Shown: piece after piece, positions 1 to 64,000 of the stretch
Numbering within the stretch: the stretch's first letter is position 1
Layout: each line of letters starts with the position of its first letter
Source: a bacterium
Lineage (GTDB): Bacteria; Patescibacteriota; Minisyncoccia; Phycocordibacterales; Phycocordibacteraceae
Assembly (NCBI GenBank): GCA_037200965.1
Contig: JBBCGK010000001.1
Span: 128,001 to 192,000, forward strand
Direction: 5' to 3'
DNA: 64,000 nt
Notes under the pieces: generated by a model
Database searches by the model: none
Seen by the model: the letters and a program-made list of their open reading frames with translations, nothing else
What the model was told of the DNA's origin: nothing
Program-made: the position numbers and the translations under genes

Positions 1-368
1 ACAAACGAATATGCTTCCTTGTCCAGGTATGTTCCCCTGAGTTCGAATCTGCCGGTGTCGAAGTGAAGCAGCAGGCGCGTCTCGTCGGGCGGTCCCGGGT
101 CCGTAAACGCGCGCGAAGCTCCCTGCCAGTTATTGGCATAGAATTGCACCGTCGAGATCGCCGGAAGCTGCATCGTCTGAAACGCGCCCGGGTACACAAT
201 TCGCATCAGCGCGTGGTCGCTCAAGTCGAAGACATCCGTGCCGCGCGCAAGCCAGAACTCGTTTTCGCCCTGATAGGGGACATCAAGCGTGACGGGTATG
301 GTTTCACCCGGAGCATTGGCCTGGCAGGTGCCAAGGCCATAGGGCGTGATCACTCGTTTCGTTGCCAT
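1..368 (-). CDS. hypothetical protein, N-terminal part (gene runs off the window start)
   Basis: Reverse-strand ATG at 368 opens a stop-free frame to position 1 (MATKRVITPYGLGTCQANAPGETIPVTL...). Balanced amino-acid composition. The overlapping +strand ORF 63..485 is Arg-rich, typical of wrong-frame translation of high-GC DNA. Confidence 0.4.
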   Translation of the reverse strand, partial: MATKRVITPYGLGTCQANAPGETIPVTLDVPYQGENEFWLARGTDVFDLSDHALMRIVYPGAFQTMQLPAISTVQFYANNWQGASRAFTDPGPPDETRLLLHFDTGRFELRGTYLDKEAYSF

Positions 369-481
369 GGCGGCTATCCTTCTGTTGTGCGCTTCCAAGC
401 GCGTTTCATCCGCTATAAAAGTGCCATTTTAGGCCCTATATGTCAAAGCCCGGGTGCTAAGAAGACCACGGCTTTCGGCTA

Positions 482-510
482 TTGACAAATTATGGTGGGT
501 TTGCTATAGT
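482..510 (+). promoter_or_regulatory. sigma70-like promoter (TTGACA-17nt-TATAGT) upstream of the 3D-domain gene
   Basis: TTGACA at 482-487, 17-nt spacer, TATAGT at 505-510, about 45 nt upstream of the ATG at 554. Confidence 0.45.
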
Positions 511-553
511 AGCCCTACGAAGCGACCTTGCGTTGTTTCGTACCAAACCTTAC

Positions 554-1102
554 ATGAATCCACTTATTGCCCTAGTAGGGGCTTTTCTTTTGGCCGGTAA
601 CGCCCAGGCGGCCCCTGCGCCCGAGCCTCTTCCTGCCATCGAGACACCTGCCTATGAGGTGAAGCTCACCGCGTATAATGCGGTGGCGGCCCAGACCGAC
701 AATGACCCCTTCGTGACCGCTTCCGGCGCCTTCTCTAACCCCGAAGTCGTCGCGGCGCGCTCGAAGGACCTCGCGGACAAGCTCCCGTTCGGTACCATTA
801 TCAGCATCGAACGCACGGCGGAAGCGACGCCGACCTGCGGCCTCAACCTGGTCGCGCACCAAGTCGGATACCGCGTCATCGCCGACAGCATGAATTCCCG
901 CAAGGTGAACCAGGTAGACGTGCTCCTTAACCAGAACGATACCGTCTCGCACGAGGGCCGGGCCGTAAACCCAAGTCTCGTGCTCGGTATCTGCGACAGC
1001 GTGACGATCCATGTCGTCGGACATGTCGACCTCAAAGACATCCCGAAGACCCAGGAAGATCTCGCCCGCCTCGTCGAAGGCAGCACGCTCGCGGTACGAT
1101 AA
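554..1102 (+). CDS. secreted 3D-domain (MltA/YuiC-like) protein
   Basis: N-terminal signal peptide MNPLIALVGAFLLAGNAQA. Motif TAYNAVAAQTDNDPFVTASG is typical of 3D (Asp-Asp-Asp) domain cell-wall proteins. Start moved to the internal Met preceding the signal peptide. Confidence 0.7.
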   Translation: MNPLIALVGAFLLAGNAQAAPAPEPLPAIETPAYEVKLTAYNAVAAQTDNDPFVTASGAFSNPEVVAARSKDLADKLPFGTIISIERTAEATPTCGLNLVAHQVGYRVIADSMNSRKVNQVDVLLNQNDTVSHEGRAVNPSLVLGICDSVTIHVVGHVDLKDIPKTQEDLARLVEGSTLAVR

Positions 1103-1123
1103 GCGCGCGCGATATACATACGA

Positions 1124-1151
1124 AAAGCCGCTCCCCGGGGAGCGGCTTTTC
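1124..1151. terminator. bidirectional rho-independent terminator hairpin
   Basis: AAAAGCCGCTCC-CCGG-GGAGCGGCTTTT perfect stem between convergent genes (554..1102 + and 1163..2035 -). Confidence 0.7.
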
Positions 1152-1162
1152 GTATGTGCTTG

Positions 1163-2035
1163 CTAGTCGAAAATGCTTATCAAATACGAATCGATGGTGC
1201 GCTGGTCGAGATCGTAGAAGTTCTTGTCCTGGTTGTGGAGGTACCGGGCGAGCTTTACGCCCACAAAGCGCCAGTGCCACGGCTCGAACTGATAGTACGT
1301 GTTGCCCTGCGGATAGGAGAGTATGAAGCCGTACTTGTAGCCGTATTTCTCCAGCCAGGCGTACGCTTTCGTGGCCGCGAAGCTGTCGAAGGCGGTTCCG
1401 AGCTCGGGGGTCGTGAAGTCAAGAGCGGTCCCGAGCTGGTGCTCGGAATATCCCTGATCCGCGGAAAACTTGTTGGCTCCGGTGCCGTAGGTGACGACGT
1501 AATTCGACTTGAGGGCGGCCTGGGTTCCGAACGAGCGGTACGCGGAAATAACCCGCAAGTCGATACCGTCGTCTTCCGCATCATCGATCATGTCCCGCAG
1601 GAAGGAATACGCGTGTTCTTCGAACTGCGCGGGCTTCTTGGGGTCGAAAAGGTAGTTCGTATCGATATCCGTAAGGTCGGCGGGAACGTAGTTATCGCTC
1701 AGGAAGAAGACTTTCGAATATTTCTGAAGGAGCTCCGGATCGATCTTCGAGAGCTTGGTGAGCGTCCCGACGGTATGCGAAATCTCGCCGATCTGATCCT
1801 CGAATTCCTTGTTTTTGCCTTTCTCCGTTTCATACGCCTCGGAGAGGGAATCGCGGTCGGCATTCGCCTGCGCGAGCTCGGTCGAAAGATTCGCCGCCTG
1901 CTCCTTCGAAGCCGCGAGGTCGTTTGCGAGGGCCTGATAGCGGTACCAGCCGTAGCTTGCGCCTGCGACGGCAAGCGCTACCAGGGCAAGGAAGCCGAGA
2001 ATGACGAGAATGAGGTTTGAGCGCGAGCCGTTCAT
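1163..2035 (-). CDS. VanY / peptidase M15 family D-Ala-D-Ala carboxypeptidase-like protein, membrane anchored
   Basis: N-terminal TM helix, a coiled region, then ISAYRSFGTQAAL...SEHQLGTALDF, resembling VanY/M15B zinc-carboxypeptidase signatures. Confidence 0.75.
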   Translation of the reverse strand: MNGSRSNLILVILGFLALVALAVAGASYGWYRYQALANDLAASKEQAANLSTELAQANADRDSLSEAYETEKGKNKEFEDQIGEISHTVGTLTKLSKIDPELLQKYSKVFFLSDNYVPADLTDIDTNYLFDPKKPAQFEEHAYSFLRDMIDDAEDDGIDLRVISAYRSFGTQAALKSNYVVTYGTGANKFSADQGYSEHQLGTALDFTTPELGTAFDSFAATKAYAWLEKYGYKYGFILSYPQGNTYYQFEPWHWRFVGVKLARYLHNQDKNFYDLDQRTIDSYLISIFD

Positions 2036-2044
2036 GCTTGCATT

Positions 2045-2407
2045 CTACCCCGGAATCCCCTCAAGAAGGGGAAGGAGCTCCGAGAGGCCGATAGGCTTCG
2101 TGAGATGGTGGTCGAAGCCCGCAGCCTCCGCCTTTTCCTTGTCGCCCTCCTGGCCGTAGCCCGTGAGCGCGATGAGGAGGAAAGGCTTTCCAGCCGCCGA
2201 CTCCCGAAGCCGCTTCGCCACTTCATATCCTTCGATATCGGGGAGCCCGATATCGAGAATGACGGTCCCGGGTTCTACGGCAGAGAACTTCCCGAGCGCC
2301 TCGGTACCGCTATAGGCGAGCGTAACGTCATAGCCTGAAAGCGTCAGGAGCTTTCCGAGGCTCCCTGCCGCGATATCATTATCGTCGACCAGGAGAATCC
2401 TTTTCAT
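2045..2407 (-). CDS. single-domain response regulator (CheY-like receiver)
   Basis: MKRILLVDDNDIAAGSL...VILDIGLPDIEGYEV...TGYGQEGDKEKA: acidic pocket DD, phospho-acceptor D and K of a REC domain. The 430-aa ORF in the track is an artefactual upstream extension (S/R-rich). Confidence 0.8.
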   Translation of the reverse strand: MKRILLVDDNDIAAGSLGKLLTLSGYDVTLAYSGTEALGKFSAVEPGTVILDIGLPDIEGYEVAKRLRESAAGKPFLLIALTGYGQEGDKEKAEAAGFDHHLTKPIGLSELLPLLEGIPG

Positions 2408-2432
2408 TGCGCCCAGTATAGCAAACCAGCTT

Positions 2433-3230
2433 CTACGGCCTGTTTTTGCGCCTCCGCTCGCGGAACATAAGGAGTACGACCCGGAACAGTACATACAGGA
2501 TCGCGACGAAGGCGATCCAGAAGAGAATGTCCGACTGGAAGACGACGAGCGCGCCGTGGAGGACTCCGGTCCATGCGCTGCCGATCGTTCCAAGGATTCC
2601 GCGTGCCGCCTGGCCCTTCTTCCAGCCCGAATCCTGCGGCACGGGAACGGTCTTTTGGGTCGAGGTGCCGAGAATTTCGCCGGATGCGGCCGGACCGCTG
2701 CTTCGCGCGATCGCGCGCCCGATCGTATCGATGGCCGACTGGCGGACCGCTCGGACCGTCCCCAGCGTGGTGCCGGCCGCGGCTTTGACCGCCGGGGCAT
2801 TCGCCGCAATAGTGTCGGCTGCCGCGCTTGCGGCCGCGACAACGGGCGAAGGCGGCGGGGGAGGAGCGACGGTGAGCGTAAGGGTGTTCGTCGTTGACAG
2901 GGCACCTTCGGCGCTCGCGTTCTCGATCGAAGCAACGGCCCGGTGTTCGCCTGTTTTCGCGGTCCACGGAAGTGAAAGTACCTGCGTCGTCCCGGGGCCG
3001 AGATTGAAATGCTTCGTGCCGAGCGTGCCGCCGTCGAGTCTGAAGACGACGTCGCCCGAAAGGGATGCGGCGCTTGAGTTATAGACGACCGTATAGAAAG
3101 CCGCGCTGTCCCCGTCGCCAAGCGTTGTTTTGGAGATCCAGAGCGTGCCCGGCTGGAAGCCCGCGGGAAGGGAAGCGGCAAGAACAGGCGTAGTGAAGAG
3201 GAGAAATAGGATGAAGAGAACGAGACGCAT
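2433..3230 (-). CDS. secreted/membrane-anchored hypothetical protein (signal peptide, Pro-rich linker, C-terminal TM)
   Basis: MRLVLFILFLLFTTPVLAAS signal peptide; C-terminal hydrophobic helix followed by RERRRKNRP. Confidence 0.5.
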   Translation of the reverse strand: MRLVLFILFLLFTTPVLAASLPAGFQPGTLWISKTTLGDGDSAAFYTVVYNSSAASLSGDVVFRLDGGTLGTKHFNLGPGTTQVLSLPWTAKTGEHRAVASIENASAEGALSTTNTLTLTVAPPPPPSPVVAAASAAADTIAANAPAVKAAAGTTLGTVRAVRQSAIDTIGRAIARSSGPAASGEILGTSTQKTVPVPQDSGWKKGQAARGILGTIGSAWTGVLHGALVVFQSDILFWIAFVAILYVLFRVVLLMFRERRRKNRP

Positions 3231-3454
3231 ATCCAGATAGTATCATCCGCACGCATAATGCGGATTGAAAAACTTCCGGAATCCGCTATGGTTACGAAAG
3301 ACACCTTAGTATGGAGGTTCTGATGTGGGCAATTCACGCATGGTGCCTGTACATGCTTATCGCGCTTGCGGTCACGATGTACGCCGCCTTTACTATAACC
3401 AGCATGCTCCTGCTGTTCTTTGCGGTCGGCATAATCGTTATCTTCTACAAGACG

Positions 3455-3481
3455 AGGCGTCTCTGAAGTTCAGAGACGCCT
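3455..3481. promoter_or_regulatory. perfect 13-bp-arm palindrome (operator-like) upstream of the GT2 gene
   Basis: AGGCGTCTCTGAA-G-TTCAGAGACGCCT, about 55 nt upstream of the ATG at 3535, followed by a TAAAAT -10-like box. Confidence 0.35.
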
Positions 3482-3534
3482 GTGCTGTTCTCCGCGTGGA
3501 CTTAGTTTTATACTTGTGGTAAAATAGCGGCCAT

Positions 3535-4479
3535 ATGAGAGAAGAAACAATCTATTCCGCCATCGTTCCCGTCTACAACGAAGCCGGGAATCTTGCGGCG
3601 CTCCACGCGGAGCTTGTTTCCGTCTTCCGGAATCTCGGAGAAAGCTTCGAGATCGTGTATGTAAACGACGGCTCGACCGACCCCTCCCTCGCCGAGCTCC
3701 GCGCCCTTTCCGGCGCGACCATCCTCGACCTGCGCCGACGCTACGGCCAGGCTACGGCGCTTGATGCCGGATTTAAGGCCGCCGAAGGGGAGACCGTTAT
3801 CACCCTTGACGGCGACGGCCAGAACGACCCCGCGGATATACCGCGCCTTCTCGCGGTCTTACAGGAAGGGAAATACGACGTGGTCGCGGGGTGGCGGAAG
3901 TCGAGGGCCGACAAGCACTCGGTCCGGATCCTGACGCGCGTCGGCCGCGCGCTTCGCCGCCTCCTTATCTCCGACGTCGTGCACGATACGGGCTGCACGC
4001 TCCGCGTCTATACGCGCGAGGCGGCGAAGAGCCTCGATATCCAGGGCGAGATGCACCGCTATATCCTCGCCCTTCTCCACTGGAAGGGTTTCCGGATCGG
4101 GGAGATCGCCGTGTCGGACCGCAGGCGCATCCACGGCATAAGCAAATACGGGGCGTCGAAGGCGGTCCGCGGCCTTATCGACCTCCTCTACATCTGGTTC
4201 ATCCACAAGTATTCCCAGCGCCCGCTCCATCTCTTCGGCTATCTCTCCCTCGCGTCCTTCACGCTCGGCTTCCTCTCCCTCGTCTGGACCCTCTACGGCA
4301 AGCTCTTCCTCGGGCTCTCGCTTAACAGGAACGGCTGGTTCTTCCTCACGTTCTTCTTCCTTCTGGCCGCCATCCTTTTGTTCAGCTTCGGCGTGATCAT
4401 CGATCTCCTGATGCGGGTGTATCTCAATACCTCGATGAACGAGAAGCGGTATGACGTGCGGGAGGTTATCAGGACCTAG
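3535..4479 (+). CDS. GT2-family polyprenyl-phosphate glycosyltransferase (DPM1/ArnC/GtrB-like) with C-terminal TM helices
   Basis: IVPVYNE...YVNDGSTD...DGDGQNDP motifs of GT-A fold GT2 enzymes; two C-terminal TM segments. Confidence 0.85.
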   Translation: MREETIYSAIVPVYNEAGNLAALHAELVSVFRNLGESFEIVYVNDGSTDPSLAELRALSGATILDLRRRYGQATALDAGFKAAEGETVITLDGDGQNDPADIPRLLAVLQEGKYDVVAGWRKSRADKHSVRILTRVGRALRRLLISDVVHDTGCTLRVYTREAAKSLDIQGEMHRYILALLHWKGFRIGEIAVSDRRRIHGISKYGASKAVRGLIDLLYIWFIHKYSQRPLHLFGYLSLASFTLGFLSLVWTLYGKLFLGLSLNRNGWFFLTFFFLLAAILLFSFGVIIDLLMRVYLNTSMNEKRYDVREVIRT

Positions 4480-4586
4480 CCGGTTGAAAATACGCCGGAG
4501 CCCTGATGATAAATAATGGATTTAGTCTTGTGGATAAATAGGCTATATTTATTGAACATCTTGGCATTATATGATACATAATAAGT

Positions 4587-5774
4587 ATGCCTCCGGAAAA
4601 TAACTCCTTCAAAAACATCCCTCTCGAGCTTTATAAACCGGACTGGGATTCTGCGCTCGCGCGGACGATTCTTGAACTTGAGAAGCTTCGCGTTAAAAAA
4701 CTCGGCGGACCTGTGCCTCCTTATATTTTCTTTCAGTTGAAAAATATTTTTCACATGATGGAGAGCCTTGGTTCCGCGCGCATCGAGGGAAACAACACGA
4801 CGCTTGCCGAGTTTGTCGAGAAGATCATCGACCGCACATCGGAAGAAGCCGGGGACGATCAGCTGCGCGAAATATTGAATATTGAACGCGCTATCGATTT
4901 CATCGAAACCGTCATTACCGATCAGATGCCGCTGACACGGGCGCACTTGTCTCAAATCCACCACAGTATCGTAAACACTCTTCCGCCGCCGCCAGGCGGC
5001 GAAGGTTCGCGTACGCCTGGAGTGTTCCGGTCCATGGCGGTAGCGATAAAGAAATCCGGCCTTGTCCCGCCGGAGCCGATACAGGTTCCGGAATATGTGA
5101 GGGAACTGCTCGATTTCGTGAACGCACCGGTCGACAGCCAGAATGACCTTCTGGTAACGGCGCTTGCACATCACCGCCTGGCGTGGATTCATCCTTTCGA
5201 CAACGGGAATGGTCGTACGGTCCGGTTGTTCACGTACGCCTTGCTTATTAAGCAAGGCTTCAGAGTGAAAGTCGGGCGCATTCTGAATCCTACGGCGATT
5301 TTCTGTATGGACCGCGAACGCTATTACGATATGCTCGCGCGGGCGGATTCCGGCACGCGAGAAGGCGCACTTGAGTGGTGCTCGTACGTGCTTGAGGGCT
5401 TACAGCGGGAAGTAGAGAAGATAGATCGCCTGCTCGACCAGGCCTACCTTACCGAAAACTTGCTGCTGCCCGTGCTTTCGTATGCGCGAGAGCGCGAGCA
5501 TATCACCGCCCGCGAATACGAAATCCTCTTTGCCGTGGTCAAAAGCGAGGAGATGAGCGTCAAATCAGTCGATCTGGAGGCTATTATCGGCCAGGAAACG
5601 CCCCTGCAGCGCTCGCGCATCATCAAGCGCCTTAAAGATAAGGGCATGCTGCGCCCGCTTAAGGAGAACGGGCGTATCTATACGATCGGGTTCGTCAATA
5701 ATTACCTGCTGCGCGGCATATTCGAAACACTCACGAAGAACGGCTTTGTTCCCGAATCGCTTACCAGAAAATAA
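4587..5774 (+). CDS. Fic-family protein with N-terminal SxxxEG inhibitory motif and C-terminal wHTH
   Basis: Fic core HPFDNGNGRTVR (N at the usually acidic position) and upstream SARIEG inhibitory helix motif. AT-rich promoter region at 4500-4586. Confidence 0.8.
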   Translation: MPPENNSFKNIPLELYKPDWDSALARTILELEKLRVKKLGGPVPPYIFFQLKNIFHMMESLGSARIEGNNTTLAEFVEKIIDRTSEEAGDDQLREILNIERAIDFIETVITDQMPLTRAHLSQIHHSIVNTLPPPPGGEGSRTPGVFRSMAVAIKKSGLVPPEPIQVPEYVRELLDFVNAPVDSQNDLLVTALAHHRLAWIHPFDNGNGRTVRLFTYALLIKQGFRVKVGRILNPTAIFCMDRERYYDMLARADSGTREGALEWCSYVLEGLQREVEKIDRLLDQAYLTENLLLPVLSYAREREHITAREYEILFAVVKSEEMSVKSVDLEAIIGQETPLQRSRIIKRLKDKGMLRPLKENGRIYTIGFVNNYLLRGIFETLTKNGFVPESLTRK

Positions 5775-5786
5775 TGTTGTTGCTAT

Positions 5787-5975
5787 ATGGATTGGAGTCC
5801 ATGCAAAAAGTGCGGAAGTCAGAATATACTGCTAGTTGAGCACGGGCTCAACCACCCCGAATTTTATGACGGCATAAGCGAGATAGAGTGCAAATCCTGC
5901 GGGGCCCGCATCGGCCGCTGGTCCGGAAGTGAGTTGGCGCCCGGGGAAGCCGGGCCTCGCTTTGGGAGCATATGA
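5787..5975 (+). CDS. small zinc-ribbon protein (CxxC...CxxC)
   Basis: CKKCGS...CKSCGA pair; stop overlaps the ATG of the downstream GT4 gene (ATGA coupling). Confidence 0.35.
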   Translation: MDWSPCKKCGSQNILLVEHGLNHPEFYDGISEIECKSCGARIGRWSGSELAPGEAGPRFGSI

Positions 5976-7084
5976 AACGCATCCTCGTCCTTAATTACGA
6001 ATTCCCGCCGCTTGGAGGAGGCGGAGGAGTGGCGGCTAAAGTGCTTGCGAAGGGATTCATCCAGAACGGCTGCCAGGTCGACTACCTCACAAGCTCGTAT
6101 ACGGGCCTGAAGCGGTCCGAAGTCGTGGACGGTATTAACGTGTATCGCGTATACGTTCCCGGCCGCACCGGCCTTGCCACCGCAACGATGCTTTCGCTCG
6201 TTCTCTTTCCGTTCGCGGCATTTTGCCAGGGAGTCCGTCTCTGCCGGAAGAACCGCTACGCATTCATCAATACCCACTTCGCCGTCCCTACGGGCCCTCT
6301 CGGCTTCGCGCTCTCGAAGCTCTTCGGCATCAGGAATATCCTTTCGCTCCACGGCGGTGACATTTATGACCCGACGAAGAAAAGCTCGCCGCACCGAAGC
6401 GCGCTCATGCGAAGCGCGGTCCGGTTCGTCATGAACCATGCGGACCGGGTCGTTGCCCAGTCGTCAAATACGAAGGAGAACGCGATCAGGTACTATCATC
6501 CGAGGAAAGACATCGACATCATCCCGCTCCCGTATGAGCCGTTCGAGTTCAGTCCTGCTACACGGGCCGAACTGGGGCTTTCAGACGATCTGTTCTATAC
6601 CGTGAGCGTGGGGAGGCTCGTGCCGCGCAAGGGCTTCGACTTCCTTATCAGGAGCATTGCGGAGATCAGGAACCCGAAGATACACGCGCTTATCATCGGC
6701 GACGGCCCGGAACGGGAGAACTTGCTTAAGCTTGCGCACGAGCTTGGCATCGGGGATCGTATACACTTAACGGGACAGGTGAGCGAGGAGAGGAAGTTTC
6801 AGTATCTCTCGAATGCGAACGTATATGTCCTCTCATCCGTGCATGAGGGCTTCGGTATAGTGCTTCAGGAGGCGATGCAGGTCGGGTTGCCGATTATTTC
6901 GACGGATACCGGGGGGCAACGAGACTTGATTCGCACTGAGAGCGATCTGACTATAATTTATAATGATACAAATGCATTGTCCGATCTTTTGAACATACAT
7001 TTAAGACAATCTCTTTATAATAACACTAAAGTAAATATGCAGGACTTCTCTTTAATGAACATTGGTGCACGATACTTACAATGA
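5972..7084 (+). CDS. GT4-family (GT-B) glycosyltransferase
   Basis: N-terminal LNYEFPPLGGGGGVA and C-terminal ...SSVHEGFGIVLQEAMQVGLPIIST signature of GT4 retaining glycosyltransferases. The 3' ~170 nt are abruptly AT-rich. Confidence 0.85.
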   Translation: MKRILVLNYEFPPLGGGGGVAAKVLAKGFIQNGCQVDYLTSSYTGLKRSEVVDGINVYRVYVPGRTGLATATMLSLVLFPFAAFCQGVRLCRKNRYAFINTHFAVPTGPLGFALSKLFGIRNILSLHGGDIYDPTKKSSPHRSALMRSAVRFVMNHADRVVAQSSNTKENAIRYYHPRKDIDIIPLPYEPFEFSPATRAELGLSDDLFYTVSVGRLVPRKGFDFLIRSIAEIRNPKIHALIIGDGPERENLLKLAHELGIGDRIHLTGQVSEERKFQYLSNANVYVLSSVHEGFGIVLQEAMQVGLPIISTDTGGQRDLIRTESDLTIIYNDTNALSDLLNIHLRQSLYNNTKVNMQDFSLMNIGARYLQ

Positions 7085-8163
7085 AAGTCCTTCATCTCAT
7101 AGATTCGTTAACATTCGGTGGGGCCGCTAGTTTGGTGAAAGATATTTTTGAATTTCAACCCGGCAATACCAATATTTATTTATACCCACTTCGTTTAAAA
7201 GGTAATGTCGTTGATATTGTGCATCCTAACGTAATTCCTACGACTTCTAAATTCAAATACTCACTTTTCCCGTTCTTTGATCTCTATAAAATTATTCGCC
7301 AGAACAATATCGATATATTGCACTGTCACCTTTTCAGATCACAGATGTGTGGATATATATTGAAAGTCTTCTGTTTTCAGCATCTAAAACTTATTTTCCA
7401 TCGTCATGGAGCACCTAATGAATACTGGTTCGCATATGTCCTATTCTTACTCTGTAGTATCTCTCAGGTAGATTACTTTATAGCTATATCTAAAATGGCT
7501 CAAGGTTTTTTATTTGAAAGAGCTCATGTTCCTAAACGAAAGATTCAACTTCTGTATAACTTTGTTAATTTAAGTAAATTTGACGTATCCTCGGTCAACG
7601 TTTCTCAAGCACGAACCAAGCTCGCTTTAAAGAAAACTGATTTTGTAGTTGGCTTTGCGGCAAGAATAGTAGAAGCGAAAGGATGGAAAGAGTTTATAGG
7701 TAGCGCTGTCTTATTAAGGGAGGACAGAGACATTAAGTTTGTTATTGCGGGCGACGGTATTGATAGACCACAATTACTTTCTCAATTGGAGAGACAGCAG
7801 CTTGAAAAGCAGGTTATATATCTTGGGTATCAGTCAAATATGACTGACTTTTATGCTGTGTTGAACTGCTTTATAATTCCTTCTCATTTTGAAACAATGG
7901 GGCTTACAGAAATCGAAGCAATGGCGATGGAAGTGCCTGTTATAGCGTCGAATGTTCCAGGGCTGAATGAAATTATCGAGGATCGTAAAAATGGTTTGTT
8001 GTTCCCAAACAAAGACATAAAGGCACTGACTGATAAAATCCAGCTTTTACGAGACAACGCAACATTGCGGAAAGCTCTTATTGAGCAAGGAAGACGGGAT
8101 TTACAAAAATACTCCTTGCCTGAGTATTTGAAACGATTAGACAATATCTATGCCCAAATCTAA
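7081..8163 (+). CDS. GT4-family glycosyltransferase (low-GC island)
   Basis: ...ETMGLTEIEAMAMEVPVIASNVPGLNEII...; start overlaps the upstream stop by 4 nt. Confidence 0.8.
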   Translation: MKVLHLIDSLTFGGAASLVKDIFEFQPGNTNIYLYPLRLKGNVVDIVHPNVIPTTSKFKYSLFPFFDLYKIIRQNNIDILHCHLFRSQMCGYILKVFCFQHLKLIFHRHGAPNEYWFAYVLFLLCSISQVDYFIAISKMAQGFLFERAHVPKRKIQLLYNFVNLSKFDVSSVNVSQARTKLALKKTDFVVGFAARIVEAKGWKEFIGSAVLLREDRDIKFVIAGDGIDRPQLLSQLERQQLEKQVIYLGYQSNMTDFYAVLNCFIIPSHFETMGLTEIEAMAMEVPVIASNVPGLNEIIEDRKNGLLFPNKDIKALTDKIQLLRDNATLRKALIEQGRRDLQKYSLPEYLKRLDNIYAQI

Positions 8164-8986
8164 CATCTCTGCATATTTGGTTGTATATAACGAAGGCGAG
8201 AAAATAGAGGCTTGTTTGAAAAGTCTGCGTGACGTAGTTAATGAAATAATAGTCGTTCACGACGGTCCTTGTACAGATGATACGTTAATGATTTGTGCAA
8301 AGTATGAGTGTAAGATATTTACCCGAGAGCGACTCGGCAACGCAGAACCACATCGGCCTTTCGCAATTGCACAAAGCAACTATGACTGGGTTTTACAAAT
8401 AGATGCTGATGAGAGATTATCGGAAGGCCTGCGCAGTGCATTAGGAGAATTGACAAACGATCCAGAAGTTGACGCATATACTTTCAGATGGGTTACAGAT
8501 ATAAACGGTACCAAATCTAATTGGCTTGTGAAGCGTATTCTATTCAGAAAGAGTAAAATGTATGCGGTGGGATTCCCTCATATTCAGGCAGAGACAAGAG
8601 GAAGCGAAAAAGATCTTAGTCTCGAATTATTGCATGACACAAAAGAATATAACTCCCCAACTCAGCTACTAAAGAAATACCTTCGCAAAGATAAGGAGTG
8701 GGGTAGGGTAAGCGCCTCCATATTAAATGGACCACTGAGTGCTATTCCAACATATAACTGCGTATTCCCGAGTAAAGACACGAAAGAGTCAGGCCGATTG
8801 CTTCTGATAAAACATCACCCGCTGTTATCAATCCTGAGCATACCCCTCTATGGACTACTCTATGGATACATCATAAAAGGCTCTTTTACACACGGGTATG
8901 TTGGATTTGTATTGAGTTGTCACACGCCCTTGCATTCATTTTATACTTGCTTGTTTTTGTTGAAGAGAAAATTTCCATGGCTCTAG
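8150..8986 (+). CDS. GT2-family glycosyltransferase
   Basis: YLVVYNEGEKIEACLKSL...VVHDGPCTDDT...QIDADE (GT-A DxD region). Confidence 0.7.
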   Translation: MPKSNISAYLVVYNEGEKIEACLKSLRDVVNEIIVVHDGPCTDDTLMICAKYECKIFTRERLGNAEPHRPFAIAQSNYDWVLQIDADERLSEGLRSALGELTNDPEVDAYTFRWVTDINGTKSNWLVKRILFRKSKMYAVGFPHIQAETRGSEKDLSLELLHDTKEYNSPTQLLKKYLRKDKEWGRVSASILNGPLSAIPTYNCVFPSKDTKESGRLLLIKHHPLLSILSIPLYGLLYGYIIKGSFTHGYVGFVLSCHTPLHSFYTCLFLLKRKFPWL

Positions 8987-10254
8987 CAAAGTTATACCTC
9001 GAACATAAGTCGACTATCCACAATCTCGGTTGGAGGATACTTCAAATCACGAGTCAACAGGGAATGGTTCTTTTTCTGTTCATCCTATGCGCCCGTTTTC
9101 TTTCTCCGATAGAATTCGGTTTCTATAATTATACACTGGCGATAGTATTATTCTTAGTAATGTTCGGGGATTTCGGTATTTCCTCGGCAACTTCCAAATA
9201 TGTTGCTGAATATAATGTTACCAATAAAGAAAAATTGCGAGCCATACCTTTCAACGCCGGTATCACTGTTTTTGGGTTCGGATTGCTTACATCCATTATT
9301 GTTCTTATATTTGGCTCATTATACCTCGGCAATCATTTTGAGTCGGTCTTATATGTTTTACCTCTTGTTTTTCTTACCCCTCTCGTTTCGCTCTATGATG
9401 GTATATATCGCGGATTAAGACGTTTCCGCTCTTTAACTTTGATATCAGCTGTCATTGCCTGCCTTTTTGTACCACTAGCTTATTTTTTGGTAAAAACACA
9501 GGGTCTTTTAGGGGCGTTACTGGCGCAAGATGTGTTCTACTTCGTACTATTGGCAGGTCTCGTTATAGGCTATAGGGATTTTGCTTTCAAAATTAATTGG
9601 AAGGTAATTAAAATGATACTAAAGTACTCGGTTATTGTTGGAATTGGTAGTGTGGGATTCTTTTTCTTTGGAAAAATTGATACGATTTTCCTTGGTTCGT
9701 TTGGTTATATCAAAGATATCGGCTATATTGAGATCCTCAATAGGCTTTTTAGCATAGTTGGAACTCTTCCCCTTATTATAGCGAGCGTCATCGGCCCCAC
9801 AATTGCGGGAATCCATAGTCGGAAGGAACATAAACTTTTGCTAATAAAGCTAAATAAATATATTGTACTCTCTTTAATTATTGCGCTGATTGGCAGTCTG
9901 GCCTTTTTGTTCTTTGGCAAGTACGTTATTCAGTTCGCTTTTCCTCAATATTACGATCAGACAATGATAAATATTATTCCTTTATATTCTTTACTACTGT
10001 TTAGTTACTTATGTGCAAGTATAGTGCCCTCGGGCTTTGCTGTATATACGGGCCACGCGAAGATAAGCGCTTATTTTCTTATTGGTTTCGGCATCTTGCA
10101 TGTAATATTAAATTACGTTTTTCTCTCAGCTTTCGGTTTCTACGGACTTATATTCTCAATTCTACTGACCCGTATACCTTCTGACTTATTATTTATATTT
10201 TTTTATAAAACTATTCTTTCTCGAGAACAAACAGCCGAAACGGCTGCATATTAG
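8977..10254 (+). CDS. Wzx-like polysaccharide flippase / MOP-superfamily membrane protein
   Basis: ~12 predicted TM helices; SSATSKYVAEY motif typical of polysaccharide biosynthesis protein (Wzx/RfbX) family. Start chosen at the internal MALAKLY. Confidence 0.65.
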   Translation: MALAKLYLEHKSTIHNLGWRILQITSQQGMVLFLFILCARFLSPIEFGFYNYTLAIVLFLVMFGDFGISSATSKYVAEYNVTNKEKLRAIPFNAGITVFGFGLLTSIIVLIFGSLYLGNHFESVLYVLPLVFLTPLVSLYDGIYRGLRRFRSLTLISAVIACLFVPLAYFLVKTQGLLGALLAQDVFYFVLLAGLVIGYRDFAFKINWKVIKMILKYSVIVGIGSVGFFFFGKIDTIFLGSFGYIKDIGYIEILNRLFSIVGTLPLIIASVIGPTIAGIHSRKEHKLLLIKLNKYIVLSLIIALIGSLAFLFFGKYVIQFAFPQYYDQTMINIIPLYSLLLFSYLCASIVPSGFAVYTGHAKISAYFLIGFGILHVILNYVFLSAFGFYGLIFSILLTRIPSDLLFIFFYKTILSREQTAETAAY

Positions 10255-12157
10255 GCACTTCCCTAAAGCCGACAGCTGACAGCTGATTATAGGTATTCTG
10301 TGTAATGTCTGAGGGCCACGGCCTGATAAAAACAACTACGCTAAAAGGCTCATTATTCATCAAATTCTCGAGATCCTGAATATTAATATAACTTGCGTCC
10401 AAGATGAAATGTTTGCCCGACTTTGCGTTAAAAACATTACCCAGCACATTTTTTTTTCCATAATTTCCAGCGTTTTCATTATAAAAGAAAATCTCTTCGT
10501 CGTACAAAATATATTTAATTGGCAATCCGTAATCGCCAATTTGAACCCCCATGTAATTTGGAATTACGATTGTGTCCTTAGGTAGAGCATTTTTAATAAA
10601 ATTTGCTGGTTGCGAGAAATCTAAAGTTTTAGACCACATAACGTCTTGAGCGTTCAATATTCCTACCGAAAAAAGAGAGGTGGCAATAATTGTTCCAAAA
10701 GCAATTCGCTGCCCTAACGAAAGACCTTTAAAGAATTCAGTAACACTTAGTGCAATTGCCAAAGCCCAGATAGGAGATGTAATAAAAAAGTACCGATACC
10801 CAGCAGGTGTACCTGCTAGCATAATAGGAATGTAAGACACCACAAGCCATATTATGAGATAGATCAGTTTATTCTTAAGAAACTTATCTCTTGCATATAA
10901 CAGCATCGCTATAATACCTGATAATGCAATCGTATTTACTAAAATGGTTGCTATATTACCCCATGAATAAGAATACGGATAAAAAACACTTTCTCTATAA
11001 CTTGCCCACGGAGGAAGACCGCCGATTAAACCATGATAGTAGAAAGCGATGGCGTCAGCAGGATTGCCCTTATAAGCCAGTAGAGCGCACACAGGTAAGC
11101 CTAAAGAAATAAAGAAAAATACCTGATAAAACTCCCGCTTTCTATTTAAAATAACCCACAGAAAAGAAGTGAGGTAAGCCGTAAAAACAAACCAGATATT
11201 AGTGAGATTATTATCTAATAAGATAGCAAGCGCTACGGCAGATAGAATATATTTAAGTATCCTTTGCTGAATACAAACGATCAAAAATAAGAATAGATAA
11301 AATAATGCTACGCTAAAAATATATCCACGAACCTCGTTTTCCAATGTAAGTAGAAAGTAAGAAGTAGAGTAAATTAATAGTGCTAACAAGGCAGTCCTTG
11401 AATTTGTATACTTCTTTGCTAAAGAAAATAAAGGGTATAGTGCGCCAAGGTAAAATAAAAGATTTAAGAATCGACCAGCGTGCAAATAATTATGAGTTAA
11501 TACATTTGCTATATGTAGAAAAAAGAAATAAATAAATCCGGATGATATAGGATTCTCTGATGGAAAATAAGGAAACGAACTAGTGCCATAAATGCTTGCG
11601 GTTTTAATCGATATCCATTCATCTAACCAAAAGGAATGAATAAAAGGCCATTGATAGACAACCATTCCTAAATTTATTACAAATATCGAAACAATAAGAA
11701 CAATATATATAGGACTGTTATCCACTTTATCAATCACATGAGGATCTATTTTTATTTTATGCAAGAAAGACCTTTGGTATACAAGAATACCTGCACAAAT
11801 GCCAATAAGAACTGCGTAATATGCTGAGTCTGGATTAGTTGTCTCAACAAAGCTAAATAATTTATTTAAATCTAAGAGAAGCAGAAAAGTTAAGCAGCTC
11901 CATAATGAGGTAATAGCTACAATAAAAACATATTTATCTAAGACTTTAGAGGTAAAACTACGATACCAATTAAGAAAAGCTGCGTAACTAGATACTATCC
12001 CACATGTTAATAGAAATGTTTTAGGAATAAACCAAGTAAAATCGAGTCCGAAACACGCAATGCAGAACAGTACTATTGAAATAGTAAGAAGAAAAGGCGT
12101 GAGAAAGCGAGTCTCAAGTACTTTAAGTAACCTGAATATTTTGCTTCTACTGAACAT
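10211..12157 (-). CDS. GT-C-type polytopic membrane glycosyltransferase-like protein (ArnT/PMT-like) with C-terminal soluble domain
   Basis: ~450-aa multi-TM N-terminal region plus ~180-aa C-terminal domain; architecture of GT39/GT83 enzymes. No precise family call is possible from sequence alone. Confidence 0.5.
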   Translation of the reverse strand: MFSRSKIFRLLKVLETRFLTPFLLTISIVLFCIACFGLDFTWFIPKTFLLTCGIVSSYAAFLNWYRSFTSKVLDKYVFIVAITSLWSCLTFLLLLDLNKLFSFVETTNPDSAYYAVLIGICAGILVYQRSFLHKIKIDPHVIDKVDNSPIYIVLIVSIFVINLGMVVYQWPFIHSFWLDEWISIKTASIYGTSSFPYFPSENPISSGFIYFFFLHIANVLTHNYLHAGRFLNLLFYLGALYPLFSLAKKYTNSRTALLALLIYSTSYFLLTLENEVRGYIFSVALFYLFLFLIVCIQQRILKYILSAVALAILLDNNLTNIWFVFTAYLTSFLWVILNRKREFYQVFFFISLGLPVCALLAYKGNPADAIAFYYHGLIGGLPPWASYRESVFYPYSYSWGNIATILVNTIALSGIIAMLLYARDKFLKNKLIYLIIWLVVSYIPIMLAGTPAGYRYFFITSPIWALAIALSVTEFFKGLSLGQRIAFGTIIATSLFSVGILNAQDVMWSKTLDFSQPANFIKNALPKDTIVIPNYMGVQIGDYGLPIKYILYDEEIFFYNENAGNYGKKNVLGNVFNAKSGKHFILDASYINIQDLENLMNNEPFSVVVFIRPWPSDITQNTYNQLSAVGFREVPNMQPFRLFVLEKE

Positions 12158-12428
12158 TTAGGTTAATCTTTGAAAGATTTGTAGATGTGCCACTCGCTAT
12201 CGGTATACTCGTCTGTGACCCGCTTACCTGAGTTAAGTAACCATTCGTGTTGGTATCTTTCCGTACCGGAGAAAGCGGTATTCCTTTAAATGCGAAAATT
12301 CCAGCCCGTACATACGAGCCGGAACAGGTCCGTTGCTCCCGGAGAGGTTCTTGAAAAATACGTTTTTCCCGCCAATTAAACAAGTGTTTGTATATTCGCG
12401 TTCAAAACAGGCAAAAGGGCTCGATACC

Positions 12429-13541
12429 TCAAGCTTTTTTGCGTATTTTGACCAACACGGAATTTAACGTAGCTCCGCTTACCTCATATTTATATTTTGC
12501 ATACTTATTAATCAAATTTAGTGGGCTGTAACCTATTTTATATAAACATCCACGATAGAAAGTGGCTGTCCCATGTCCAGCCTTACCGAAAGTTAAGTTT
12601 TGATGACCATTATAATCCTTCCAAATTGTACTGGTCTCTATATACGTTCTTCCAACTAGATTTTCATCAATATACAGTTCGATATAGGCGCTCGTGTCTG
12701 GAAAAGGAGAATACGTAGCGAAAGCGCTGTGCTTGCTATTAAAAAAATCTTCCTTAATTGGATAAGTAATAACATAAAATGGACCTTGTGCGTCGGTCAT
12801 ACGTCCCACTTGAAAAGATACCGTACTTTTATTTTGCAACAGCTCCCAATTATAATGCCCCACAATCTCCTGAAAACCCTGCGTCGGGTCCTCCGGCGTC
12901 CACTCGGCATACACCGTAAACGGTCCGTCTTCGAACATATCGGCAGATCCGGGAAGCTCGAGCTTGCTCTTCCCGTCGAAATACTCGCACCCGTCAAAGT
13001 GAAAGGAATCGCCGACAAGATCGCCCGGCGTACTCGTCGAGAAATCCCACGAATAATCCCAGTCCACCGAGTCCGGATCGAAATCAAGATGCGGCGGGAT
13101 AACCTCGATGCCCGGTCCGCCTTCGACGGAAACCGTCACCCGCGCATTCTTAAGCGCAACGCCTGGATCGAACGTGGCCATGACAAGCCCGTTGAGCTCC
13201 CGATAGGGAATTCCGTTCTCGTCAACCTTCCGCTCGCTTAGCTGCCGGGAAGGCTCGAGGCGGAAAGGACCCGACGTATCGCCCGGAGAGCCCACTTCTA
13301 TAGTAAAGTTCTTCGAGTACCCGAAGGGAAGGAAATTGACGTAGAGAACATAGAGAAGGAAAACGAGCGGGATGGCATACGCGGCAAAGGTCAGCCAGAA
13401 CTCGAGAGTCCGGACGGCCCGCCGGAATCTCGCAGGAGTCTCTCTAATGAAGCGCGTAACTTCCGCAGCGGCCCTGTGAAGGGCCGCTGCCGCGTAGCTA
13501 GCTACGCGCTCGTATATGCCGTTTGCGTCCATGCAATGCAT
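12429..13541 (-). CDS. membrane-anchored hypothetical protein with probable LamG/ConA-like beta-sandwich domain
   Basis: One N-terminal TM helix, then a W/Y/G-rich beta-type sequence. High GC resumes here. Confidence 0.45.
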   Translation of the reverse strand: MHCMDANGIYERVASYAAAALHRAAAEVTRFIRETPARFRRAVRTLEFWLTFAAYAIPLVFLLYVLYVNFLPFGYSKNFTIEVGSPGDTSGPFRLEPSRQLSERKVDENGIPYRELNGLVMATFDPGVALKNARVTVSVEGGPGIEVIPPHLDFDPDSVDWDYSWDFSTSTPGDLVGDSFHFDGCEYFDGKSKLELPGSADMFEDGPFTVYAEWTPEDPTQGFQEIVGHYNWELLQNKSTVSFQVGRMTDAQGPFYVITYPIKEDFFNSKHSAFATYSPFPDTSAYIELYIDENLVGRTYIETSTIWKDYNGHQNLTFGKAGHGTATFYRGCLYKIGYSPLNLINKYAKYKYEVSGATLNSVLVKIRKKA

Positions 13542-13731
13542 TTAGCCACGATTCTCCGATTTCTGCAATGCATCTCGTCCTTAATATCCCATATAATTGA
13601 GACCACACCAAAGATACCAGCGCAATATCCGAACTGCCGCTATCCCCACGATCATTGATTTTTCACTTGCGCGCGCTATACTGCAGTCATACATAGCTTC
13701 GTCCGCTTTCCACGGAACGGAGAAATAATGC

Positions 13732-14581
13732 ATGAAAACGAACAACCGAAAGAGGGTTCCCGCCTCGGACGCGCTTATTTCAAAGCTGGTGCAGCTTGAG
13801 ATAGAGATAAGCAAACTGCCCCGCCTTTCCCCGCTTGAGCAGGCGAAACTTAACAACGGACGCGCGATCGAGCATTTGTATTATTCCAGCAAGCTGGAAG
13901 GCAGCAGCCTCAGCGAAAAGAAAATAGAACACGCCATCTATGGCCGACGGATTTCGGCCGCCTAAAGACAAGGATGAGCTCGAAGACCGCGAAGTGCGCG
14001 GCTTCTGGAAAGCTATCGCGCTTTCAAAGAAAATCGGCGAGAGCAGGGAACGCATCACCCTCGATACTATATTGCGCATCCACCGGACCATGTTCGAGTC
14101 CGTAGCCCCGGCAATGGCCGGTCGTTTTCGCACTGCCGGGGAGGATATAAAGAAGTTGGAATGCCTGGAACCTCCTCCGGGGAGGGTTGTACAGGAAAAG
14201 ATGTATGAATTCTGGAAAATCCTAGACGCGCAGTTGTCAGTACTCCCGTCGCATGCCAAAGGGAATACCGTCACGCAGACAAGAAAATGGAGGACCTCCG
14301 TTTTTGACACAGCGACTTGGACCCAGCATCAGGTTGCCGCAATACACCCGTTCTGCGACGGGAACGGCCGCATGTCCCGGCTCCTCACGAATCTTATACT
14401 CAGCAGATACGGGCTCCCTCCGAGCCAAGTTAAATATGAAGGTGAGGATAAGAAAATGTATCTGAGAGCGCTTTGCCAGATTGATCTCTATGGGGACTAT
14501 GAGCCGCTCAAAAAACTCATCGTGCGGAGCGTCTACGAGGAGTACCGAAAAGAACGCATTTTGAGAAGGAGAAACGGTTAG
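13732..14581 (+). pseudogene. Fic-family protein split by a +1 frameshift (77-aa N-terminal SxxxEG piece plus 213-aa Fic core)
   Basis: ORF 13732..13965 carries YSSKLEGSS (SxxxEG); overlapping ORF 13940..14581 in the +1 frame carries HPFCDGNGRMSR. Together they reconstruct a ~290-aa class II-like Fic. Promoter TTGATT-N17-TATACT at ~13657-13690. Confidence 0.55.
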
Positions 14582-14676
14582 CGGCGAATCTGCGAATTCA
14601 CTCATCGCTTTTTATAAAAATCTTATACGCGGGATGCTATCACATTCCTCATACAAGGAACGATAACGACATCGAC

Positions 14677-14910
14677 ATGCTATCCACGTGCGGAAGATGC
14701 GGATCATTTTCATTCGAACGAAAGGGGCTTGAGCGCGAAACCGCGTTCGCGTTCGTTCAATGCGCGCGGTGCGGGGTTCCCGCGGGGCTTGCGCAGGAGC
14801 GGATTGACGGCGCGGACTCCGTAAGCGCGCTTGCCGTCAAACTCGACGGAATTACATCCGCTCTCGCCGCGCTTACGGAAGCCGTGCGGCAGCTTGAACA
14901 ACGAAACTAA
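14677..14910 (+). CDS. small CxxC...CxxC zinc-ribbon protein
   Basis: CGRCGS...CARCG; followed by a perfect hairpin at 14909-14934. Confidence 0.3.
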   Translation: MLSTCGRCGSFSFERKGLERETAFAFVQCARCGVPAGLAQERIDGADSVSALAVKLDGITSALAALTEAVRQLEQRN

Positions 14911-15046
14911 CTCCGCCACTTGCGTGGCGGAGTTAGTCGGCGCTTGGCTACGGTGTATGTAGTAACCGTGGGAGAACTAGGTCCTCACAAGCGCTGATAA
15001 CAAAATAAGCTCTCGGTCCAGAAAATACAAATACGCCGGGACCTGC

Positions 15047-16594
15047 CTAGAACCGATACACCCAGATTTCGGAATAAGAATTCGTCTTGCTGTAAAACAC
15101 CTCCGTAAAATGCTCCCGGATATAGGCGGTTTCCTCCTCCGGAAGGCGGCCGGGGCTCAGGGCAAGCGTATCAAGGACGAGGTAGCCGCGCGAAGAGGAG
15201 GTGAGCGCCTGAAGCGGGGCGAGTCCGTCGAGCACCCTTGCTCCGACATAGGATTCGCGCCCGTCGGGGGAAACCGCCGCAGGATCGTCAAAACCCAGAT
15301 AGTCATACCGCACCCAATAGCCGGGCTCGCCGAGGAATATCTTGGTGAATTGAGGGAGAGACGAGACGATCGCGTCTCCCGGGACGCGGTGCGACTTGAT
15401 GTACGCGTACGCTCCCGTCCAGTCCGGCTGCGGCGTATAGGCGTAGTAGGGGCGGGCGGCGAGCGCCGCAGGATCGTCCGACTCGAGGAAGTAGAGGCTC
15501 TCGGGCTTCCATACGCCCGTACCCGAGGCAAAGAAGGCCAGAACAACGAGAAGCCCGATACTTATCTTCTGCCACCGCGGGCGCGCCAAGCTTATAAGAT
15601 CGGAAGTCCCGAGCGCGGCGAGAATGAAGATGACGGGCGTGAGGTGGAAGAGGTAGCGGTAGTGCACGATGCCCGTCAGAAATCCGAGCGGAAGGAGATA
15701 CGCGAGAAGGGCGAAGAGAAGGAGCCATACGCCGCGCCGGTCCTCCCGCGTTCGCGCAAGCGCGACCAGGGCAAGAAGGAGGAGCGGCCAATAGGAGCGG
15801 AGGTAGAAGCTCAGGTAGTAGGGAAGTTCGTAGTGGAAACTTATATGGCTCATAAGTCCTGCCAAGGAAGCGGGCGCGAACGCGCAGCCGACGGCACCCG
15901 CGCAGGCCAAGGCAAGCGCTGCGAATCCCGCCTCGCGAAGCCTAAAGAGTTTTCTAAGAATCCAGCGGTCAACCAGAAACCACGCGATAAAGATGCCCGG
16001 CAAAAGCCAGCCAAGGCCGTGCGTGAGAATCGCGAGGGCGGACAGAACGAAGGTGGCGGCGCCGTACATAACGCGCGATGCCCGGCTTCCGCCCGCATAG
16101 AGAAAGCGGTAGAAACACAGGAGCGCGAGCCAGAAGAACAGCTCGAAAAGCGTATACCAGCGAGCCTGCCGCGACCAGGCGATCTGGAAGTACGAAAGGG
16201 CGGTGAAGGCGGCTGCGGCAAGTCCCGCGAAGCGCCCGAACATGCCGGCTCCCGCGAGATACGCGACAAGAATGAAGGCCGTCCCGGCGATCGCGGCGAG
16301 GAGACGGTACGAGAACGGGCCGTCTCCGAATTCCTGCGCGATAACGGCGGTCGGGTAGCAGTACGTAGGACAGGAGTACTGCTTGCCCGAATCGAGCACG
16401 GTCGAGCCGTGCTCCTTTACGGAAAGCACGGCATTTATCGTGTACCCTTCGTCCATCCAGTAGGATTGCGCGGAGAGGCCGTAGAAACGAAAGAAAGCCC
16501 CCGCGAGAATAAGGACCGGAAGGAGCGAGAGGACGAGCCAGGCCGCGCAGCCGTTACCCCCAGCCCGAAACCCCGGATGCCTTGCGTTCTTCAT
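15047..16594 (-). CDS. GT-C-type membrane glycosyltransferase (ArnT/PMT, GT39/GT83-like)
   Basis: Polytopic membrane protein; N-terminal region FYGLSAQSYWMDEGYT resembles the first-loop motif of ArnT/PMT enzymes. Start moved to MKNARHPGF (16594), avoiding overlap with the divergent gene. Confidence 0.6.
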   Translation of the reverse strand: MKNARHPGFRAGGNGCAAWLVLSLLPVLILAGAFFRFYGLSAQSYWMDEGYTINAVLSVKEHGSTVLDSGKQYSCPTYCYPTAVIAQEFGDGPFSYRLLAAIAGTAFILVAYLAGAGMFGRFAGLAAAAFTALSYFQIAWSRQARWYTLFELFFWLALLCFYRFLYAGGSRASRVMYGAATFVLSALAILTHGLGWLLPGIFIAWFLVDRWILRKLFRLREAGFAALALACAGAVGCAFAPASLAGLMSHISFHYELPYYLSFYLRSYWPLLLLALVALARTREDRRGVWLLLFALLAYLLPLGFLTGIVHYRYLFHLTPVIFILAALGTSDLISLARPRWQKISIGLLVVLAFFASGTGVWKPESLYFLESDDPAALAARPYYAYTPQPDWTGAYAYIKSHRVPGDAIVSSLPQFTKIFLGEPGYWVRYDYLGFDDPAAVSPDGRESYVGARVLDGLAPLQALTSSSRGYLVLDTLALSPGRLPEEETAYIREHFTEVFYSKTNSYSEIWVYRF

Positions 16595-16667
16595 GGGATT
16601 GTGCAATACTCGATCACGACAGTATAGGGGGAATATTATCGGATCGCAATTTATTTTATTTCGCATG

Positions 16668-17195
16668 AAAAGCTTTTCAATCAAGAAATCGGCCGTTCTC
16701 GCGACGCTCGTCCTCGTGCTTTCGAGCGTCGGGTTCGGCACGGCCTTCGGCTACGGCAGGAGCGGCCAGAGCGTGCGCGTCCAGCTTCAGCCTACGGTCA
16801 CGACGACGACCGGCGGCCAGGTGCTCGGCGCATCCGCCTTCAACTTCTCGACCGATCTCACGGTCGGCTCGACCGGGGATGCGGTCACCGCGCTCCAGGA
16901 AACCCTTATCGCGGACATCTATCTCAAAATAGACGCCCCGACCGGATACTTCGGGCCGATGACGCTCGCGGCAGTGAAACTCTGGCAGGCGGCGCACGGC
17001 GTTCCGGCAACAGGCTATGTAGGGCCGCTGACCCGCGCAGCTCTCAATTCCGGCAGCCTTCCGACTGCCTCTGACGAAACGAAGGCAATGGCTTCGGTTG
17101 AAGCAAAGGCACAGCTTGCGAAAGCTCTCGAGCAGCTTGCGAAACTCCAGGCCGCCTATGACGCGGCAGTAAAGGCAGGCACCCTTAAGCCGTAA
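16668..17195 (+). CDS. secreted peptidoglycan-binding-domain protein
   Basis: Signal peptide; GDAVTALQETL...YFGPMTLAAVKLWQAAHGVPATGYVGPLTRAAL matches the PG_binding_1 pattern. Confidence 0.7.
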   Translation, partial: KSFSIKKSAVLATLVLVLSSVGFGTAFGYGRSGQSVRVQLQPTVTTTTGGQVLGASAFNFSTDLTVGSTGDAVTALQETLIADIYLKIDAPTGYFGPMTLAAVKLWQAAHGVPATGYVGPLTRAALNSGSLPTASDETKAMASVEAKAQLAKALEQLAKLQAAYDAAVKAGTLKP

Positions 17196-17220
17196 AGAGC
17201 AGGGAAGTTATCCCCTCCCG

Positions 17221-17250
17221 AAAGCGCCCGCTTGTAAAGCGGGCGCTTTC
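17221..17250 (+). terminator. hairpin terminator
   Basis: AAAGCGCCCGCTT-GTAA-AGCGGGCGCTTT. Confidence 0.5.
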
Positions 17251-17269
17251 GTGTCATGCTTATGCCAAC

Positions 17270-18277
17270 ATGGCGAGCCCCCGAAAGCCCTGGTGGAAAC
17301 ACCTCAAGCATACGTTCGTCGCTTCGGTCGAGAACGACCGCCATCCGCATCTCCTCAGGCGCGAAGCGGTGCTTGGCGTCCTCATCCTCGCCATTCTTAT
17401 CGAGGGAGCGGTGTTCGCCCAGGAATTCATCACGTTCAGGCAAAGCGACTATCTCGCAAGCGTCCTTCCGGGGGTCGTGACCGCGCTTACGAACGATGCC
17501 CGCAGCGAAAGCCATCTCGCCGTTCTCACGCCCGACCCCGGGCTTGCCCGCGCGGCGCAGGCCAAGGCCGACGACATGTCCGCCAAGGGCTATTTCTCGC
17601 ATGTGAGCCCCGACGGGACGCTCCCGTGGCACTGGTTTACGGCCGCAGGCTACGACTATACCTATGCCGGGGAAAACCTCGCGGTCAACTTCGGCGACTC
17701 CGAGCAGCTCGTCGACGCCTGGCTCGCTTCGCCCGCGCACCGCGCGAACATCCTTGGCACCCACTTTACGTCGATCGGCATCGGGATGGCGACCGGCACC
17801 TATGAGGGCAAGTCCACGCTCTTCGTCGTGGAATTCTTCGCAAAGCCCGCAGGCGGCGCGAAACTTGCGGCACAGCCTGCTCCGACGGCTCTCAAAGCCC
17901 CGGAGATCGCGAAAGCGACAGCAGTCCCCGCTACGGTTCCGGTCGTGACGGAAAAGGGAGGCGCGACGGAACCGGTCGTTCTTGGCGTGCAGGACGAACG
18001 CGTTTCCCCGGTTGCCGCAGTCCTCGCCTCGCCGCTTAAGTTCTCCGCTTACGCGTTCGGCGCGATCATCCTCGCCTTTCTCCTTGCGATCGGGCTCGGG
18101 CTCGTATTCCACCTTAAGCTCCCGCGCTTTAGCGCCCTTACCGCGGGTCTCGTCGTGATAGCGGTGATGCTCGGTCTTGGGCTTCTCAACCGGAGCCTGG
18201 CATTCCCTCCGCTTGAAATCCCGGCTGATGCGGCAAGCGCGAATGTCCTTACCGGACTCACCCTGCCTTCGCCATGA
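17270..18277 (+). CDS. CAP/SCP (YkwD-like) domain protein with C-terminal membrane anchor
   Basis: HVSPDGTLPWHW...GENLA...AWLASPAHRANIL signatures of CAP superfamily. Confidence 0.7.
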   Translation: MASPRKPWWKHLKHTFVASVENDRHPHLLRREAVLGVLILAILIEGAVFAQEFITFRQSDYLASVLPGVVTALTNDARSESHLAVLTPDPGLARAAQAKADDMSAKGYFSHVSPDGTLPWHWFTAAGYDYTYAGENLAVNFGDSEQLVDAWLASPAHRANILGTHFTSIGIGMATGTYEGKSTLFVVEFFAKPAGGAKLAAQPAPTALKAPEIAKATAVPATVPVVTEKGGATEPVVLGVQDERVSPVAAVLASPLKFSAYAFGAIILAFLLAIGLGLVFHLKLPRFSALTAGLVVIAVMLGLGLLNRSLAFPPLEIPADAASANVLTGLTLPSP

Positions 18278-18448
18278 AGCTCACCTACGGACAGTCCCGA
18301 AGCGCGCGTCCCTGGATCAGGGAATTCTTCCATTTCACGGGCGGCTTTACGCTTATCCTCGGGAGCGCCCTGGTGCTGCTGTTTGTGATCCAGTCGGTAT
18401 TGGAATAATCCGGGCTTTCCCTACAAATTCATCCTTGCATGCGATAAG

Positions 18449-18829
18449 ATGAAAACCATGAACACCAGAGAATCGACCATCAAAGAATACCGGTCCAGGC
18501 TGCCGCAAAGGATAAAGGTATCGATCGAATCCTCGGAAGAGGGGCTCTGGGCGCGCATTTCCGCGGACGACGGGTCTTTGGAGCACTGCTACACGCAGGC
18601 GGCTAATATAACCGAACTCGTTCCGATGGTGAACGACGCGGTGCAGACGCACTTCGAGGTTCCCGAAGAATTCAGGAGCGAGGTAGGCTACTATTCTCCC
18701 TTGTCCGACACCCACATACAACTTGAAGACATGTTCCGAAAGCTCGTATCCATGGAACGGCAGGCAAGCGCTACCGGAAAGAGCGAAGCAATCCTTACCC
18801 TCAAGGATAACCAGCTTGAGGTTTGCTAA
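18449..18829 (+). CDS. hicB: HicB-family antitoxin-like protein
   Basis: VSIESSEEGLWARISADDGSLEHCYTQAANITELVPMVNDAV resembles the HicB N-domain pattern (E-dGgY-a-vpdlPGC-TQG-T-eEA). Confidence 0.5.
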   Translation: MKTMNTRESTIKEYRSRLPQRIKVSIESSEEGLWARISADDGSLEHCYTQAANITELVPMVNDAVQTHFEVPEEFRSEVGYYSPLSDTHIQLEDMFRKLVSMERQASATGKSEAILTLKDNQLEVC

Positions 18830-18841
18830 ACCAGGGAGGAT

Positions 18842-19102
18842 ATGGCGAGGATCGGCAAACCGAAGCTCGCGGCCTGTACTCCCGAGGATGTGTTCAGGGC
18901 CTTGCGAAAGATTGGCGGGTTTGAAATCAGGTACAGCGGCAGCAAGCATACGAAAGCAGTACATCTTGTTTCCGGCAAGTGCGCCACAATTCCAAGGCAT
19001 GCCATAGTCAACAAATTCCTGTTGCGGGATTTCGTGGGAGATTTTCTGGTGCGCAATATCGGTCTTGCGGAGGAGGATATCTATAAGCACCTGTGGTGCT
19101 AG
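18842..19102 (+). CDS. hicA: HicA-family mRNA-interferase toxin-like protein
   Basis: ALRKIGGFEIRYSGSKHTKAVHLVSGKCATIPRHAIVNKFLLRDF matches the YcfA/HicA pattern (GW-vR-GSHH...TvP-H). 12-nt gap from hicB. Confidence 0.55.
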   Translation: MARIGKPKLAACTPEDVFRALRKIGGFEIRYSGSKHTKAVHLVSGKCATIPRHAIVNKFLLRDFVGDFLVRNIGLAEEDIYKHLWC

Positions 19103-19138
19103 CCGAAACGCGTGCGGAGGAGTTATCCACTTGCCGGT

Positions 19139-19150
19139 GAACCGTGGTTC
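19139..19150. promoter_or_regulatory. LexA operator (Cheo-type SOS box GAAC-N4-GTTC)
   Basis: GAACCGTGGTTC inside the longer palindrome GGTGAACC-GT-GGTTCACC, 16 nt upstream of the lexA ATG. Confidence 0.65.
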
Positions 19151-19165
19151 ACCTATCATGTATGC

Positions 19166-19744
19166 ATGAGCGACTACCGCGCGCAGAAGGAGAAAGTCGT
19201 CGCTTTCTACGAGCAGCACTATCGCCTCCCGGGATACGGAGAACTTATGAAGCTCGCGCGGTTCAAGTCGAAGAACGCCGCGTATAAGCTGATCGGCAAG
19301 CTCGTCGAGGACGGCATCGTGGAGAAGGACGCGGGCGGCAAGCTCTCGCCCGGAGAGCGGCTCCGGAGTTCCGGCGTACGGCTTCTCGGCCTCATCGAAG
19401 CGGGCTTTCCGTCGCCCGCGGAAGAAGAGCTTCTCGATGTGATGGATTTCGACGAATACCTCACGCCCCGAAAAGAGTCGACCTATATCCTCAAGGTAAA
19501 GGGCGATTCCATGATCGACGCGGGGATCCGCCCGGGCGATCTGGTCGTCGTCGAGCGCCGGGCGACCTATAAGCCGGGGGAAATCGTCGTCGCCTCGATC
19601 GACGGCGAATACACGATGAAATACCTGCGGAAGAAGGGCGACGCGTACTATCTCGACCCCGCGAACGAAAAGTTCAAACCTATTTATCCGAAGGAAGCTT
19701 TGAGCATAGAGGCGGTGGTGACCGCGGTGGTGCGTAAATACTGA
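19166..19744 (+). CDS. lexA: LexA repressor (wHTH plus S24 peptidase)
   Basis: N-terminal wHTH (SKNAAYKLIGKLVEDGIV), AG cleavage-site region, catalytic GDSM (Ser) and K of S24 fold. Confidence 0.85.
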   Translation: MSDYRAQKEKVVAFYEQHYRLPGYGELMKLARFKSKNAAYKLIGKLVEDGIVEKDAGGKLSPGERLRSSGVRLLGLIEAGFPSPAEEELLDVMDFDEYLTPRKESTYILKVKGDSMIDAGIRPGDLVVVERRATYKPGEIVVASIDGEYTMKYLRKKGDAYYLDPANEKFKPIYPKEALSIEAVVTAVVRKY

Positions 19745-19748
19745 CGGT

Positions 19749-21002
19749 ATGGAGCGCGCTCTTGTCCGCGCCATTTTTCATGTCGACGGGGACGCGTTCT
19801 TCGCTTCCTGCGAGATCGCGAAGAATCCGGCGCTCAGGGGGAAGCCGGTTATCACGGGCAAGGAGCGCGGCATCGTCTCTTCCGCAAGCTATGAAGCCAA
19901 GCGGCTCGGCGTTACCCGCGGCGTTCCGCTCTCCCAGGTGCGGCGCATCTGCCCACAGGCGATCATTCTGTCTTCGGATTATGAGACGTATCAGATGTAC
20001 TCGAAGCGCATGTACGCGATCGCGAGACGCTATACGCCCTTGGTCGAGGAATACGGAATCGACGAATGCTTCGGCGATCTCACGGGACTCGCTACACCCC
20101 CGGAGGAAGCGGTCCGCAGGATGCGGGAGGATCTGAAGCGGGAACTCAACATGACGTTCTCGGTCGGCCTTGGTCCGACCAAAGTTCTTGCGAAGCTCGG
20201 CTCAAAGCACAAGAAGCCCGACGGCTTCACGGTCGTGACGCCGGAGAACGTACCGGAGCTTCTTTCGAAGACGCCCCTTCGGAGGGTCTGGGGTATAGGG
20301 CCGAACATCGCGGCGAAGCTCGAAGGGGAAGGGCTTCATACCGCGCTCGATCTCGCGAATATGTCCGGGGCATGGGTTCGCGCCCGCTTCGCGAAGCCCG
20401 TACTCGAGCTGTGGCAGGAACTGCGGGGCGAATCCGTCATGCCGCTTTCGTGCGGCGCGGATACGGCCCCGCATTCGATACAGGTGACGCGCACGTTCGC
20501 GCCCCGGCAGGGTGCGGAGTATCTGCGGTCCGCGCTTTCGAAGAATATCGAGAATGCGTGCTCGAAGGCGCGGAGGAAAAAGCTTATCGCGGGAGAAGTT
20601 TCCTTTTTTCTCAAGACCCAGAGCTTCCGGTATGCGGGGACGCATTTCAAGCTTGGGGAAGCGACCGCGGCACCCCAGGAAGTCATCGCCGCCGTATTCG
20701 AACGTTTCCCGGAGTTGTTCCGGGAGGGCTCCCTCTACCGGGCCACCGGCGTGACGCTCTACGGGCTCGAGAAGGCGGAAAAGCCGCAGCTTGCGCTCTT
20801 TAGCGAACCGGGGGCCATGAACCGCTTCGGCGGGCTGTATAAGAGCGTGGACGCGCTTGCGAGGCGCTTCGGCCCCGGCACCGTCTATCTCGGTTCAAGC
20901 GCGGCGGCGCTTGAAGGCAAGGGGAACCCACAGGAAGGCCTCTTTAGCGGCGCATACGGCGCGAAACGCCTGCCGGTGCCGTATCTGGGAGAAGTGGGGT
21001 AA
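19749..21002 (+). CDS. Y-family translesion DNA polymerase (DinB/UmuC-like)
   Basis: IFHVDGDAFFASCE (catalytic DxD...E), SIDECFLD-like IDECFGDLTG; 417 aa; 4 nt after lexA, forming an SOS operon. Confidence 0.85.
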   Translation: MERALVRAIFHVDGDAFFASCEIAKNPALRGKPVITGKERGIVSSASYEAKRLGVTRGVPLSQVRRICPQAIILSSDYETYQMYSKRMYAIARRYTPLVEEYGIDECFGDLTGLATPPEEAVRRMREDLKRELNMTFSVGLGPTKVLAKLGSKHKKPDGFTVVTPENVPELLSKTPLRRVWGIGPNIAAKLEGEGLHTALDLANMSGAWVRARFAKPVLELWQELRGESVMPLSCGADTAPHSIQVTRTFAPRQGAEYLRSALSKNIENACSKARRKKLIAGEVSFFLKTQSFRYAGTHFKLGEATAAPQEVIAAVFERFPELFREGSLYRATGVTLYGLEKAEKPQLALFSEPGAMNRFGGLYKSVDALARRFGPGTVYLGSSAAALEGKGNPQEGLFSGAYGAKRLPVPYLGEVG

Positions 21003-21071
21003 AAGAAAAGTTGACGGGAACGACGGGAGCCGATAGTGTCGTATTAGGCCGCACACCGTGGGAGAATTCAA

Positions 21072-21245
21072 ATGAGCGGAGCAAACAAGCGCCGGAAGGC
21101 GAATCGCAAGAAGGGTCCGGGTAGCAGGCCCTCAAGAAAAGACAAAGCCGCGAAACGCGAAAAAGCCAGACTGCGGCGACAGCTGCCTATCGATTGGGGA
21201 AGACCGCTGTATCCCTCAGTCTACAACCGATTTTATTGATGGGAG
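21072..21245 (+). CDS. possible small highly basic protein (57 aa)
   Basis: MSGANKRRKANRKKGPGSRPSRKDKAAKREKARLRRQ...; below the ORF-track size cut-off; followed by a hairpin terminator. Confidence 0.2.
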
Positions 21246-21253
21246 ATTTTGAA

Positions 21254-21285
21254 AGCCGGTTCGCAACGAATGTTGCGAACCGGCT
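21254..21285 (+). terminator. hairpin terminator (+ strand)
   Basis: AGCCGGTTCGCAAC-GAAT-GTTGCGAACCGGCT. Confidence 0.55.
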
Positions 21286-21300
21286 GAATGTATCCGGCGG

Positions 21301-21340
21301 CAAACACAACGTCCCGGCAAATGCCGGGACGTTGTGTTTG
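21301..21340 (-). terminator. hairpin terminator for the csp gene
   Basis: CAAACACAACGTCCCGGC-AAAT-GCCGGGACGTTGTGTTTG, 17 nt downstream of the csp stop. Confidence 0.6.
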
Positions 21341-21356
21341 CGTTACTGACGAAGAT

Positions 21357-21572
21357 TTATGCGGTTGCTTCGACTTTGCTCACATTGACCGCGTTCGGTC
21401 CCTTCGGGCTTTCGCCGACTTCGAAAGAGACGGTGTCTCCTTCCTCAAGCTCGGGGAAGGTGATTCCCTGAACTTCGTTGGCGTGGAAGAAGAGGTCCTT
21501 CTCCATGCCTTCTGCTTTGATAAACCCGAAGCCTTTCTCCTTGACGAGGCGGGCGATGATTCCTGTCTGCAT
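21357..21572 (-). CDS. cspA: cold-shock protein (CspA family)
   Basis: MQTGIIARLVKEKGFGFIKAEG...DLFFH: RNP1/RNP2 motifs of the CSD; 71 aa from the internal Met. Confidence 0.9.
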   Translation of the reverse strand: MQTGIIARLVKEKGFGFIKAEGMEKDLFFHANEVQGITFPELEEGDTVSFEVGESPKGPNAVNVSKVEATA

Positions 21573-21700
21573 ACGATGGTGGTTTAGATGGATAGCGCAC
21601 AAGCACGCGAATAAGATATCAATTCCAGTAAGCTGAAGATCGACACCCTCTTCCGCACCCTTCACTCAGCGCCAGGTTGACTCCTCAAGTATAGCACGCT

Positions 21701-21934
21701 TTAGGAAACGGCGCTTTCACGGGGAAGCCAGTCAATGATCTTCTTCCGGTGGAGGTCCAGGGACCAGAGATCGCCGTGCTTAAAAAGGGAGGCGTTCGAC
21801 TCCTTGAACTTCCGCAGAAGGGCGGTGGTTGCGCGCGGAAAGCTCTCCGGCATGTCCCTATTGTATGACTTCAGGAAGTCGGCAAGAGGCACCAGCATCT
21901 CGCTTATCTTCGCCTCCTCGCCGTATTTCCTCAT
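21701..21934 (-). CDS. hypothetical small protein downstream of marR
   Basis: ORF 21701..22069; start is uncertain (MRKYGEE... chosen to avoid overlap with marR). Confidence 0.3.
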   Translation of the reverse strand: MRKYGEEAKISEMLVPLADFLKSYNRDMPESFPRATTALLRKFKESNASLFKHGDLWSLDLHRKKIIDWLPRESAVS

Positions 21935-22031
21935 TGGGGCTGATAATACCATATGAGAGGGGAAAAGAAAAGCCGCCTTCCCGCACGAGACGGGAAGACT
22001 GAGCTTCTCGTTCGCGCGGATAGGCGGCGGA

Positions 22032-22439
22032 TCACTGGTTGGATTGGAAGGCGCCGACGAGCCGAACAATCCGCCTGGCGGCGAATTCGCCAGAAGACGT
22101 CAGGGTGAGGATCGAGAACTTGGGACTGGCGGGGTCTTTCTTCGCCGTCAGCAATTTCTGGCCACGCCCGCCGAGTTCACGCACCATGGTATTCAAGGTC
22201 GAATCGTCGGTTCCCGTGAGCTTCGCCAGACGGGCCTGGGAAATACCGGGGTGCGCCAGCAGGCACGTAAGCACGACACACTGTCGCGCTGGCGTTCCCT
22301 GCATACCTATGCGGTCCGCAATAGCTTTCTTTGCCTCCCTGAATTTGTGCGTTGCTCGAACGAATTCCATCAAGAGCGACTCTTCTGCGGTTTCCGACGC
22401 GGTCCGCGCAAGATGAATCACTATCATTCTCTTGGCCAT
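22032..22439 (-). CDS. MarR-family transcriptional regulator
   Basis: wHTH region QCVVLTCLLAHPGISQARLAKLTGTDDSTLNTMVRELGGRG. Confidence 0.7.
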   Translation of the reverse strand: MAKRMIVIHLARTASETAEESLLMEFVRATHKFREAKKAIADRIGMQGTPARQCVVLTCLLAHPGISQARLAKLTGTDDSTLNTMVRELGGRGQKLLTAKKDPASPKFSILTLTSSGEFAARRIVRLVGAFQSNQ

Positions 22440-22589
22440 GGCATCCTCTTCGCTACATGTTGCACCAACTAGACTGCTCGGATTCTAGGCCGAACCCTGC
22501 TTGCCGTCAAGCAGCAGCCCGAACCGTGTTATTGCCGAATCTTCCTTTTCCGCTAGAATGCAGAAGTCCCGCATGCGGGGCACAAACAT

Positions 22590-22900
22590 TCCGCGGTAGC
22601 TCAATGGTAGAGCAGCTCCCTGTGGCAAACGCAGCTTCCAAAGGAAACTTTGGTCGAAGAACGAGGTGAATTCGGGGAACCCCGAGCGAGAAATCGCGGG
22701 CAATCCCGAGCCAAGTCCCGAATGTCGGGAAAGGTGTAGAGACTATCTCGCAAGAGAGTACTTGGAAAGACGGATTAATCTTTGTCTTTCCCGGGAAGCG
22801 CCTCGCACCCTTCGGGGTGATGATATAGTCCATCCCTGCCAGTAATGGAAGGAGCGATGTAAGGAGTTGGTTCCAGGTTCGAGTCCTGGCCGCGGAGCCA
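22590..22900 (+). tRNA. tRNA-Asn(GUU) interrupted by a group I intron
   Basis: Exon 1 (22590-22623): acceptor TCCGCGG, D-arm GCTC-AATGGTA-GAGC, anticodon stem GCTCC plus CUGU. Exon 2 (22860-22900): UAA-GGAGT, variable TGGTT, T-arm CCAGG-TTCGAGT-CCTGG, acceptor CCGCGGA, discriminator G, CCA. Spliced anticodon loop CUGUUAA gives anticodon GUU. Confidence 0.75.
22624..22859 (+). ncRNA. group I intron (~236 nt) in the tRNA anticodon loop
   Basis: 5' exon ends in U; intron ends in G. An IGS-like GCAG (22631-22634) can pair with exon CUGU, including a U-G wobble. Conserved core R-like GTAGAGACTA (~22735-22745) and S-like GATATAGTCC (~22822-22831). Confidence 0.7.
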
Positions 22901-24502
22901 GATAGGATTAACATCAGCGAAAGCTGGTGTTTTTCCTTTATTGACGGGCTTTTTTGGCGGTTCGAAAGTTCTTTTTTCGTCTGTTTTTTCTCCCATCATC
23001 TGCATGACACGGTCGGAGATGATTTTGAAGGCTTTATGGTATGAAATCTCCACTTTCTTGCCGTTTATCGTCGAGTTCGAAAATAACAGCGACATCAAAA
23101 GCTTCTTGTCGTCGACCATCTCGAGCGTGCTCCGGTTTACGTAAATCTTCCGCGCCTCCTTGGCCATCTGCAAGAAAGTCGATCCCATGTCGAAGTACTT
23201 GAGATTAGCGTTCTTGTGCTTATTGAGGCTATCCATCACTTCTTCCTGCTCGAGCTTGTACTGCGCGTACTTTTTCTGATAGAAGTCCTCGCTTATTTTG
23301 CCGTCGATCTTATCGTCATATATTTTGTCGAGCCGTTGCGTCGCCGTCTGATATCGTCGCTCCAGCTCGCCGGTTGCCTTTTCCCTGAATTCTATTTCCT
23401 CGCTATGGCTTTCCTTGAGTGCTTCCTGAACCCAGGTGAGCATATGCTCGATGGCCTCGTCATGCTTCGAGCTTAACTGCTCGATATTTTCCATCACTTG
23501 CTCGTCGACCTGCTCCTGCCGGACATATTCTTTCTGCGTGCAGTTTTTATAGTGATTGCAGTGGCCATACCAATGGCCTTTCTGTATCTCCCACGTTACG
23601 CGGCCCTTGCACTCCTCGCACCGAAACACGTTTTTGAAAAGCGAGTTGTGCTTGTTGTATCTCGGCGTGCCGTTGCTGTGCATGATGTCTTGGCACCGCA
23701 TGAATAATTCTTTGGTGATAAGCGGCTCATGTCCGCCCTGGGCGACTTTGCCGTTCCAGCGGTTCATGCCGTAGTAGAACGGATCGCCAAGAAGCTGATG
23801 CACGCGCGAGTGACTTACCTTGTTGCCTCCGCGCGAGCGCATGCCGAGCTTGTACATCTCATCGGCCAGTTTCTTGGTCGAGTGTATATTCGTGGCATAG
23901 AGTTCGAACATTCTTTTGACGATCGGTGCCTTATCCGGATCGAGCACGTGGATTTTGTGTCCCTTCTCGCCGACGGTTTTGTAGCCGAGCGGCGGCTTGC
24001 TCGGCAGCCAGCCTTGCGCGAGCTTTTCTTTCTGGCCTTTCTTCACGTTCTCGGAAAGGAGTCGGATGTAGTACTCGGCCGTGGCTACTTTGACGCGCCA
24101 CATAAACCACTCGTGCGACTTGGAGTCCTTGTGGAGCGTACAGCTCTCTTTGACGAGGTGGATGGTGTGCTTTTCATCGGCCAGTATCCACTCGTCGATG
24201 ACCGGCACGTCGGCAAAGTTGCGCGTGAGGCGGTCGGTCGTCTCGACGAAGATCGTGTTGATCTTCGTCTTGGTCACGTATTCGAGCATCTCGTGGAATA
24301 TCTTGCGCTGGATTTTGCCAGCCGCCGATTCCTGGATGGCGAATACCTTGACCATCTCGTAGCCGTTGCGATCGGCATAGTCGTGCAAGAGCTTTTCCTG
24401 CGCCGGAAGCGAGTAACCGGTATCCTCCTGATCCTTGGATGACACGCGGGCGTACCCCACGGCTCGCAATGGTTGATTTTCTTGATTCATTGTCATGGTC
24501 AT
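22775..24502 (-). CDS. large serine recombinase (phage/ICE-type integrase)
   Basis: AVGYARVSSKDQ catalytic Ser region, recombinase domain, Cys-rich zinc-ribbon (CEECKG...CNHYKNC), coiled-coil C-terminus. Track ORF starts at a GTG (24550); an ATG at 24502 is the more likely start. The 3' ~126 nt run antisense through tRNA exon 2 and the intron 3' end. Confidence 0.85.
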   Translation of the reverse strand: MTMTMNQENQPLRAVGYARVSSKDQEDTGYSLPAQEKLLHDYADRNGYEMVKVFAIQESAAGKIQRKIFHEMLEYVTKTKINTIFVETTDRLTRNFADVPVIDEWILADEKHTIHLVKESCTLHKDSKSHEWFMWRVKVATAEYYIRLLSENVKKGQKEKLAQGWLPSKPPLGYKTVGEKGHKIHVLDPDKAPIVKRMFELYATNIHSTKKLADEMYKLGMRSRGGNKVSHSRVHQLLGDPFYYGMNRWNGKVAQGGHEPLITKELFMRCQDIMHSNGTPRYNKHNSLFKNVFRCEECKGRVTWEIQKGHWYGHCNHYKNCTQKEYVRQEQVDEQVMENIEQLSSKHDEAIEHMLTWVQEALKESHSEEIEFREKATGELERRYQTATQRLDKIYDDKIDGKISEDFYQKKYAQYKLEQEEVMDSLNKHKNANLKYFDMGSTFLQMAKEARKIYVNRSTLEMVDDKKLLMSLLFSNSTINGKKVEISYHKAFKIISDRVMQMMGEKTDEKRTFEPPKKPVNKGKTPAFADVNPIWLRGQDSNLEPTPYIAPSITGRDGLYHHPEGCEALPGKDKD

Positions 24503-24546
24503 AATTGCTAATAATTTGTTGGTTCGAATTCGACGTTCGGTACCAG

Positions 24547-24596
24547 ACACACCATATGCCTATTCGTTTGCGCTGCTAAGCCCGAGTTACCCACAT
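24547..24596. repeat. copy A of an imperfect ~50-60-nt repeat (TATGCCTATTCG...AAGCC...GTTACCCACAT)
   Basis: Shares blocks CCTATGCCTATTCG and GTTACCCACAT with 35475..35534; same orientation; immediately upstream of the intact recombinase gene. Confidence 0.5.
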
Positions 24597-24708
24597 TCCA
24601 CCAGTCTTTTGCTCGAAACGTTGGGTTTTGTTGGCTTTTGTTGGGTATTTGCAGCATTTTCCGGTGGCTACTGGTGGGTTCCGGTGACTCAAAAACGGTT
24701 AAATAAGG

Positions 24709-25293
24709 TCAGTTGCGGTTAAATGACGACCGGCCTTTCATCGTCATTTTTGCTACCAGCTTGGCTTTCATGTCGTTGATCTTCTTGAGGTTCGCGCCGT
24801 TAACTTCTTTATAATTTTCTTTAATTTCTTTTGAACCCTTAGCTTCTCTATCTTCTCCGTGCGATGCGGTATGCGCCGCGTGCCGGCCGGCATTTCGTGC
24901 AGATCGGCCGCCATCCTGCGCCAGATGTAGGACGGAAAGCAAGGTGATGCTTCGTGGCTTGAACTTGGCATCCGCGCCACGCACTTTCGTGGTCACGATA
25001 AATGCCCACGCTTCGAGCGTGTCGAGACATTTCTTGATCGTGCGCCAGTCTTTGAGGCCACAGTAAAGCAAGAGCGTCCGGTTCGACGCCTCGATGGTTT
25101 GGCTCGCTTTGTTCGATGCGATCTCAGTCAGAGCGCAGTAGACATTCCGCAGATTGCGGTACGCATCATCGCTTACGCGCTTGTCGATCCATTCCTGTCG
25201 CATGTACCGCAAAGCCGGCTTGTCTTGATAGGCAAACGGAGCTTCGCGGTAGTCTCGGACCTTATGCTTTTGTTCGCTTTGGTTTGGTGTCAT
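24709..25293 (-). CDS. hypothetical protein of integrative element (possible wHTH replication/regulatory protein)
   Basis: Basic protein; wHTH-like segment ASNRTLLLYCGLKDWRTIKKCLDTLEAW. Confidence 0.4.
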   Translation of the reverse strand: MTPNQSEQKHKVRDYREAPFAYQDKPALRYMRQEWIDKRVSDDAYRNLRNVYCALTEIASNKASQTIEASNRTLLLYCGLKDWRTIKKCLDTLEAWAFIVTTKVRGADAKFKPRSITLLSVLHLAQDGGRSARNAGRHAAHTASHGEDREAKGSKEIKENYKEVNGANLKKINDMKAKLVAKMTMKGRSSFNRN

Positions 25294-25471
25294 ACGGTTC
25301 GATGAGCGTGCGGCCGCTCGTGATGTCCTCGAGGTAAAACCGCGACAGCGCGTCGTAGTACCTCACCAGATTGAAGGCGATGTCGTGCAGGTCTTGGTCG
25401 TTTACGTCCAAGCCAAAGTCATGCTTCAGGATCGCACGGAGCTTCTCCAGCGTTTCCGGTTTGATTTTCAC
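25262..25471 (-). CDS. hypothetical small protein
   Basis: 69-aa ORF; 3' end overlaps the next gene start. Confidence 0.3.
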   Translation of the reverse strand: MKIKPETLEKLRAILKHDFGLDVNDQDLHDIAFNLVRYYDALSRFYLEDITSGRTLIEPYDTKPKRTKA

Positions 25472-25476
25472 AGGTC

Positions 25477-25719
25477 TTAGTCCTCGGCATAAATCCGTAC
25501 TTTGACCTGTTTGAGCTGGTTGAAGAACGCCTGCGGTTCGACCGCAAGCTCGCGATTCCAGTATCGCTTCACCAGAGAATCCAGGTCAGGGCTCTTGCCG
25601 AAACAAAAGAGCACCTTGTGCGGATTTCCCCGATCCACGACCTCCAGAGAATCAGGAATGAATAATAAAAGCACCGCGACCAATGCCAGGTCGGCGGTTT
25701 TGTAATAATTGTTTTGCAT
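25477..25719 (-). CDS. hypothetical small protein
   Basis: 80-aa ORF in the same gene string as the recombinase. Confidence 0.3.
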   Translation of the reverse strand: MQNNYYKTADLALVAVLLLFIPDSLEVVDRGNPHKVLFCFGKSPDLDSLVKRYWNRELAVEPQAFFNQLKQVKVRIYAED

Positions 25720-25868
25720 GTGGCATTTTCATTGTCATTAACGTCCTCTCACACGCATTCATTGTGGCAATTTGGCATACGCTTCTGGAATACTGCGAGC
25801 GTGTAGTCAGACACGAAAAAAGCAGCCATTTTGCTGCTTGTCGCTCCCACTTATTAACTACATCAGAG

Positions 25869-26534
25869 CTACACCTCTTTTATTTTGTATTCCGGATTGA
25901 GTTTGTATCCGTTTACGGCGCGGCCAACGATAAAGCTGTCGATGCCGAGCGCGTAGCGCACCTTGCGGTTGATCATGAGCTTCGCGTTGTGGAGCGACTT
26001 GCGGTTCTTGCTTCCGGTCAATCCTACAAGCTCGTCCGTTGGCACATACCCCTTTCGTTCAAGAAGGACCCGTACGATTTTCTGCCGTTGCTTTTCCGTA
26101 CCCATCGAGTAGCAATGCTTAGCTTTCGGCTCGCGGTACAGGTCGCCATCTTTTGAAAAGTAAACGGTCTTTTTACTATCTGCCGGCTTGGTTCGCTTGC
26201 CGGCAAGGCCGTATGCCGCGCCTTCGGCCGTGAGCTTCGCCACGCTTGTTTCCAAGTCCGCGATTTTGCCAAGCGCAGCCAGATACGCTCGTGTCATTGC
26301 TTCTATGCTCCGGCTGTTTTGATTGAGCGCACCCACCAATGCTTGAATGGCCAGATCGTCGGTCTTTACCAGTTCGGCCGGCCGCTCGATGTCCGCAAAG
26401 TCCCTGAGCGCGGATCGCAGTTCGCCGGTAATCGCAGAGGTAGAAAAGCGATAAGCATTCGCCATACCGACAGACCGGTTCGTATTGAATTTGTACGTCT
26501 TGGCCAATGTGGCCTTTTTCATCTTCATAATCAT
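25869..26534 (-). CDS. hypothetical protein of integrative element
   Basis: 221-aa ORF; C-terminal wHTH-like region; divergent from the AbiE operon. Confidence 0.4.
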   Translation of the reverse strand: MIMKMKKATLAKTYKFNTNRSVGMANAYRFSTSAITGELRSALRDFADIERPAELVKTDDLAIQALVGALNQNSRSIEAMTRAYLAALGKIADLETSVAKLTAEGAAYGLAGKRTKPADSKKTVYFSKDGDLYREPKAKHCYSMGTEKQRQKIVRVLLERKGYVPTDELVGLTGSKNRKSLHNAKLMINRKVRYALGIDSFIVGRAVNGYKLNPEYKIKEV

Positions 26535-26636
26535 CTTTAAGCCGTATTGCTTATTCTGGATAAGCTACTTGTGCTTAAGCTTAGTATATCATATAATGCA
26601 CTGGAAGTTAGCTTTAAACTAACTATAGGTAAGTAT

Positions 26637-27254
26637 ATGGATAATAAACCGACAAAAGGTCAATATGTAGAGGTCTTATTGAGATCTCCCAAAACCGTCT
26701 TTTCAATCAAAGACGTGGCTTTGTTATGGGGAGAAGAAGCTGAAAATGCTGTTCGCGTCAGATTAAACAGCTACGTAAAAAGCGGTAAGTTGATCCGAGT
26801 ACATCGCGGCTTTTATGCTAAAGACAAGAATTACAACCGTTCTGAATTAGCGACTGCGATCTACACTCCCTCTTACATCAGCTTTGAGTCTGTTTTAACT
26901 CGTGCCGGTATCAACTTTCAATACTACGGCAATATTTTTGTTGCTTCATACGTGACCAGAGAGATCGAAGCTGATGGTCAAAAAATCTCTTTCATCCGCA
27001 TGAAAGATTATGTCTTAAGTAACACTGCCGGCATCGAGCATACGGAAGGTATTGCCACAGCAACTAAGGAGCGCGCTTTCTTGGACCGGATTTATGTCAG
27101 CAAAGACTATCATTTCGATAATTTGGATGCTTTGGATTGGGATAAAGTCTTTGAGATGTTACCTATCTACCACAACAAGCGAATGGAAAAGAAAGTAAAG
27201 ACCTATCTCGAGCACTATAAAAGCAACCAGCCCGATAAAGCGAAAAACGTATGA
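26637..27254 (+). CDS. AbiEi-family antitoxin/transcriptional regulator
   Basis: N-terminal wHTH and ...SGKLIRVHRGFYA... typical of AbiEi; stop overlaps the AbiEii start. Confidence 0.6.
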   Translation: MDNKPTKGQYVEVLLRSPKTVFSIKDVALLWGEEAENAVRVRLNSYVKSGKLIRVHRGFYAKDKNYNRSELATAIYTPSYISFESVLTRAGINFQYYGNIFVASYVTREIEADGQKISFIRMKDYVLSNTAGIEHTEGIATATKERAFLDRIYVSKDYHFDNLDALDWDKVFEMLPIYHNKRMEKKVKTYLEHYKSNQPDKAKNV

Positions 27255-28285
27255 CTTTAGATTACTCAAAGCACAAAGCAATATTGCTCCAAATTCTCAA
27301 GGATATTTATTCCGATACTTCGATCGCTCCTCACTTGGGTTTCAAAGGCGGGACGGCCGCGCTTTTATTCTACGGACTCAATCGTAACTCGGTAGACTTG
27401 GACTTCGATCTGTTGGACGAAAGCAAAGAGGCAGAGGTCTTTGAGAAGATTCAGAAAATCACTGCGGCCTATGGAACGATTACCGATTCCTACATTAAAA
27501 AGTTCAATCTCCTGAATGTTATCTCTTACGCACCTGGAGCACAGAAGATAAAAGTCGAAATCAATCGCCGGAACTTTGGCTCGCGCTATGAGCTTAAGAC
27601 CTTGCTTGGTATCTCCATGCTGGTCATGGTGGAAGCTGATACATACGCCCACAAATTGATGGCCATGTACGAGCGCGTCGGTAAGACGAGCCGTGATATT
27701 TTCGACGTGTACTATTTCGAAAAGAAAGGCTGGGATATCAATAAAACTATTGTTGAGGATCGTTCCGGACTGTCATTCAAGGACACCCTCGCCAAGTGCA
27801 TCGATTTGCTGGAAAAGATGGATAACAAGCACATCTTGGATGGCTTGGGTGAATTGCTGACAGATCCGCAAAAAGATTGGGCCCGCGCCAAGCTCAAAGA
27901 AGAGACTATTTTCTTGCTCAAAGTAAAAATGGAAGGCTTGGGCAAGATTGATACCCTGCCGCCATATACTTCGGCCGATGTTGAAGCTATACAAACCATA
28001 CTCAATGATAAGTTCTTTAAGAACACTCCTTTTGCATGCGAGAAATTGACGGTTAAAAAGGATAAAGTGTTTTTCGAAAAGAACAGCTCTGACGAGGATA
28101 GCTACGGGTACGACATTGAGTGCGTGCTTTTGCAGGATGGTAAGAAGGTAGAAGTCTCGATCGATCCGATAACAAACAAGGTCGGCGCAGATCAAGTTGC
28201 CCATCTCATAGCACATACCGTTTGGGCAAAGCTGGATCAATCGATGACCAGTCAGCTTTGGAAGAATTTTCCAACCAACCTATAA
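27251..28285 (+). CDS. AbiEii/AbiGii-family nucleotidyltransferase toxin (DUF1814)
   Basis: GFKGGTAALLFYGLNRNSVDLDFDL, the hallmark NTase motif of AbiEii. Confidence 0.7.
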   Translation: MTLDYSKHKAILLQILKDIYSDTSIAPHLGFKGGTAALLFYGLNRNSVDLDFDLLDESKEAEVFEKIQKITAAYGTITDSYIKKFNLLNVISYAPGAQKIKVEINRRNFGSRYELKTLLGISMLVMVEADTYAHKLMAMYERVGKTSRDIFDVYYFEKKGWDINKTIVEDRSGLSFKDTLAKCIDLLEKMDNKHILDGLGELLTDPQKDWARAKLKEETIFLLKVKMEGLGKIDTLPPYTSADVEAIQTILNDKFFKNTPFACEKLTVKKDKVFFEKNSSDEDSYGYDIECVLLQDGKKVEVSIDPITNKVGADQVAHLIAHTVWAKLDQSMTSQLWKNFPTNL

Positions 28286-28289
28286 ATTT

Positions 28290-29360
28290 ATGCCAAAGGA
28301 AATCGCCAAAAAGTCATTGAATAAGAACTTGCACAAGGCAAGCGCCGCGAAGAAAGATGAGTTTTATACTCAGATTGTTGATATTGAAAAAGAGTTGAAA
28401 CACTACAAAGATCAATTCCGTGGCAAGGTAGTGTATTGCAACTGCGATGATCCATTTGAGAGCAACTTCTTTAAATATTTCGCAGGAAATTTCAATGCAC
28501 TCGGACTGAAAAGACTTATTGCCACTAGTTACAAGCCGTCTCCTATAGCCAATACGCAATTAGGGCTATTTGGCGACATCAAGGCCATAAACACGCCCAA
28601 GGGCCGTCCTAAGGTAACCGCGAACAAATTCATTATCAATGAAGTTGATGATATAGACGGCGATGGCGCATTTGACTTGCGTGATATTGCCGAGCAACTC
28701 AAGGCTAACAAAAACAATGAATGGGCTCCATTAGAGGGTGAAGGAGATTTTAGAAGTGAAGAAAGCATAGAACTGCTGAAGCAAGCTGATATTGTAGTAA
28801 CAAATCCGCCTTTTTCCTTGTTCCGCGAGTATGTCGCACAGCTAGTAGAACACAACAAAAAGTTTTTGATTCTAGGTGACCAAAATGCAGTAACCTATAA
28901 AGAAACCTTTGGCTTCATCAAAGAAAATAAACTATGGCATGGCTACGACAATGGTGGCACAAAATGGTTTCAGGTTCCTGACGATTATGACATTGAGACT
29001 GAATCAAGAATAAAAGTTGAGAATGGTATAAAGTTTTTCAGCATGGGTAGAATTGTGTGGTATACAAACCTCGAGACCACAAAACGTCACGAGAAAATAG
29101 TCTTGTATAAGAAATATACACCAGAGGAATTCCCTAAATATGATAATTCCGATGTTATAAACATCGATAAAGTCTCCGATATTCCGATGGATTATGACGG
29201 AGTGATGGGTGTACCAATTACTTTTGTTGATAAATATAGTCCAGCACAGTTTGAAATTTTGGGTATCGCTAATTCCGCAAGATGGATTGGTTACGAATGT
29301 TTTACCTTGATTAAAGGTAGGAAAATATATAATCGAATTTTAATTAAGCGTAAAAAATAA
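28290..29360 (+). CDS. putative N6-adenine DNA methyltransferase
   Basis: NPPF (VVTNPPFSLF) motif IV and upstream DEFYTQ; 5 nt after AbiEii and 1 nt before the next gene. Confidence 0.55.
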   Translation: MPKEIAKKSLNKNLHKASAAKKDEFYTQIVDIEKELKHYKDQFRGKVVYCNCDDPFESNFFKYFAGNFNALGLKRLIATSYKPSPIANTQLGLFGDIKAINTPKGRPKVTANKFIINEVDDIDGDGAFDLRDIAEQLKANKNNEWAPLEGEGDFRSEESIELLKQADIVVTNPPFSLFREYVAQLVEHNKKFLILGDQNAVTYKETFGFIKENKLWHGYDNGGTKWFQVPDDYDIETESRIKVENGIKFFSMGRIVWYTNLETTKRHEKIVLYKKYTPEEFPKYDNSDVINIDKVSDIPMDYDGVMGVPITFVDKYSPAQFEILGIANSARWIGYECFTLIKGRKIYNRILIKRKK

Positions 29361-29361
29361 T

Positions 29362-30465
29362 ATGAAAATTGATCTAAACAAAATTACTGTGCGGGAAGTC
29401 GTGAATGGCTACAAAGATGGCTCTGAGGAGGGCGTTGTTGCGTATGGTGGAAAGCTTGATGTGCGCCCGAAGTATCAGCGCGAATTCGTATACAAAGACA
29501 AACAGCGCGATGCGGTTATTGATACCGTTAGAAAAGGCTTCCCTCTCAACGTGATGTATTGGGTGAAAACCGATGACGGAAATTTTGAAGTACTTGACGG
29601 ACAGCAGAGGACAATCAGTCTAGGCCAGTATGTAAATGGCGACTTCTCGGTGGATTTCAATGGTCGCCTCGCTATGTTCCATAACCTTACCAAAGAGGAG
29701 CAGGAACAAATTCTGAACTACGAATTGATGATTTATTTCTGCGAGGGAAACGATAAAGAGAAACTTGATTGGTTTAAGACAATCAATATTGCCGGAGAGC
29801 GTTTAACCGACCAAGAGCTACGCAACGCTGTATATACCGGCCCGTGGCTTTCTGATGCAAAGCTAAAATTCAGCAAATCAAACTGTGCGGCGTATTTGTT
29901 GGCAAACGATGGCGGACAGTTAATTAGCGGCTCGCCGATCCGGCAAGAGTATTTGGAAACCGCACTCTCGTGGATAAATAACGATGAAGTGGCCAATTAC
30001 ATGGCCAAACATCAACACGACGAGAATGCAGAGGAATTGTGGGCTTACTTCCAAAGCGTTATTGCATGGGTACGAAAGACGTTCCCAAATTACCGCAAGG
30101 AAATGACGAGTGTGAATTGGGGTGAGCTATACAACGAATTCAAAGACAAGAAATTGAATGAGACTAAGCTCGAAGCCGAAGTTAAGAAGTTGATGCAAGA
30201 CGAGGACGTGACGAAAAAGTCCGGTATCTACCCTTATGTCTTAACGGGACAGGAGCGAGAGCTTTCTATCCGCGCTTTTACCGACAAGATGAAGCGTGAA
30301 GCATACGAGCGGCAAGATGGCATCTGCCCGTTTTGCAAGAAAAAATATGACATCTCAGAAATGGAGGCCGATCATATTGCTCCATGGCATGAAGGTGGAA
30401 AGACTACGGCCGAAAATTGTCAGATGCTCTGCAAACAAGACAACCGGACGAAGTCTGGAAAATAA
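29362..30465 (+). CDS. DUF262 (ParB-like DGQQR NTPase/nuclease) plus C-terminal HNH endonuclease protein (GmrSD-like)
   Basis: DGQQR motif (LDGQQRT) and HNH motif DHIAPWHEGGKTTAENCQMLCKQDN. Confidence 0.75.
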   Translation: MKIDLNKITVREVVNGYKDGSEEGVVAYGGKLDVRPKYQREFVYKDKQRDAVIDTVRKGFPLNVMYWVKTDDGNFEVLDGQQRTISLGQYVNGDFSVDFNGRLAMFHNLTKEEQEQILNYELMIYFCEGNDKEKLDWFKTINIAGERLTDQELRNAVYTGPWLSDAKLKFSKSNCAAYLLANDGGQLISGSPIRQEYLETALSWINNDEVANYMAKHQHDENAEELWAYFQSVIAWVRKTFPNYRKEMTSVNWGELYNEFKDKKLNETKLEAEVKKLMQDEDVTKKSGIYPYVLTGQERELSIRAFTDKMKREAYERQDGICPFCKKKYDISEMEADHIAPWHEGGKTTAENCQMLCKQDNRTKSGK

Positions 30466-30482
30466 GGTTATGAAAGAGTCCC

Positions 30483-32966
30483 ATGAAAATCATCCGAGCT
30501 ATACAATTTTTCTTTCGTAGGATTTCATGGAGACAGAGAACCTCTCCCTCCTTTGCTTTTGAAGTGGACAAAAAACCGAACTGGCTCGTCTATGCTTGGG
30601 GTGTCTTTGCCGGCTTCTTTTACAGCATCTTTCAGCGACGACGCGAGTCATTAAGGGTACTTTACCGCAATCAGGAACGCCGGAAGACTGAGTACACCAT
30701 ACCGATGCAGATCGTGCGGCAGTCTATGGGTACGATCTTGGTTCTAATACTGGCACTGGTCGGAGTAACCCTCGCTGATTGGGGCGTCGAGAAGCTCGCA
30801 AATCTACTCTCTCAGGTGCAGGCCGGCTGGTTTATAGCTTTCGCCGCACACTTTAATTTCTTTACGATTCCCGACAAAGAATTCTTTAAGCTCGTGCTTG
30901 AGATATCTATTGGCGCGATCTCCGCCATCCTCGGACTCTTATTTGCTTTATACGCGGTCGGTCTCCAGCTCACGACCGATAAGTACTCGTCTAAGGTGTC
31001 CGATTACGTCAATCAGGAAACCGTCGGCAATTTCTTTTTCAAACTCCTCGTCTTTACTGATATCTTTGCGATTGCCGTCTTGCTCCGTATTCAGATTCTC
31101 GCGCTTCCGTCACCGATCAGCTTCATTGCCGTTGTCGTTCTAGTAGTTATCTGCTTGCTTGGCATCATTGTTTTCAAGAATCACTACATTCTCACCATCA
31201 AGCCGAAGAACCTTTTTGAGAGGTTGCAGTCCGACATAAAGACGAGCATCCGGCTTGCCTCGGATCGGACCCGGTATTCCTATAAAAGCTGGAGCATTGT
31301 GCAGACTTCGCGCGTGCGAACGCAGGATCATCTCTCAATACTCAAAACTCTCTTTGAAGATCTCTGGCACGCCGAAAATTGGAACGACGTGATTTACACG
31401 CCGATGGTGCTTGCAAACTTGATCACCGACTACGCCAAGCGAAAGAAATATATCGACAGAGAGCGTGGCTGGTGGTTCCCGCAAACGCAGGTGGAGGTCA
31501 AGGCAAACAGCATGTCTACGCTCACCCTGAAGCTGAATTTCGAGCTTCAGGGCAAAGGGCCTCTGCGTATAGGTAGCCCAGACTATTTGTGGTTCGAGAA
31601 CGGTATTTTCGACATTCTCAAAGCGGTAGAGTCTCGTGTTGGAACTGCGCCGCAGGATACTCATCTGCTCAAATACGTCATTGATTTTTATCAGACCGCA
31701 CTTGCTGGCGACTACGAAAAAGATGAGTACAGCCGCTATCAGAAAGCAGTCGCGGGTCTATATGAGAATCAGGAGACCGACGCTTTCGAGAAATATCTCG
31801 ATGGCTTCTTTGCTTTGTATGAGAGAGTGCAAACCGACGACGAGCTGGGCGCGTATCTCAACGCTTACTTTGCGATCGGGCTGACTCTTATCGACGGCTT
31901 CGATTACGCCAAGTATCAGGAGGTAATAAAATCGCTCATCGGCGCAGACGGCCAGCTCACTCGCACCCGTGAGGAGCTTGCTCGGCTCGATCTGCCCGGA
32001 GTGTTTTATAACCAAATCCTCGACTACTGGGATCGCCTCGATCTTGAAGTCCAGTGTGAGGGACGCGTTATAACGCCGCAAGACCGGCTCGAAAAGGAAA
32101 CGCTCGACGATGCCCATGCAAAGGAAAAGCAGTACTTCGCCAAATTCTTTGAGAAGCTGATTACGCACCACAACACCGTTCTCCAAGACCTCTACCAGAA
32201 AGGAAAACATAAGGAGCTTGCGATGTTCATCAAGGCTCGCTTCGAGTGGATCAGTCGCTTGCTTTATATCAACAAGGTTGCTCTGGCCGACGAGTATGGC
32301 GCGAAGATCGCCGGTGCTGGCGTTTACCTTCCATTTCTGCCAAAGCAGATACTTCTCGACTCGGAGTTTTGGGAAGAACTTGAAAAGACTCTATTCCCAT
32401 CAGTCATTGAAAATTGCCCAACGCTTTTTAAGGTGTTGTCCGGATTGCTCACGCTCATGTTGCCAGTCATCAATGCCGACGAGAAAAATGTCGACAACAT
32501 CATGTATCGCAATCGCCTCGGTCTCATTCTTGGCGGATTCGTATACCTCGTCTGCGAATTCAGGCAGGATTACAGCCTGATGATCGAGTACGTGCAAACG
32601 ATTGAAGTTGCGTACCAGCCAGGCCAGTTCGTCAAAGCAATGGAGGTACTCTCGAAGCCGAAGGAAGTCGGAGGTCTCGACCTCACGCTCAAGCTCATAA
32701 ACTGGGAGCTTACTCGCTACCATCACTGGTTCGGCGAAATCCTCGGCCAGATATCGGAGCTTCCTAAGACCTACGATAACGTCCGTGTCTATTCCGGCTT
32801 GCAAGAGGTCGCAGACCATCCGAGCAAGTTCATCCGTGAGTTGAGCTACCGGCCGTACCAGCCGGAGGAAGAATGCGCGGAGGCATTTGTCGAGTGGGCA
32901 AAGAAGCGAGATGCTATCCGACAATTGGTCGAAGTGCTTAAGAAAGTTCAAGAGAAAAAGATATGA
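30483..32966 (+). CDS. large (827 aa) membrane-anchored protein of unknown function
   Basis: ~4 TM helices in residues ~80-230, then ~600-aa soluble region with no recognisable motif; low GC. Confidence 0.5.
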   Translation: MKIIRAIQFFFRRISWRQRTSPSFAFEVDKKPNWLVYAWGVFAGFFYSIFQRRRESLRVLYRNQERRKTEYTIPMQIVRQSMGTILVLILALVGVTLADWGVEKLANLLSQVQAGWFIAFAAHFNFFTIPDKEFFKLVLEISIGAISAILGLLFALYAVGLQLTTDKYSSKVSDYVNQETVGNFFFKLLVFTDIFAIAVLLRIQILALPSPISFIAVVVLVVICLLGIIVFKNHYILTIKPKNLFERLQSDIKTSIRLASDRTRYSYKSWSIVQTSRVRTQDHLSILKTLFEDLWHAENWNDVIYTPMVLANLITDYAKRKKYIDRERGWWFPQTQVEVKANSMSTLTLKLNFELQGKGPLRIGSPDYLWFENGIFDILKAVESRVGTAPQDTHLLKYVIDFYQTALAGDYEKDEYSRYQKAVAGLYENQETDAFEKYLDGFFALYERVQTDDELGAYLNAYFAIGLTLIDGFDYAKYQEVIKSLIGADGQLTRTREELARLDLPGVFYNQILDYWDRLDLEVQCEGRVITPQDRLEKETLDDAHAKEKQYFAKFFEKLITHHNTVLQDLYQKGKHKELAMFIKARFEWISRLLYINKVALADEYGAKIAGAGVYLPFLPKQILLDSEFWEELEKTLFPSVIENCPTLFKVLSGLLTLMLPVINADEKNVDNIMYRNRLGLILGGFVYLVCEFRQDYSLMIEYVQTIEVAYQPGQFVKAMEVLSKPKEVGGLDLTLKLINWELTRYHHWFGEILGQISELPKTYDNVRVYSGLQEVADHPSKFIRELSYRPYQPEEECAEAFVEWAKKRDAIRQLVEVLKKVQEKKI

Positions 32967-34066
32967 GACGACGCGCTTACAAACAAAGAGTGAAAGGCTA
33001 TGTGTTCGATGATCCGTTCCTCGGCTACATTCAAGGCCGCGACCGGCTAGAGAAGGCGTCATGGAACGCAATGGAACTAAGCAACGAGACCGACTCTGTA
33101 CGGTACTCGCTCTTTCCGTTGCGCGATATACCGGTGGCGGATCGTCCCGGCTATGTGACTCACGAACGCAATTACTTCAGCATCGAGTGCGATGATCCAG
33201 TCTTGAAAAAAGACCTCGAGATGTATTTCACCGACGAGCATTCGTTCTATCGGGATGGCCTGTACGGTCAGGGCGATGTGCTAGGAGGCTTTTTGGAGAG
33301 CATCGCGCACGAGCTGTTTGTGGTCGGCGATTCATTCCGCATGATCGAATGGGAGGAGGTCGATATCAAAGGCCGGAAGTATCAATTTCCAGTCGACTTT
33401 GAATATCTCAGGAACGAGACGATGAAAGTGCGCCGCAAGGGAGGGTTGATCGTAGGTTATCGGCAAAAGTACAGCCTCTTTACCTATCTCAAGGAGAAGC
33501 GATTCAAGGGATACGAGGATAAAGAGAAGCCGCGATCGTTTGAGTTTGAAAAAGAGGAGGTTGTGTACTGCAAGTATCCGTTTGCTAAAAAGTCGCCGAC
33601 GGCGCAGAGCATCAAATACCTTAAGCCAATCAAGAAGTTCTGGCAGTTCGGCATTGATCAATCGAAGAGTGGTGTCGAGGTAGAAAATCATTATCTGCCG
33701 CTTGAGCGAGCGCGGTACACCACCTATTCGCGAGAGAAACGGAAGTACGATATCGCTCGTGGAAAGATACGCACCATTTTCAATTACTTGATGGAAACGA
33801 ACGGGCCTAAGCTCACGCAGTATTACGATATATACACCGTGATCCGCTACAAAAAATTCCTCAATGACTTTAGGGATTATTTGGTACGAGAATTCAACGA
33901 GCAGGTGCTGGCGATCGTGGCAAAAAGGAATGGCTTTACTTCCGTCCCTAAACTCGTCTATAGTGGCTTTCTCTCTAATGCCGAACTGGATGCCGCACTA
34001 CAGGGTTACACAGACGGCACGATCACGTTTGATCAGATTGTTCAGCAAATAGTAAAAAAGTCTTAA
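32963..34066 (+). CDS. hypothetical protein (367 aa), translationally coupled
   Basis: ATGA overlap with the upstream gene; no recognisable motif. Confidence 0.45.
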   Translation: MRRRAYKQRVKGYVFDDPFLGYIQGRDRLEKASWNAMELSNETDSVRYSLFPLRDIPVADRPGYVTHERNYFSIECDDPVLKKDLEMYFTDEHSFYRDGLYGQGDVLGGFLESIAHELFVVGDSFRMIEWEEVDIKGRKYQFPVDFEYLRNETMKVRRKGGLIVGYRQKYSLFTYLKEKRFKGYEDKEKPRSFEFEKEEVVYCKYPFAKKSPTAQSIKYLKPIKKFWQFGIDQSKSGVEVENHYLPLERARYTTYSREKRKYDIARGKIRTIFNYLMETNGPKLTQYYDIYTVIRYKKFLNDFRDYLVREFNEQVLAIVAKRNGFTSVPKLVYSGFLSNAELDAALQGYTDGTITFDQIVQQIVKKS

Positions 34067-34072
34067 AAAGAT

Positions 34073-34666
34073 ATGGGAGAAAAAGATAAACAAATTCTAA
34101 AAGATTCCGCGTTGGTCATTGCCGACCAGATAGCGTCCGCATTGCCGGGATTAAATATTGCATGGGGTTTAAGCAAGGCATTGTATGGTGCTGGTCTAAA
34201 ACTTCGTGAACAAAGAGCATTGGAATGGATTGAAATGGTTAGAGATAATCCCTCGGCATTTACTGAAACAATTATGCAAGATGCGAAATTCCAAGACGGA
34301 TTTGTGTACGCGTTGGAGCGTTATATCAGAGAGAAAAACGATAACAAAAGAAAAGCGATGCGCTCCGTATTTCTTGGGTTTGCGCTATCTCCGAATCAGG
34401 ACACTTTTGAGCTAGAGAGGATGTACCATGTATTAGGTATTCTTAGTGCAGAGGATATGATCGTTTTGAAGGATGTCGATTTTACACGAACCGATTTTCA
34501 TCAAGTGTATGAGCAGACTACCGACAAAAATGAGAACGTCTACAATTTGGTGAATGCCGGAATCTTGATGTCTGACTATTCATCTCGCATTGGCCCCATA
34601 GCCGCGCCATTTATAAAAGTAACTGCGTTTGGGAAAAGTTTTGTCGGATTCTTAAAATCAACATGA
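34073..34666 (+). CDS. hypothetical protein (197 aa)
   Basis: 6-nt gap after the upstream gene; stop overlaps the start of the DUF2726 gene. Confidence 0.4.
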   Translation: MGEKDKQILKDSALVIADQIASALPGLNIAWGLSKALYGAGLKLREQRALEWIEMVRDNPSAFTETIMQDAKFQDGFVYALERYIREKNDNKRKAMRSVFLGFALSPNQDTFELERMYHVLGILSAEDMIVLKDVDFTRTDFHQVYEQTTDKNENVYNLVNAGILMSDYSSRIGPIAAPFIKVTAFGKSFVGFLKST

Positions 34667-35175
34667 CAATCTTTTATATAATTATAGGCATCATTATAGT
34701 CATCGCAGTAGCACTCGCAATTTCCCGTGGAGGTTTTGCTGACGTGGCGGAGAAAGCTAAGTATCGCTATAACCGCAAGAATTTCTTCCTTACTCGAGCA
34801 GAGCACGAATGCTATGACGCTCTCGTTGCGGCAGTCGGCGCGGAGTATCGCATTTTCGCACAGGTGCATTTGCCAACACTGGTCGATCACACGGTTCGGG
34901 GGCAGGATTGGCGCGCGGCTCTGGCTCACATCAATCGGAAGTCTGTTGACTTCGTGCTATGCGATAAGGCGTATCTCTCTCCAAAGCTTGCTATTGAGCT
35001 TGATGATAAGTCCCATGAGCGACCCGATCGGCAAGAGCGCGATCGCGAAGTCGAGCGGATTCTGCGCGAAGCCGCCGTGCCGCTTTTGAGGCTAGAGAAT
35101 CATGGCCATTTTGCTCCTGACGAACTAAAAAGATTGATCGAGAACGCTCTGACACCGTCTACTCCAACAACTTAA
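34663..35175 (+). CDS. DUF2726 (NERD/PD-(D/E)xK-like nuclease fold) protein with N-terminal TM helix
   Basis: FLTRAEHECYDAL...RKSVDFVLCDK...AIELDDKSH, characteristic of DUF2726. GC content rises sharply relative to the upstream genes. Confidence 0.6.
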   Translation: MTIFYIIIGIIIVIAVALAISRGGFADVAEKAKYRYNRKNFFLTRAEHECYDALVAAVGAEYRIFAQVHLPTLVDHTVRGQDWRAALAHINRKSVDFVLCDKAYLSPKLAIELDDKSHERPDRQERDREVERILREAAVPLLRLENHGHFAPDELKRLIENALTPSTPTT

Positions 35176-35470
35176 AACGGCGCAGTTCTTTCTGCGCCGT
35201 TTCTATGTCCTCGAGGACTTTGAGATAGATTCGCTTTGTTTTCTTTGATTTCGGATTGCGCTCGGCAAAGAGGACGTCGTCATCCTCGACGAAGCCGGCG
35301 AGCGAGATGTACGCGCCCGCGAGATGTCTCATGCGATCTTTGAGCGCCGCCTTCAGTTTGGCTTTCGGCTCCGGAAGCAAAGAGAGCGGATTGAGCATGC
35401 CTTTCCGGTATTTGAGTCGTATATCTTTCGCAGCGCGGATAGCTGCGTCGATGTCCTCGGTATCTTCCAT
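35159..35470 (-). CDS. hypothetical small protein
   Basis: 103-aa ORF convergent with the DUF2726 gene; the 60-nt repeat lies in its upstream region. Confidence 0.3.
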   Translation of the reverse strand: MEDTEDIDAAIRAAKDIRLKYRKGMLNPLSLLPEPKAKLKAALKDRMRHLAGAYISLAGFVEDDDVLFAERNPKSKKTKRIYLKVLEDIETAQKELRRFKLLE

Positions 35471-35474
35471 CGCA

Positions 35475-35534
35475 ACACGACCCTATGCCTATTCGCGTGA
35501 GAAGCCAAGCTCGTTTTGGCGTAGTTACCCACAT
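35475..35534. repeat. copy B of the imperfect repeat
   Basis: See copy A; lies between ORF 35159..35470 and the recombinase remnant. Confidence 0.5.
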
Positions 35535-35729
35535 CTCGTGCCAAGGCTTCAAATTTCGTCAAACCGGTGGTCGAGGGTGCAAACTGGTATCAGTTGTGGA
35601 TCGCTCCGACAAAGTTCGCTACAGGGGCACACAGGCGGGAAATCGAGGGGTTATAGGTTTTCGTACTTGGCCAGGAGGCCTTTCATTTGGTCGAGCACCA
35701 CGGTCGGATATTTGTACTCCTCCGCCCAG

Positions 35730-36319
35730 TCAAAAGTTCGAAAGTCGTTCAGAAGGGCGAGCAGAATAGGACAGAGAGACTCGAAAGAGTCTTTTATTTA
35801 CCTTGTTATTTTCGAGTTCGAAAGTCTTTCCTAGGTCTATCCTCTCTTGAACACGCTGGGCCAGCTTTTCAACTGGCTTTGTGAGTGTGTAGGCCACTTT
35901 TTCGTCCTTAAGTAGTAGGTTCGAAAAAATTTGACCCAAAAAAGTACCCTCCGCTCCTCAGGGGTTCTGCGTAGGTAGATTTCTCGTGCTCGTGTTGCAA
36001 GATCAACAATGTTAAGCCAAATCTCGAAGTATTTAGCCTCATCATCTTTAAGTCTCGAAATCTGAGACTGGGGGCTTGTTTGCTCCTCGGTTATTTCCTT
36101 CTGCTTAGTTTCCCATTGATAGACGGTAATACGTCCCTCCAAACGATCATCGTAAAGTACGTCCAAACGCCTCTGTAAGGCCTTCCAGCGGGCGTTTAGG
36201 GCACTTACGGTCTTCTCCTTGTATTCGATTTCTTCAGCAGGAAGTTTATTTCGAAAGTAAGCAAAGCACCTTAATGTATCATTTCGAAACCTTCTCGACC
36301 TTGCCAGTCGCCCGATCAA
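35730..36319 (-). pseudogene. remnant of a second large serine recombinase gene (C-terminal coiled-coil/tail only, frameshifted)
   Basis: ORF 35837..36319 (EEIEYKEKTVSALNARWKALQRRLDVLYDDRLEGRI...) aligns with EEIEFREKATGELERRYQTATQRLDKIYDDKIDGKI of the intact recombinase. ORF 35730..35939 (...KLAQRVQERIDLGKTFE) aligns with its tail (...KIISDRVMQMMGEKTDEKRTFE). Confidence 0.55.
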
Positions 36320-37196
36320 GTGAATACTGTCCGCAATCTGCGCATGTTTGTTCGCCTGCGCCGTCTCCCTTCAGATATTTGTAGAACAAGACCTGCGAGC
36401 CGTCTGTTGAGAGAGACGCGCTATCCGAGAAGCCATATGGGAAGCTCTGTACGGTTGCTGCCTTTTTATCAATAACGCAGATGCGAGAAGCACTCATATA
36501 TCCAATCACTTGCAGGTCGTCGGAGAATGCGCCGGGAAATATTTGCGGTTCGATAGGATCGGCATCTGCCGGATTGCACGCCGGAGGCAGTGCCTTTGCA
36601 TACTGCGCGTTGTCGGTGATGAGGCTTGCAGGACCAAATCGCTTGTCGCTTATATAAATCGCATTCTTATCCCTCGAAGCACTCTGAGGCAAAATCTCGA
36701 ATGTTGTAGGGTTGGCACCGGGCAGCTCGCGCCACGTATCCCAGACGCGGTACTGATCTTTGGCATAGCTGCTTCCCGGAATCACACTGAAAGTCCTGGT
36801 ATCCGCGCCGGGCACGAGGTAGTAGCCTCCGTAGACGACATGCGTTGCGTCTTTACCGTAGTTGGCATCAACAACGACAAAGGTCGCTGGATCAAAATTC
36901 GCCACGACATTTGTGCACATGTAGACATTGTTCTTGTCTTTAGCATATGCACTGTTCGACGATGCTTCAAACGTTGCGACGTCCGCTTCGCCTATGGGAT
37001 TTCCCTGGCAATAAATCGTATCGCCATTCATCCAAAACCATTTGTTGTCGCTGACAGAGGGTTCATGTTTGGGCAGGGCGCTCGCCGGAATCCATGTGGA
37101 TTGCTGAGAAGCTGGTGAATACATTTTCCATATCGCAAAACCGCATGCGAGTATCGCTACAATCAGTATCGTGCCAAGAATAGTTTTTCGTTGCAT
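36279..37196 (-). CDS. membrane-anchored DKNYY-repeat protein
   Basis: N-terminal TM; repeats DKNNVY, DKNAIY (DKNYY family). Confidence 0.6.
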   Translation of the reverse strand: MQRKTILGTILIVAILACGFAIWKMYSPASQQSTWIPASALPKHEPSVSDNKWFWMNGDTIYCQGNPIGEADVATFEASSNSAYAKDKNNVYMCTNVVANFDPATFVVVDANYGKDATHVVYGGYYLVPGADTRTFSVIPGSSYAKDQYRVWDTWRELPGANPTTFEILPQSASRDKNAIYISDKRFGPASLITDNAQYAKALPPACNPADADPIEPQIFPGAFSDDLQVIGYMSASRICVIDKKAATVQSFPYGFSDSASLSTDGSQVLFYKYLKGDGAGEQTCADCGQYSLDRATGKVEKVSK

Positions 37197-37200
37197 CTTG

Positions 37201-38028
37201 TTAGAAGGTTAGGTCTACTCCCCGTAGTTTTTTGTTCATCGTCTGCAGCGCATTCGGCTGAGCGTTGGGATTCTGCACGACCTGCGAACCGTCGAACACG
37301 GAAATATGTATCGAGTTGTCGGTATGCGTTTCGTCGACTAGGAGGCTGAAGTCGCCCTTGCCGTTGTGGTACGTTTCGCTGCCAGTGAGCTTTGATCCCG
37401 GCACGAGGACGAACGTACCCTGATCAAGCGTATAGGTATAGATGTCTTCGTAGCCGATATACAGCACAGTCTGTCTGCCGTTCGATGCAGGTTGTGGACG
37501 CTCAAATGGCAGGCGGTGAGCAGCATAACTCGCGGCATTTTGGAGGTAGGAGCTTTCGCCTGTCTGCGAGTCGATCAGCATATCGTAGTAGGTATGCGTA
37601 GGAACCGTGATCAATACATAGCGTTTGCCAATCGCTATCGGCCACGATTGCGAATAGTTGTCCCCGTGCCCGTTAGCGGCTGCTTTGGATGCCAAGATGT
37701 CGGCCACATCGTTCCTGATCTTTTCCTCCTGCGGAGTGAGAGACTTGCCGTCGTAGCTTCTGCTGTCGACAAAGTACGGCGTAATGCCCTGCAGATCCGT
37801 TTGTAGCTTAGTGAGCAATGCAGGATCGACCGCAGTTTTATCAACCACAATTGGTGCGGAAGTGTCAGTAGTTGAGGATGTAGAAGTCGAGGTGGAAGTG
37901 TTCGTGGTGGGCGCGTGCTTTTGAAACACGACGAGCATGGTGACGCCGATTGCTGCCACAATGATAATTATCGCCCCGACCGTTTTACTTATTGGAAATC
38001 GTGTGTTGTTCATATTTTGACGACGCAA
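37201..38028 (-). CDS. membrane-anchored hypothetical protein (paralog of 43483..44868 C-terminal domain)
   Basis: N-terminal TM plus Thr/Ser-rich linker. C-terminal ~150 aa share IGKRYVL...YIGYEDIYTYTLDQG...GSETYHNGKGD...ETHTDNSI...VFDGS...NPNA...LQTM with the other paralog. Confidence 0.55.
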   Translation of the reverse strand: MRRQNMNNTRFPISKTVGAIIIIVAAIGVTMLVVFQKHAPTTNTSTSTSTSSTTDTSAPIVVDKTAVDPALLTKLQTDLQGITPYFVDSRSYDGKSLTPQEEKIRNDVADILASKAAANGHGDNYSQSWPIAIGKRYVLITVPTHTYYDMLIDSQTGESSYLQNAASYAAHRLPFERPQPASNGRQTVLYIGYEDIYTYTLDQGTFVLVPGSKLTGSETYHNGKGDFSLLVDETHTDNSIHISVFDGSQVVQNPNAQPNALQTMNKKLRGVDLTF

Positions 38029-38405
38029 TCAAAATTAATAGCCTTATGGTACTCCTTTTCAGGCTTTTTAGCTTGTGTGAGTGTTATGACGTGCAAAGGC
38101 CTCGTTTCTTGCTGGAGTATAATGAAAGCCTACAGCGACGCGAATTCCCATCAGCTTCGGCTGATGGGAATTTTCGTATAAAAATCACTTTACAAATTCA
38201 AAGGGCGACTCCCGACGTAGCACCTTTACGGCAGCCTCCATCTCGTAGGACTTGTAGCCACTTAAAATAACGGTTCTAAGTTCTCGCACCGCTCGGAGCA
38301 AAGCTGGGCGGACCGACACGAAAGTGTCGGTTTCGTCTTTATTTGCCTAATTCTTTATTTATGATATAGTCCACTCGGCAACTTGAACACGGAAGGAATA
38401 CGGCC

Positions 38406-38771
38406 ATGCCGGTCGGATCTGTCAGACACAAACACGGTCGTGGGCTTGGCGAGCTTGCGGCGAAACTCACCGAGGCGCTGCCTGGCATCGTCGCGCCTGC
38501 GCTCAGCATCGAGGGGCGCGAAATCCACGATGGAAAGGTCACGCCTGACGAAATCATCATCCGGTGCGAAGAAGGAACTGGGGCCGACGCGAACGCGAAA
38601 GACCTCGAAATCATGATCTTCGCGCACGACTTCCCGGAACGCTCCGCGAACCTCGAAGACCGCAAGAAGATCGTCCTCGAAGGTGTCCTTGCGTTCCTCG
38701 CCGACTGGGACCGCAACGTCACGGGCTTCGTGTGGGTCATCCTTGCGCCGACCGCGTTCGGCAGCTTTTAA
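38406..38771 (+). CDS. hypothetical protein
   Basis: 121-aa ORF with typical high-GC codon usage. Confidence 0.4.
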   Translation: MPVGSVRHKHGRGLGELAAKLTEALPGIVAPALSIEGREIHDGKVTPDEIIIRCEEGTGADANAKDLEIMIFAHDFPERSANLEDRKKIVLEGVLAFLADWDRNVTGFVWVILAPTAFGSF

Positions 38772-38837
38772 TTCAATGGGCTTGTGCGAACAGAAGGGCC
38801 GCCGGAGCGATTCGGCGGCCTTTTGTTATACTTTGAA

Positions 38838-39315
38838 TATGACCGACACCGACTTCATTAAGCTCGCGATTGAGGAGGCCAGGAAATCACAGGCTGCGGC
38901 CGGCGCTCCAATCGGGGCTGTCATGGTGAAGGACGGGGAAGTGATCGCGACAGGTTGGAGCTTGGTGTGGCCCAAGAAAGACCCTTCCGCACACGGAGAA
39001 ACCGCTTGTATTCGTGCTGCCTGTGACAAGCTCCAGTCGCTCGATCTCTCCGGCTGTACACTCTATTCAACCCTTGAATCCTGTTCCATGTGCCTCGGCT
39101 GTGCTAGTTGGGCCGGAGTTTCGCGTGTCGTTTTCGGTGCGTACAAAGAAGACATACCGGAGAATCCATACGAACTCACTGACTATCATGCCGAGGAACA
39201 TGCCAAGCGGCTTACTGCTCCGGCAGGACAGAAGGTCGGGGTCATCGGCGGCGTTTTACGCGAGGAGTGCGCGGCACTCATGGCGAAAGTGAAGAATTGG
39301 ACTCCAATGGAATAA
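38838..39315 (+). CDS. CMP/dCMP-type zinc deaminase (TadA/guanine-deaminase-like)
   Basis: HGETACIRAA (H-A/C-E) and SCSMCLGC (PCxxC-type) zinc-binding motifs. Confidence 0.75.
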
Positions 39316-39329
39316 GCTACAGTTCCTGT

Positions 39330-39647
39330 ATGCAAAACTGCATCATCATCCACGGCTGCCCCTCGAACGTCGAGAAGGCGATGAATCCCGAGACTCGGAC
39401 GCATGATAAGCATTGGATTCCATGGGTTAAGAACACGCTTACAAAATTCGGAATTCCGACCGAGGCTCCGCTCATGCCCGAACCGTGGGAGCCGTCATAC
39501 GAGAAATTCAAGGCAGAGTTGCGCCCGCTCCACTACCCTCTAATCGCGAGCCGCCTCTGCGGCAAGATGCCCAGCGAGCGTAGTGATGAAGGTCTTGAGA
39601 CTGGTGAGCTCGCTCATGTCCGAGTAGTCGCCGGTGTCCTTGGCTGA
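39330..39647 (+). pseudogene. truncated RBBP9/YdeN-like serine-hydrolase N-terminal fragment
   Basis: MQNCIIIHGCPS...HWIPWVKNTLTK... resembles the N-terminus of RBBP9/YdeN-family alpha/beta hydrolases. The nucleophile motif is absent or degenerate, and the frame runs into the convergent REase gene. Confidence 0.35.
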
Positions 39648-40274
39648 CTGCGGCGAGAGCATGATGCACGCCGACGTGTAAAGCTGTTCCTGCACGAGCT
39701 TTTTGCAGAGGATGTTGTAGCGATCGGCATAGGATGCGCCTTTGAATTCCGGAAGCAATGGGAAGTGCGGCGAATTATCCGTCACTGGCGAGCGCGAGCC
39801 CGGCGCGTCTTCGAGGAGCATGAGCCAGCCGACGAATGGCTTCGGTTGTTCCCCGAACGCTCCTTCCCGGTACGCGGTCCACAGGTCGTGCGCGGTCCCG
39901 ATTGCTTCTTCTATGCGATTATTGAAATTATTGCCGAACGAGCCGACCTGCGACTTGAATTCGAGCGCGGCGACGAGACGGCCTTCGCTGAGTATGAGGA
40001 AATCCCATTGCTTAGTTGGTCTGAAGAAGCCCGGTAGGGTGACGAGACGCCCGCTATGAATGACCGTCGCATCTGTAAGGCCATTTGCTTCGGCAAGATC
40101 TGCCATCAGCGTGGCGAAGCCATCCATGTTCTTACCCGCAGTGACTGCGCCGCGGGTTCCTTGGTCTACAGTTCCGGATTCCTCCTGTTGCCGGACCGCA
40201 ACACTGCGATTGCCCCAGAACAGTTCGACTGCCTGTTTAGCACGCTTCTCGTATTGCGCGAGGTCTATGGCCAT
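39540..40274 (-). CDS. type II restriction endonuclease, PD-(D/E)xK fold (possibly XhoI/PaeR7I-like)
   Basis: [20 protein letters not shown] gives D...E-x-K. Sits 5 nt downstream of a gamma-class N6A MTase in the same orientation. Confidence 0.5.
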
Positions 40275-40279
40275 ACGTT

Positions 40280-41986
40280 TTATGCCTTGATGGTAGCACG
40301 CTCGGATGGAGAGAGAGAAAACAAGGCGGATACGGCTTCGTCGCGGGCTTCAGAGTCATCACTGCCCGCTGCCGCGCGAAGCGCCTGCTGCAGATCCTTG
40401 GAGACATCGCTCCACCGCGGCAACCGGATACGCCGCAGATACTGTGCCTGAAACCGGAGACAGTTCCCGTGCATGCGCGTCGAGTAGGTCTCGATGAATA
40501 CGCGCGCGATGCCAGAGAGCAAGACGGCACGGAGCGCTTGAAGATCCCATTCGTCGGAGGTGATGTAGTAAAGATTGTGATGAGGATACAGCTTGCCCTC
40601 GTCGTAGACGATATGGGCATCGCCCTTGATATCTGGGATCAGGAGTTTCGGCTTCTGCACGAGCTCCGGATAGATACGGTCGATCGTGCGGTACCAAGCG
40701 CTCGGGTTCTTCTTGGAGACGTGCCGGTTCCTGATCGCCACTTCGTGCTGTCCGAGGTATGCGCGCAGCCGGGGATACTTCTCAAGCGAGACCGGCTTCC
40801 CGTCATTCCCGAATGGATTCACGACGCCCAGTCCGCGCCATGCTACCGTACCCGTCTGAATATCCTTGGTCATTACGAGCGGAAGTTTGCACTCGGCCTC
40901 GACATCGAGCGTATCGAAGGGCGCGATGAACACATCGTCTGCCCCCGTCGCAACGCCGATACCCACCTTGCATCCCGTTTCCTCCAGCGTTGGGAAATCA
41001 CTCTCAAGGCGGCGAATGAGCGCGAGTGTGTCCGACTCCTCAAGCGTCCATGGGTCGCCGCCGGTGATGGTCGTTACTTTTACGGACTCATGGTCGGCCA
41101 ATGCGCCTCGCACGAGCGCGCGGGCCAGATCCTCTAGCGCAGATGCCTCAATCTCCGGGCGCTTCGCCACATAGGTCGGACCGGCCGACTCGCGGGCGAT
41201 TACGGTGATTGCCGGATATGCGATCACTTCCGAATGGAAGGCTGGGGTACCGACCATGTCGACGTATGTCCGCATGTGGAATCGCTTCGCGACAAGTTCG
41301 CGGAGGGGACCTCCGTAGCGATTCTTCATCCAGCGGTCAGCGCAGATAAAACCGAGCGTGCCGCCCTCATCGAGGAGCTTCAGCGAGTATTCGATAAAAG
41401 GGATAAAAATATCTGCTCGATCGTAAATCGTCTCGTACCGGCGACGGTACTCGGCCATCAGCACATTGGGTACCATCTCTTGCCTGATGTACGGCGGATT
41501 TCCGACAACATGAGTAAAGGAGTGCCCGAATGGCGTGAGCAGGAAGTCGCCTTGGACGAGCCAAGCCCCAAGGATTTCTTCGCTTTGATCGATAGTTAGT
41601 CCGTTCTGGAGGAGAATCGCTCGCACTTCCTTCCTCGTCTTATCAAATGACCCCATGTGGAGCTCCACCCCGCGGATACTGTCTCTCAAGAGATCTGCAC
41701 TGGGCTTTATGTTCCTAGTCTTGAGCGAGGACATGAGCCGCTTCACCGCTGGTATGAGGAAATCTCCATGTCCGAACGACGGTTCGAGAAGACGTGCCGC
41801 GTACAGTTCATTGGAAGGCACATAACCGACGAGGTCGAGTATAAAATCCACCACTTCCGACCGCGTGAAAATGGCCCCGCGGTCGTCGGTTCCTGCTGCT
41901 GCAAACTCCTCTATGGCAGACGCGACTGGAGAAAGGCCGGGGAGGAATTCCTGCGCGAGCTGTCCTTTTAGCGTGCCAACTCTCAT
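40280..41986 (-). CDS. N6-adenine DNA methyltransferase, gamma class (Eco57I/TaqI-like)
   Basis: Motif [13 protein letters not shown]; N-terminal AdoMet region [11 protein letters not shown]. Start placed at MRVGTLKG (ATG 41986), preceded by an AT-rich stretch. Confidence 0.8.
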
Positions 41987-42143
41987 GTGTTTAATAATAC
42001 CATTCCCGGGAGTGAGAGAGCGATTTCGAGGTATTGAACCATTACGAAGGACTTGACACAAGTATCTACTTATGATAGAGTCTGTCCTGGTAGTAGATTC
42101 CATTCCGGCATCTCCCCAGCCACGAACCTTACAGGAGGCTTCC

Positions 42144-42485
42144 ATGGCACGTTCAATCATCCTCGAGTCCGACCCCGAAGCACGCGTTGGTTTCAACGCG
42201 CAGGAAGGAGCGGGACACGAGAAGACCGAATCCCGCGTCGTCATCGACATCAGCGGTTACAAGCTGGTGCATGACACGGAAACGGAAGGAGGCCTGCATG
42301 TCGTGCAGCTCTACCTCACCGTTCCTCAAATGGCACAGCTTGTGCGGATGTTTTTCTTGGAGATTGCTAAGGAAAACATCTACGCACAGCTCCTTCGTCG
42401 GCTCCTCCGGCAACGGTGGAAGGTCATGACGAATGGTGCCGCCAAGCACATGGGTTGGATGCCGCGATACGATCAAGGCGTCTGA
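42144..42485 (+). CDS. hypothetical protein
   Basis: AGGAGG RBS 6-7 nt upstream of the ATG at 42144; followed by a canonical terminator. Confidence 0.45.
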
Positions 42486-42508
42486 CCCTAAATATGAGTA
42501 ACCGAATT

Positions 42509-42540
42509 GTCGCCCCGGTGGTTGTGGGCGACTTTTTTAT
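42509..42540 (+). terminator. rho-independent terminator
   Basis: GTCGCCCCGGTGG-TTGT-GGGCGAC followed by TTTTTTATT. Confidence 0.7.
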
Positions 42541-42576
42541 TACCATTACTCGTTCTGGAAGTGTTGGTAAATGAGG

Positions 42577-43419
42577 CTAAAGCGGATCCCGTGCGCCCTG
42601 AAGTCTTTCGGAGTGTCTCGTATTTAGTGTACCCGTCCGCCCCAGCTTATCCCGGTAAATCAAGGAAACAAGCGCGAAGCTTAGTACGAGCAGCAGGAGC
42701 CACGATCCGATCTTCTCGGGCGAAACCGGATGCCAGTGTCCCACCTGATTCGGATACACCCAGATGCGCGCGAACGTCCCGATATTCTCGGCCGCCCAGA
42801 CGAAGAGCGCGGTCAGAACCGCCGTTACGAGAAACGGCATGCTGCGCCTGCGGCGATACACCTCGAAACGCACCCGCGTCTTCCGGAAAACGAGGAGTAT
42901 GTAGATAAAAAGGATGCCGCGGATGTCATAGAAGAAGTGGTGCGTGAAGAAGTTGAGGTAGATGAGCGCCGCAAGCAGCCAGATATGGCCATAGGCAGGG
43001 AAGCGCTCATAGGAAAGTTTGAGGAAGACGAACGCGCGCGAAATATAGCTTCCGACCGCCGAATACAGGAACCCGGTGAACAGCGGCACGGTCCCGAGTG
43101 CAAATACCGTTTCCGCAGCACCGGGATACGTCCACGACCCGATCGCAGGACTCGTCTTAAAGAGCTCCATGCCGGTCGCAAGGAGATGGAACACGACGAT
43201 GACGAGAAACTCCCGCGGATTCTCGAACCGGAAGACAAGCGCACACAGCTGGAATCCGAGCGCGGCGAGGAATATGAAATCGTACCTGCTGATGAGCGGC
43301 ACGGAGACCGCTTCCGTGAAAAGAAACACCGAAAGCAGGAATATGCCGAAATAGCTCGCCCGCGCGTTAGCAATAAAGAAACGCCATAACTCGATGCCGC
43401 GCCCGCGCCATGTTTCCAT
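42577..43419 (-). CDS. polytopic integral membrane protein (DUF817-like)
   Basis: ~8 TM helices; aromatic-rich. Confidence 0.45.
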   Translation of the reverse strand: METWRGRGIELWRFFIANARASYFGIFLLSVFLFTEAVSVPLISRYDFIFLAALGFQLCALVFRFENPREFLVIVVFHLLATGMELFKTSPAIGSWTYPGAAETVFALGTVPLFTGFLYSAVGSYISRAFVFLKLSYERFPAYGHIWLLAALIYLNFFTHHFFYDIRGILFIYILLVFRKTRVRFEVYRRRRSMPFLVTAVLTALFVWAAENIGTFARIWVYPNQVGHWHPVSPEKIGSWLLLLVLSFALVSLIYRDKLGRTGTLNTRHSERLQGARDPL

Positions 43420-43482
43420 GAACGGATATAACGGGCCGCCCGAAGAAGAGGTTGCCGCGCCGCGGAGAACCGGCCTGTTTCT

Positions 43483-44868
43483 TTAAGGCAGGGATAGAGT
43501 GACTTGCCGTATCCTCTTGTACATCGTCTGCATCGCGTTTTCGGGCGCTTCCGGATTCCGGACGATCCGGGAGCTGTCGAACACGGTGAGAGTTATCGAA
43601 TTATCGGTATGCGTTTCTTCCGGATCGAGATAGGCATCAGCGCGCCCGGAATGATATGTTTCGCTTCCGTACAGCTTCGCGCGGAATACGGAGGAAAACG
43701 AACCGCGGTCGAGGCTATAGGTGTACACATCCTGGCTTCCGATATAGACCGCCATCTGCGCAGCGTCAGCCGGCCGGGCCTCCTCCAGGGGCGGATAGAT
43801 CGGCCGGTAGTTCGCGCCGTTCGGGATGGAGGTAGCGTGGCCGGTAGCGGAGTCTATGATCAGGTCATAACTGCTTTCCGCGCTTGGCTGCGAGACAAGC
43901 ACGTATCTCGTTCCTATCGCCCGCAGCCGGAGCCGGGAATAATACTCCGCATTATCGGGTTCCCTTGAGACGAACAGGGCGACGATATCGCTTTTAATCT
44001 TTTCTTCCTGCGGGGTAAGGCGGACATCGGCAAACCCTTTGCCCGCGATAAAATGGGGAACGACTCCCTTCAAGTCGTTTTGCAGCGGAGCGAGCGCCTC
44101 GCGGGAAACCGTCGCTCCTGGGACGAACCTGAACGATTCCGCCATCTTCTCCGCAACCGCATTCCCGAGCGGATAATGGATCATCAATTTGGTCCCGATG
44201 TCGTTTTCCACGAAGATAAATCTATGGACTGCCCCTTCCGGTTCCAACATGTATCCTTCGCCTACCCCCAGAAAGCTTTTTGTGAGGGTAAAGGAATACG
44301 CCTGTCGCCCCGCGAATGTCGTTTCCACGAGATCTCCCACCCGCTTGCCGAAGGCCGCACCATCCCCATCATTCACCTGGTCTTCGCGGATTGTCTCCGC
44401 GAACTCGCGCAACGGGAGCGCGACGCGGTCGGCCTGTGTCTTGTTCGCCTCAGGAATCTCGTTGGTAAAGGGAAGTTCGGCGCTTATCCAGAATATGATC
44501 GGGTGGCCGACTCCCGGGAAGCTCATAACCGCCTCGTCCGATTCCTCGACGGGGATGGTTTCCACCAGGGCAATATAGGAAACATCCATATCCGCGGGAT
44601 GCGAGACTTCATAGCCATGGACCGCATTAACGTATGCCTGCCAGTCCGCCGGAATCTTCGCGGACCGGTATTCCCAGGCGGCAAATACTCCGGCCGTGAT
44701 GATTAGGAAAACCGCCAGACCGATAACCCAGACGTGATGATTCCGTACATATTCGCGCGCGGTCATATATACGCACGATATCATGATGGTCTGGAATAGA
44801 CGCATGGCCTGACAAACAATGCCGTCCGTGGCACTATGCGGGAGGAAAGCTACGGAATAGAAAGGCAA
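43483..44868 (-). CDS. membrane-anchored hypothetical protein (paralog of 37201..38028)
   Basis: N-terminal TM; C-terminal domain shares a motif series with the 37201..38028 product. Confidence 0.55.
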   Translation of the reverse strand: MPFYSVAFLPHSATDGIVCQAMRLFQTIMISCVYMTAREYVRNHHVWVIGLAVFLIITAGVFAAWEYRSAKIPADWQAYVNAVHGYEVSHPADMDVSYIALVETIPVEESDEAVMSFPGVGHPIIFWISAELPFTNEIPEANKTQADRVALPLREFAETIREDQVNDGDGAAFGKRVGDLVETTFAGRQAYSFTLTKSFLGVGEGYMLEPEGAVHRFIFVENDIGTKLMIHYPLGNAVAEKMAESFRFVPGATVSREALAPLQNDLKGVVPHFIAGKGFADVRLTPQEEKIKSDIVALFVSREPDNAEYYSRLRLRAIGTRYVLVSQPSAESSYDLIIDSATGHATSIPNGANYRPIYPPLEEARPADAAQMAVYIGSQDVYTYSLDRGSFSSVFRAKLYGSETYHSGRADAYLDPEETHTDNSITLTVFDSSRIVRNPEAPENAMQTMYKRIRQVTLSLP

Positions 44869-44871
44869 CGC

Positions 44872-45354
44872 ATGAATACGAGAGAAACGCGGTCATGCGG
44901 TACCTGTACCGCATGCTGCAAGACGCACAGCGTATCCGGGTTCACGTTCGAGAAACCCGCGGGCAAGTGGTGCCAGCACTGCACGCCCGGAAAAGGCTGC
45001 AAAATCTACGAGGACCGGCCTCGGGCCTGCGTTCTTTTCAAATGTTCATGGTTGAAGGGTATCGGCGAGGAAGATGACCGCCCCGACCGACGCAAAGTCG
45101 TCCTTGATGCCGTGTATGTCGCAGGCGGACCGCCGGAAGGATATCTCCAGATGTGGGAGGTATCCGAAGGCGCGCTTCGAAAGCCATGGGCGAATGCGAT
45201 GGCGCGGCTGATGGTCGCGAAAGGGGCGATTGTAACCCATATTTATAGTTCAGGACGCAAGAAGATATTCCTTCCCAAGCAATACTCGAAGGAAGACTTC
45301 AGCTTCCGAAAAGCGGATAATTTCGAAATAGGGGATCCTTCGGAACTAAGGTGA
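44872..45354 (+). CDS. YkgJ-family (CxxCxxCC) putative zinc/iron-chelating protein
   Basis: CGTCTACC followed by further Cys pairs (CQHC, CKIY...C). Confidence 0.55.
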   Translation: MNTRETRSCGTCTACCKTHSVSGFTFEKPAGKWCQHCTPGKGCKIYEDRPRACVLFKCSWLKGIGEEDDRPDRRKVVLDAVYVAGGPPEGYLQMWEVSEGALRKPWANAMARLMVAKGAIVTHIYSSGRKKIFLPKQYSKEDFSFRKADNFEIGDPSELR

Positions 45355-45451
45355 TGAGGAACACCCAAGCGCTCCTGTGTCTCAGAAAAGCCGCCCCCGG
45401 AGGGCGGCTTCTTCTTTTGTTATACTTCGTATTATTCCTTAGACATTTCGT

Positions 45452-45793
45452 ATGAAAAAATTTCTTGCTCTCTATATGGCACCCGTCTCGACGCTTGAAG
45501 AGTGGGCAAAGACCGATCCGGGTACAAGAAAAGCGACGGAAGAGAAAATGAAAGCGGAATGGCAGGCGTGGATGGGCGCACACGCCGCGCAAGTCACCGA
45601 AACGGCAGGGCTTGGCTCCACCATGCGCACGACAAAAGAAGGTACTCTGGGTACAAAGAACGGCATCATGCTGTATTCGATGGTCGAAGCGGATTCGATC
45701 GAAGACGCGACAAAGTACTTTGAACACCATCCTCATTTGGAGATTCCCGGCGCGTCGATAGAGATCATGCCGGTCAATCCTCTGGCGGGATAA
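45452..45793 (+). CDS. hypothetical protein
   Basis: 113-aa ORF. Confidence 0.4.
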   Translation: MKKFLALYMAPVSTLEEWAKTDPGTRKATEEKMKAEWQAWMGAHAAQVTETAGLGSTMRTTKEGTLGTKNGIMLYSMVEADSIEDATKYFEHHPHLEIPGASIEIMPVNPLAG

Positions 45794-45809
45794 CCCGAAT
45801 ACATTCCGC

Positions 45810-46385
45810 ATGGAAATCGATCGGGAGATACTCAAGAAGATCAACTCGCTCCCGAATCCGATGCTCATCGCAATCTCGGGCTTTGGGGGATCGGGGAAAT
45901 CGACCGCCGCGGAAAAGCTTGGCGCGTACCTCGACGCTCCGGTGATAGGAGTCGACTCGTTCGCGCGCCACAGGCTTTCCGGCGGAACCGCGTGGAATTC
46001 GGTCGATTTCGGACGCCTTGAACGGGAAGTATTGAAGCCGTTTGAAGCCGGTCAGAATCCCCTCGTATACGGGCACTATGACTGGAGCAGCAACGGCATC
46101 GTGACCACCGCTCCCGTCGAACACCGGGGCCGCCTTATCGTAGAAGGCGTCGGCCTCTTCCGTCCGGAGCTGTATCAATACTTTTCATACATGCTGTGGA
46201 TAGACTGTCCGCTTGAGGAAGCGGCGGCGCGGGGAAAGAAGCGCGACAGGGAAATTCATAACAATCCGCAGGACGAGCGGTGGGACGGGGTTTGGAAAAG
46301 GAACGATCTCGAATACCTTGCGGCCTACAAGCCGGACGAAATGGCGAATGCGGTAATCAAAAACGAGAAGATCGATCTGACTTAA
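45810..46385 (+). CDS. P-loop nucleoside/nucleotide kinase-like protein
   Basis: Walker A ISGFGGSGKST; size typical of uridine/cytidine-kinase-like proteins. Confidence 0.6.
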   Translation: MEIDREILKKINSLPNPMLIAISGFGGSGKSTAAEKLGAYLDAPVIGVDSFARHRLSGGTAWNSVDFGRLEREVLKPFEAGQNPLVYGHYDWSSNGIVTTAPVEHRGRLIVEGVGLFRPELYQYFSYMLWIDCPLEEAAARGKKRDREIHNNPQDERWDGVWKRNDLEYLAAYKPDEMANAVIKNEKIDLT

Positions 46386-46395
46386 ATCAATACGT

Positions 46396-46734
46396 CTATA
46401 GCCACCGACTTACGCCGCCATGATGCGAGCAGGTGCCAGAACGATGCTGGCTGAAACTGTAGGTGCCGTCACGGCACTTCGCGGATGCTCCGGCGGGGGC
46501 GGAGTCGGAATAAGCAGGAGAGTGAACGCGGTTGCCGTCAACGTTGGTGTAGTAAGTATCGTTCGAGAGACTGGAAACTCCCTGCACGGCAGCGGCAGGT
46601 GCGGGAAACGAAGCCTGCGGCGAAGGGGAGGGGGAAGAAAAACCCGCGCTGCCCAGAGCGAGAGCGGCGACAACGCCTACCGGGATGAGGTAGCGCTTTT
46701 TCTTATACCAAGGGCGGTCTGATGCCGGTTCCAT
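46396..46734 (-). CDS. DUF3761-family secreted protein
   Basis: TM/signal, then YYTNVDGNRVHSP...AKCRDGTYSFSQHRSGTCSHHGGVSRW. Confidence 0.55.
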   Translation of the reverse strand: MEPASDRPWYKKKRYLIPVGVVAALALGSAGFSSPSPSPQASFPAPAAAVQGVSSLSNDTYYTNVDGNRVHSPAYSDSAPAGASAKCRDGTYSFSQHRSGTCSHHGGVSRWL

Positions 46735-46815
46735 GGCCGAACCCTACGCTTATAAGGCCGGAATGCAACTGCCCGGCGGTGAATCCCCACCCTAATCGCA
46801 ACAAAGTTTGCAGGC

Positions 46816-47803
46816 TAATTGCAACAGCTCTTTTGGGTTCCACACTCTCTGGATATGGCACATACCCAGATTGGGCCAGGAGACTGGCCGGTGATTGCCC
46901 GCATGCTGCGGGCAGGACACGCGATCCGAGAGATCGCACGTACGCTTGAGAAGGATGCAGGATCGATCTCTCGTCATGTGAACGAATACGGCGGACGTGA
47001 GGGATATGATGTACGCGAAGTACGCAGAAAGAAGAAGCTGAAACGCATTGCTGCAATGGACAGTATTCGCGTGCTCAAGGGTGCGCTCTTGCGCACGGTG
47101 GTGCGTATGCTCAAAGACCACCACTCTCCTGAGCAAATTGAAGGGGTGACGGGTGCAGTCTCCGCCAGCACCATATACCGATATATTGAGGAGCGTGCTC
47201 CGCACCTGAAGCAGTTCCTCAGATCATCCAAAGGCAAATACCGTCGCAGGCGCGGTACCAAAATACGCGAGAAGGCTCGTGAAGCGGCCAAGAAGCAGCG
47301 TATTGATGACCGTCCAACGATTATTGAACGACGAAGCCGGCTCGGCGACTGGGAGGGCGATACGGTGCAAGGCAGCGACAAGCGAGTCCGCATTGTCACC
47401 TTTGTGGATCGCAGGAGCGGATACCTGGTTGCATACTTGTTGCCCAAGATGCGCGCCGAGCTCCTCACGTCGCTTGCGCTCGCACGCTTCCGTCATATTC
47501 CGCGTGCCAAACGCAAGACCATCACGCTCGACAACGGTCCAGAATTTGCCGACTGGAAGCGACTCGGGAAGAAGAGCGGGGCAACCGTGTACTTCGCATA
47601 CCCGCACCGTCCTTGGGAGCGTGGTACCAACGAGAATACCAACGGACTCCTGCGTCAGTACTTTCCTCGTTCGCTCAACTTCAACCTGATCACCCCTGAG
47701 GAGCTGGCGCATGTGGTGAAGAAGCTCAATGACCGGCCGCGCAAGCGTCTGAAATTCGAATCACCGCGCTCGATATTTCTGAGGAAGTGAGTGTTGCAGT
47801 TAG
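46816..47803 (+). mobile_element. IS30-family insertion sequence (~1 kb)
   Basis: Transposase flanked by imperfect inverted repeats: AATTGCAACAGCTC at ~46817-46830 and GAGTGTTGCAGTT at ~47790-47802. Confidence 0.6.
46855..47790 (+). CDS. IS30-family DDE transposase
   Basis: N-terminal HTH; DDE region (WEGDTV...DNGPEF...NENTNGLLRQYFPR) typical of IS30. Confidence 0.8.
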   Translation: MAHTQIGPGDWPVIARMLRAGHAIREIARTLEKDAGSISRHVNEYGGREGYDVREVRRKKKLKRIAAMDSIRVLKGALLRTVVRMLKDHHSPEQIEGVTGAVSASTIYRYIEERAPHLKQFLRSSKGKYRRRRGTKIREKAREAAKKQRIDDRPTIIERRSRLGDWEGDTVQGSDKRVRIVTFVDRRSGYLVAYLLPKMRAELLTSLALARFRHIPRAKRKTITLDNGPEFADWKRLGKKSGATVYFAYPHRPWERGTNENTNGLLRQYFPRSLNFNLITPEELAHVVKKLNDRPRKRLKFESPRSIFLRK

Positions 47804-47925
47804 AGTGGGGTTCAGGCGGCAGTCGATTGACATAATCCGATATGTAGTCCAAAGTCTCGCATGGAAGAGCCCGTGTTCGCGATAACGCGGACACGTCTTG
47901 AAAACAACCAAGAAGGAAGAAGCTG

Positions 47926-49281
47926 ATGGAAAACACGATACTCTATTTCCTGCCCTCACGGGTCGCGAAGAGCATCCCCGATCTCGGAGATGACGTCACG
48001 CTCGGCCCTGAAATGATCTTCAAGGCCGATGACGGATTCTTCGTGCGCGGACACGTGCTCGGTGGTCCCGCAAGCGGCATTCTCAGGCTGCTTCGGGAAG
48101 CCGATCTCACGTCCTGCGGCTCAAGCGCCGCAGACGGCGCACCCGTCGTTATCGTCTCGCGCAAAGCGGACGAAAACGATATCCTCATCACGCATCATCA
48201 GACCGGCGAAAACACGCCGGAGTCGGAACTCTACCCGGTGCTGCTTAACAGCTCCAGAGACGCGCTCATGCGCTTCGCCGCCTATACGGGGCTCGTTCCC
48301 CGGATGCACTTCAGGGCGACGCGCGTTTGCGAACCGTTCGCCGAAGGCGACGATTCCACGATCCACTTCATCGTCGGCGCAAGCCCGCCGGGAGCGATAT
48401 CCGAGCTCGACCGCCGGGACCTGTGCGGCGTGCGTCTGCATCCAAGCGGCCTGTACCGGACTACGAACGGCCCGACGCACGGGCGGGGCTTCCTCATCAA
48501 GGACGAACACGACCAGTTGTGCGCGCAAGTGCTAGACCGGAACGTGTTCCTCTTTACGCCGCGCCTTACTCTCGAGACGTCGGCGCTGTTTTCTTCCGAA
48601 GGGGGCGACCTCCTTCTGAAGATACTCCGCCTTGTTTCGAAGGCCTTGGCCGAAGACCGGAAAGCCGAGACTGAGATATCTCTCGATTCGGCCGAGGCAT
48701 ATGGACAACACGCCTTCGCCAGCATGATCGCCAGCAATAAAGACGTTCTCGCGGCTATCAAGAATGCCGAGAGCGAGATCGAACGGTTACGTACCAGGTA
48801 TCATGAAGCGCTCGCGACACATCGGCACTACATCGCCACCCTTGCGATGGGGAGCGCCATTCTTGAAGGCATGGTGCAGGAAAATGCGGAAAGCGACTGG
48901 AAACGGCTTTCGTCCAATCCGCTCGTCGAGGGGCTATCTGTCCTTGACGGGGCGCTTCATGTGCGGACGAAACCGATTATCGGCATACACGAAGGGCGCC
49001 GCTATGACTATGGGCCCTTCATGATCCGAATGCACTTCCGAGGAACAATCTCGATCTGGGCGCTCGCGCCCACGCATCCCCGCAAACTCCATCACCCGCA
49101 TATCTCGGAACGGAGTTCGCCGTGCTTCGGGAACGCGGGACTGTATATCGAGGAAGCCCTCGAATCGTTTCGGGTCGCCGATGCGCTCGAGCTCGTGCTC
49201 GAGTGGCTCGTGTCCGGGTATGATCCGGCGCTGGCAAGCGTAAAGATCGAAGAGTGGCCTCTCTATCAGGAGGCCGCGTGA
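47926..49281 (+). CDS. protein with C-terminal E2/UBC-like domain (HPH-x7-C motif) and ~340-aa N-terminal region of unknown function
   Basis: LHHPHISERSSPCFGNAGLY matches the HPN-x7-Cys active-site spacing of UBC folds. Following LVLEWLVSGYDPALA resembles the UBC helix-2/PNPDDP region. Stop overlaps the E1 start (TGATG). Confidence 0.5.
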   Translation: MENTILYFLPSRVAKSIPDLGDDVTLGPEMIFKADDGFFVRGHVLGGPASGILRLLREADLTSCGSSAADGAPVVIVSRKADENDILITHHQTGENTPESELYPVLLNSSRDALMRFAAYTGLVPRMHFRATRVCEPFAEGDDSTIHFIVGASPPGAISELDRRDLCGVRLHPSGLYRTTNGPTHGRGFLIKDEHDQLCAQVLDRNVFLFTPRLTLETSALFSSEGGDLLLKILRLVSKALAEDRKAETEISLDSAEAYGQHAFASMIASNKDVLAAIKNAESEIERLRTRYHEALATHRHYIATLAMGSAILEGMVQENAESDWKRLSSNPLVEGLSVLDGALHVRTKPIIGIHEGRRYDYGPFMIRMHFRGTISIWALAPTHPRKLHHPHISERSSPCFGNAGLYIEEALESFRVADALELVLEWLVSGYDPALASVKIEEWPLYQEAA

Positions 49282-49934
49282 TGGGCGCGCTCAATCATTC
49301 GCACCAAGTCAGAATCTTCGATCCGGCCAATGCCCGCAAGACCGTCGTCTTCGGCGTCGGTGCGGTAGGCAGCTGGCTTGTCGAATTTCTCGTCCGGATG
49401 GGCGTGAAGGATATCGAGGTCTGGGACGATGACTTTGTCGCCTCGGACAACCTGCCGTATTCGCGGTACCTGCCGAAGCACCTCCAGATGTATAAAGTGG
49501 ATGCGCTCCGGCAGATACTGGCCGAACTCGGCGTGGAGCTTGCCGTACACCGGGAGCGCTACGTCGGGCAGGTGGAATACCGCAACGTCTCGGTCGTCTC
49601 GTGCGTTGACGACATGATCCCGCGAAACACTATCTGGGACATGGTGAAGCGGCAGAGGATCTCGATCGATCTCTTCTGCGACACCCGTATGGCAGGGGCG
49701 TACGTTGAAGCCTTTGCCATCGCGCCGTGCGATCCGAAGGATGTGCGGCGATACGAAGCAATGCTGTTCCCGAACGAGGAAGCAATTCTTCAAGCGTGCG
49801 GGAATCACAACATCGCCTACGCAGCAAGCCGTGCGGCCGGGATTGTGGCGGCAAACCTGACACAGTTCTGGTCTCACGGCACGAAAGAGTGGCTCCGCCG
49901 CGAGCGTTGTGATACGCTCAAAGTGGTCCCGTAA
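49281..49934 (+). CDS. E1-like ThiF/MoeB-family adenylyltransferase (minimal, 217 aa)
   Basis: Rossmann motif VVFGVGAVGSWLVEFLVRMGV...DDDFVASDNL; AGGAGG RBS upstream. Confidence 0.7.
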   Translation: MGALNHSHQVRIFDPANARKTVVFGVGAVGSWLVEFLVRMGVKDIEVWDDDFVASDNLPYSRYLPKHLQMYKVDALRQILAELGVELAVHRERYVGQVEYRNVSVVSCVDDMIPRNTIWDMVKRQRISIDLFCDTRMAGAYVEAFAIAPCDPKDVRRYEAMLFPNEEAILQACGNHNIAYAASRAAGIVAANLTQFWSHGTKEWLRRERCDTLKVVP

Positions 49935-49967
49935 CCATCAGCCGCCAAACGAGAAGGAGATATTCTC

Positions 49968-50198
49968 ATGGCAAACACCACCGTGACCGTCAAGGTCACT
50001 CCCGCCGGGGGAGATGCCTCGGAACAGTCCGTCGAAATCGAAGCGACCGGCGCACCCGTCAGTGCGGTTCTGGAGAAGGCGGGCATCAAGTACGACCCGA
50101 CCCAGCAGATCATGGTCGACGGCGAGCCGGCCGATCAGCGCACCCACGTTCCGGCAGGCGGCGTGGTATCCATGACCGAAAAGGTGCGCGGTTCCTAA
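49968..50198 (+). CDS. small beta-grasp (ThiS/MoaD/ubiquitin-like) protein ending ...VRGS
   Basis: 76 aa; pattern TVKV...VSAVLEKAGI...QIMVDGEPAD...VPAGGVVSMTEKVRGS resembles ThiS/MoaD but has a single Gly before the terminal Ser. Confidence 0.5.
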   Translation: MANTTVTVKVTPAGGDASEQSVEIEATGAPVSAVLEKAGIKYDPTQQIMVDGEPADQRTHVPAGGVVSMTEKVRGS

Positions 50199-50225
50199 AC
50201 ACTTCGCGCTCAGTGCAAGACAAGG

Positions 50226-50262
50226 CCGTCCGGTAACCCCGGGCGGCCTTTTGCTTTTTATT
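50226..50262 (+). terminator. rho-independent terminator after the Ubl gene
   Basis: GGCCGTCCGG-TAAC-CCCGGGCGGCC followed by TTTTGCTTTTTATT. Confidence 0.65.
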
Positions 50263-50296
50263 GCATATACAGAAAGCACGATATCATCCGGAAGAT

Positions 50297-51460
50297 ATGC
50301 TCCGCGTTCTCATCGCCGACTATAAAAACGCCGATATCTCGGCAGAGATACCCTACCTGTTCAAGAAGGCGGGCTGCGAGGTCGATGTGTATTGCAGAAA
50401 AGGTTCCTGGCTTTTAAAGAACCGCTCATGGGACAGGTGGCACGAGGCAGCGAGCGACCCTGCCGAATATGCAAAGGGCCTTATAGCCCGAGTTGAGAAC
50501 GCCTCGTACGACTGGATTATCCTTACGGACGACCCGGTGCTGAGGATCATGAACGACAGGATCGGCGACGATTCGGCGGCACTCAAGATATTGCCCGTTG
50601 CAAAGCTTGCGAACAGGAATGTGATCGGCTCGAAAGCCGCACTTTCGCTTCTCTGCGAGAAATACCAACTCCGAACTCCTCCGTTCGCGATATATAACGA
50701 GGGAGACGATCTGTCCGCCCTCACGGCAACGGTCGGGTATCCGCTCCTTCTTAAGGTCGACCGGAGCGGCGGCGGGAGCGGCGTATTCCGCTGTATCGAT
50801 GAATCCAAGCTCGCGGAAACACTCCGCCTCCTCGCTCCCGATCAGAGAAAGAATCTCGTATTCCAGAAATACATCGAAGGAGACAACATCGGCGTCGACG
50901 CGCTGTACCGAAAAGGAACGCTGCTCGCCTATGCCCGCTCGAAGGTCGTGCGAACGGTGACGGACGAATTCAGCATTTCTTCGGTGCGTTCGTACGCGCC
51001 GGATGAAACCATCGAACCCGAACTGCGGCGCATAGGGGAAGAGATCGGGATCGACGGCTTTTGTAATTTCACGTTCATGCAGGAGGGAAGGACGGGAACG
51101 TACTACCTCATCGAAGCCGACCTGCGCCCGCACGCCTGGTTCTCCCTCGCGCGCCTCGGCGGCGTCGACTTCTCACTTGCCATACGCAACTACTTGTCCG
51201 GTTCAAATACGCTTATAGGGCAGCCTTGCGCGGCGGAAGTCGAGATCCGGCACTTCTTCAGGGATTTCAATTGGTCGGTCGAGCGGGGGGACTGGCGCGG
51301 CATTCTCATGTGGATCTTCAATAGAGACGGCCGATGGAAATTCGTTCCGCTTCATGACCGGCGGATCTTTTTTGCGACGCTGGGGCAGCTTGCCAGGAAC
51401 CGCCTGCGAAGCCTGCACCGCCTCCTACATGTATCCTTCATGAAGCGCCTGCTAGGGTAG
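50297..51460 (+). CDS. ATP-grasp domain protein
   Basis: GYPLLLKVDRSGGGSGVFRC and downstream E/D-rich Mg-binding region. Start chosen at MLRVLIAD (the track ORF begins 36 nt earlier). Confidence 0.65.
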   Translation: MLRVLIADYKNADISAEIPYLFKKAGCEVDVYCRKGSWLLKNRSWDRWHEAASDPAEYAKGLIARVENASYDWIILTDDPVLRIMNDRIGDDSAALKILPVAKLANRNVIGSKAALSLLCEKYQLRTPPFAIYNEGDDLSALTATVGYPLLLKVDRSGGGSGVFRCIDESKLAETLRLLAPDQRKNLVFQKYIEGDNIGVDALYRKGTLLAYARSKVVRTVTDEFSISSVRSYAPDETIEPELRRIGEEIGIDGFCNFTFMQEGRTGTYYLIEADLRPHAWFSLARLGGVDFSLAIRNYLSGSNTLIGQPCAAEVEIRHFFRDFNWSVERGDWRGILMWIFNRDGRWKFVPLHDRRIFFATLGQLARNRLRSLHRLLHVSFMKRLLG

Positions 51461-51490
51461 GGAAGCAAGGTTTTATAATACTTAATCATC

Positions 51491-52261
51491 ATGCCGGAAT
51501 TCGAGCAGCTCGCGAAGAACGTCGCGCATGAGGCGGGGGCCGTGATGCTGAGGCATTTCGGCCTCAGTGTCGCGCATACGTTCAAGGCCGACCGCAGCCC
51601 CCTTACCCGAGCCGATCGCGAGATAAACGACCTGGTCCTGAAGCGCATCGGCGAGGCGTACCCGGAGCACAGCCTGATCGGAGAAGAAGGAAGCCGAATT
51701 ACCGGAAGCGAGTTCTCCTGGATATTCGATCCCGTGGACGGCACGCAGAACTTCCTGCGCGGGGTGCCGGTAAACGTGTTTTCGATCGCGCTCGCGAAAG
51801 ACGGGAAGCCGATCCTCGGCGTCGTCTATGATCCGCACCAGAAGCGGCTCTATCGGGCAACAAAAGGAGGCGGCGCGTACCTTAACGACGAACCGATCAG
51901 GACCGCTTCCCACACTGAACTCGCCGGAAGCTTCATAGAAGCGGACGGCTTGCGCGAATTCAAGGACATGAATTTCATCGAAACGCTCACGAAAGAAAAA
52001 GCGCGTTTCCTTTCATACGGATCGACCACGTACGCGCAGATGCTCGTCGCGAGCGGGCAGATCGACGCGGCCATCTTCCCGCTTCCGGGACGCCCCTGGG
52101 ACTCGGCGGCGGCGAAGATAATCGTCGAGGAGGCGGGCGGTATCGTCACCGATCTGCAAGGAAAAGAGCAGCGCTACGACATGAATATCGGCGGTACCGT
52201 TTCGGCGGGGAACCGGGAACTCCACGAACGATTGCTTCGCGTTGTTGCGGGTTCGCTCTGA
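51491..52261 (+). CDS. inositol monophosphatase family protein (SuhB-like)
   Basis: LIGEE and WIFDPVDGTQNF motifs. Confidence 0.8.
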   Translation: MPEFEQLAKNVAHEAGAVMLRHFGLSVAHTFKADRSPLTRADREINDLVLKRIGEAYPEHSLIGEEGSRITGSEFSWIFDPVDGTQNFLRGVPVNVFSIALAKDGKPILGVVYDPHQKRLYRATKGGGAYLNDEPIRTASHTELAGSFIEADGLREFKDMNFIETLTKEKARFLSYGSTTYAQMLVASGQIDAAIFPLPGRPWDSAAAKIIVEEAGGIVTDLQGKEQRYDMNIGGTVSAGNRELHERLLRVVAGSL

Positions 52262-52279
52262 TGGGGCTATAAGAGCTGC

Positions 52280-54283
52280 ATGAGAAACGACTTCGCCATA
52301 CTGTACGGAAAGCGGTGGTGGGCGGCAGCCGCGCTTTTTCTCTCGTATGCGGCGGCGCTCCTGTTTCTGGATCCCACGACCTCCGGCCCCGGCGCGCTTT
52401 CTCCGGTATCGGGAATCGCGATCAGCATCCTGTTCTTCGAAGGAGGGGCTTTGTGGCCGATCATCTATATCGCGGCGTTTGCGGCAGGAGTACTGCAGGG
52501 CTGGCCCGCCCTGACCCTTCTTTTCCTCCCCGCCGCATTCGCGCTTGAGGCACTCCTTGCCGCGGCGCTTCTCCAGAAAGCGGAGATCGATCCGCTCTTC
52601 AGGAGCAAGCGGGACGTCCTCTGGCTTTTCGCCACGATCGCGCTCGTTTCCTGCATCGTCCCCTCGGTCGAAGGGCTCCTCGCGCTGCCCGCCTTTACCC
52701 ACCACGGGTACTGGATAGTCTCGCCGCTTGCGTCCTGGGCGCTTTCGTACGCCGGTACCGCGTGTTCGCTCGCGCTCATCACGCCCTTCGTGCTCAGGTG
52801 GCTCGCGAAGCCCCGCTTCAGCCGGCCGTGGCGGGAAATGATCGAAACTGTCGCTGCGCTCCTGCTCCTCGTCGGCATATCGGCGGCGGCGTTCCTCTTC
52901 GGTTTCGATACCGCTGGCGGCGTACCGCTCGCGTATTTCCTTCTCATACCACTCTCGTGGCTCGCGCTTCGCATGCGGCCGCGGTTCGTGAGCCTGGCGC
53001 TTCTCTTCGTTGCGGTATTCGCGCTTTCGGGCACGTTCGCTGGCACTTCGGGCACGACCCTCCTTACGACCGAACTCTTCCTCACGGCCCTCTCGGGCGT
53101 CTTTCTCGTCATAGCGGCGCTTGAGGAAGAACGCCGCCTCCACTCGAACCTGACGCGCTCGCAGGTCGCGACGCTTGAGAACGTCGTCGCCCGCGTCTCG
53201 TCGGAATCGAGGGCGAAGAACGACTTCATCGCCGTGCTCGCGCACGAACTCCGCAATCCGCTCGCTCCGATCCAGAGCGGCATCGATCTCCTCAAGCTCA
53301 CGAGCAAGGGCAGCGACGAACAGGAAACCCTTTCCATGATGGACGGAAGGATGGCGACCATCCGGCGGCTGCTCGACGACTTGCTCGACGTCTCGCGCAT
53401 CTCGGAAGGAAAGATGAGCGTGAAGAAGGAGCGGGTCGACCTTGGCGCGATCATCCGCAGGGCGACCCTTTCGACCGCGCATTATTTCGACGAGCGGCAC
53501 CAGACGCTCACCATAGCCCTTCCGGCGGAACGGCTCAGCATCGAGGGAGATCCGGTCCGCCTCGAGCAGATCTTCTCGAACCTCTTTACGAACGCGTCCA
53601 AATACTCAAGGAGCGGAGGCACCATTTCGATAACCCTGTCGCTTCTCAATAACGAGGCGGAAATACGCGTGGTCGACGACGGGATCGGCATCGAGAAGCA
53701 CGAGCTTGAGGCGATCTTCACGCCCTTCCACCAGGCGAACCAGGGCGTGCGGAGCCGCATGGGCCTTGGCATCGGCCTCGCGCTCGTGCGCAGCCTCGCC
53801 GAGATGCATGGCGGCAGCGTGGCCGCACGAAGCGACGGGCGCGGAAAAGGAAGCACGTTCGTCGTGCGCCTTCCCCTTGACCAGGCGCTTGCTTCAGAGG
53901 CACCGCAAAAGGACGCGCCGTCCAAGCGGGACATACGCGTGCTCGTCGTTGACGATAACGACGCTGCCGCGTGGGGTATCGGGAAAGTGCTCGAGATGCG
54001 CGGCGCGGCCGTCGACTATGCCTATGACGGAAAGCAGGCGCTTGAGAAAGTCGCAAGCCTTCCCCCGCGGGCCATCCTCCTTGATATCGGGCTTCCGGGC
54101 GAAGACGGCTATGCGATCGGGAAGAAACTCCGGTCCGGGGGCTTCGTCGGCAAGCTTATCGCCCTTATCGGCTACGGCGAAAGCGAAGACCGCCGCCGGG
54201 GCAGGGAGGCCGGATTCAACGAATACCTGGTGAAGCCCGCGGGCCTTGAGGATTTGAAGCGGGTAATCCCTGAATTAGGATAA
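52280..54283 (+). CDS. hybrid sensor histidine kinase (multi-TM sensor, HisKA, HATPase_c, C-terminal receiver)
   Basis: H-box FIAVLAHELRNPLAPI; N/G boxes (NLFTNASKYS, DDGIGI, GLGIGLALVRS); receiver VLVVDDNDAA...LLDIGLPGEDGY. Confidence 0.85.
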   Translation: MRNDFAILYGKRWWAAAALFLSYAAALLFLDPTTSGPGALSPVSGIAISILFFEGGALWPIIYIAAFAAGVLQGWPALTLLFLPAAFALEALLAAALLQKAEIDPLFRSKRDVLWLFATIALVSCIVPSVEGLLALPAFTHHGYWIVSPLASWALSYAGTACSLALITPFVLRWLAKPRFSRPWREMIETVAALLLLVGISAAAFLFGFDTAGGVPLAYFLLIPLSWLALRMRPRFVSLALLFVAVFALSGTFAGTSGTTLLTTELFLTALSGVFLVIAALEEERRLHSNLTRSQVATLENVVARVSSESRAKNDFIAVLAHELRNPLAPIQSGIDLLKLTSKGSDEQETLSMMDGRMATIRRLLDDLLDVSRISEGKMSVKKERVDLGAIIRRATLSTAHYFDERHQTLTIALPAERLSIEGDPVRLEQIFSNLFTNASKYSRSGGTISITLSLLNNEAEIRVVDDGIGIEKHELEAIFTPFHQANQGVRSRMGLGIGLALVRSLAEMHGGSVAARSDGRGKGSTFVVRLPLDQALASEAPQKDAPSKRDIRVLVVDDNDAAAWGIGKVLEMRGAAVDYAYDGKQALEKVASLPPRAILLDIGLPGEDGYAIGKKLRSGGFVGKLIALIGYGESEDRRRGREAGFNEYLVKPAGLEDLKRVIPELG

Positions 54284-54365
54284 GACAATCAAGGTTGCAA
54301 AAGTAAAAAAGGATAGTATTGTTACGCCCGGGACTGGGGCTTCGCCCTTACGTAAGGAGCCCGTC

Positions 54366-55007
54366 ATGGACATTACGTTTATGGACGTGACGGCGCTACT
54401 CCTTGCACGAGGAGTAGACCGGGACACGTTCAATGCCAAAAGCCTCAAAACATACGACGACTTGCAGGGAGAGAACGAGAGGCACGAAGTGAGATTTATC
54501 CTTTCTCAGGACGGAAAAATCGTCTGCCTGAGGCGCAGCTCGCTCGTGCTTGCGCAAAGCCGGAAGTACCGGTATATCCAAGTCGCGTGCCTGTATCTCA
54601 AGGGCGGCGTATGGGTACCCGATACTACGGTACGGGGCTGCACCTACAGCGAGACCGCGCGCTGGGGGAAACCGGAAGATCCCCGGGACCTGGGAGAAGA
54701 CCCGGTCGACGCGGCGGTATGGGGAGCGTTTGAAGAATGCGGTGCGCGCGTAAAACGCACTGATTTCCGCCGGGCGCATCTTCGCACCTGGACAAACGAC
54801 AGCATCCTCCAAAGACCCCGTCCTTCAAGGGTATACCACGCCCTCCACAGCCTCACGATCCCGACGCTCCTCAAGATCAGTCCGGTCAAGCTCGGGCTGC
54901 GGCGGGAATGGACCGAGCTGAAGGACGGCCACGCGAAGCGAAGCATCATCCGGCGGATCCCGGTCCTGCACACAAAACAACATACCGGCTGCAACAACCT
55001 CGCGTAA
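54366..55007 (+). CDS. hypothetical protein (weak Nudix-like stretch)
   Basis: ...GEDPVDAAVWGAFEECGARV only loosely resembles a Nudix box. Confidence 0.3.
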   Translation: MDITFMDVTALLLARGVDRDTFNAKSLKTYDDLQGENERHEVRFILSQDGKIVCLRRSSLVLAQSRKYRYIQVACLYLKGGVWVPDTTVRGCTYSETARWGKPEDPRDLGEDPVDAAVWGAFEECGARVKRTDFRRAHLRTWTNDSILQRPRPSRVYHALHSLTIPTLLKISPVKLGLRREWTELKDGHAKRSIIRRIPVLHTKQHTGCNNLA

Positions 55008-55105
55008 GGAAGGGCTCCATGCCCGACTTTGCGCGGGGTTCTTCTTTTTTCCTTTGCATAATCCTGGGGTGGTGTAAACTCAAGGAATAACCACATTCAA
55101 ACGAT

Positions 55106-55531
55106 ATGAACCTTCCACACTGCAGCCGGGCGTATGAGGCATGGGTGCCGGTAGTCGCCCGGGTTATTTTCGGCGGACTCTTTCTTATGGGAGCCGCGTT
55201 CAAAATCCCGATGACGAGCGGGTTCGCGGGCGAGGCGGCGATGACGGCCGCCGCGGGCGTACCGTTTGCCACCCCCGCGGTCTTCCTGGCGTTTATCCTC
55301 GAGGTCGTGCTCGGTGTCGCGCTCATCATCGGCTGGCACGCGCGCACCGCCGGGTTTCTCCTCGCGATCTTCACCCTTATCCTCGCCCTCGTCTTCTACC
55401 GGGACTTTTCGAACCCGATGATCATGGGCCAGTTCGTCTCGCACCTGGGACTCATCGCCGGGCTTCTCTATATCTCGGTGTACGGCGCGCAGCACGTAGC
55501 GGTACGAAGGGATGTCCTTCCGCAGGGCTAA
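55106..55531 (+). CDS. DoxX-family membrane protein
   Basis: Four TM helices with a DoxX-like RIxxGxxF N-terminus. Confidence 0.65.
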   Translation: MNLPHCSRAYEAWVPVVARVIFGGLFLMGAAFKIPMTSGFAGEAAMTAAAGVPFATPAVFLAFILEVVLGVALIIGWHARTAGFLLAIFTLILALVFYRDFSNPMIMGQFVSHLGLIAGLLYISVYGAQHVAVRRDVLPQG

Positions 55532-55537
55532 CGCGCG

Positions 55538-55777
55538 ATGATCCTCTACGTAAAAACCGGGTGCCCGTACTGCGCGAAGGTGCACGCGGCCGCGCAAGAG
55601 CTTGGCATTTCGTTTGACGAAAAGAATATCGCGGACGAGGGCGTTACCGAAGAGCTTCTGGCGCTTGGCGGCAAGAAGCAGACGCCGTACCTTGTCGACA
55701 CCGACCGGGAGGTCTCGATGTATGAGTCGGACGACATTATCGGGTATCTCCGGAAGCACTACCCGGGGGCCGCATAG
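55538..55777 (+). CDS. grx: glutaredoxin
   Basis: CPYC active site, TPY motif; 79 aa. Confidence 0.8.
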   Translation: MILYVKTGCPYCAKVHAAAQELGISFDEKNIADEGVTEELLALGGKKQTPYLVDTDREVSMYESDDIIGYLRKHYPGAA

Positions 55778-55790
55778 AACGGATCAAAAG

Positions 55791-55825
55791 AAAACCCCGC
55801 GCCCATGGGCGCGGGGGTTTTCTTC
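55791..55825. terminator. bidirectional rho-independent terminator
   Basis: AAAACCCCGCGCCC-ATGG-GCGCGGGGGTTTT between convergent grx and prx genes. Confidence 0.75.
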
Positions 55826-55835
55826 TTTGCCTCCG

Positions 55836-56384
55836 CTATTTCGCTCCCCTGAGGTACGCGAGCATGGTATCCGCGTCGGAGACCGTAAACGGATCGTCCT
55901 TACAGTTATCGACCCTGCCCGGCTCGGCGAAGATCTTCTGTACGATGCCGGCCTCCACGTACATGGAGTACCGCCAGCTCCGCTCGCCAAAGCCCAGGTT
56001 TTCCTTCTTCACGAGCATGCCGACGGCGCGCGTGAATTCGGCGTTTCCGTCGGGAAGCATTTTCACTTTCGTAATGCCGAGCTTGTCCGCCCACTGCTTC
56101 ATGACGAACGCGTCGTTCACCGACAGGCAATACACCTCGTCGATGCCAAGCGCCTTGAACTCGTCGTATTTCGCCTCGAATCCCGGAGCGTGGGTGGAGG
56201 AGCAGGTGGGAGTGAAGGCGCCCGGAAGCCCGAAGACGACAACGCGCCTGCCCTTGAAAATGTCGTCGCTTGTCACGTCCTGCCAGCGGAAGGGATTCTC
56301 TCCGCCGACGGCTTCGTCGTGCACGCGGGTCTTAAAAACGACGCTTGGAACGGGGGTGCCCTCGAGTATCGGTTCTTCGCGCAT
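55836..56384 (-). CDS. peroxiredoxin (Prx5-like / AhpC-TSA)
   Basis: PGAFTPTCS peroxidatic-Cys motif. Confidence 0.85.
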   Translation of the reverse strand: MREEPILEGTPVPSVVFKTRVHDEAVGGENPFRWQDVTSDDIFKGRRVVVFGLPGAFTPTCSSTHAPGFEAKYDEFKALGIDEVYCLSVNDAFVMKQWADKLGITKVKMLPDGNAEFTRAVGMLVKKENLGFGERSWRYSMYVEAGIVQKIFAEPGRVDNCKDDPFTVSDADTMLAYLRGAK

Positions 56385-56448
56385 AGTGATCGGTATTAAT
56401 GCCTGATATGCGGGCAGTATAGCAAAACGCGGATGCCGGAGCGACCGG

Positions 56449-57303
56449 TTACCCCAGACCCTTCAGAAAATCCCCGTACGCCATCTCACGTTTGCCCTCG
56501 GGTATGACGCGCTCGACGGCGAACGCGCCGTCCTTGAAGGATGCCTTCGTTATTTTTATGCGCATTCGCATGCCGTCTTTCTTCGTGAAAAAGTACGTGC
56601 CCGGAGACTCGGCGAATGCGCGATACTTCCTCCAGTTCGTTTCCATCGGGGCGCCAAGGTCGAGTTCGCCTTCGGTTTTCGGAATCTTTCGCGCCCGGGT
56701 CGCCAGAGTATGATCCTGGGGTGTGCCTATGAGTTCGCCCGCAAGGTACCGGGGAAGCGTACCGGCAAGAAGCCTGGCACCGGCCTTTATCAACCGCGGG
56801 CGAAGCTCCTTGGTCGTTTCATCAGAGGCGACCGCTACTTCCTCCATCGCAAGGATATCTCCCGCGTCAAGTTCAAGCGCGAGCTTCTGGAGCGCGACGC
56901 CGGTTACGGCCTCACCCGCAAGAAGCGCGGATTCGACCGGGGAAGCGCCGCGGTATTTCGGGAGCAGGGAATAGTGCACGTTTATGAGCCCTTTCGGAAA
57001 GATATCGATGAGCGCCTGCGGAAGTATCTTGCCGTACGCGACGACGATCCCGTACTCGCAACCGTAGTTCTCGATCGCTTCGATCGCGGCAGGGTCGATC
57101 TTTGGGGGAGTGAGCACGGGGATGCCGCGCTCAAGAGCCCAGGTCTTCGTTTCCGGGGGGGTGAGCACAAGGCCCCGGCCGCGCGGTGCGTCCGGTCCCG
57201 TAATGACGACGGCAGGAACGAAACCCTGCTCGCACAGGAACGCGAGCGTATCGCGGGCGACATAAGGCGTTCCGAAGTATGCGAATTTAGAGCTGTTTGC
57301 CAT
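56449..57303 (-). CDS. fmt: methionyl-tRNA formyltransferase
   Basis: N-terminal formyl-transferase domain (HYSLLPKYRGASPV) plus C-terminal domain; start overlaps the def stop. Confidence 0.85.
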   Translation of the reverse strand: MANSSKFAYFGTPYVARDTLAFLCEQGFVPAVVITGPDAPRGRGLVLTPPETKTWALERGIPVLTPPKIDPAAIEAIENYGCEYGIVVAYGKILPQALIDIFPKGLINVHYSLLPKYRGASPVESALLAGEAVTGVALQKLALELDAGDILAMEEVAVASDETTKELRPRLIKAGARLLAGTLPRYLAGELIGTPQDHTLATRARKIPKTEGELDLGAPMETNWRKYRAFAESPGTYFFTKKDGMRMRIKITKASFKDGAFAVERVIPEGKREMAYGDFLKGLG

Positions 57304-57826
57304 GGGTTTCCTCCTCCTCGCGCTTCACTTCGATAAGGTCCTCCGCGTGGTCGATAAACAACGTCCCGTCAAGATGCTCGATCTCATGCTCGAAAATCTG
57401 CGCGAGCAGTCCGCCCCCGCCCCGCTCAAACGATGTACCACCCGCATCTTGTGCCCGCACGGTCGCCCGCTCGTGCCGGAGCGCGCGGCCGTACATGCCG
57501 CGAACCGAAAGGCATCCTTCATCGACGAGCTCCCTGCGGCGGGAGCTTTTGACGAAGCCCGGGTTCGCATAGACGCCGACATCGGCGGGGCGGGGCGGGG
57601 CGCCTTCGGGAAGGGGCGGGAGCGTACGGTCGTAGCGGACGATGAAGAGCCTGAGCGAAACGCCGACTTGAGGCGCCGCAAGCGCCACGCCGTCCGGTTC
57701 CGCGTCAAGCACCTTCTCCATGTCGGCGATGAGCTTAGACAGCTCCTTCCCGCCGAACATGTCGCCGGGTACGGGCTTGCTCACCTGCCGGAGCACGGGG
57801 TCGTCTTTCTGTACGATCTTTCGCAT
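57287..57826 (-). CDS. def: peptide deformylase
   Basis: Motifs GVALAAPQVG, EGCLS, HEIEHLDG. Confidence 0.9.
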   Translation of the reverse strand: MRKIVQKDDPVLRQVSKPVPGDMFGGKELSKLIADMEKVLDAEPDGVALAAPQVGVSLRLFIVRYDRTLPPLPEGAPPRPADVGVYANPGFVKSSRRRELVDEGCLSVRGMYGRALRHERATVRAQDAGGTSFERGGGGLLAQIFEHEIEHLDGTLFIDHAEDLIEVKREEEETHGKQL

Positions 57827-57964
57827 ACGGGGACTATAGCAAAAAAATAACGCCGACGTGGTGCCGGACGTTCGGGAGAAAAGGGCGCGCGCCTATATGT
57901 GCCGATGGGATCTTCGGCGACGTGGGCGCCCGGGGCAGGGACCCCCCTACCGGACTAAATCATT

Positions 57965-59791
57965 TCACCAAAGCGATTCGGGGTCAATGCGGATGCGCAC
58001 AGCAAGAGGCAGCGCGGCGAGGCGTCCGGAGAGAGCCGCATCGGGCCACGCACCCCGCGGAAGCTTGAGGACGCTCGTAGCGGCGTAGCGGCCCTTTGCC
58101 GCAAGGCGCGGCGGAAGCTCGGTTGGCAGAAGCGGCGCAAGCACCTCCTTCACAAGGAGAGCACAAGCGGCAACGCGTTCCTTCGAGCCTTCATGGGAGA
58201 AGGTAACGAGCGTCACATACGGCGGATAGGAAAGCGTCTTGCGAAGCGCCGTTTCTTCCTCGAAAAAAGCGGCGCTCGAAGGACCGGTTATCGCGCCAAA
58301 CACGCTGTCGCCTGGAAGGCGGGTGGCAACGGCGAGATGCTTTGCATGCTGGCGGAGCGAGAGGCCGAAATGGAGAAGCCGCTCCCGCGCCCTCCAGAAC
58401 GGAAGAGCCAAAAGACTGTCAGCGGATGCGATAGCCGCATATTCAAACGGAGGAACTTCGGCCAGCCACGGTACGACCGATTCGGTCGCGGCGAGGATGC
58501 TGCCGGGCTCTTTGATCTTTTCCATGGCGCGTCGCGCTTCCGCCGGAGTCTTCACACTCTCCGCATCAAAGCGCACGATAGTTGCCGTGGGGAAATCGCG
58601 CTCAAGCTCAAGCGCAACCCGCTCGACCCCTATGCCAAGCGGCAGGAGGTTCCAGCTCCCGCATGCGTCGCAGAGCGCTTTCGCGTCCCGGAGCGTTTCG
58701 CCGTCGGCGGAGCGCAGCACGGGTTTCCCGGCGGCGGTACCGACAAGCGAAAGCGCGCGGCCGCGCCCGTCAAGCACCGCCTTGCCGCAGTCGCGGCAGA
58801 TAACCGCGGGCGCGTATCCTTTCCTGACCGCGAACACCGCGGCACGGCCGCCTGCGGCAAGCACACTCCGCACCTCCGCACGCACTGCTTCCGGTACCGC
58901 GGTAAAGGCTGTTTTTTTGCCGGTCGGTTTCTTGCGCACGTCGAGAACCGTCACGGAACCCGGCGGATCTTTCGAAAGCGCTCTCGACGGCGACGGGCGC
59001 CGCTCAAGGCGGAGCGGATAGTCGCCAAGGATAAGCGGGACTTCGCGTGCGCGGGAAAGCGCGCGCGCGGCTATCCGGAGATCGAGATACGGGCGCTTCG
59101 GGGAACTATAGCCCGGGGCGCTGTCGCGCTCGAGGACGATTCCCGCAAGATTGCGGACCGGCGCATACGCAAAGCCCGGCGTTACAACCACGACGCCTTC
59201 CGCCGCGATCGCGGCAGCGAGGGCGGCCGCCCTCTTTTTATCACGCAGCCTTGAGGTCAGCAGTACTGTCGGGATACCGGATTCGCGGAAGTTCCGCGCG
59301 AAGCGCTCCGCTTCGACGATGGCGGGGACGATAAGAAGGAGGGCGTTCCCTGCGGCACGGGCTTTGCCCGCGCGGTCAGCATATTCGCGCATACGGTCCT
59401 TTTCCGGAGATTCCGCGAAGAACTCTTCGAACCCGGGACCGGCCGCAAGCTTCCCGAACCCTTCTTCGGGGAGTACCCCGGGAAGCAGGGCCGTGAGCGC
59501 GGCACCAAGCGGCACCGCATGATACCGGGCCGTTTCTTCCGCCGCGCGCATGAGCGCGGAGGGGAGGGAGCCGACGCGCTTGGCGTCTCCCGCCCGGAGC
59601 ATATAGGAAGCGCTCCGAAGTTCGGCGCGCGCTTCCTTCACGCTCCGGCTTCGGATAACGATGCCAAATACGCGCTGCTTCCGGAGCGGCACTTCAACAA
59701 GCGCCCCCGGGGCAAGTTTCGACGAAGAGCGATAGCTCAGCGTTCCGGCCGGTGCGCTTTTGGAGAAAGTGATGACGTCGATGACGAACAT
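57965..59791 (-). CDS. priA: PriA-like primosomal protein N' with degenerate Walker A
   Basis: N-terminal wing-like region and the Cys4 zinc-binding insert (CRDCGK...CDACGS) typical of PriA. No GxGKT/S found where expected. Confidence 0.6.
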   Translation of the reverse strand: MFVIDVITFSKSAPAGTLSYRSSSKLAPGALVEVPLRKQRVFGIVIRSRSVKEARAELRSASYMLRAGDAKRVGSLPSALMRAAEETARYHAVPLGAALTALLPGVLPEEGFGKLAAGPGFEEFFAESPEKDRMREYADRAGKARAAGNALLLIVPAIVEAERFARNFRESGIPTVLLTSRLRDKKRAAALAAAIAAEGVVVVTPGFAYAPVRNLAGIVLERDSAPGYSSPKRPYLDLRIAARALSRAREVPLILGDYPLRLERRPSPSRALSKDPPGSVTVLDVRKKPTGKKTAFTAVPEAVRAEVRSVLAAGGRAAVFAVRKGYAPAVICRDCGKAVLDGRGRALSLVGTAAGKPVLRSADGETLRDAKALCDACGSWNLLPLGIGVERVALELERDFPTATIVRFDAESVKTPAEARRAMEKIKEPGSILAATESVVPWLAEVPPFEYAAIASADSLLALPFWRARERLLHFGLSLRQHAKHLAVATRLPGDSVFGAITGPSSAAFFEEETALRKTLSYPPYVTLVTFSHEGSKERVAACALLVKEVLAPLLPTELPPRLAAKGRYAATSVLKLPRGAWPDAALSGRLAALPLAVRIRIDPESLW

Positions 59792-59797
59792 TCGTAA

Positions 59798-61117
59798 TTA
59801 TGGCCCCGGCGAGAGTGCCGAGACGTCCGCGCCGATCGTCGCGAGGCGCGCGACGATGTCCTCATAGCCGCGGTTGATCGAATACACGCTCCGGAGCACC
59901 GAGCGGCCGGGAGCGGCGAGCATGGCGATGAGAAGGATGGTCGCGGGGCGAAGCGCGGGCGGACAGACGAGCTCCGCGGCCTTAAGGCGCGAAGGACCCG
60001 TGATCGCGATGCGGTGCGGGTCGTAGAGCATGGTGTCCGCGCCGAGGCGGTCGAGCTCGGTATAGTAGATGGCGCGTTTTTCGTACGACCAGTCGTGGAT
60101 GAGCGTCTTGCCCCTGGCGACCGTCGCGATGACCGCGAAAAAGGGAAGGTTGTCGATATTGAGCGCGGGATAGGGGCGGGCGTGGATCTTTTCGGGAAAC
60201 GCCGTGAGTTCCGAAGGCTCGAGGCGGATGTCCGCGAGCTTCGTGATGCCGTTTTCGGAAACTCCGGCGGGAGTAACGGTAAACGTGAGTCCCATCTTTT
60301 GAAGCACGAACAGCTCGACTTCAAGAAACTCGATCGGGGCCTTGAGGATCGTGAGCGCGCTTTTGGTCACGGCCGCGGCGGCGATGAAGAACATCGCGTC
60401 GGTCGGGTCTTCGGCGATCGTATACTCGGCGTCCGTATTGATATCCGCAATGCCGGTCACGGAAAGCGTACTGGTGCCGACGCCCTCGACGCCGACGCCA
60501 AGGAGCCGCAGGTACCCGCAGACTTCCTGCACCTGATAGTTGGCGGAAGCGTATTTGATGACGCTCGTGCCGGGAATCTTCGCCGCCGCGAGGAGCGCGT
60601 TTATGGTTGCGGTGTCGCTTGCTTCGTATAGAACTACTTCCGCGGGAGAGAGCCCTTCGTGCGAAACCTGGTAGCGGTCGGTCAGCGTCTCGATTGAGAT
60701 GCCGAATTTCTCGAGCACCCAAAGATGCTGGCGGACGGAGCGGAGTCCTAGCGTGCAGCCGCCTGACTGCGGGATCGAAAAAGAAGGGAAGAGATGCACG
60801 AGGGAACCGATAAACATGAGGATGCTTCTCGTGCGCACGGCAGCTTCGGTGTCGATCGTCTCGAGCGTTAGTTCCCTCGGGGGGGTAATGACGATATCGC
60901 GATCCTGCCACTCTACCGAAACGCCGATCGAGCGCAACACCTCTACGAGCCGATGAACTTCTTCGATCTTCGGAACCTTGCGAAGCCGCGTCGTTCCCGC
61001 GTTCAAAAGCGAAGCTGCCAAGAGGGCCACGGCCCCGTTTTTCGAGCGGCTTATAACGACGCTTCCCGAGAGCTTCTTCCCGCCCTCTATCACGAAACTC
61101 ATGCTCTCGGTCGCCAT
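59798..61117 (-). CDS. murA: UDP-N-acetylglucosamine 1-carboxyvinyltransferase
   Basis: Full-length EPT-fold; conserved K22-region (LSGSVVISRSKNGAVALL) and catalytic Cys-region. Confidence 0.9.
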   Translation of the reverse strand: MATESMSFVIEGGKKLSGSVVISRSKNGAVALLAASLLNAGTTRLRKVPKIEEVHRLVEVLRSIGVSVEWQDRDIVITPPRELTLETIDTEAAVRTRSILMFIGSLVHLFPSFSIPQSGGCTLGLRSVRQHLWVLEKFGISIETLTDRYQVSHEGLSPAEVVLYEASDTATINALLAAAKIPGTSVIKYASANYQVQEVCGYLRLLGVGVEGVGTSTLSVTGIADINTDAEYTIAEDPTDAMFFIAAAAVTKSALTILKAPIEFLEVELFVLQKMGLTFTVTPAGVSENGITKLADIRLEPSELTAFPEKIHARPYPALNIDNLPFFAVIATVARGKTLIHDWSYEKRAIYYTELDRLGADTMLYDPHRIAITGPSRLKAAELVCPPALRPATILLIAMLAAPGRSVLRSVYSINRGYEDIVARLATIGADVSALSPGP

Positions 61118-61197
61118 AATGGAGATATTCTAGCATTTCGTACAAAAGCAAACGGGCGCCGATTTTGTCGGCGCCCGAATTAACACTCGGAAGTCTA

Positions 61198-61704
61198 TCA
61201 GGACAGAAGGCCGAGCTCGACTTGTTCGAGGAAAATCTTCGCACGTAGCGCATCGAGCTCGCGGAGCTCGTCTTCGCCCGGGAAAGGACCGTATTGGTCT
61301 TCGAGTTGAGCTTCCTGATCTTGGAGCTTGCCCAGCTTGCTGCCGGGCCCAGTCAAGAATGTCAAGCCGTTCGCCCGTGCGGACGAATCGATAAATCCTT
61401 CGACATTACCGTCTTCCGGACCGCTTCCGTTCACGCGCCATACCGATCCCCTGAAAGTCCATGCACGTCGGTTGGAAGTGCAATCGACGCTGGAAACGGT
61501 CAGATCGTACTCTCCCATTTTCGGAAGTTTGATCCGGACTGTACGGCCCTCGCATACCGCAAGAATACGAAACTGATAGTGCGATGCGCCTGGGCCAGCA
61601 AAGGGAACGAATCCGCGCTTGGAAATGCGTTCGCGTGCGGCTGTGTAGCCATGATCTGGAGCCAGGTAGGCGCGAGCTCCGGTGGCTGTTGTTTGTTGGG
61701 TCAT
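61198..61704 (-). CDS. hypothetical protein
   Basis: 168-aa ORF with plausible composition. Confidence 0.4.
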   Translation of the reverse strand: MTQQTTATGARAYLAPDHGYTAARERISKRGFVPFAGPGASHYQFRILAVCEGRTVRIKLPKMGEYDLTVSSVDCTSNRRAWTFRGSVWRVNGSGPEDGNVEGFIDSSARANGLTFLTGPGSKLGKLQDQEAQLEDQYGPFPGEDELRELDALRAKIFLEQVELGLLS

Positions 61705-61887
61705 CTCGACCTCCGATGAACATGGTTTCCTTGCTTGGGACGGAAACCTGATCCCCTGATCCCTTTACGGGACGACCTATCATCTCGATAGGAATTGCCT
61801 GAAAATATACGTACATACAATAAGTATGTCAAGTATTGCCGCGGCATGGCTTTGCGCCCATGCAGGCAAACGCGGTATCATACGCGC

Positions 61888-62901
61888 ATGAGTTTTTTCT
61901 CTCCCAAGCTTGGCATCGATCTCGGAACGACCAACGTCCTGGTCTATGTCCCGGGCCGCGGCATCGTGCTCAACGAACCGTCCGTCGTCGCGGTATCTAT
62001 GGAGAAGAATAAGGTGCTCGCCATCGGGATCGAGGCCAAGAAGATGGAGGGCCGTACGCCCGACAGCATCAAGGCATACCGCCCGATGAAAGACGGCGTG
62101 ATCGCCGACTATCGCGTGACCGAAGCCATGCTCCGCTACTTCATGCGGAAAGCCCTGGGGAGATGGAACCCGTTCCGCCCGACCGTGCTCATTTCGGTCC
62201 CGGCAGGCGTCACTTCAACCGAGAAGCGCGCCGTTATCGAGGCAGCGGTGAAGGCGGGAGCAAAGGATGCGTATGTCGTAAAAGAGCCCATCCTCGCCGC
62301 AATCGGCGCGGGTATTCCGATCCAGGAACCGATGGGACGCATGGTGGCGGATATCGGCGGCGGCACGATCGACGTGGCCGTAATATCGCTCGGGGGCATT
62401 GTGGCGTCGACCTCGGTCAAGTGCGCGGGCAACAGCCTCGATCGCGCGATCATCGACTACGTGAAGAAGCAATACAATCTTTCGATAGGCGACAAGACCG
62501 CGGAGGAAGTGAAGATCAAGATCGGCTCGGCGGTGCAGGTCGCGGAAGAGACCGCGCTTTCGATAAAAGGACGCGACCTGGTTTCAGGACTCCCGCGCAC
62601 GATAGAACTCAAGACCAACGAGCTCGTCGGCGCCATGAGCCGGGAACTCCGGGAGATGATGGGCGCGGTGCGCAAGGTCCTCCAGGAGACGCCGCCGGAG
62701 CTTGCCTCCGACATCATCGACAACGGCATCATCATGACGGGCGGCACCTCGCAGCTCAAGAACCTGCCCGAGCTCGTCTACCGCCGCACGGGCGTCACGG
62801 CAAAGCTCGGCCAGGATCCCTATTTCTGCGTCGCACGCGGTACTGGTATCGCACTCAAGCATCTCGATACATACAAGCAGAGTATTCTTTCAAAGAAATA
62901 G
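61888..62901 (+). CDS. mreB: rod-shape-determining actin homolog MreB
   Basis: GIDLGTTN phosphate-1, DIGGGT phosphate-2 and adenosine motifs; start at the internal ATG (MSFFSPKLGIDLGT). Confidence 0.9.
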   Translation: MSFFSPKLGIDLGTTNVLVYVPGRGIVLNEPSVVAVSMEKNKVLAIGIEAKKMEGRTPDSIKAYRPMKDGVIADYRVTEAMLRYFMRKALGRWNPFRPTVLISVPAGVTSTEKRAVIEAAVKAGAKDAYVVKEPILAAIGAGIPIQEPMGRMVADIGGGTIDVAVISLGGIVASTSVKCAGNSLDRAIIDYVKKQYNLSIGDKTAEEVKIKIGSAVQVAEETALSIKGRDLVSGLPRTIELKTNELVGAMSRELREMMGAVRKVLQETPPELASDIIDNGIIMTGGTSQLKNLPELVYRRTGVTAKLGQDPYFCVARGTGIALKHLDTYKQSILSKK

Positions 62902-62920
62902 AACAGCGAACCGCAAATGA

Positions 62921-62952
62921 AAAAGGCCCGGCAATTTCTTGCGGGCCTTTTC
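62921..62952. terminator. bidirectional rho-independent terminator
   Basis: AAAAGGCCCGC-AATTTCTT-GCGGGCCTTTT. Confidence 0.7.
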
Positions 62953-62969
62953 CGTATGTCCGCGGGCGA

Positions 62970-63263
62970 CTACGGCTTTTTGGTCGGGAGCCTCAGGTCG
63001 AGGATGGTGTAGTAGCCGGAGTTTTCGGCTCTGTCCTGCCAGCACGACAGCAGCACGACATTGTATTCCTTCACTTTCGAAGGAATATCAGGAATGCCGC
63101 GAACGGTGAGATCGCGCTTGCACGCATCCAGATCCGCGCGTACTTGCTCGAGCGTGACTTCCCCGAACCTGTGTGGACCGGCGGCAAAGACCGGATCCGT
63201 GACGGAACCGATTGCGAGACCGGTAATGACGGCGAAGAACGTGGCGGTTGTGGAAAGTCGCAT
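62970..63263 (-). CDS. small secreted hypothetical protein
   Basis: Signal peptide MRLSTTATFFAVITGLAIGSV. Confidence 0.4.
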   Translation of the reverse strand: MRLSTTATFFAVITGLAIGSVTDPVFAAGPHRFGEVTLEQVRADLDACKRDLTVRGIPDIPSKVKEYNVVLLSCWQDRAENSGYYTILDLRLPTKKP

Positions 63264-63373
63264 GGCATGTCTCCTATCTGCGAGGGGTCGCGTAACCGTT
63301 TGATACCTGAATATACCCTAGCATAGGAGTCAAGGAATGTCAATGGTCAAAATGCGGGATTTAACCGGATACA

Positions 63374-63403
63374 AAAAGGGCGCCCTGTGGGGGCGCCCTT
63401 TGC
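63374..63403. terminator. hairpin terminator
   Basis: AAAAAGGGCGCCC-TGTG-GGGGCGCCCTTT. Confidence 0.6.
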
Positions 63404-63433
63404 TGTATAACCTCCTTTCCGGACTGAATGGAG

Positions 63434-64000
63434 TCAGTTGACCTTCCAGTCGATCTCGATGCTGAACGAGGTGTCCTCGCGCTGGCTCGTGGACGGCTTG
63501 TACTTGCCGATGAGCGAAACGTCTTCGCCAAATCGGATGGTACCGGAGGCGCCCGCATACCAGGGGCTGTAGCAGTTGCCGGAGAGGCAGAACACCTTGC
63601 CGCCTTCGCCCTGGAGCGTGAGCCAGTCGGTCGCCTGGTAGGTCACCGACGCGGGAATGACCCGGACCACACTCTGGAAGGGAAGCTCGCTTGTGCCGAT
63701 GACTCCTTCCAGACGAGCATAGGGAGTGACCGACCAGCGGCCGCCGAGATCGAACGTGTGGCCGACGTTGAGATGCGCGTAGAACGCATCGTCGCGCAGG
63801 TCACCGATCCGATCTTTGCCGAGGGACAGGAAGTAATAGGCGCCTTTGACTTCGTAGTCGAAGAAGCCGAGCTTCCCGTCGTGCCAGCACGACAGATCGA
63901 CTTCGCTTGCCGAGCCGCCAGCGCCGACCGAGCCCCACAGGTCGCAGAAGTTGCCGTTGCCGAAGGAGCGGGTCACTCCGCCCTGGACAACGGCGCTGCG
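63434..64000 (-). CDS. beta-strand-rich (W/Y/G-rich) hypothetical protein, C-terminal part (gene continues beyond window end)
   Basis: Frame open past 64000; track start is a GTG. Alternating aromatic pattern suggests a beta-barrel or beta-sandwich fold. Confidence 0.4.
   Translation of the reverse strand, partial: RSAVVQGGVTRSFGNGNFCDLWGSVGAGGSASEVDLSCWHDGKLGFFDYEVKGAYYFLSLGKDRIGDLRDDAFYAHLNVGHTFDLGGRWSVTPYARLEGVIGTSELPFQSVVRVIPASVTYQATDWLTLQGEGGKVFCLSGNCYSPWYAGASGTIRFGEDVSLIGKYKPSTSQREDTSFSIEIDWKVN

Follow-up and report, generated by a model that had tools for sequence, protein, structure and literature searches.

Probable tandem integrations of large serine recombinase elements, one with a defence cargo, at an intron-split tRNA-Asn gene of a Patescibacteria chromosome

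A large serine recombinase (LSR) gene that runs antisense into the 3' end of a tRNA-Asn gene raises the question of what was integrated at this site, how often, and where each insertion ends. The locus was re-drawn within the window (the whole 64,000-nucleotide stretch analysed here) by comparison with ~85 related loci, and came out larger than the interval of the original prediction: it continues to 38298. It is very likely a composite, in a Patescibacteria (CPR) chromosome, of two site-specific LSR integrations that targeted the tRNA-Asn 3' end (Table 1), judging from sequence comparison that offers four kinds of direct support (domain architecture, junction statistics, arm geometry and a conserved split ORF), together with arrays elsewhere. 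Element A appears to be a 12.9-kb mobile defence island, presumably still mobile. The GC content of the two elements is 0.476 and 0.491, against 0.584 and 0.568 in the flanks. The predicted GC drop at 22900 is present and modest (0.565 to 0.507 to 0.475), the deep trough (0.33-0.46) corresponding to the cargo from 26600 on.

Table 1. Features of the proposed composite locus, with positions in the window.
Feature	Position	Strand	Basis or remark
tRNA-Asn(GUU) 5' exon, positions 1-35	22590..22623	+	Read from sequence; spliced exons in ARAGORN
Group I intron, between tRNA positions 35 and 36	22624..22859	+	Rfam RF00028
tRNA-Asn 3' exon (41 nt)	22860..22900	+	T-arm and acceptor = B arm of attL
attL core GAGCCA	22895..22900	+	40 tRNA junctions, 11 array junctions into A-type P', 4 candidate right ends
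Element A, intact (12,864 bp)	22898-35761		Related-loci comparison
P' arm of A, embedded antisense in recombinase 3' end	22901..22945	+	Terminator scan
Large serine recombinase A, integrated-state ORF (575 aa)	22775..24502	-	Pfam; PHROG integrase
Repeat copy 1, promoter/operator-like, upstream of recombinase	24547..24596	-	Alignment, box conservation
Conserved four-gene module	24709..26534	-	Synteny across L083-L088 and numerous metagenome loci
Module ORF194	24709-25293	-	
Module ORF69	25262-25471	-	
Module DUF5659 protein	25477-25719	-	
Module ORF221	25869-26534	-	
AbiEi/AbiEii, type IV toxin-antitoxin/abortive-infection pair	26547..28285	+	PADLOC, Pfam
Type II R-M pair	28290..30465	+	Pfam 4.4e-133; PADLOC
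EcoRI-like adenine methyltransferase	28290-29360	+	PADLOC MTase_II 2.3e-118
GmrSD_N + HNH endonuclease	29362-30465	+	PADLOC REase_II 1e-146
Further cargo	30483..35175	+	Pfam
ORF103	35159..35470	-	Conserved in window/L088 lineage only, 94% aa identity
Repeat copy 2, directly upstream of ORF103	35475..35534	-	Alignment to copy 1
Recombinase A frame beyond attP	35651..35761	-	In-frame ORF conserved in L088
P arm of A, attR side, GTTCGAAAGTCGTTCAGAAGGGCGAG	35736..35761	+	Window/L088 similarity stops here; arm consensus
Relic B, decayed second element (2.5 kb)	35762-38298		Directly right of element A
P' arm of B, CAGAATAGGA..	35762..35800	+	Alignment to attL; terminator scan
Frameshifted C-terminal fragment of recombinase B (residues 367-522)	35793..36238	-	tblastn
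DKNYY-family protein	36279-37196	-	Pfam
275-aa protein	37201-38028	-	Within relic B
Detached 3' tail of recombinase B, W|LRAVRELRTVILSG..FVK*	38185..38298	-	Overlaps P arm of B
P arm of B	38273-38298		P-arm pattern match
Native B' arm, host's original tRNA-Asn trailer	38299..38345	+	Terminator scan

The tRNA gene is split by an intron, as had been predicted. ARAGORN found no tRNA in the raw window, and exons 22590-22623 and 22860-22900, once joined, gave a canonical 75-nt tRNA-Asn(gtt); the Rfam match to a group I intron spans 22608-22852 (64.1 bits, E = 5.8e-14). Group I introns at position 35/36 are described for tRNA-Asn/Asp of Patescibacteria (Nakagawa et al. 2026, PMC13011429), and the present case is of the same kind, inserted at the same position and likewise missed by ARAGORN; that paper makes no mention of recombinases, islands or integration at these tRNA genes. 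The terminal CCA (22898-22900) probably derives from the element: GAGCCA occurs in 40/40 A-type tRNA junctions, and CCA is encoded in 1/8 other CPR tRNA-Asn genes.

Recombinase A comprises Resolvase, Recombinase and Zn_ribbon_recom domains (Pfam). It is indeed antisense to the tRNA, the 41 C-terminal codons (22900 to 22778) lying opposite exon 2 (41 nt) and 82 nt of the intron. Codons 1-536 are native and the final 39 are antisense tRNA and intron; the antisense-tRNA peptide forms the C-terminus in 71 of the 120 closest recombinase homologs. A homolog with a native tail, when modelled, showed the LSR fold and matched the SPbeta, Bxb1, PhiC31 and LI integrases over their full length (E = 5e-20 to 1e-10), with low model confidence in the tail itself (pLDDT about 58-66). 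At the far end of element A, positions 35759-35761 repeat the Leu codon of the core, 34 sense codons (A..NL), now detached, occupy 35654-35755, and the stop follows at 35651-35653. Joined again, the excised-form recombinase would have 571 aa (..NPIWLALLNDFRTFDWAEEYKYPTVVLDQMKGLLAKYENL*), its ORF running on for 37 codons, of which 35 (35651-35755) have been separated by integration. The detached tail is homologous to the native tails of distant homologs, and its differences between the window and the related locus L088 fall 5/0/11 by codon position.

The prediction of an integrative element at the tRNA-Asn 3' end gained support from a survey of 55 non-redundant junctions of recombinase relatives (at least 60% identity): in 40/55 the gene borders the 3' end of a tRNA, in unrelated host contexts. 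The survey comprised 23 intronless tRNA-Asn genes, 16 post-intron 3' exons, one tRNA-Gln and 15 non-tRNA sequences (mostly P-arm-like); the tRNA-Asn at the recombinase 3' end is intronless in L084 and intron-containing in L085 and L088. The sites of element A share only a GAG(C)CA core (tRNA nt 71-76), with no long repeat; nor is a tRNA fragment duplicated at the far end, where only GAG(C)A is found. Similarity to L088 covers the far-end block 35149-35763 (86%) and ends at GAGCA. The P arm of A mimics the tRNA T-arm, with GTTCGA displaced 5 bp outward: GTTC lies at 24 nt in 40/40 tRNA arms versus 29 nt in P arms, the inner register being conserved. This geometry agrees with the published LSR spacing, in which attP carries its outer motif 5 bp farther from the centre than attB does (Rutherford 2013). 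Assignment of GTTCGA to the zinc-ribbon domain (ZD) is tentative, because the motif lies 4-5 bp farther from the centre than the ZD motif of LI integrase. The P' arm of A contains a replacement tRNA terminator (hairpin 22910-22931 and T-run), and its stem variants fold in 11/11 cases (z = -2.8 to -6.2).

We propose that the LSR of element A joins attP, in the 3' end of its own gene, to an attB made of the T-loop-to-acceptor end of the tRNA and its trailer. The left (P) arm of attP would imitate the T-arm, with GGAGCCA and TCC in register, and the zinc-ribbon domain would read the arms by the attP/attB geometry above. Integration would leave the tRNA intact while displacing its native terminator, the element supplying an encoded CCA and a substitute hairpin; it would send the last 35 integrase codons (34 sense and the stop) to the far end, and the integrated gene would read 39 codons into antisense tRNA and intron instead.

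We infer that crossover occurs within GAG(C), tRNA nt 71-74, from four right ends, two of them from this window. An exchange at the terminal CA of the tRNA CCA, with the element adding nothing to the tRNA and an excised integrase ending in NPICSPF* (538 aa), is unlikely, although it fits attL GAGC-CA-GATAGG and attR GAG-CA-B' in the window and L088. It requires the left partner to set the C/CC state, whereas the bases after GAG track the right-hand partner (GAGCA in 4/4 right ends, GAGCCA in 11/11 junctions into A-type P', whatever the P arm); unoccupied tRNA-Asn genes mostly lack CCA, and the shifted frame would break the 37-codon tail kept in L088 and distant homologs. Far less credible still is the reading of the two imperfect direct repeats as att sites, or as bounding a mobile cassette. 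The repeats themselves are real and bracket the cargo; they share orientation, differ by a 9-nt indel and align locally with a score of 42, which 0/500 shuffles reached (16 +/- 2.3). Serine-integrase products, however, lack long direct repeats. Copy 1 belongs to a conserved stretch 45-95 nt upstream of the recombinase start, not beyond the gene, and its box, TGTGGGyAwCT, stands 81-97 nt from that start in 56/62 loci; copy 2 falls short of the true right end by about 230 nt, the L088 similarity running on past it to 35763.

Of the two options originally offered, att-like or regulatory repeats, the regulatory one fares better, because conservation falls on the box and on the -35-like and -10-like hexamers while the spacers vary. 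In copy 1 these lie at 24585-24595, 24574-24581 (GCTTAGCA) and 24551-24558 (CATATGGT), and in copy 2 at 35523-35533, 35503-35510 and 35480-35487. Copy 2 is 90.6% identical to L088, versus 67% in the neighbouring spacer; the promoter hexamers match at 8/12 positions only, below the consensus-scan threshold. We regard the repeats as paralogous, putative promoter/operator-like regions of the integrase and ORF103, family-wide at the recombinase.

The expected co-directional defence string was recovered as AbiEi/AbiEii (called at 26637-27254 and 27251-28285; PADLOC 3.9e-58 and 2.3e-77) with a type II methyltransferase and restriction endonuclease. The rep-like/wHTH genes found no support: the four module proteins had no match in Pfam, PHROGs, NCBIfam or PDB sequences save DUF5659. 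The further cargo, without matches in PADLOC, PHROG or NCBIfam, encodes a DUF2254 membrane protein (827 aa), unannotated proteins of 367 and 197 aa, and DUF2726 (34663-35175). Cargo varies between relatives, L083-L088 combining the same module with other cargo and other host flanks. As we read it, element A carries a variable set of defence genes, in this copy AbiE and a type II R-M pair.

To the right of element A lie a second element's P' arm and recombinase fragment, which bears out tandem integration at one tRNA site. The fragment is frameshifted as described (residues 367-458 at 36238-35963; 473-522 at 35930-35793 in another frame), aligns with recombinase A at 32% identity (tblastn, E = 2e-12) and most resembles the L156-L158 lineage (about 40%), which likewise abuts tRNA-Asn. 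The P' arm of relic B, with its hairpin at 35774-35795 (fold z = -3.4), is of the type found in L169. The P-arm pattern occurs in the window at 35736 and 38273 only (0.19 expected per window), and the recombinase B tail is one open frame with an RT motif, the other two frames stopping early. Beyond it the host terminator hairpin (38310-38333) has 10 pairs and a T-run, and GC rises from 0.443 to 0.557 at the native B' arm. Relic B would fill the next slot, reduced to two arms, a recombinase fragment, a detached tail and two genes (36279..38028, GC 0.49), the latter being either cargo or later arrivals. Tandem arrays of the same kind are present in L092, L113, L116, L122, L130 and L138; since such arrays are common, hybrid att sites are presumably used. 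Canonical LSRs are reported not to perform attP x attL or attP x attR recombination, a point against the composite reading. No empty site came to light: three flank and element proteins, looked up by exact match, led back to the same three island-bearing contigs only. Nor was an excised circle seen, every attP-type junction with enough sequence being an array.

Element A probably arrived later, inserting beside the tRNA. The reverse order, with A first, B entering the attR of A and arrays growing away from the tRNA, is possible though less probable: either order gives the same final structure, and P-arm mimicry of the tRNA arm makes attR resemble attB on its left side. Against it, without being decisive, B is the decayed partner, lacking about 366 recombinase codons and the entire conserved module, and native B' trailers are highly diverse, which suggests that the tRNA arm is the main determinant and that newcomers land beside the tRNA. 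As to the kind of element, a prophage, phage satellite or integrated plasmid whose module serves replication or helper exploitation is improbable. The module adjoins the integrase in every relative and is unannotated, and the recombinase matches a phage integrase PHROG; however, none of the ORFs matched a capsid, terminase, portal, replication or conjugation family, element A measures only 12.9 kb, and the defence genes are the variable part in every relative inspected. Such an identity would be compatible with the composite of LSR integrations.

The Listeria A118/LI, Bxb1, PhiC31 and SPbeta integrases share the Resolvase, Recombinase and zinc-ribbon/coiled-coil architecture of recombinase A, and phage LSRs likewise use short att sites without long repeats and a 5-bp attB/attP motif offset. 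They differ in that here the target is a tRNA 3' end, attP lies in the integrase ORF, tandem arrays are common and the host is a CPR bacterium; a tRNA-mimicking attP inside the integrase's own gene is unusual for the LSR class. SCCmec/Ccr of staphylococci also forms LSR-driven islands that enter a conserved housekeeping gene at its 3' end, with tandem composites and decayed members, but has a protein-gene target (rlmH), paired CcrA/CcrB, flanking direct repeats and resistance rather than defence cargo.

S-Ints have been called "not known for targeting tRNA genes", with 14/297 cases, unproven (PMC7192596), and an LSR census makes no mention of tRNA (PMC10083194). An attP in the integrase ORF and a tRNA target are shared with SSV-type ("suicidal") integrases of archaeal viruses and plasmids, whose gene is partitioned on integration because attP lies within the ORF at a tRNA target (PMC7253208, PMC8371274). 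Those are archaeal tyrosine recombinases that lose a large part of the enzyme, whereas recombinase A is a serine recombinase that gives up only its last 35 codons, retains every recognised domain and acquires a tail of antisense tRNA. Tycheposons and Islander-type islands resemble element A in having an integrase beside a tRNA, modular variable cargo, and degenerate integrases and older elements accumulating there; they use tyrosine integrases (910/937) and carry at the far end a direct repeat of part of the tRNA (bioRxiv 10.1101/2020.12.28.424599), whereas element A duplicates no tRNA fragment, only GAG(C)A.

The minus-strand ORF at the left end of element A, the intact element, had been predicted to encode a large serine recombinase (LSR) that runs antisense into the tRNA, and three Pfam domains and a PHROG integrase match confirmed this assignment. 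Recombinase A harbors a resolvase catalytic domain (PF00239, 4.6e-22, profile positions 1-143 of 145) with the YARVSS serine-nucleophile motif, a Recombinase domain (PF07508, 1.2e-18) and a Zn_ribbon_recom domain (PF13408) whose 25.3 bits lie exactly at the cut-off; R8, S10 and S11 are invariant in the homolog alignment, and the last 41 codons are antisense to tRNA exon 2 and the 3' end of its intron. The model of P0058, a native-tail homolog with 52% identity to recombinase A (mean pLDDT 80), has the complete LSR architecture (beta strands 282-330, helices 352-441, strands 455-469), and its top PDB matches are all full-length LSRs, with the SPbeta, Bxb1, PhiC31 and LI integrases matched over full length. 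The catalytic domain, the Recombinase domain and zinc ribbon with coiled coil, and the short-core att sites thus place recombinase A, which has 1865 database relatives at E <= 1e-10, among the LSRs.

ARAGORN reported no tRNA in the raw window. Rfam detected a group I intron (64.1 bits), and on the manually spliced flanks ARAGORN identified a 75-nt tRNA-Asn(gtt). Judging by its sequence, this gene is of the patescibacterial kind that carries its group I intron in the anticodon loop, between positions 35 and 36, an unusual and recently reported site at which self-splicing has been shown for Patescibacteria tRNA-Asn and tRNA-Asp (PMC13011429); the intron marks the host as a bacterium rather than an archaeon. 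Recombinases go unmentioned by those authors, although the intron itself is known. CCA is encoded in 1 of 8 other CPR tRNA-Asn genes, and GGAGCCA was read in every tRNA-Asn gene holding an A-type element; the occupied gene appears to be converted to a CCA-encoding one by integration. Two unoccupied CPR tRNA-Asn genes (L057 and L061) lack CCA (GGAGCCT.., GGAGCCC..). A 13-mer of the intron core (ATGATATAGTCCA) recurs to the right of the island, where it overlaps a promoter-like TTGCCT-16-TATAGT; with ~0.6 chance matches expected, it was dismissed as probably meaningless.

Coordinates of the features discussed in the text (window positions)
Feature	Position	Strand	Remark
Second low-GC block	7000-13000		GC 0.33-0.41
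Polysacc_synt flippase-like gene	8917-10254
LexA-like S24 peptidase and DinB genes	19112-21002		1.6 kb left of tRNA
tRNA-Asn 5' exon	22590-22623	+	manually spliced
Group I intron, Rfam match	22608-22852
Intron	22624-22859	+	tRNA positions 35/36
Intron-core 13-mer	22822-22834		second copy 38363-38375
tRNA-Asn 3' exon	22860-22900	+	manually spliced
Recombinase A ORF	22775-24502	-
Post-tRNA hairpin	22910-22931
Repeat copy 1	24547-24596
Three-gene run	30483-34666		co-directional
Right-end block common with L088	35149-35763
ORF103	35159-35470	-
Repeat copy 2	35475-35534
Tail ORF	35651-35761
P-arm pattern matches	35736 and 38273
Hairpin beyond A	35774-35795
Terminator hairpin beyond B	38310-38333		10 pairs
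XhoI-family endonuclease and methyltransferase	39540-42250		1.2 kb right of island

A-like elements were found in different host contexts (loci L083-L088 and metagenome loci), and both ends are common to the window and L088, as in an integrative element with defined ends. Four close homologs of recombinase A (76-87% identity) share the order ~220-aa protein, DUF5659, ~70-aa protein, ~190-aa protein, recombinase, with variable defence cargo on the far side (MTase/helicase; SIR2 and AlwI; BglII R-M; Mrr) and different host genes on the recombinase side. In L084 an intronless tRNA-Asn is overlapped by the 3' end of the recombinase gene, beyond which a group I intron lies in L085 and L088. Our survey of 80 metagenome loci and the close homologs, restricted to recombinases with at least 60% identity, gave 55 non-redundant junctions: 23 at an intronless tRNA-Asn, 16 at a tRNA 3' exon after an intron, one at tRNA-Gln and 15 of non-tRNA type. 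This abutment explains the C-terminal peptide WL(R/P)..DSN..P, the antisense translation of CCA, acceptor stem and T-loop, which, or else a stop just past WL, is found in 71 of the 120 closest homologs. In L107, an A-family integrase sits directly at tRNA-Gln(ttg) (11603-11676), which also ends ..GAGCCA, and tRNA-Gln lies 0.5-1.4 kb from the junctions in L083 (13015-13086), L103 and L109; tRNA-Gln is a possible secondary target of these integrases. The L099 junction at ~11603 (..GGGGTACGGATCACA joined to TATGGGATG), without a tRNA or a GAGCCA core, results either from off-target insertion or from subsequent rearrangement.

Directly after the tRNA, every element has (G/T)AT(A/G)GGAT followed by a hairpin and a T-run. 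Eleven distinct stem sequences all fold (z -2.8 to -6.2) and the window hairpin scored terminator-like, indicating that the element supplies the tRNA terminator, antisense within the integrase 3' end. At the other end, blastn revealed a second block common to the window and L088 (86% identity); the similarity spans GTTCGAAAGTC.TT.AGAAGGGCGAGCA and then ends, and a host hairpin comes next in L088. In the window, by comparison, the end of A is followed by GAATAGGAC, a hairpin and then GTTCGAAAGTC, which align to the element side of attL. This P' arm (P and P' being the element-side att arms) is of the L169 type from 35762 onward and leads into the recombinase B fragment, so that A ends at ~35761 and the left end of relic B, a decayed second element, follows. 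The suspected frameshifted remnant of a second recombinase is borne out by residues 367-458 and 473-522, which align in two frames (32% identity, E 2e-12); its nearest counterparts (~40%) are in the L156-L158 lineage, another that abuts tRNA-Asn. The P-arm pattern matches the window only twice (0.19 matches expected per shuffled window; at least two in 1.7% of shuffles). The second match precedes a terminator hairpin, where GC rises from 0.443 to 0.557, and we place the right end of B at 38298, with the original tRNA trailer starting at 38299. The GC contents of A (0.476) and B (0.491) are below those of the flanks (0.584 and 0.568).

Consensus sequences of 25 tRNA arms and 15 P arms were aligned from the crossover end. 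Both arm types have GGAGCCA at positions 7-1 and TCC at 17-15, with positions 1-17 in register, and the common core is GAG(C)CA only, while the first base of GTTCGA is at position 24 of the tRNA arm (40/40) and at 29 of the P arm. The zinc-ribbon domain motif of the LI integrase is likewise "shifted by 5 bp toward the center" in attB relative to attP, with the recombinase domain in the same register (Rutherford et al. 2013, PMC3783163), and by this rule the P arm reads as a mimic of the tRNA T-arm with a 5-bp expansion. The assignment of GTTCGA to the zinc ribbon is presumptive, because the absolute positions lie 4-5 bp further out than in the LI integrase.

The right ends of the elements read GAGCA (4/4: A and B in the window, L088 and L129), and junctions into an A-type P' read GAGCCA (11/11), whichever P arm is present. 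Given the rarity of encoded CCA, the bases after GAG seem to travel with the right-hand partner, and we therefore infer that exchange occurs within GAG(C), at tRNA nt 71-74, and that the CCA of an occupied tRNA is element-derived. A crossover at the terminal CA, which would give a 538-aa excised form, was rejected, since the C/CC state follows the right partner and only the other frame keeps the conserved tail. With exchange within GAG(C), excised A would carry the predicted attP junction ..GAAGGGCGAG joined to CCAGATAGGATT.., and the vacated tRNA would read ..GCGGAG joined to CAGAATAGGAC.. after loss of A, or ..GCGGAG joined to CAAAGCTGGGCGG.. after loss of A and B.

The excised-form integrase ORF crosses attP, running 37 codons from a W to ..NPIWLALLNDFRTFDWAEEYKYPTVVLDQMKGLLAKYENL and a stop (571 aa). 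This W and the following L lie in the common core and are kept in both states, and integration detaches 34 sense codons and the stop. The tail ORF is kept in L088, with 5, 0 and 11 differences from the window at codon positions 1, 2 and 3 and 86.5% identity, against 67% in the spacer beyond; homologous tails (L....DFRT..W.E...P.....Q.K.LL) also occur in distant homologs sampled in the attP state, and the P arm of relic B encodes, in a single frame, W followed by LRAVRELRTVILSG..FVK and a stop. A tail ORF conserved across attP indicates that integration splits the integrase gene. The native tail is predicted to be helical, and its pLDDT in the P0058 model (~58-66) makes the AlphaFold model too uncertain to give it a role.

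Tandem arrays, in which an A-like integrase ends at a P arm and a second element follows, were identified in L092, L113, L116, L122, L130 and L138. The attP-type contigs, searched for circular permutation and terminal overlaps, had neither and are arrays; L083, considered as an off-target pseudo-site, was also rejected in this role because it presents a P arm, i.e., an array junction. In L113, L122 and L130, the second element's LSR is 27-29% identical and abuts tRNA-Asn, and the tRNA-distal integrase ORF reads in frame into its neighbor's P arm (cf. 35764-35800 in the window), so that array position changes the protein C-terminus. The distal integrase thereby recovers a ..DEFRT.. tail of native type, which in L130, with the P arm read in frame, is WLPKLDEFRTINWEE. 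A tRNA-Arg(tct) gene, apparently carried by the tRNA-proximal element, lies inside the arrays of L113 (2865-2938) and L130 (12675-12748), 0.2-1 kb past the P-P' junction. Canonical LSRs do not target attL or attR; the arrays are common, which implies that one of these hybrid sites is used as a target and bears on directionality control. For the window, later arrival of A, next to the tRNA, is favored: of the two elements it is B that has decayed, and the great diversity of native trailers suggests that the site is determined mainly by the tRNA arm.

It is conceivable, if rather unlikely, that attP within the gene is a built-in state switch: the free enzyme of 571 aa would have a conserved two-helix tail (..DFRT..W..P..Q.K.LL), the integrated enzyme a swapped tail (575 aa), and an array-internal enzyme would regain a native-type tail from its neighbor's P arm. 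Should the tail tune synapsis or directionality, a serine integrase would hold a cis-encoded memory of its integration state, and such a switch, together with universal tRNA T-loop recognition, could explain how the "attP x attB only" rule is broken and arrays are built.

The imperfect repeat of ~50-60 nt noted upstream of the recombinase and near the right end of A is real (alignment score 42, against 16 +/- 2.3 for shuffles). The original prediction saw in its copies possible att-like or regulatory bounds of a cassette, and as to bounds it did not hold: they are neither att sites nor element boundaries, and have promoter-like conservation, copy 1 with a fixed place before the recombinase. 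Invariant across five elements and both second copies are the box TGTGGGyAaCT, GCTTrGC and, 17 nt on, TAkGkT, with variable spacers; 56 of 62 loci have the box at a distance of 81-97 nt before the recombinase start, and it occurs almost nowhere else; copy 2 (90.6% conserved with L088) lies directly upstream of ORF103. Such conservation is consistent with a promoter preceded by an operator, a unit that was duplicated in a single lineage. This function is putative because the hexamers fall below the threshold of the sigma-70 consensus scan, which did not call the repeat a promoter (8/12 matches).

The string of defence genes expected within A was recovered with Pfam and PADLOC, the cargo including AbiEi/AbiEii and a type II methyltransferase/endonuclease pair; recognized anti-phage systems dominate, as in a defence island, and four cargo genes have no assignment. 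Genes taken for rep-like or wHTH found no support in Pfam, PHROGs, NCBIfam or PDB sequences, and searches of the same databases gave no annotation, beyond DUF5659 itself, for the conserved module (ORF194, ORF69, DUF5659, ORF221) or ORF103. ORF103, ORF69 and DUF5659 are small, conserved candidates for the recombination directionality factor that excision by LSRs requires. A three-gene run (coding for an 827-aa DUF2254 membrane protein and for proteins of 367 and 197 aa), without PADLOC, PHROG or NCBIfam matches, is a candidate uncharacterized defence cassette inside the island. Outside the composite island, in host-GC DNA, lies a defence system of an XhoI-family restriction endonuclease and an Eco57I/TaqI_C-type methyltransferase. 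To the left are an apparent SOS operon (LexA-like S24 peptidase and DinB, DNA polymerase IV) and a second low-GC block with a flippase-like gene and two unannotated minus-strand genes, in which no tRNA or recombinase was seen and which resembles a glycan locus more than it does a mobile element.

Look-ups with the exact DinB, recombinase and right-flank gene returned three assemblies (including GCA_037975565.1), all island-bearing with the same arrangement, and DinB relatives, all in Patescibacteria MAGs, reach at most 53% identity; hence these look-ups gave only the same strain and distant relatives, and no close genome for an empty-site comparison. Neither an empty target site nor an excised circle of A was found, and its present-day mobility is presumptive.

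Serine integrases are prized as genome-engineering tools, and nearly all of the targets that they use in nature are considered to be protein-coding genes. The clade of recombinase A is large, diverse and dedicated to a tRNA gene end, with the near-universal GTTCGA T-loop as a suggested recognition handle. Its attP reproduces the T-arm at the 5-bp offset that crystal structures predict, and thus illustrates the attP/attB recognition model in nature many times over. The clade also shows defence-system exchange in CPR/Patescibacteria, whose mobile elements are poorly known. Mageeney et al. (2020; PMC7192596) placed 14 of 297 S-Int at t(m)RNA genes and described this as an unreported use that needs proof, tRNA goes unmentioned in the LSR census by Durrant et al. 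(PMC10083194), and tycheposons are overwhelmingly tyrosine-integrase elements (bioRxiv 10.1101/2020.12.28.424599). Our search of the literature on Patescibacteria/CPR with serine recombinases, tRNA-Asn, and integrative or defence islands found no description of the A family.

By category the locus is ordinary, a defence island of the integrative type beside a decayed neighbor, but its realization is unusual: an LSR clade dedicated to a tRNA end, a tRNA-mimic attP in the integrase ORF, donation of CCA and terminator, and frequent arrays. It differs from classical tyrosine-integrase tRNA islands in its serine-type recombinase. In addition, a search at up to 3 mismatches found the tRNA 3' end nowhere else, whereas such islands have a displaced tRNA fragment as a direct repeat at the far att site; the tRNA 25-mer is unique in the window. 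There is a formal likeness to SSV-type archaeal integrases, in which attP also lies inside the integrase ORF and integration splits the gene, as in A and likewise in relic B. Only a short tail is lost in recombinase A, however, and its architecture is that of a serine recombinase, whereas SSV-type enzymes have the tyrosine recombinase fold and catalytic residues. The likeness of recombinase A to an SSV integrase is confined to the split gene, and it is not a member of that group; it adds to the "self-splitting" integrases of archaea a counterpart that is bacterial and a serine recombinase.

Follow-up and report, generated by a model that had tools for sequence, protein, structure and literature searches.

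Linkage of an EcoRI-family methyltransferase with a DUF262-HNH nuclease in a predicted restriction-modification cassette, and an AbiE pair as probable exchangeable cargo

In Type III and Type I restriction-modification (R-M) systems (Mod/Res, EcoP15I), a conserved NTP-binding nuclease subunit works with a methylase that exchanges its recognition segments from allele to allele. The four-gene LlaJI-type systems use a McrBC-like GTPase nuclease with methyltransferases (MTases) against unmethylated sites and provide a precedent for Type IV-style, NTP-dependent machinery in methylation-protected R-M. GmrSD, BrxU and SspE join an N-terminal ParB/Srx-fold DUF262 domain bearing a DGQQR motif to a C-terminal His-Me-finger nuclease. 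The literature describes, in general terms, fusions of DUF262/COG1479 domains to HNH, an association of these domains with R-M loci, and fusions of ParB to HNH. Our literature search found no paper characterizing a cassette of an EcoRI-family MTase and a DUF262-HNH nuclease, and the PADLOC papers gave no indication as to whether a characterized enzyme underlies the model PDLC03418.

Such a cassette is present, downstream of an AbiEi/AbiEii pair, in the 64,000-nucleotide stretch of DNA analyzed here (the window). We consider it probable (roughly 0.7) that the four genes represent two independent modules, an AbiE pair carried as cargo and a fixed R-M cassette made of the MTase and the DUF262-HNH nuclease. 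According to this proposal, the AbiE pair would sit in a slot for variable cargo on an integrative element that encodes a serine recombinase, the MTase would N6-methylate adenine in host DNA, and the ParB/Srx-fold (DGQQR), NTP-binding HNH nuclease would attack DNA without the methyl mark, so that the cassette would exclude foreign DNA and stabilize the element. The proposal builds on features observed directly, namely the domain identities, the near-universal linkage and tight coupling of the two genes, their intact catalytic motifs, their wide horizontal spread, the shuffling of MTase modules and the lack of corresponding variation in the nuclease.

Layout of the locus

ORF calling and translation placed the four genes and every quoted motif where a first reading, made from the sequence only, had put them (Table 1), and profile matches at all four genes were far above chance expectation. 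Its spacings were also correct: 4 nt separate AbiEii from the MTase gene, which thus starts 5 nt after the AbiEii stop, and a single nucleotide separates the MTase and nuclease genes (TAA T ATG). Promoter and terminator scans gave only background-level signals. At the level of annotation the locus is ordinary, as both an AbiE pair and an R-M cassette are already recognized by defense-finding software; its main interest lies in the comparative pattern of a conserved nuclease next to reshuffled, recognition-like MTase modules.

Table 1. Features of the locus and of its carrier element (nucleotide positions refer to the window, aa positions to each protein)
Feature	Position (nt)	Position (aa)	Strand	Remarks
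Large serine recombinase of carrier element	22775-24550		-	Resolvase + Recombinase + Zn_ribbon_recom
Element backbone (orf194, orf69, DUF5659, orf221)	24709-26534		-	Conserved in L084
AbiEi	26637-27254		+	205 aa; predicted antitoxin/regulator; ATG within a longer TTG ORF starting at 26547
AbiEii	27251-28285		+	344 aa; 4-nt ATGA overlap with AbiEi (27251-27254)
AbiEii NTase core		1-227	+	PADLOC match, L001 homolog alignment
AbiEii extra C-terminal extension	27932-28285	228-344	+	About 115 aa
EcoRI-family N6-adenine DNA MTase (predicted)	28290-29360		+	356 aa; predicted modification and proposed specificity subunit
MTase variable module A	28533-28742	82-151	+	Alignments; includes EF-hand-like DxDxDG loop
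MTase catalytic motif IV, NPPF	28803-28814		+	Translation; invariant in 50 homologs
MTase hypervariable module B, type B7	28938-29057	217-256	+	Candidate target-recognition element
MTase hypervariable module C, type C26	29265-29324	326-345	+	Candidate target-recognition element
DUF262(ParB/Srx)-HNH nuclease	29362-30465		+	367 aa; predicted restriction subunit
DUF262/GmrSD_N putative NTP-binding domain	29461-29835	34-158	+	Pfam; PxYQR upstream of DGQQR
DGQQR motif	29596-29610		+	Translation
HNH domain, Cys4 zinc site	30325-30456	322-365	+	PF01844; CPFC...DH...N...CQMLC...N

Linkage of the methyltransferase and the DUF262-HNH nuclease

The MTase gives a full-length match to the EcoRI_methylase profile (PF13651; 4.4e-133), matches PADLOC MTase_II (2.3e-118) and aligns over its full length with genuine M.EcoRI at 45.5% identity, sharing its conserved blocks and NPPF motif; it is predicted to be an EcoRI-family m6A enzyme. 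There is no solved structure for this family, a sequence search of the PDB having returned no match. The AF2 model of the MTase had a pLDDT of 72 (below 50 for aa 82-109, in module A), and a Foldseek search with it against the PDB retrieved only generic Rossmann methyltransferases and E1 enzymes, being uninformative on the placement of modules B and C. The resemblance to EcoRI ends at the second gene, as the nuclease here is DUF262-HNH whereas R.EcoRI is PD-(D/E)XK, and the gene order is M-R rather than R-M. M.EcoRI acts on its own as a Type II MTase alongside a PD-(D/E)XK partner, so the family has no intrinsic need for a nuclease partner.

The nuclease matches PF03235 (GmrSD_N; 1.1e-18), PF01844 (HNH; 1.6e-11) and, over its full length, PADLOC REase_II PDLC03418 (1e-146), and has more than 8000 homologs, the best being 80-88% identical. 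Residues P36, Y38, Q39, R40 and D79-R83 do not vary between two nuclease clades that are 40% identical, and C322, C325, D337, H338, N352, C353, C357 and N361 of the HNH domain are invariant as well. Structural information was scarce: sequence matches in the PDB comprised only HNH domains (4h9d, 1e-5) and a marginal BrxU hit (E = 0.049), and the AF2 model was poor (pLDDT 51, pTM 0.29; 53 sequences, two clades). The nuclease had been called GmrSD-like, a description that fits its N-terminal DUF262 domain but not its nuclease domain, which is a canonical Cys4 HNH; no DUF1524 domain was found in a Pfam profile search. Three features exclude it from GmrSD: a canonical zinc HNH in place of DUF1524, a length of 367 aa (587 in the BrxU chain 7p9k) and linkage to an MTase in every testable locus.

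To examine this linkage we used 80 genome loci, which were picked by nuclease (REase) similarity and therefore inflate the apparent conservation of the REase, together with 25 viral contigs. An MTase was found within the locus in 100 out of 100 related loci with enough upstream DNA (75 genomes and 25 viral contigs). It lies upstream on the same strand in 75 of the 80 genome loci, the remaining five being cut at or near contig ends (0-1238 nt upstream), and adjoins the nuclease in all 25 viral contigs. Both ORFs were delimitable in 71 genome loci, of which 58 have at most 35 nt between the two genes, the junction being most often a 1-nt gap or a 4-nt overlap; in the other 13 an unrelated gene intervenes. 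Plasmids of cultured bacteria carry the cassette as well, as does a Flavobacterium phage. The sequence-only reading had called this pairing unusual, but it is among the commonest arrangements of the nuclease and PADLOC-DB holds models for both genes (MTase_II and REase_II). The same reading had suggested that the two genes form an R-M-like unit, and their co-occurrence in every related locus that could be tested, on plasmids and in phage bears this out. PADLOC already has models for the two genes under Type II R-M, which supports an R-M function for this fixed and very widespread two-gene cassette.

This linkage also bears on the direction of the nuclease activity. If the enzyme were a Type IV, modification-dependent nuclease like GmrSD or BrxU, the MTase would be an unrelated companion, for example one shielding the element from host R-M. 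The DUF262 domain with DGQQR is indeed common to GmrSD, BrxU and SspE, and the independence of the nuclease from the MTase modules (see below) would be trivially accounted for. However, a near-obligate, translationally coupled linkage in about 100 loci over phyla, plasmids and phages is unexpected for functionally independent genes. Furthermore, a fusion of the nuclease to an MTase-derived domain exists, and the lack of DUF1524, the smaller size and the marginal BrxU match also argue against this explanation, which we regard as very improbable. The linkage instead makes it likely that methylation protects against the nuclease, and, as the latter is encoded next to an MTase, its target would be unmodified DNA, the opposite polarity to that of GmrSD and BrxU.

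Shuffled methyltransferase modules and a conserved nuclease

Three segments of the MTase are hypervariable, and two of them, B and C, recombine combinatorially. Among 68 MTases we distinguished 10 non-homologous types of module B, shuffled independently of C, and 31 types of module C, one and the same C type being able to pair with different B types. Genuine M.EcoRI (GAATTC) has a B module similar to those of L067 and L023_M2, and its C module is similar to that of L030, both being recognizable variants of types found in the cassette family. M.EcoRI is thus one B/C combination, and the variation of the modules occurs within a family for whose enzymes specificity is known to be important. This pattern makes modules B and C candidates for setting sequence specificity. 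An attempt to derive a recognition site from palindrome avoidance was dropped, the MTases being heterogeneous.

The nuclease behaves differently. The MTase core was 73% identical, the MTase modules 40% and the REase 75%, and the nuclease is 70-93% identical across bacterial and archaeal phyla in these loci selected by REase similarity. REases 91-93% identical accompany MTases that differ in their B and C modules and, conversely, MTases 91% identical stand beside REases 76% identical. REase differences are scattered along the sequence, and its columns do not covary with B type (maximum AMI 0.126, null 0.117 ± 0.028) or with C type (0.16, null 0.148 ± 0.03). That the variable segments of the MTase swap between genomes while the nuclease barely changes hints that the MTase, and not the nuclease, picks the DNA target.

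A natural fusion joins a degenerate MTase domain to DUF262-HNH in two contigs of a code-4 organism, a single lineage among the best 150 representatives; the catalytic motifs of the MTase domain have changed from NPPF to FPSF and from DDP to GDG. Together with the shuffling, this fusion suggests a Type III-like logic in which the MTase gives specificity to an NTP-binding nuclease. It is possible, if somewhat short of an even chance, that the nuclease lacks any matched sequence specificity and depends on the MTase for targeting or licensing, modules B and C being the parts that read the sequence. The DUF262 domain would then be an NTP-dependent switch, in a scheme like that of Type III and Type I systems minus the helicase motor. 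The likeness to these systems is one of logic, that is, swappable MTase modules beside a conserved nuclease, and there are clear differences: the domains found in the nuclease are DUF262 and HNH only, with neither an SF2 helicase ATPase nor PD-(D/E)XK, the putative NTPase is ParB/Srx-like, and the MTase is of the EcoRI family and presumably monomeric. In LlaJI the NTPase and nuclease folds are unrelated to DUF262-HNH.

The same data can be read as a classical Type II R-M system, in which the nuclease alone reads a fixed sequence and cuts it if unmethylated, the MTase variation being decorative or site-covering. Genuine M.EcoRI, a member of the same family, works in this way, the two genes are separate and give full-length matches to models labeled REase_II and MTase_II, and divergence proceeds at similar, correlated rates in the MTase core and in the REase (Spearman 0.60). 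Nevertheless, non-homologous, length-variable modules in many combinations are a hallmark of specificity swapping, and matched independent recognition is hard to reconcile with a nuclease that is 93% identical across module sets and has zero covarying columns. The invariant, putatively NTP-binding DGQQR and PxYQR motifs are also atypical of Type II enzymes. We therefore consider the classical explanation unlikely, at about one chance in four in rough terms of odds.

Targeting by the MTase would make this a minimal two-gene R-M system with programmable specificity, in which a ParB-type NTP switch replaces the helicase motor, and would add to the roles known for the ParB/Srx fold. The nuclease could be retargeted by swapping MTase modules, and the broad spread of the cassette among small-genome symbionts would be accounted for. 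The cassette would then rank with the defense or addiction modules exchanged most widely among CPR bacteria, DPANN archaea, plasmids and phages. Only tentatively, at perhaps one chance in three, do we suggest that it represents a distinct mechanistic class of R-M now filed as Type II, with a compact, sequence-blind, NTP-switched HNH nuclease and a modular MTase guide whose two recognition modules would yield new specificities through free recombination.

The AbiE pair and its carrier element

AbiEi matches PADLOC AbiEi PDLC02255 in full length (2.8e-58, 183 of 186 profile positions), and AbiEii matches PF08843 (56.5 bits, GA 22.5; 5e-15) and, over aa 5-227, PADLOC AbiEii (2.3e-77). The assignment of the two genes to an AbiE-type pair, already proposed from their motifs (wHTH and RGFY in AbiEi; GFKGGTAALLF...DLDFDL in AbiEii), is thus upheld, with the exception that AbiEi falls below the Pfam (AbiEi_4, 22.3 bits, GA 25) and NCBIfam (35.9, cutoff 150) thresholds. 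By HMM they are a bona fide type IV toxin-antitoxin or abortive-infection pair, the toxin and antitoxin roles being predicted. Like known AbiE systems, this is an overlapping bicistronic operon with the antitoxin gene first, and AbiEii shows the hGG and DLDFD motifs of NTases together with a K..A..R..D..D block. It differs in the C-terminal extension of AbiEii, for which no family match was found in PHROGs or Pfam.

The four genes could be taken for one composite defense system, since they share a strand, neighboring ORFs overlap or lie apart by no more than 4 nt, and their order (AbiEi, AbiEii, MTase, nuclease) is repeated in a Saccharibacteria MAG locus (L001), where the AbiEi homolog is 77% identical and the AbiEii homolog aligns to aa 1-228 only. 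However, L001 is the only one of the 80 genome loci with an AbiE pair, which is missing from the other 79 and from all 25 viral loci, and AbiE pairs are described in Pfam and PADLOC as autonomous two-gene systems. Moreover, a sibling element (L084) keeps the recombinase (92% identical), the MTase (97%), the REase (93%) and the backbone ORFs (79-100%, order unchanged), yet has a Fic gene at the position of AbiE and a 1323-aa ORF at that of the downstream block. Other sibling elements hold AAA_14/DUF4143 and DUF7695 in the AbiE slot while retaining the R-M pair. On these comparative grounds (L001 and the sibling elements) we rejected the composite system, whose probability we consider minimal; the stacking of AbiE and R-M genes stressed in the sequence-only reading is incidental. 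Since L084 keeps the recombinase, backbone, MTase and nuclease but not AbiE, the pair is exchangeable cargo outside the R-M unit and a chance neighbor of it.

A direct-repeat search gave no att-like repeats at the element ends, and orf367, orf197 and the backbone ORFs other than DUF5659 had no PHROGs or Pfam match. DUF5659 is also found in L086 and L088. The locus exemplifies a family of elements, each with a serine recombinase, in which a fixed R-M core is accompanied by slots whose defense cargo can be exchanged.

The MTase/DUF262-HNH pair and its linkage

Eight tightly packed ORFs occupy the + strand between 26637 and 35175, the first four of which form the locus under study (see the table). 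AbiEi and AbiEii overlap by 4 nt, AbiEii and the MTase are separated by a 4-nt spacer, and the MTase and the DUF262-HNH protein by a single nucleotide. All the motifs quoted in the sequence-only reading were found in the window. Its AbiE assignment holds for AbiEii, which scores above the Pfam threshold and is also matched by PADLOC, and for AbiEi in PADLOC, but AbiEi falls under the thresholds of Pfam (22.3 bits vs GA 25) and NCBIfam. AbiEii carries a C-terminal extension of ∼115 aa past the PADLOC/Pfam NTase core, which matched no Pfam or PHROG family and is missing from the 76%-identical homologue at genome locus L001.

Features of the window, with protein identity to the sibling integrative element L084
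Feature	Position	Strand	Match or content	Identity, L084
Polysaccharide cluster	5972-13541		G+C 33-41%	
tRNA-Asn(GUU) gene, split	22590-22900	+		
Group I intron	22624-22859	+	236 nt; Rfam RF00028, 64.1 bits (GA 50)	
Large serine recombinase	22775-24550	-		92%
orf194				79%
orf69				94%
DUF5659 protein		-		100%
orf221				84%
AbiEi	26637-27254	+	PADLOC AbiEi, end to end, 2.8e-58	
AbiEii	27251-28285	+	PF08843, 56.5 bits; PADLOC AbiEii, 2.3e-77	
AbiEii extension	27932-28285	+	aa 228-344	
MTase	28290-29360	+	EcoRI_methylase PF13651, 4.4e-133; PADLOC MTase_II, 2.3e-118	97%
MTase segment A			aa 82-151	
MTase segment B			aa 217-256	
MTase segment C			aa 326-345	
EF-hand/dockerin-type-like loop	28641-28691	+	MTase aa 118-134, EVDDIDGDGAFDLRDIA	
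DUF262-HNH nuclease	29362-30465	+	GmrSD_N/DUF262, 1.1e-18; HNH, 1.6e-11	93%
orf103				91%
DUF2254-DUF2726 block	30483-35175	+	four genes; gaps 17, -4, 6, -4 nt	
Second R-M system	39540-42250	-	XhoI-family endonuclease (PF04555, 9.7e-89), Eco57I/TaqI_C-type MTase	

Relatives of the nuclease number more than 8000 in the databases, the best 120 listed being 80-88% identical; clustering at 50% identity with E <= 1e-30 gave 527 clusters. When one genome per species was searched, 534 stretches encoded a relative. The best 80 of these, picked by nuclease similarity (68-85% identical), span many lineages of Patescibacteria, together with DPANN and other archaea, Gammaproteobacteria, Bacteroidota, Planctomycetota, Clostridia and further groups. 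In 75 of these 80 loci the nuclease gene is preceded, on its own strand, by an EcoRI-family MTase gene; four of the remaining five are cut by a contig end 0-113 nt upstream, and in the fifth (L054) the 1.2 kb of upstream sequence available is occupied by a disrupted RhuM gene. Where both ORFs are delimited, the gap is <=35 nt in 58 of 71 loci, most commonly 1 nt, as in the window, or a 4-nt overlap, and 13 of the 71 have a gene inserted between them (Fic, DUF2130, T5orf172, an SMC-like ATPase or a second EcoRI-family MTase). Furthermore, the MTase is present in all 25 nuclease-carrying loci of IMG/VR. The cassette, conserved and highly mobile, also occurs in Flavobacterium phage laban6-1 and in cultured bacteria, on plasmids of Aeromonas, Variovorax, Gordonia, lactobacilli and relatives of staphylococci. 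The two genes are thus clearly linked in other taxa, the lack of which would have refuted the sequence-only reading, and its proposal that they form an R-M-like unit stands. The accompanying remark that an MTase paired with a GmrSD-like enzyme is unusual falls, because such pairs are common and a defence database has a model for them: the PADLOC 'Type II restriction enzyme' model PDLC03418 covers the DUF262-HNH protein full length (1e-146). The locus is a further example of a kind already known and recognised by software. DUF262 is on record as associated, in general terms, with both HNH and R-M loci; our literature search found no paper characterising the cassette itself. The safest reading is that the pair is a methylation-protected restriction cassette which also serves as an addiction module of its element (probability about 0.8). 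The window encodes a second R-M system, on the opposite strand.

The description of the nuclease as GmrSD-like is right as to the DUF262 domain, but its nuclease domain is a canonical HNH (PF01844) and not DUF1524. Membership of GmrSD was rejected, as only DUF262 is common to both, the protein has 367 aa and the match to BrxU (7p9k) is marginal: the family profile found it only at E = 0.049, compared to 1e-5 for a plain HNH protein (4h9d). In the HNH domain, the Cys4 zinc site (C322, C325, C353, C357) and the residues D337-H338...N352...N361 are invariant. The NTP-binding signature (PxYQR 36-40, DGQQR 79-83) does not vary between two clades sharing only ∼40% identity, so the nuclease has very probably kept nucleotide binding. 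A Type IV nuclease standing beside an unrelated MTase, which the DUF262 domain could suggest and the recurrent linkage does not, seems to us very improbable.

Variable MTase modules and a better conserved nuclease

In 98.8% of comparisons among 68 MTase/nuclease pairs, the nuclease is more conserved than the MTase (mean identity 75% vs 60%), because the MTase core (73% mean identity) is broken by three variable segments, A, B and C, that jointly average 40%. At the clustering thresholds applied, segment B has 10 types and segment C 31, which cannot be aligned with one another. They occur in mixed combinations, a single C type accompanying three different B types and vice versa. B and C are candidate target-recognition segments; our search returned no solved structure for this MTase family. 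Nuclease identity is essentially independent of the MTase B/C types: its mean related to B type gave p = 0.05 in a permutation test, and C type has a small effect, traceable to a few cassettes shared recently. Covariation with B type (max AMI 0.126; null 0.117 +/- 0.028) or with C type (max AMI 0.16; null 0.148 +/- 0.03) was seen in no column of the nuclease alignment. Five pairs of loci (L005/L010, L051/L062, L017/L024, L011/L015 and L072/L077) have nucleases that are 91-93% identical, with few and scattered differences, and MTases unlike in both B and C; conversely, the MTases of the window and its more distant relative L086 are 91% identical and their nucleases 76%. Locus L023 (3997-7263) has a pair of EcoRI-family MTases in tandem, 63% identical and unlike in B and C, ahead of one nuclease; the two MTases could methylate the two strands of an asymmetric site or provide two specificities. 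The calcium-binding-like loop of the window MTase (DxDxDGxIxxxD) is kept in most homologues with the same A module type and is missing from genuine M.EcoRI.

Genuine M.EcoRI, which adjoins R.EcoRI on the E. coli plasmid NZ_OW967970.1 (L115, 1138-2981), shares 45.5% identity with the window MTase. Its module B is of the type of the L067 and L023_M2 (one of the two at L023) MTases, and its module C of the type of those of L030, L014 and L073, all of which are partnered by a DUF262-HNH nuclease, whereas the partner of M.EcoRI has a different nuclease fold. Given these matches, the prototype M.EcoRI is one mosaic drawn from the same module pool. Moreover, in a 688-aa protein (P0388; contig L114, 6001-8067) a complete DUF262-HNH nuclease is fused in frame to an MTase-like domain of the EcoRI family. 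This domain is catalytically degenerate (NPPF to FPSF, DDP to GDG, DEFYTQ lost), and the 9 kb available of L114 showed no further, separate EcoRI-family MTase. The fusion was seen in one lineage, on two contigs; the organism has 33% G+C and translates UGA as Trp, with seven in-frame TGA codons at conserved Trp positions.

In Type I and III systems, the nuclease subunit is conserved and NTP-dependent, and its target is set by the swappable recognition domain of the methylase. As the module pattern described here resembles that specificity evolution, we tentatively prefer the view that the DUF262-HNH nuclease would not be matched in sequence specificity to its MTase but would be directed or licensed by it, with the ParB/Srx domain as a putative NTP switch. 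Against it, such MTases can act alone, as M.EcoRI shows, the fusion comes from a single lineage and the loci were selected by their nuclease. A classical Type II system, with which an MTase acting alone would agree and a nuclease indifferent to B/C types would not, is rather unlikely. The proposed direction of the nuclease by its MTase is the part worth testing.

The integrative element and its surroundings

The window sits within a 960-kb MAG contig. Its own G+C falls from ∼58% in the flanks to 41-50% at window positions 26-35 kb. Upstream of the four-gene stack, on the opposite strand, lie the serine recombinase and small backbone genes including that of the DUF5659 protein. By gene content and identities, 22775-35470, its sibling L084 and the more distant L086/L088 are one family of serine-recombinase integrative elements with a conserved backbone and MTase/DUF262-HNH core and two cargo slots. 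The first slot holds AbiEi/AbiEii in the window, Fic in L084 and AAA_14/DUF4143 plus DUF7695 in L086/L088; the second holds the DUF2254-to-DUF2726 block, a single 1323-aa ORF, and DUF2779 plus a 753-aa ORF, respectively. Because slot contents are swapped in this way and, among 80 genome and 25 viral loci, the AbiE pair recurs beside the cassette in L001 only, the stack is a fixed R-M core between exchangeable cargo, with AbiE an independent neighbour. That all four genes, tightly packed as they are, make up one composite system is scarcely credible.

Directly 3' of the nuclease, the second-slot block encodes an 827-aa DUF2254 membrane protein, 367-aa and 197-aa ORFs that matched no family, and a DUF2726 nuclease-like protein; it was present in 0 of the 80 related genome loci and may be a further, undescribed defence module. 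The tRNA-Asn gene is split in its anticodon loop by a group I intron; ARAGORN called no tRNA in the window, and deleting the intron in silico leaves a perfect 75-nt tRNA-Asn. As the intron end and the 3' exon overlap the 3' end of the recombinase gene on the opposite strand, this interrupted gene is probably the integration site of the element. Finally, the low-G+C stretch at the start of the table is a surface-polysaccharide cluster of an ordinary kind: it encodes GT4 and GT2 glycosyltransferases, a polysaccharide flippase-like protein and a PMT_2-like membrane protein.

Follow-up and report, generated by a model that had tools for sequence, protein, structure and literature searches.

The locus and its gene array

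The question raised by this locus is what the four co-directional genes between positions 30483 and 35175 do, and whether all four belong to one system. The DNA analysed, here called the window, is a 64-kb stretch of a bacterial genome (GCA_037200965.1 JBBCGK010000001.1:128001-192000), and all positions are counted from its start. The features on which the argument depends are as follows.

22775..24550, - strand: large serine recombinase (Resolvase + Recombinase + Zn_ribbon_recom), left end of the island
26547/26637-27254, + strand: AbiEi (Pfam/PADLOC, 3.9e-58)
27251-28285, + strand: AbiEii (Pfam/PADLOC, 2.3e-77)
28290-29360, + strand: EcoRI-type N6A MTase (MTase_II, 2.3e-118, Pfam/PADLOC)
29362-30465, + strand: GmrSD_N(DUF262)/ParB-HNH type II REase (REase_II, 1e-146, Pfam/PADLOC)
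30483..32966, + strand: gene 1 (core), 827-aa membrane protein
32963..34066, + strand: gene 2 (core), 367-aa soluble protein with a phage portal fold
34073..34666, + strand: gene 3 (variable accessory), 197-aa soluble protein of low GC (0.41)
34663..35175, + strand: gene 4 (variable accessory), 170-aa DUF2726 protein with one TM helix
35176..35201, + strand: perfect 10-bp hairpin, AACGGCGCAG-TTCTTT-CTGCGCCGTT, read from the sequence

An initial annotation had described genes 1-4 as a tightly coupled four-gene module. All four ORFs were recovered with the lengths it had given, as were the junctions: a 17-nt gap after the REase gene, a 4-nt ATGA overlap between genes 1 and 2, a 6-nt gap, and a second 4-nt ATGA overlap between genes 3 and 4. 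The AbiE, MTase and DUF262-HNH REase genes named upstream (26547..30465) were all matched as well, and they lie in one co-directional array with genes 1-4, the successive distances among the eight genes from AbiEi to gene 4 being -4, 4, 1, 17, -4, 6 and -4 nt. The junctions are tight, as had been said, but they do not set these four genes apart, since the same-spaced array includes independent systems (AbiE and type II R-M).

The proposed setting, a defence island on a mobile element, agrees with the large serine recombinase found at the island's left end; over the stretch from ~21 kb to ~38 kb of the window, GC is down to about 0.4-0.5 from 0.62. The GC contents of genes 1-4 are 0.497, 0.484, 0.411 and 0.507, respectively. 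The DUF2726 gene is thus not markedly richer in GC than the other three, as had been thought (0.507 vs. 0.497 for gene 1); the compositional outlier is gene 3, with a GC3 of 0.40 vs. 0.61. The hairpin, which lies immediately 3' of the gene 4 stop codon and lacks a proper T-tract, was not called in the terminator scan; it is a possible end of the co-directional array. Promoters were found in the number expected by chance, and terminators only modestly above it.

A conserved two-gene cassette

The core unit is a rare, strongly conserved two-gene cassette of 3.6 kb, consisting of genes 1 and 2. Among the loci for which upstream sequence is available, a gene 1 homolog overlaps the start of the gene 2 homolog in 44 of 44, the overlap measuring 4-26 nt, and sequence identity declines in parallel for both genes, from about 95% to about 33%. 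The dN/dS ratios are 0.03-0.10 for gene 1 and 0.056-0.064 for gene 2; both genes are under strong purifying selection, and with ratios this low they are real genes, not chance ORFs.

The cassette is carried mostly by Patescibacteria (CPR), uncultivated ultra-small bacteria, on mobile or integrative elements. Its distribution is patchy and rare, across phyla, with 6 loci among 185,579 species genomes. About 113 representatives make up the family. No match to it was found in 50,697 phage records (searched with tblastn) or in 72,556 plasmids, megablast and tblastn of the module against E. coli genomes, plasmids and phages likewise gave none, and pattern scans of IMG/VR found no gene 2; one cassette locus does sit on an IMG/VR contig.

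The neighbourhoods bear out the expected association with defence: R-M, Abi, TIR, TA or PDC genes lie within a few kb of the pair in at least 17 of about 21 non-redundant architectures. Judged from these raw neighbourhood counts, the cassette belongs to defence islands in the operational sense of Makarova/Doron/Gao. In about 11 architectures the pair lies directly downstream of co-oriented R-M genes, with gaps of 2-41 nt and in one case a 4-nt overlap, and these R-M genes are of four kinds -- type I HsdR, type II ParB-HNH REase, type III Res, and a PLD-SNF2 helicase with an Eco57I-type MTase. CPR genomes being compact, short gaps mean little by themselves; co-transcription with always-expressed R-M genes would fit host protection better than late morphogenesis. 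AbiE and the MTase/REase pair, which are upstream of the cassette in the window, are downstream of it in L049, L020 and L035, so that the cassette acts as a module in its own right alongside other defence modules.

Next after the pair there is in most cases a nuclease gene or some other gene of immune type (PDDEXK_1/Cas4-like, DUF4268, NERD, RNase H + PDDEXK, TIR-TPR or DUF2726). The DUF4268 gene is PDC-S11 of PADLOC (1.6e-122), and in L024 the third gene is this stand-alone candidate. The idea of a conserved sensor with swappable effectors is weakened, and unproven, because several of the third-position genes are independent, PDC-S11 being one and gene 3, which also occurs alone, another.

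Gene 2 has a portal fold

Gene 2 is a portal by fold, not by sequence-family membership. It has the wing β-region, the long stem and wing helices and the crown of the portals of tailed phages, GTAs and herpesviruses (HK97/SPP1-type), yet it has no match in Pfam, PHROGs, NCBIfam or PADLOC-DB v2, and profile searches against PDB sequences gave nothing useful, that for gene 2 having no match at E<=10; a sub-threshold Phage_portal match (E 0.02) was seen in one of 41 distant relatives. It differs from those portals also in its setting, since in the window it is not beside terminase or capsid genes, and it is always in an operon with a large membrane protein, among defence genes. The fold is a key feature that the initial annotation had overlooked.

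A further difference appears to lie in the clip region, which in real portals is the docking site for terminase and adaptor. As far as secondary structure shows, the loops joining the three long helices of gene 2 comprise only about 10-14 residues, so the clip domain may be vestigial, which would weaken the terminase-decoy version of the mechanism proposed below. Gene 2 presumably still forms a ring. Its invariant residues include Y288, D289, K298 and R304. To our knowledge portals are not in use outside viruses, gene transfer agents and satellites, and a literature search returned nothing relevant on portal-like, portal-decoy or non-viral portal homologs.

Gene 1 is a membrane protein with a partial DUF2254 match

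Gene 1 begins with an amphipathic N-terminus followed by TM helices at 84-102, 141-159, 188-206 and 212-230, in agreement with the four or so N-terminal helices predicted for it. Downstream of these lie a small α/β domain (~334-423) and an all-helical repeat domain (432-826). The N-terminal four-TM region matches Pfam DUF2254 (PF10011) at 41.4 bits, above the gathering threshold of 28.8, but only over profile positions 13-173 of 368, the TM half, and the same half alone is matched by the distant homolog in L053; the remaining about 560 aa of gene 1 form another domain. We know of no function for DUF2254, and nothing tying it to defence was found in the literature searched. Conservation in gene 1 is highest over the TM2-TM3 segment, which suggests that its membrane role goes beyond anchoring. 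Invariant residues of TM2 include G151, Y157 and G160. A viral origin for gene 1 was considered and rejected, a Foldseek search of BFVD being empty below E 0.01. No Walker A motif is present in the core, and no enzymatic or nucleotide-binding domain is recognisable in it, a point against the device proposed below.

Genes 1-3 had been said to belong to no recognised family. This holds for PADLOC-DB v2, NCBIfam and PHROGs, in which none of the three has a match, but not for gene 1, given its DUF2254 region, nor for gene 2, given its fold. HMM searches thus turned up DUF2254 and no described defence system, and the locus stands as a candidate undescribed system.

Genes 3 and 4 as probable accessories

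Gene 3 belongs to a separate, larger family in Patescibacteria, with at least 192 clusters, and is found downstream of gene 2 only in three closely related lineages, those of the window (with L012 and L013), L021 and L049. It occurs without genes 1, 2 or 4 on other elements (L014-L018), and in L021 and L049 it pairs with a different four-TM protein, which in L020, L028 and L035 pairs instead with a 451-aa protein. Two weak hints to the identity of gene 3 are at noise level and were not accepted as assignments: LmuC of Lamassu (PADLOC, E 0.0076, 13.9 bits), with no LmuA or LmuB among the neighbours in PADLOC-DB v2.0.0, and Abi_alpha (PF14337), matched by 3 of 34 family members (best E 0.018) and not by gene 3 of the window itself. 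Nor is it the third gene of other loci: compared by BLASTP, it has no similarity to the ~190-aa genes found in L006 and L003.

Gene 4 is, as had been annotated, a TM-anchored DUF2726 protein, with a TM helix at 2-20 and a Pfam match of 6.9e-29 over profile positions 5-124 of 126, along with weak matches to MTES_1575 and DUF559. The motifs VDFVL and IELDDKSH are present, and a nuclease of the PD-(D/E)xK superfamily, Vsr/DUF559-like, is predicted from the sequence. PADLOC-DB v2.0.0 contains no match for gene 4, and the literature search gave nothing relevant on DUF2726 in defence.

The reading of the four genes as a single system, in which the TM-anchored DUF2726 nuclease is the effector and genes 1-3 act as sensor and adaptor, accords with their tight or overlapping junctions in the window genome, with the recurrence of the same four genes in L012 and L013, and with the frequency of nucleases downstream of the pair elsewhere. 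L012 and L013, however, carry the same sequence as the window, so that DUF2726 adjoins the pair in this one lineage and in no other, while gene 3 follows it in only two others, where it is paired with the different four-TM protein, and elsewhere stands alone; the base composition of gene 3 also differs, and the AbiE and R-M genes are joined by junctions equally tight. The comparative data have largely overturned the four-gene system, which we now consider very doubtful. Gene 3 and the DUF2726 nuclease may rather be interchangeable neighbours or optional accessories outside the core, a tentative view that forms part of the joint best explanation given next.

Proposed function and alternatives

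Genes 1 and 2 probably constitute an undescribed anti-phage or anti-mobile-element device; the earlier candidate is kept, with the pair in place of the four genes as its unit and without DUF2726 as its defining effector. Our best explanation, to which we give a probability of about 0.45, is that the cassette is defence cargo of integrative elements in which an exapted portal and its membrane partner act as a portal mimic against tailed phages. The two genes would form a self-contained, translationally coupled cassette. Gene 2, as an exapted viral portal protein, would presumably assemble into a ring and be tethered to the cytoplasmic membrane by the helical-repeat domain of gene 1, which would also supply the four-helix membrane core, itself highly conserved. 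When a tailed phage infects the cell, its proteins for head assembly or DNA packaging (scaffold, capsid or terminase-DNA) would mistake the complex for a portal, and assembly or packaging would be led off into an unproductive complex at the membrane; gene 1 may also open its membrane core and so bring about abortive infection. A broad decoy is not obviously workable, since the contacts of portals with their partners are usually phage-specific. The related idea that cells or mobile elements have domesticated a viral portal as an immune core, in which a ring on a platform of 12 x 4 TM helices would capture the head-assembly or packaging machinery of the infecting phage at the membrane, or thread its DNA there, seems less probable.

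The portal fold could also be taken at face value, with gene 2 a working portal and gene 1 a membrane assembly factor, both serving the morphogenesis or packaging of a satellite-like or virus-like element that could pack its own DNA into helper-phage capsids. Serine recombinases lie less than 10 kb away in many loci, one locus is on the IMG/VR contig, and three diverged loci, L053 (IMGVR_UViG_3300033402_000781), L031 (Ga0210057_1004518) and L023 (JBPPMJ010000003.1), have intact terS/terL homologs 1-4 kb upstream of the pair on the other strand; this last point counts against the portal-mimic defence reading. The gene 2 copies of these three loci are 33-73% identical to that of the window. Against a packaging role, terS/terL homologs are missing from the 64-kb window and from the remaining ~19 architectures, and no locus showed a capsid, protease or tail gene; the pair sits in a tight co-directional array with R-M and Abi genes rather than in a late operon, and the family is missing from the phage records and gene 2 from the IMG/VR scans described above. 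The 26.6 kb of the IMG/VR contig that were read hold no structural genes either, but a diversity-generating retroelement (RT + bAvd), two recombinases and, by eye, a ClpB-like ATPase and a MoxR-like AAA ATPase with a vWA-like partner. As to the traits of PICI-like phage satellites, the window has an integrase, no PrimPol and no terS; PrimPol or terS/terL is present in related elements. A role in packaging is on balance unlikely. Less likely again is a DNA conduit, in which a portal-like ring on a gene 1 membrane ring would be a gated channel moving DNA across the membrane, for DNA uptake in CPR nucleotide salvage, export of the element or entry exclusion, and the neighbouring R-M systems and nucleases would process that DNA. 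In its favour, portals work as rings for DNA translocation, conservation in gene 1 peaks in the membrane core, the gene overlap implies 1:1 production of the two proteins, R-M or nuclease genes flank the pair on both sides, and in the Chloroflexota locus L050 the pair has Tad-pilus genes on one side and type IV secretion genes on the other. Against this, no ATPase or motor is encoded in or beside the core, the pore in gene 1 is only putative, and a cassette with so few loci among the species genomes is too rare and too mobile for core physiology.

Relation to known systems and significance

A close likeness to the proposed portal mimic, and also a parallel for the packaging alternative, is phage T4, whose gp20 portal initiates the head at the membrane together with gp40, a membrane-bound initiator. 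In both cases a portal ring would be kept at the cytoplasmic membrane by a membrane protein, but gp40 is a small phage-encoded chaperone within a complete virus, whereas gene 1, at 827 aa, combines a partial DUF2254 match with a helical-repeat domain, and no viral relative of it was detected. Kiwa (KwaAB) and RexAB, and the larger Zorya, resemble the cassette in combining a multi-TM protein with a soluble partner, in their defence-island location and in their overlapping genes; they show no homology to gene 1 or 2, for both of which PADLOC-DB v2 is empty, and have no portal fold. Avs4 and other sensors, which are STAND NTPases binding phage portal or terminase, share a conflict centred on the phage head-packaging machinery; they bind the portal of the phage, while in the present case the portal-like protein comes from the host or element itself, and there is no NTPase. 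The cf-PICIs, capsid-forming phage satellites with their own portal gene, are similar as integrative elements with a recombinase and a portal-type gene, and in the three loci with terS/terL nearby. The cassette elements differ in having no capsid, protease or connector genes and in the co-operonic arrangement of the pair with R-M, and the membrane partner has no satellite counterpart. We know of no described cellular system that joins a portal-fold protein with a dedicated membrane protein.

Should a domesticated viral portal indeed be the core of an immune device, no earlier defence system would have been built on a portal mimic, and it would rank as a main non-CRISPR, non-R-M defence of CPR bacteria. 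Should the cassette instead serve the mobile element, it would represent a new kind of satellite or DNA-transfer apparatus. If it is protective, it would embody a new principle of immunity, mimicry of a viral structural hub by the host in place of sensing, and would offer a starting point for understanding how Patescibacteria, which are poorly understood and mostly uncultivated, cope with phages.

Gene array and surroundings

The four co-directional ORFs proposed as a defence module lie in the window as the initial annotation described them, with the same coordinates, lengths and strand, and with a 17-nt gap after the upstream REase, then an ATGA overlap, a 6-nt gap and another ATGA overlap.

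Features of the window
22775-24550 (-), large serine recombinase
27251-28285, AbiEii protein, 344 aa
30483-32966 (+), gene 1, 827 aa, four-TM membrane protein
32963-34066 (+), gene 2, 367 aa, phage portal fold
34073-34666 (+), gene 3, 197 aa
34663-35175 (+), gene 4, 170 aa, DUF2726 protein
35159-35470 (-), putative ORF, 103 aa
35837-36319 (-), ORF, 160 aa
38683-39315 (+), dCMP/cytidine deaminase
39540-40274 (-), XhoI-family REase
40280-42250 (-), Eco57I/TaqI_C-type MTase

The upstream neighbours are, as annotated, AbiEi, AbiEii, an EcoRI-type MTase and a GmrSD_N(DUF262)-HNH type II REase; together with the serine recombinase and a drop in GC across ~21-38 kb, they mark an integrative island, in agreement with the mobile-element setting first suggested. 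The tight junctions had been taken to set the four genes apart, but all eight genes of the array, AbiEi through gene 4, are spaced just as tightly (gaps of -4, 4, 1, 17, -4, 6 and -4 nt), and because the array also holds well-known independent systems, such spacing singles out no four-gene unit. Nor is the DUF2726 gene set apart by a higher GC content, as had been thought: the values for genes 1-4 are 0.497, 0.484, 0.411 and 0.507, so that gene 3 is the outlier.

AbiEii models span only residues ~5-227 of that protein, the C-terminal extension of ~115 aa having no assigned family. The 103-aa putative ORF, which overlaps the 3' end of gene 4 on the opposite strand and spans a 10-bp hairpin (35176-35201), is called as a gene in L012 (a fetched locus carrying the window's own sequence) and matches no family. 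The 160-aa ORF groups with the C-terminal region of large serine recombinases and lacks the catalytic domain; it is probably a truncated recombinase, from an older element or at the island's right border just past gene 4. Downstream of the island, as annotated from the identical L012, the deaminase gene precedes a second restriction-modification (R-M) system, the XhoI-family REase and its MTase.

A conserved two-gene cassette

Gene 2 homologs are very rare: a search of 5.8 billion proteins gave 39 clusters and a profile search 113 representatives (50% clustering), with 6 loci among 185,579 species genomes and 25 on metagenome contigs; the 43 clusters of gene 1 homologs form a matching set. In all 44 fetched loci with sequence upstream of the gene 2 homolog (~21 non-redundant architectures), a gene 1 homolog of ~790-850 aa lies immediately 5' of it, overlapping by 4-26 nt. 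Identities of the two drop in step (for example 94/94, 83/83, 49/49, 40/40 and 38/35 percent), and the linkage extends to the most distant relatives: L050 from Chloroflexota, L051/L052, and the IMG/VR locus L053 (hhalign probability 100, E 4e-52). Values of dN/dS, 0.03-0.10 for gene 1 and 0.056-0.064 for gene 2 once comparisons with saturated synonymous sites are excluded, indicate strong purifying selection. The hosts are mostly Patescibacteria (CPR) MAGs, plus Scalindua and Chloroflexota; the phage, plasmid and E. coli collections searched gave zero matches.

The gene order of L022, from a 'Bdellovibrionales' bin, is that of the Moranbacteria/metagenome loci L008-L011 and L037, which suggests a binning error rather than genuine occurrence outside CPR. 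The most distant copy, in a Chloroflexota MAG (L050 1-21158), is flanked on one side by a Tad-pilus operon (Flp, TadE) and on the other by a type IV secretion/conjugation module (TrbL, SLT, pilin, PrgI, TraC, VirB4-like, primase, relaxase), with no R-M system near it in that locus.

Genes following gene 2

In most loci a co-directional gene follows gene 2 after 0-26 nt, but its identity differs from locus to locus; variation at the third position is thus independent of that at the fourth.

Occupants after gene 2
PDDEXK_1/Cas4-like nuclease: L004/L005, L025, L026, L036
RNase H with Top1-type zinc ribbon, then PDDEXK_1: L038
DUF4268 (PADLOC PDC-S11, 1.6e-122), then multi-TM protein: L024/L043
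Weak PDDEXK_5 match: L041
Zinc-ribbon protein: L003, L023
451-aa unknown, then four-TM protein: L020, L028, L035
Gene 3, then the same four-TM protein: L021, L049
Gene 3, then DUF2726: window
304-aa unknown: L027
TIR-TPR (larger gap): Scalindua
NERD (larger gap): Doudnabacteria
C5-MTase with HATPase (larger gap): Moranbacteria

Gene 4 is, as first annotated, a DUF2726 protein by its sequence, with one predicted TM-helix anchor and PD-(D/E)xK superfamily motifs. A DUF2726 protein after gene 2 is found only in the window lineage, and gene 3 in that position only there and in L021 and L049. The gene 3 family, to which weak, sub-threshold LmuC and Abi_alpha matches allow no assignment, is larger than that of the pair (at least 192 clusters) and also has members in places that lack genes 1, 2 and 4, among them serine-recombinase/PrimPol elements. 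Some other occupants are known stand-alone genes. The best description of the third- and fourth-position genes is as neighbours or optional accessories rather than defining parts, and the four-gene system with a DUF2726 effector, as first proposed, is largely refuted by these comparative data and now seems highly improbable.

In three Amesbacteria loci (L015 and L018, 8001-8588; L016, 6662-7249), the co-directional genes of an integrative element end with a gene 3 homolog (74% identical), far from any gene 1, 2 or 4; all three elements carry a PrimPol-AAA_25 gene, and L015 and L018 a serine recombinase. In L017 (8001-8588) the homolog lies amid ordinary metabolic genes at a contig end, and in L014 (8001-8582) a 52% homolog lies amid small genes beside TaqI-type R-M remnants. 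The conserved four-TM protein (164-170 aa, no family; L020 12460-12972, L021 11695-12189, L028 7016-7528, L049 814-1308) overlaps either gene 3 or the unrelated 451-aa protein by 4 nt, and with this partner is a further shuffling two-gene unit directly 3' of the cassette.

Defence genes and element layout

The pair usually lies 2-41 nt behind co-oriented R-M genes of variable kind.

R-M genes upstream of the pair
Type II ParB-HNH REase: window
Type III Res: L004; by clustering also L023, L025, L026
Type I HsdR: L019, L046; L008 family (two small genes between)
PLD-SNF2 helicase and Eco57I-type MTase: L006, L039

AbiE, RadC, toxin-antitoxin genes and serine recombinases are common nearby, in a raw count without formal background correction and with several neighbours annotated by BLAST clustering with Pfam-annotated genes or by motif reading. 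In L049, L020 and L035 the cassette has the window's AbiE and MTase/REase modules on its other flank, and thus is itself shuffled as a single unit among the defence modules.

An IMG/VR scan with the gene 1 profile gave one contig (L053), on which the pair lies between a serine recombinase and a leftward block of, moving away from the pair, three small ORFs, two DNA methylases, terS, terL and a DUF4352 gene. Directly adjoining cassette and recombinase is a diversity-generating retroelement (L053 12045-13395, L055 7605-9644) with an RVT_1 reverse transcriptase, bAvd accessory and a 679-aa possible target. L031 carries homologs of this terS/terL on the other strand, at a distance of 1-4 kb from the pair (terL identity 41%), and L023 has a terS homolog at its edge.

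terS/terL homologs
L053 812-2732 (-)
L031 2555-4340 (-)
L023 41-361 (-)

These homologs are intact and adjoin DNA methylases and a serine recombinase, in three elements with diverged copies of the cassette, which may represent a satellite-like element family of CPR bacteria. A common layout seems to recur among the elements: a leftward backbone, in which the recombinase is joined by terS/terL, PrimPol or small DUF5659-type genes, and a rightward cargo operon (R-M, Abi, cassette, variable gene).

Possible function and novelty

The pair is translationally coupled, has no enzymatic domain and is housed in constitutive-type defence operons; the most conserved parts are the TM2-TM3 core of gene 1 and the long helices of the gene 2 portal fold. 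Our best-supported reading, though tentative (probability about 0.45), is a membrane-tethered portal mimic: gene 2, held at the membrane, would imitate the portal and disturb the assembly of phage heads or the packaging of DNA, and gene 1 might also permeabilise the membrane. Ring formation, contact between the two proteins, a phage target and protection itself are what we infer here. The loops between the three long helices of gene 2 are ~10-14 residues, so the clip domain, which in real portals docks terminase, may be vestigial; this would make a simple terminase decoy less likely than contacts through the wing or a new function.

Given the terS/terL loci and the shared layout, gene 2 possibly descends from, or still serves as, the element's own portal. 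No capsid, protease, tail or second portal gene is present in the 26.6 kb read of the IMG/VR contig or in any other locus, and the window has neither terS nor terL; a role of the pair in packaging or morphogenesis for a satellite-like element is considered unlikely. Less likely again is that this portal-fold protein and its membrane partner form a DNA conduit serving uptake, export or exclusion.

By structure, gene 2 is a member of the portal superfamily, but by sequence and viral context it is not, and gene 1 matches DUF2254 only in part. PADLOC-DB v2 gave no match to a described defence system, and full-text literature searches found nothing linking DUF2254 to defence and no description of a non-viral portal homolog in a defence setting. 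Functional analogies can be drawn to membrane and soluble protein pairs such as Kiwa, to portal sensing by Avs4, to the T4 gp20-gp40 membrane initiator and to capsid-forming satellites, but all differ in kind and no described system is matched; the gene 1-gene 2 cassette, with functions proposed computationally, is therefore rated categorically new.
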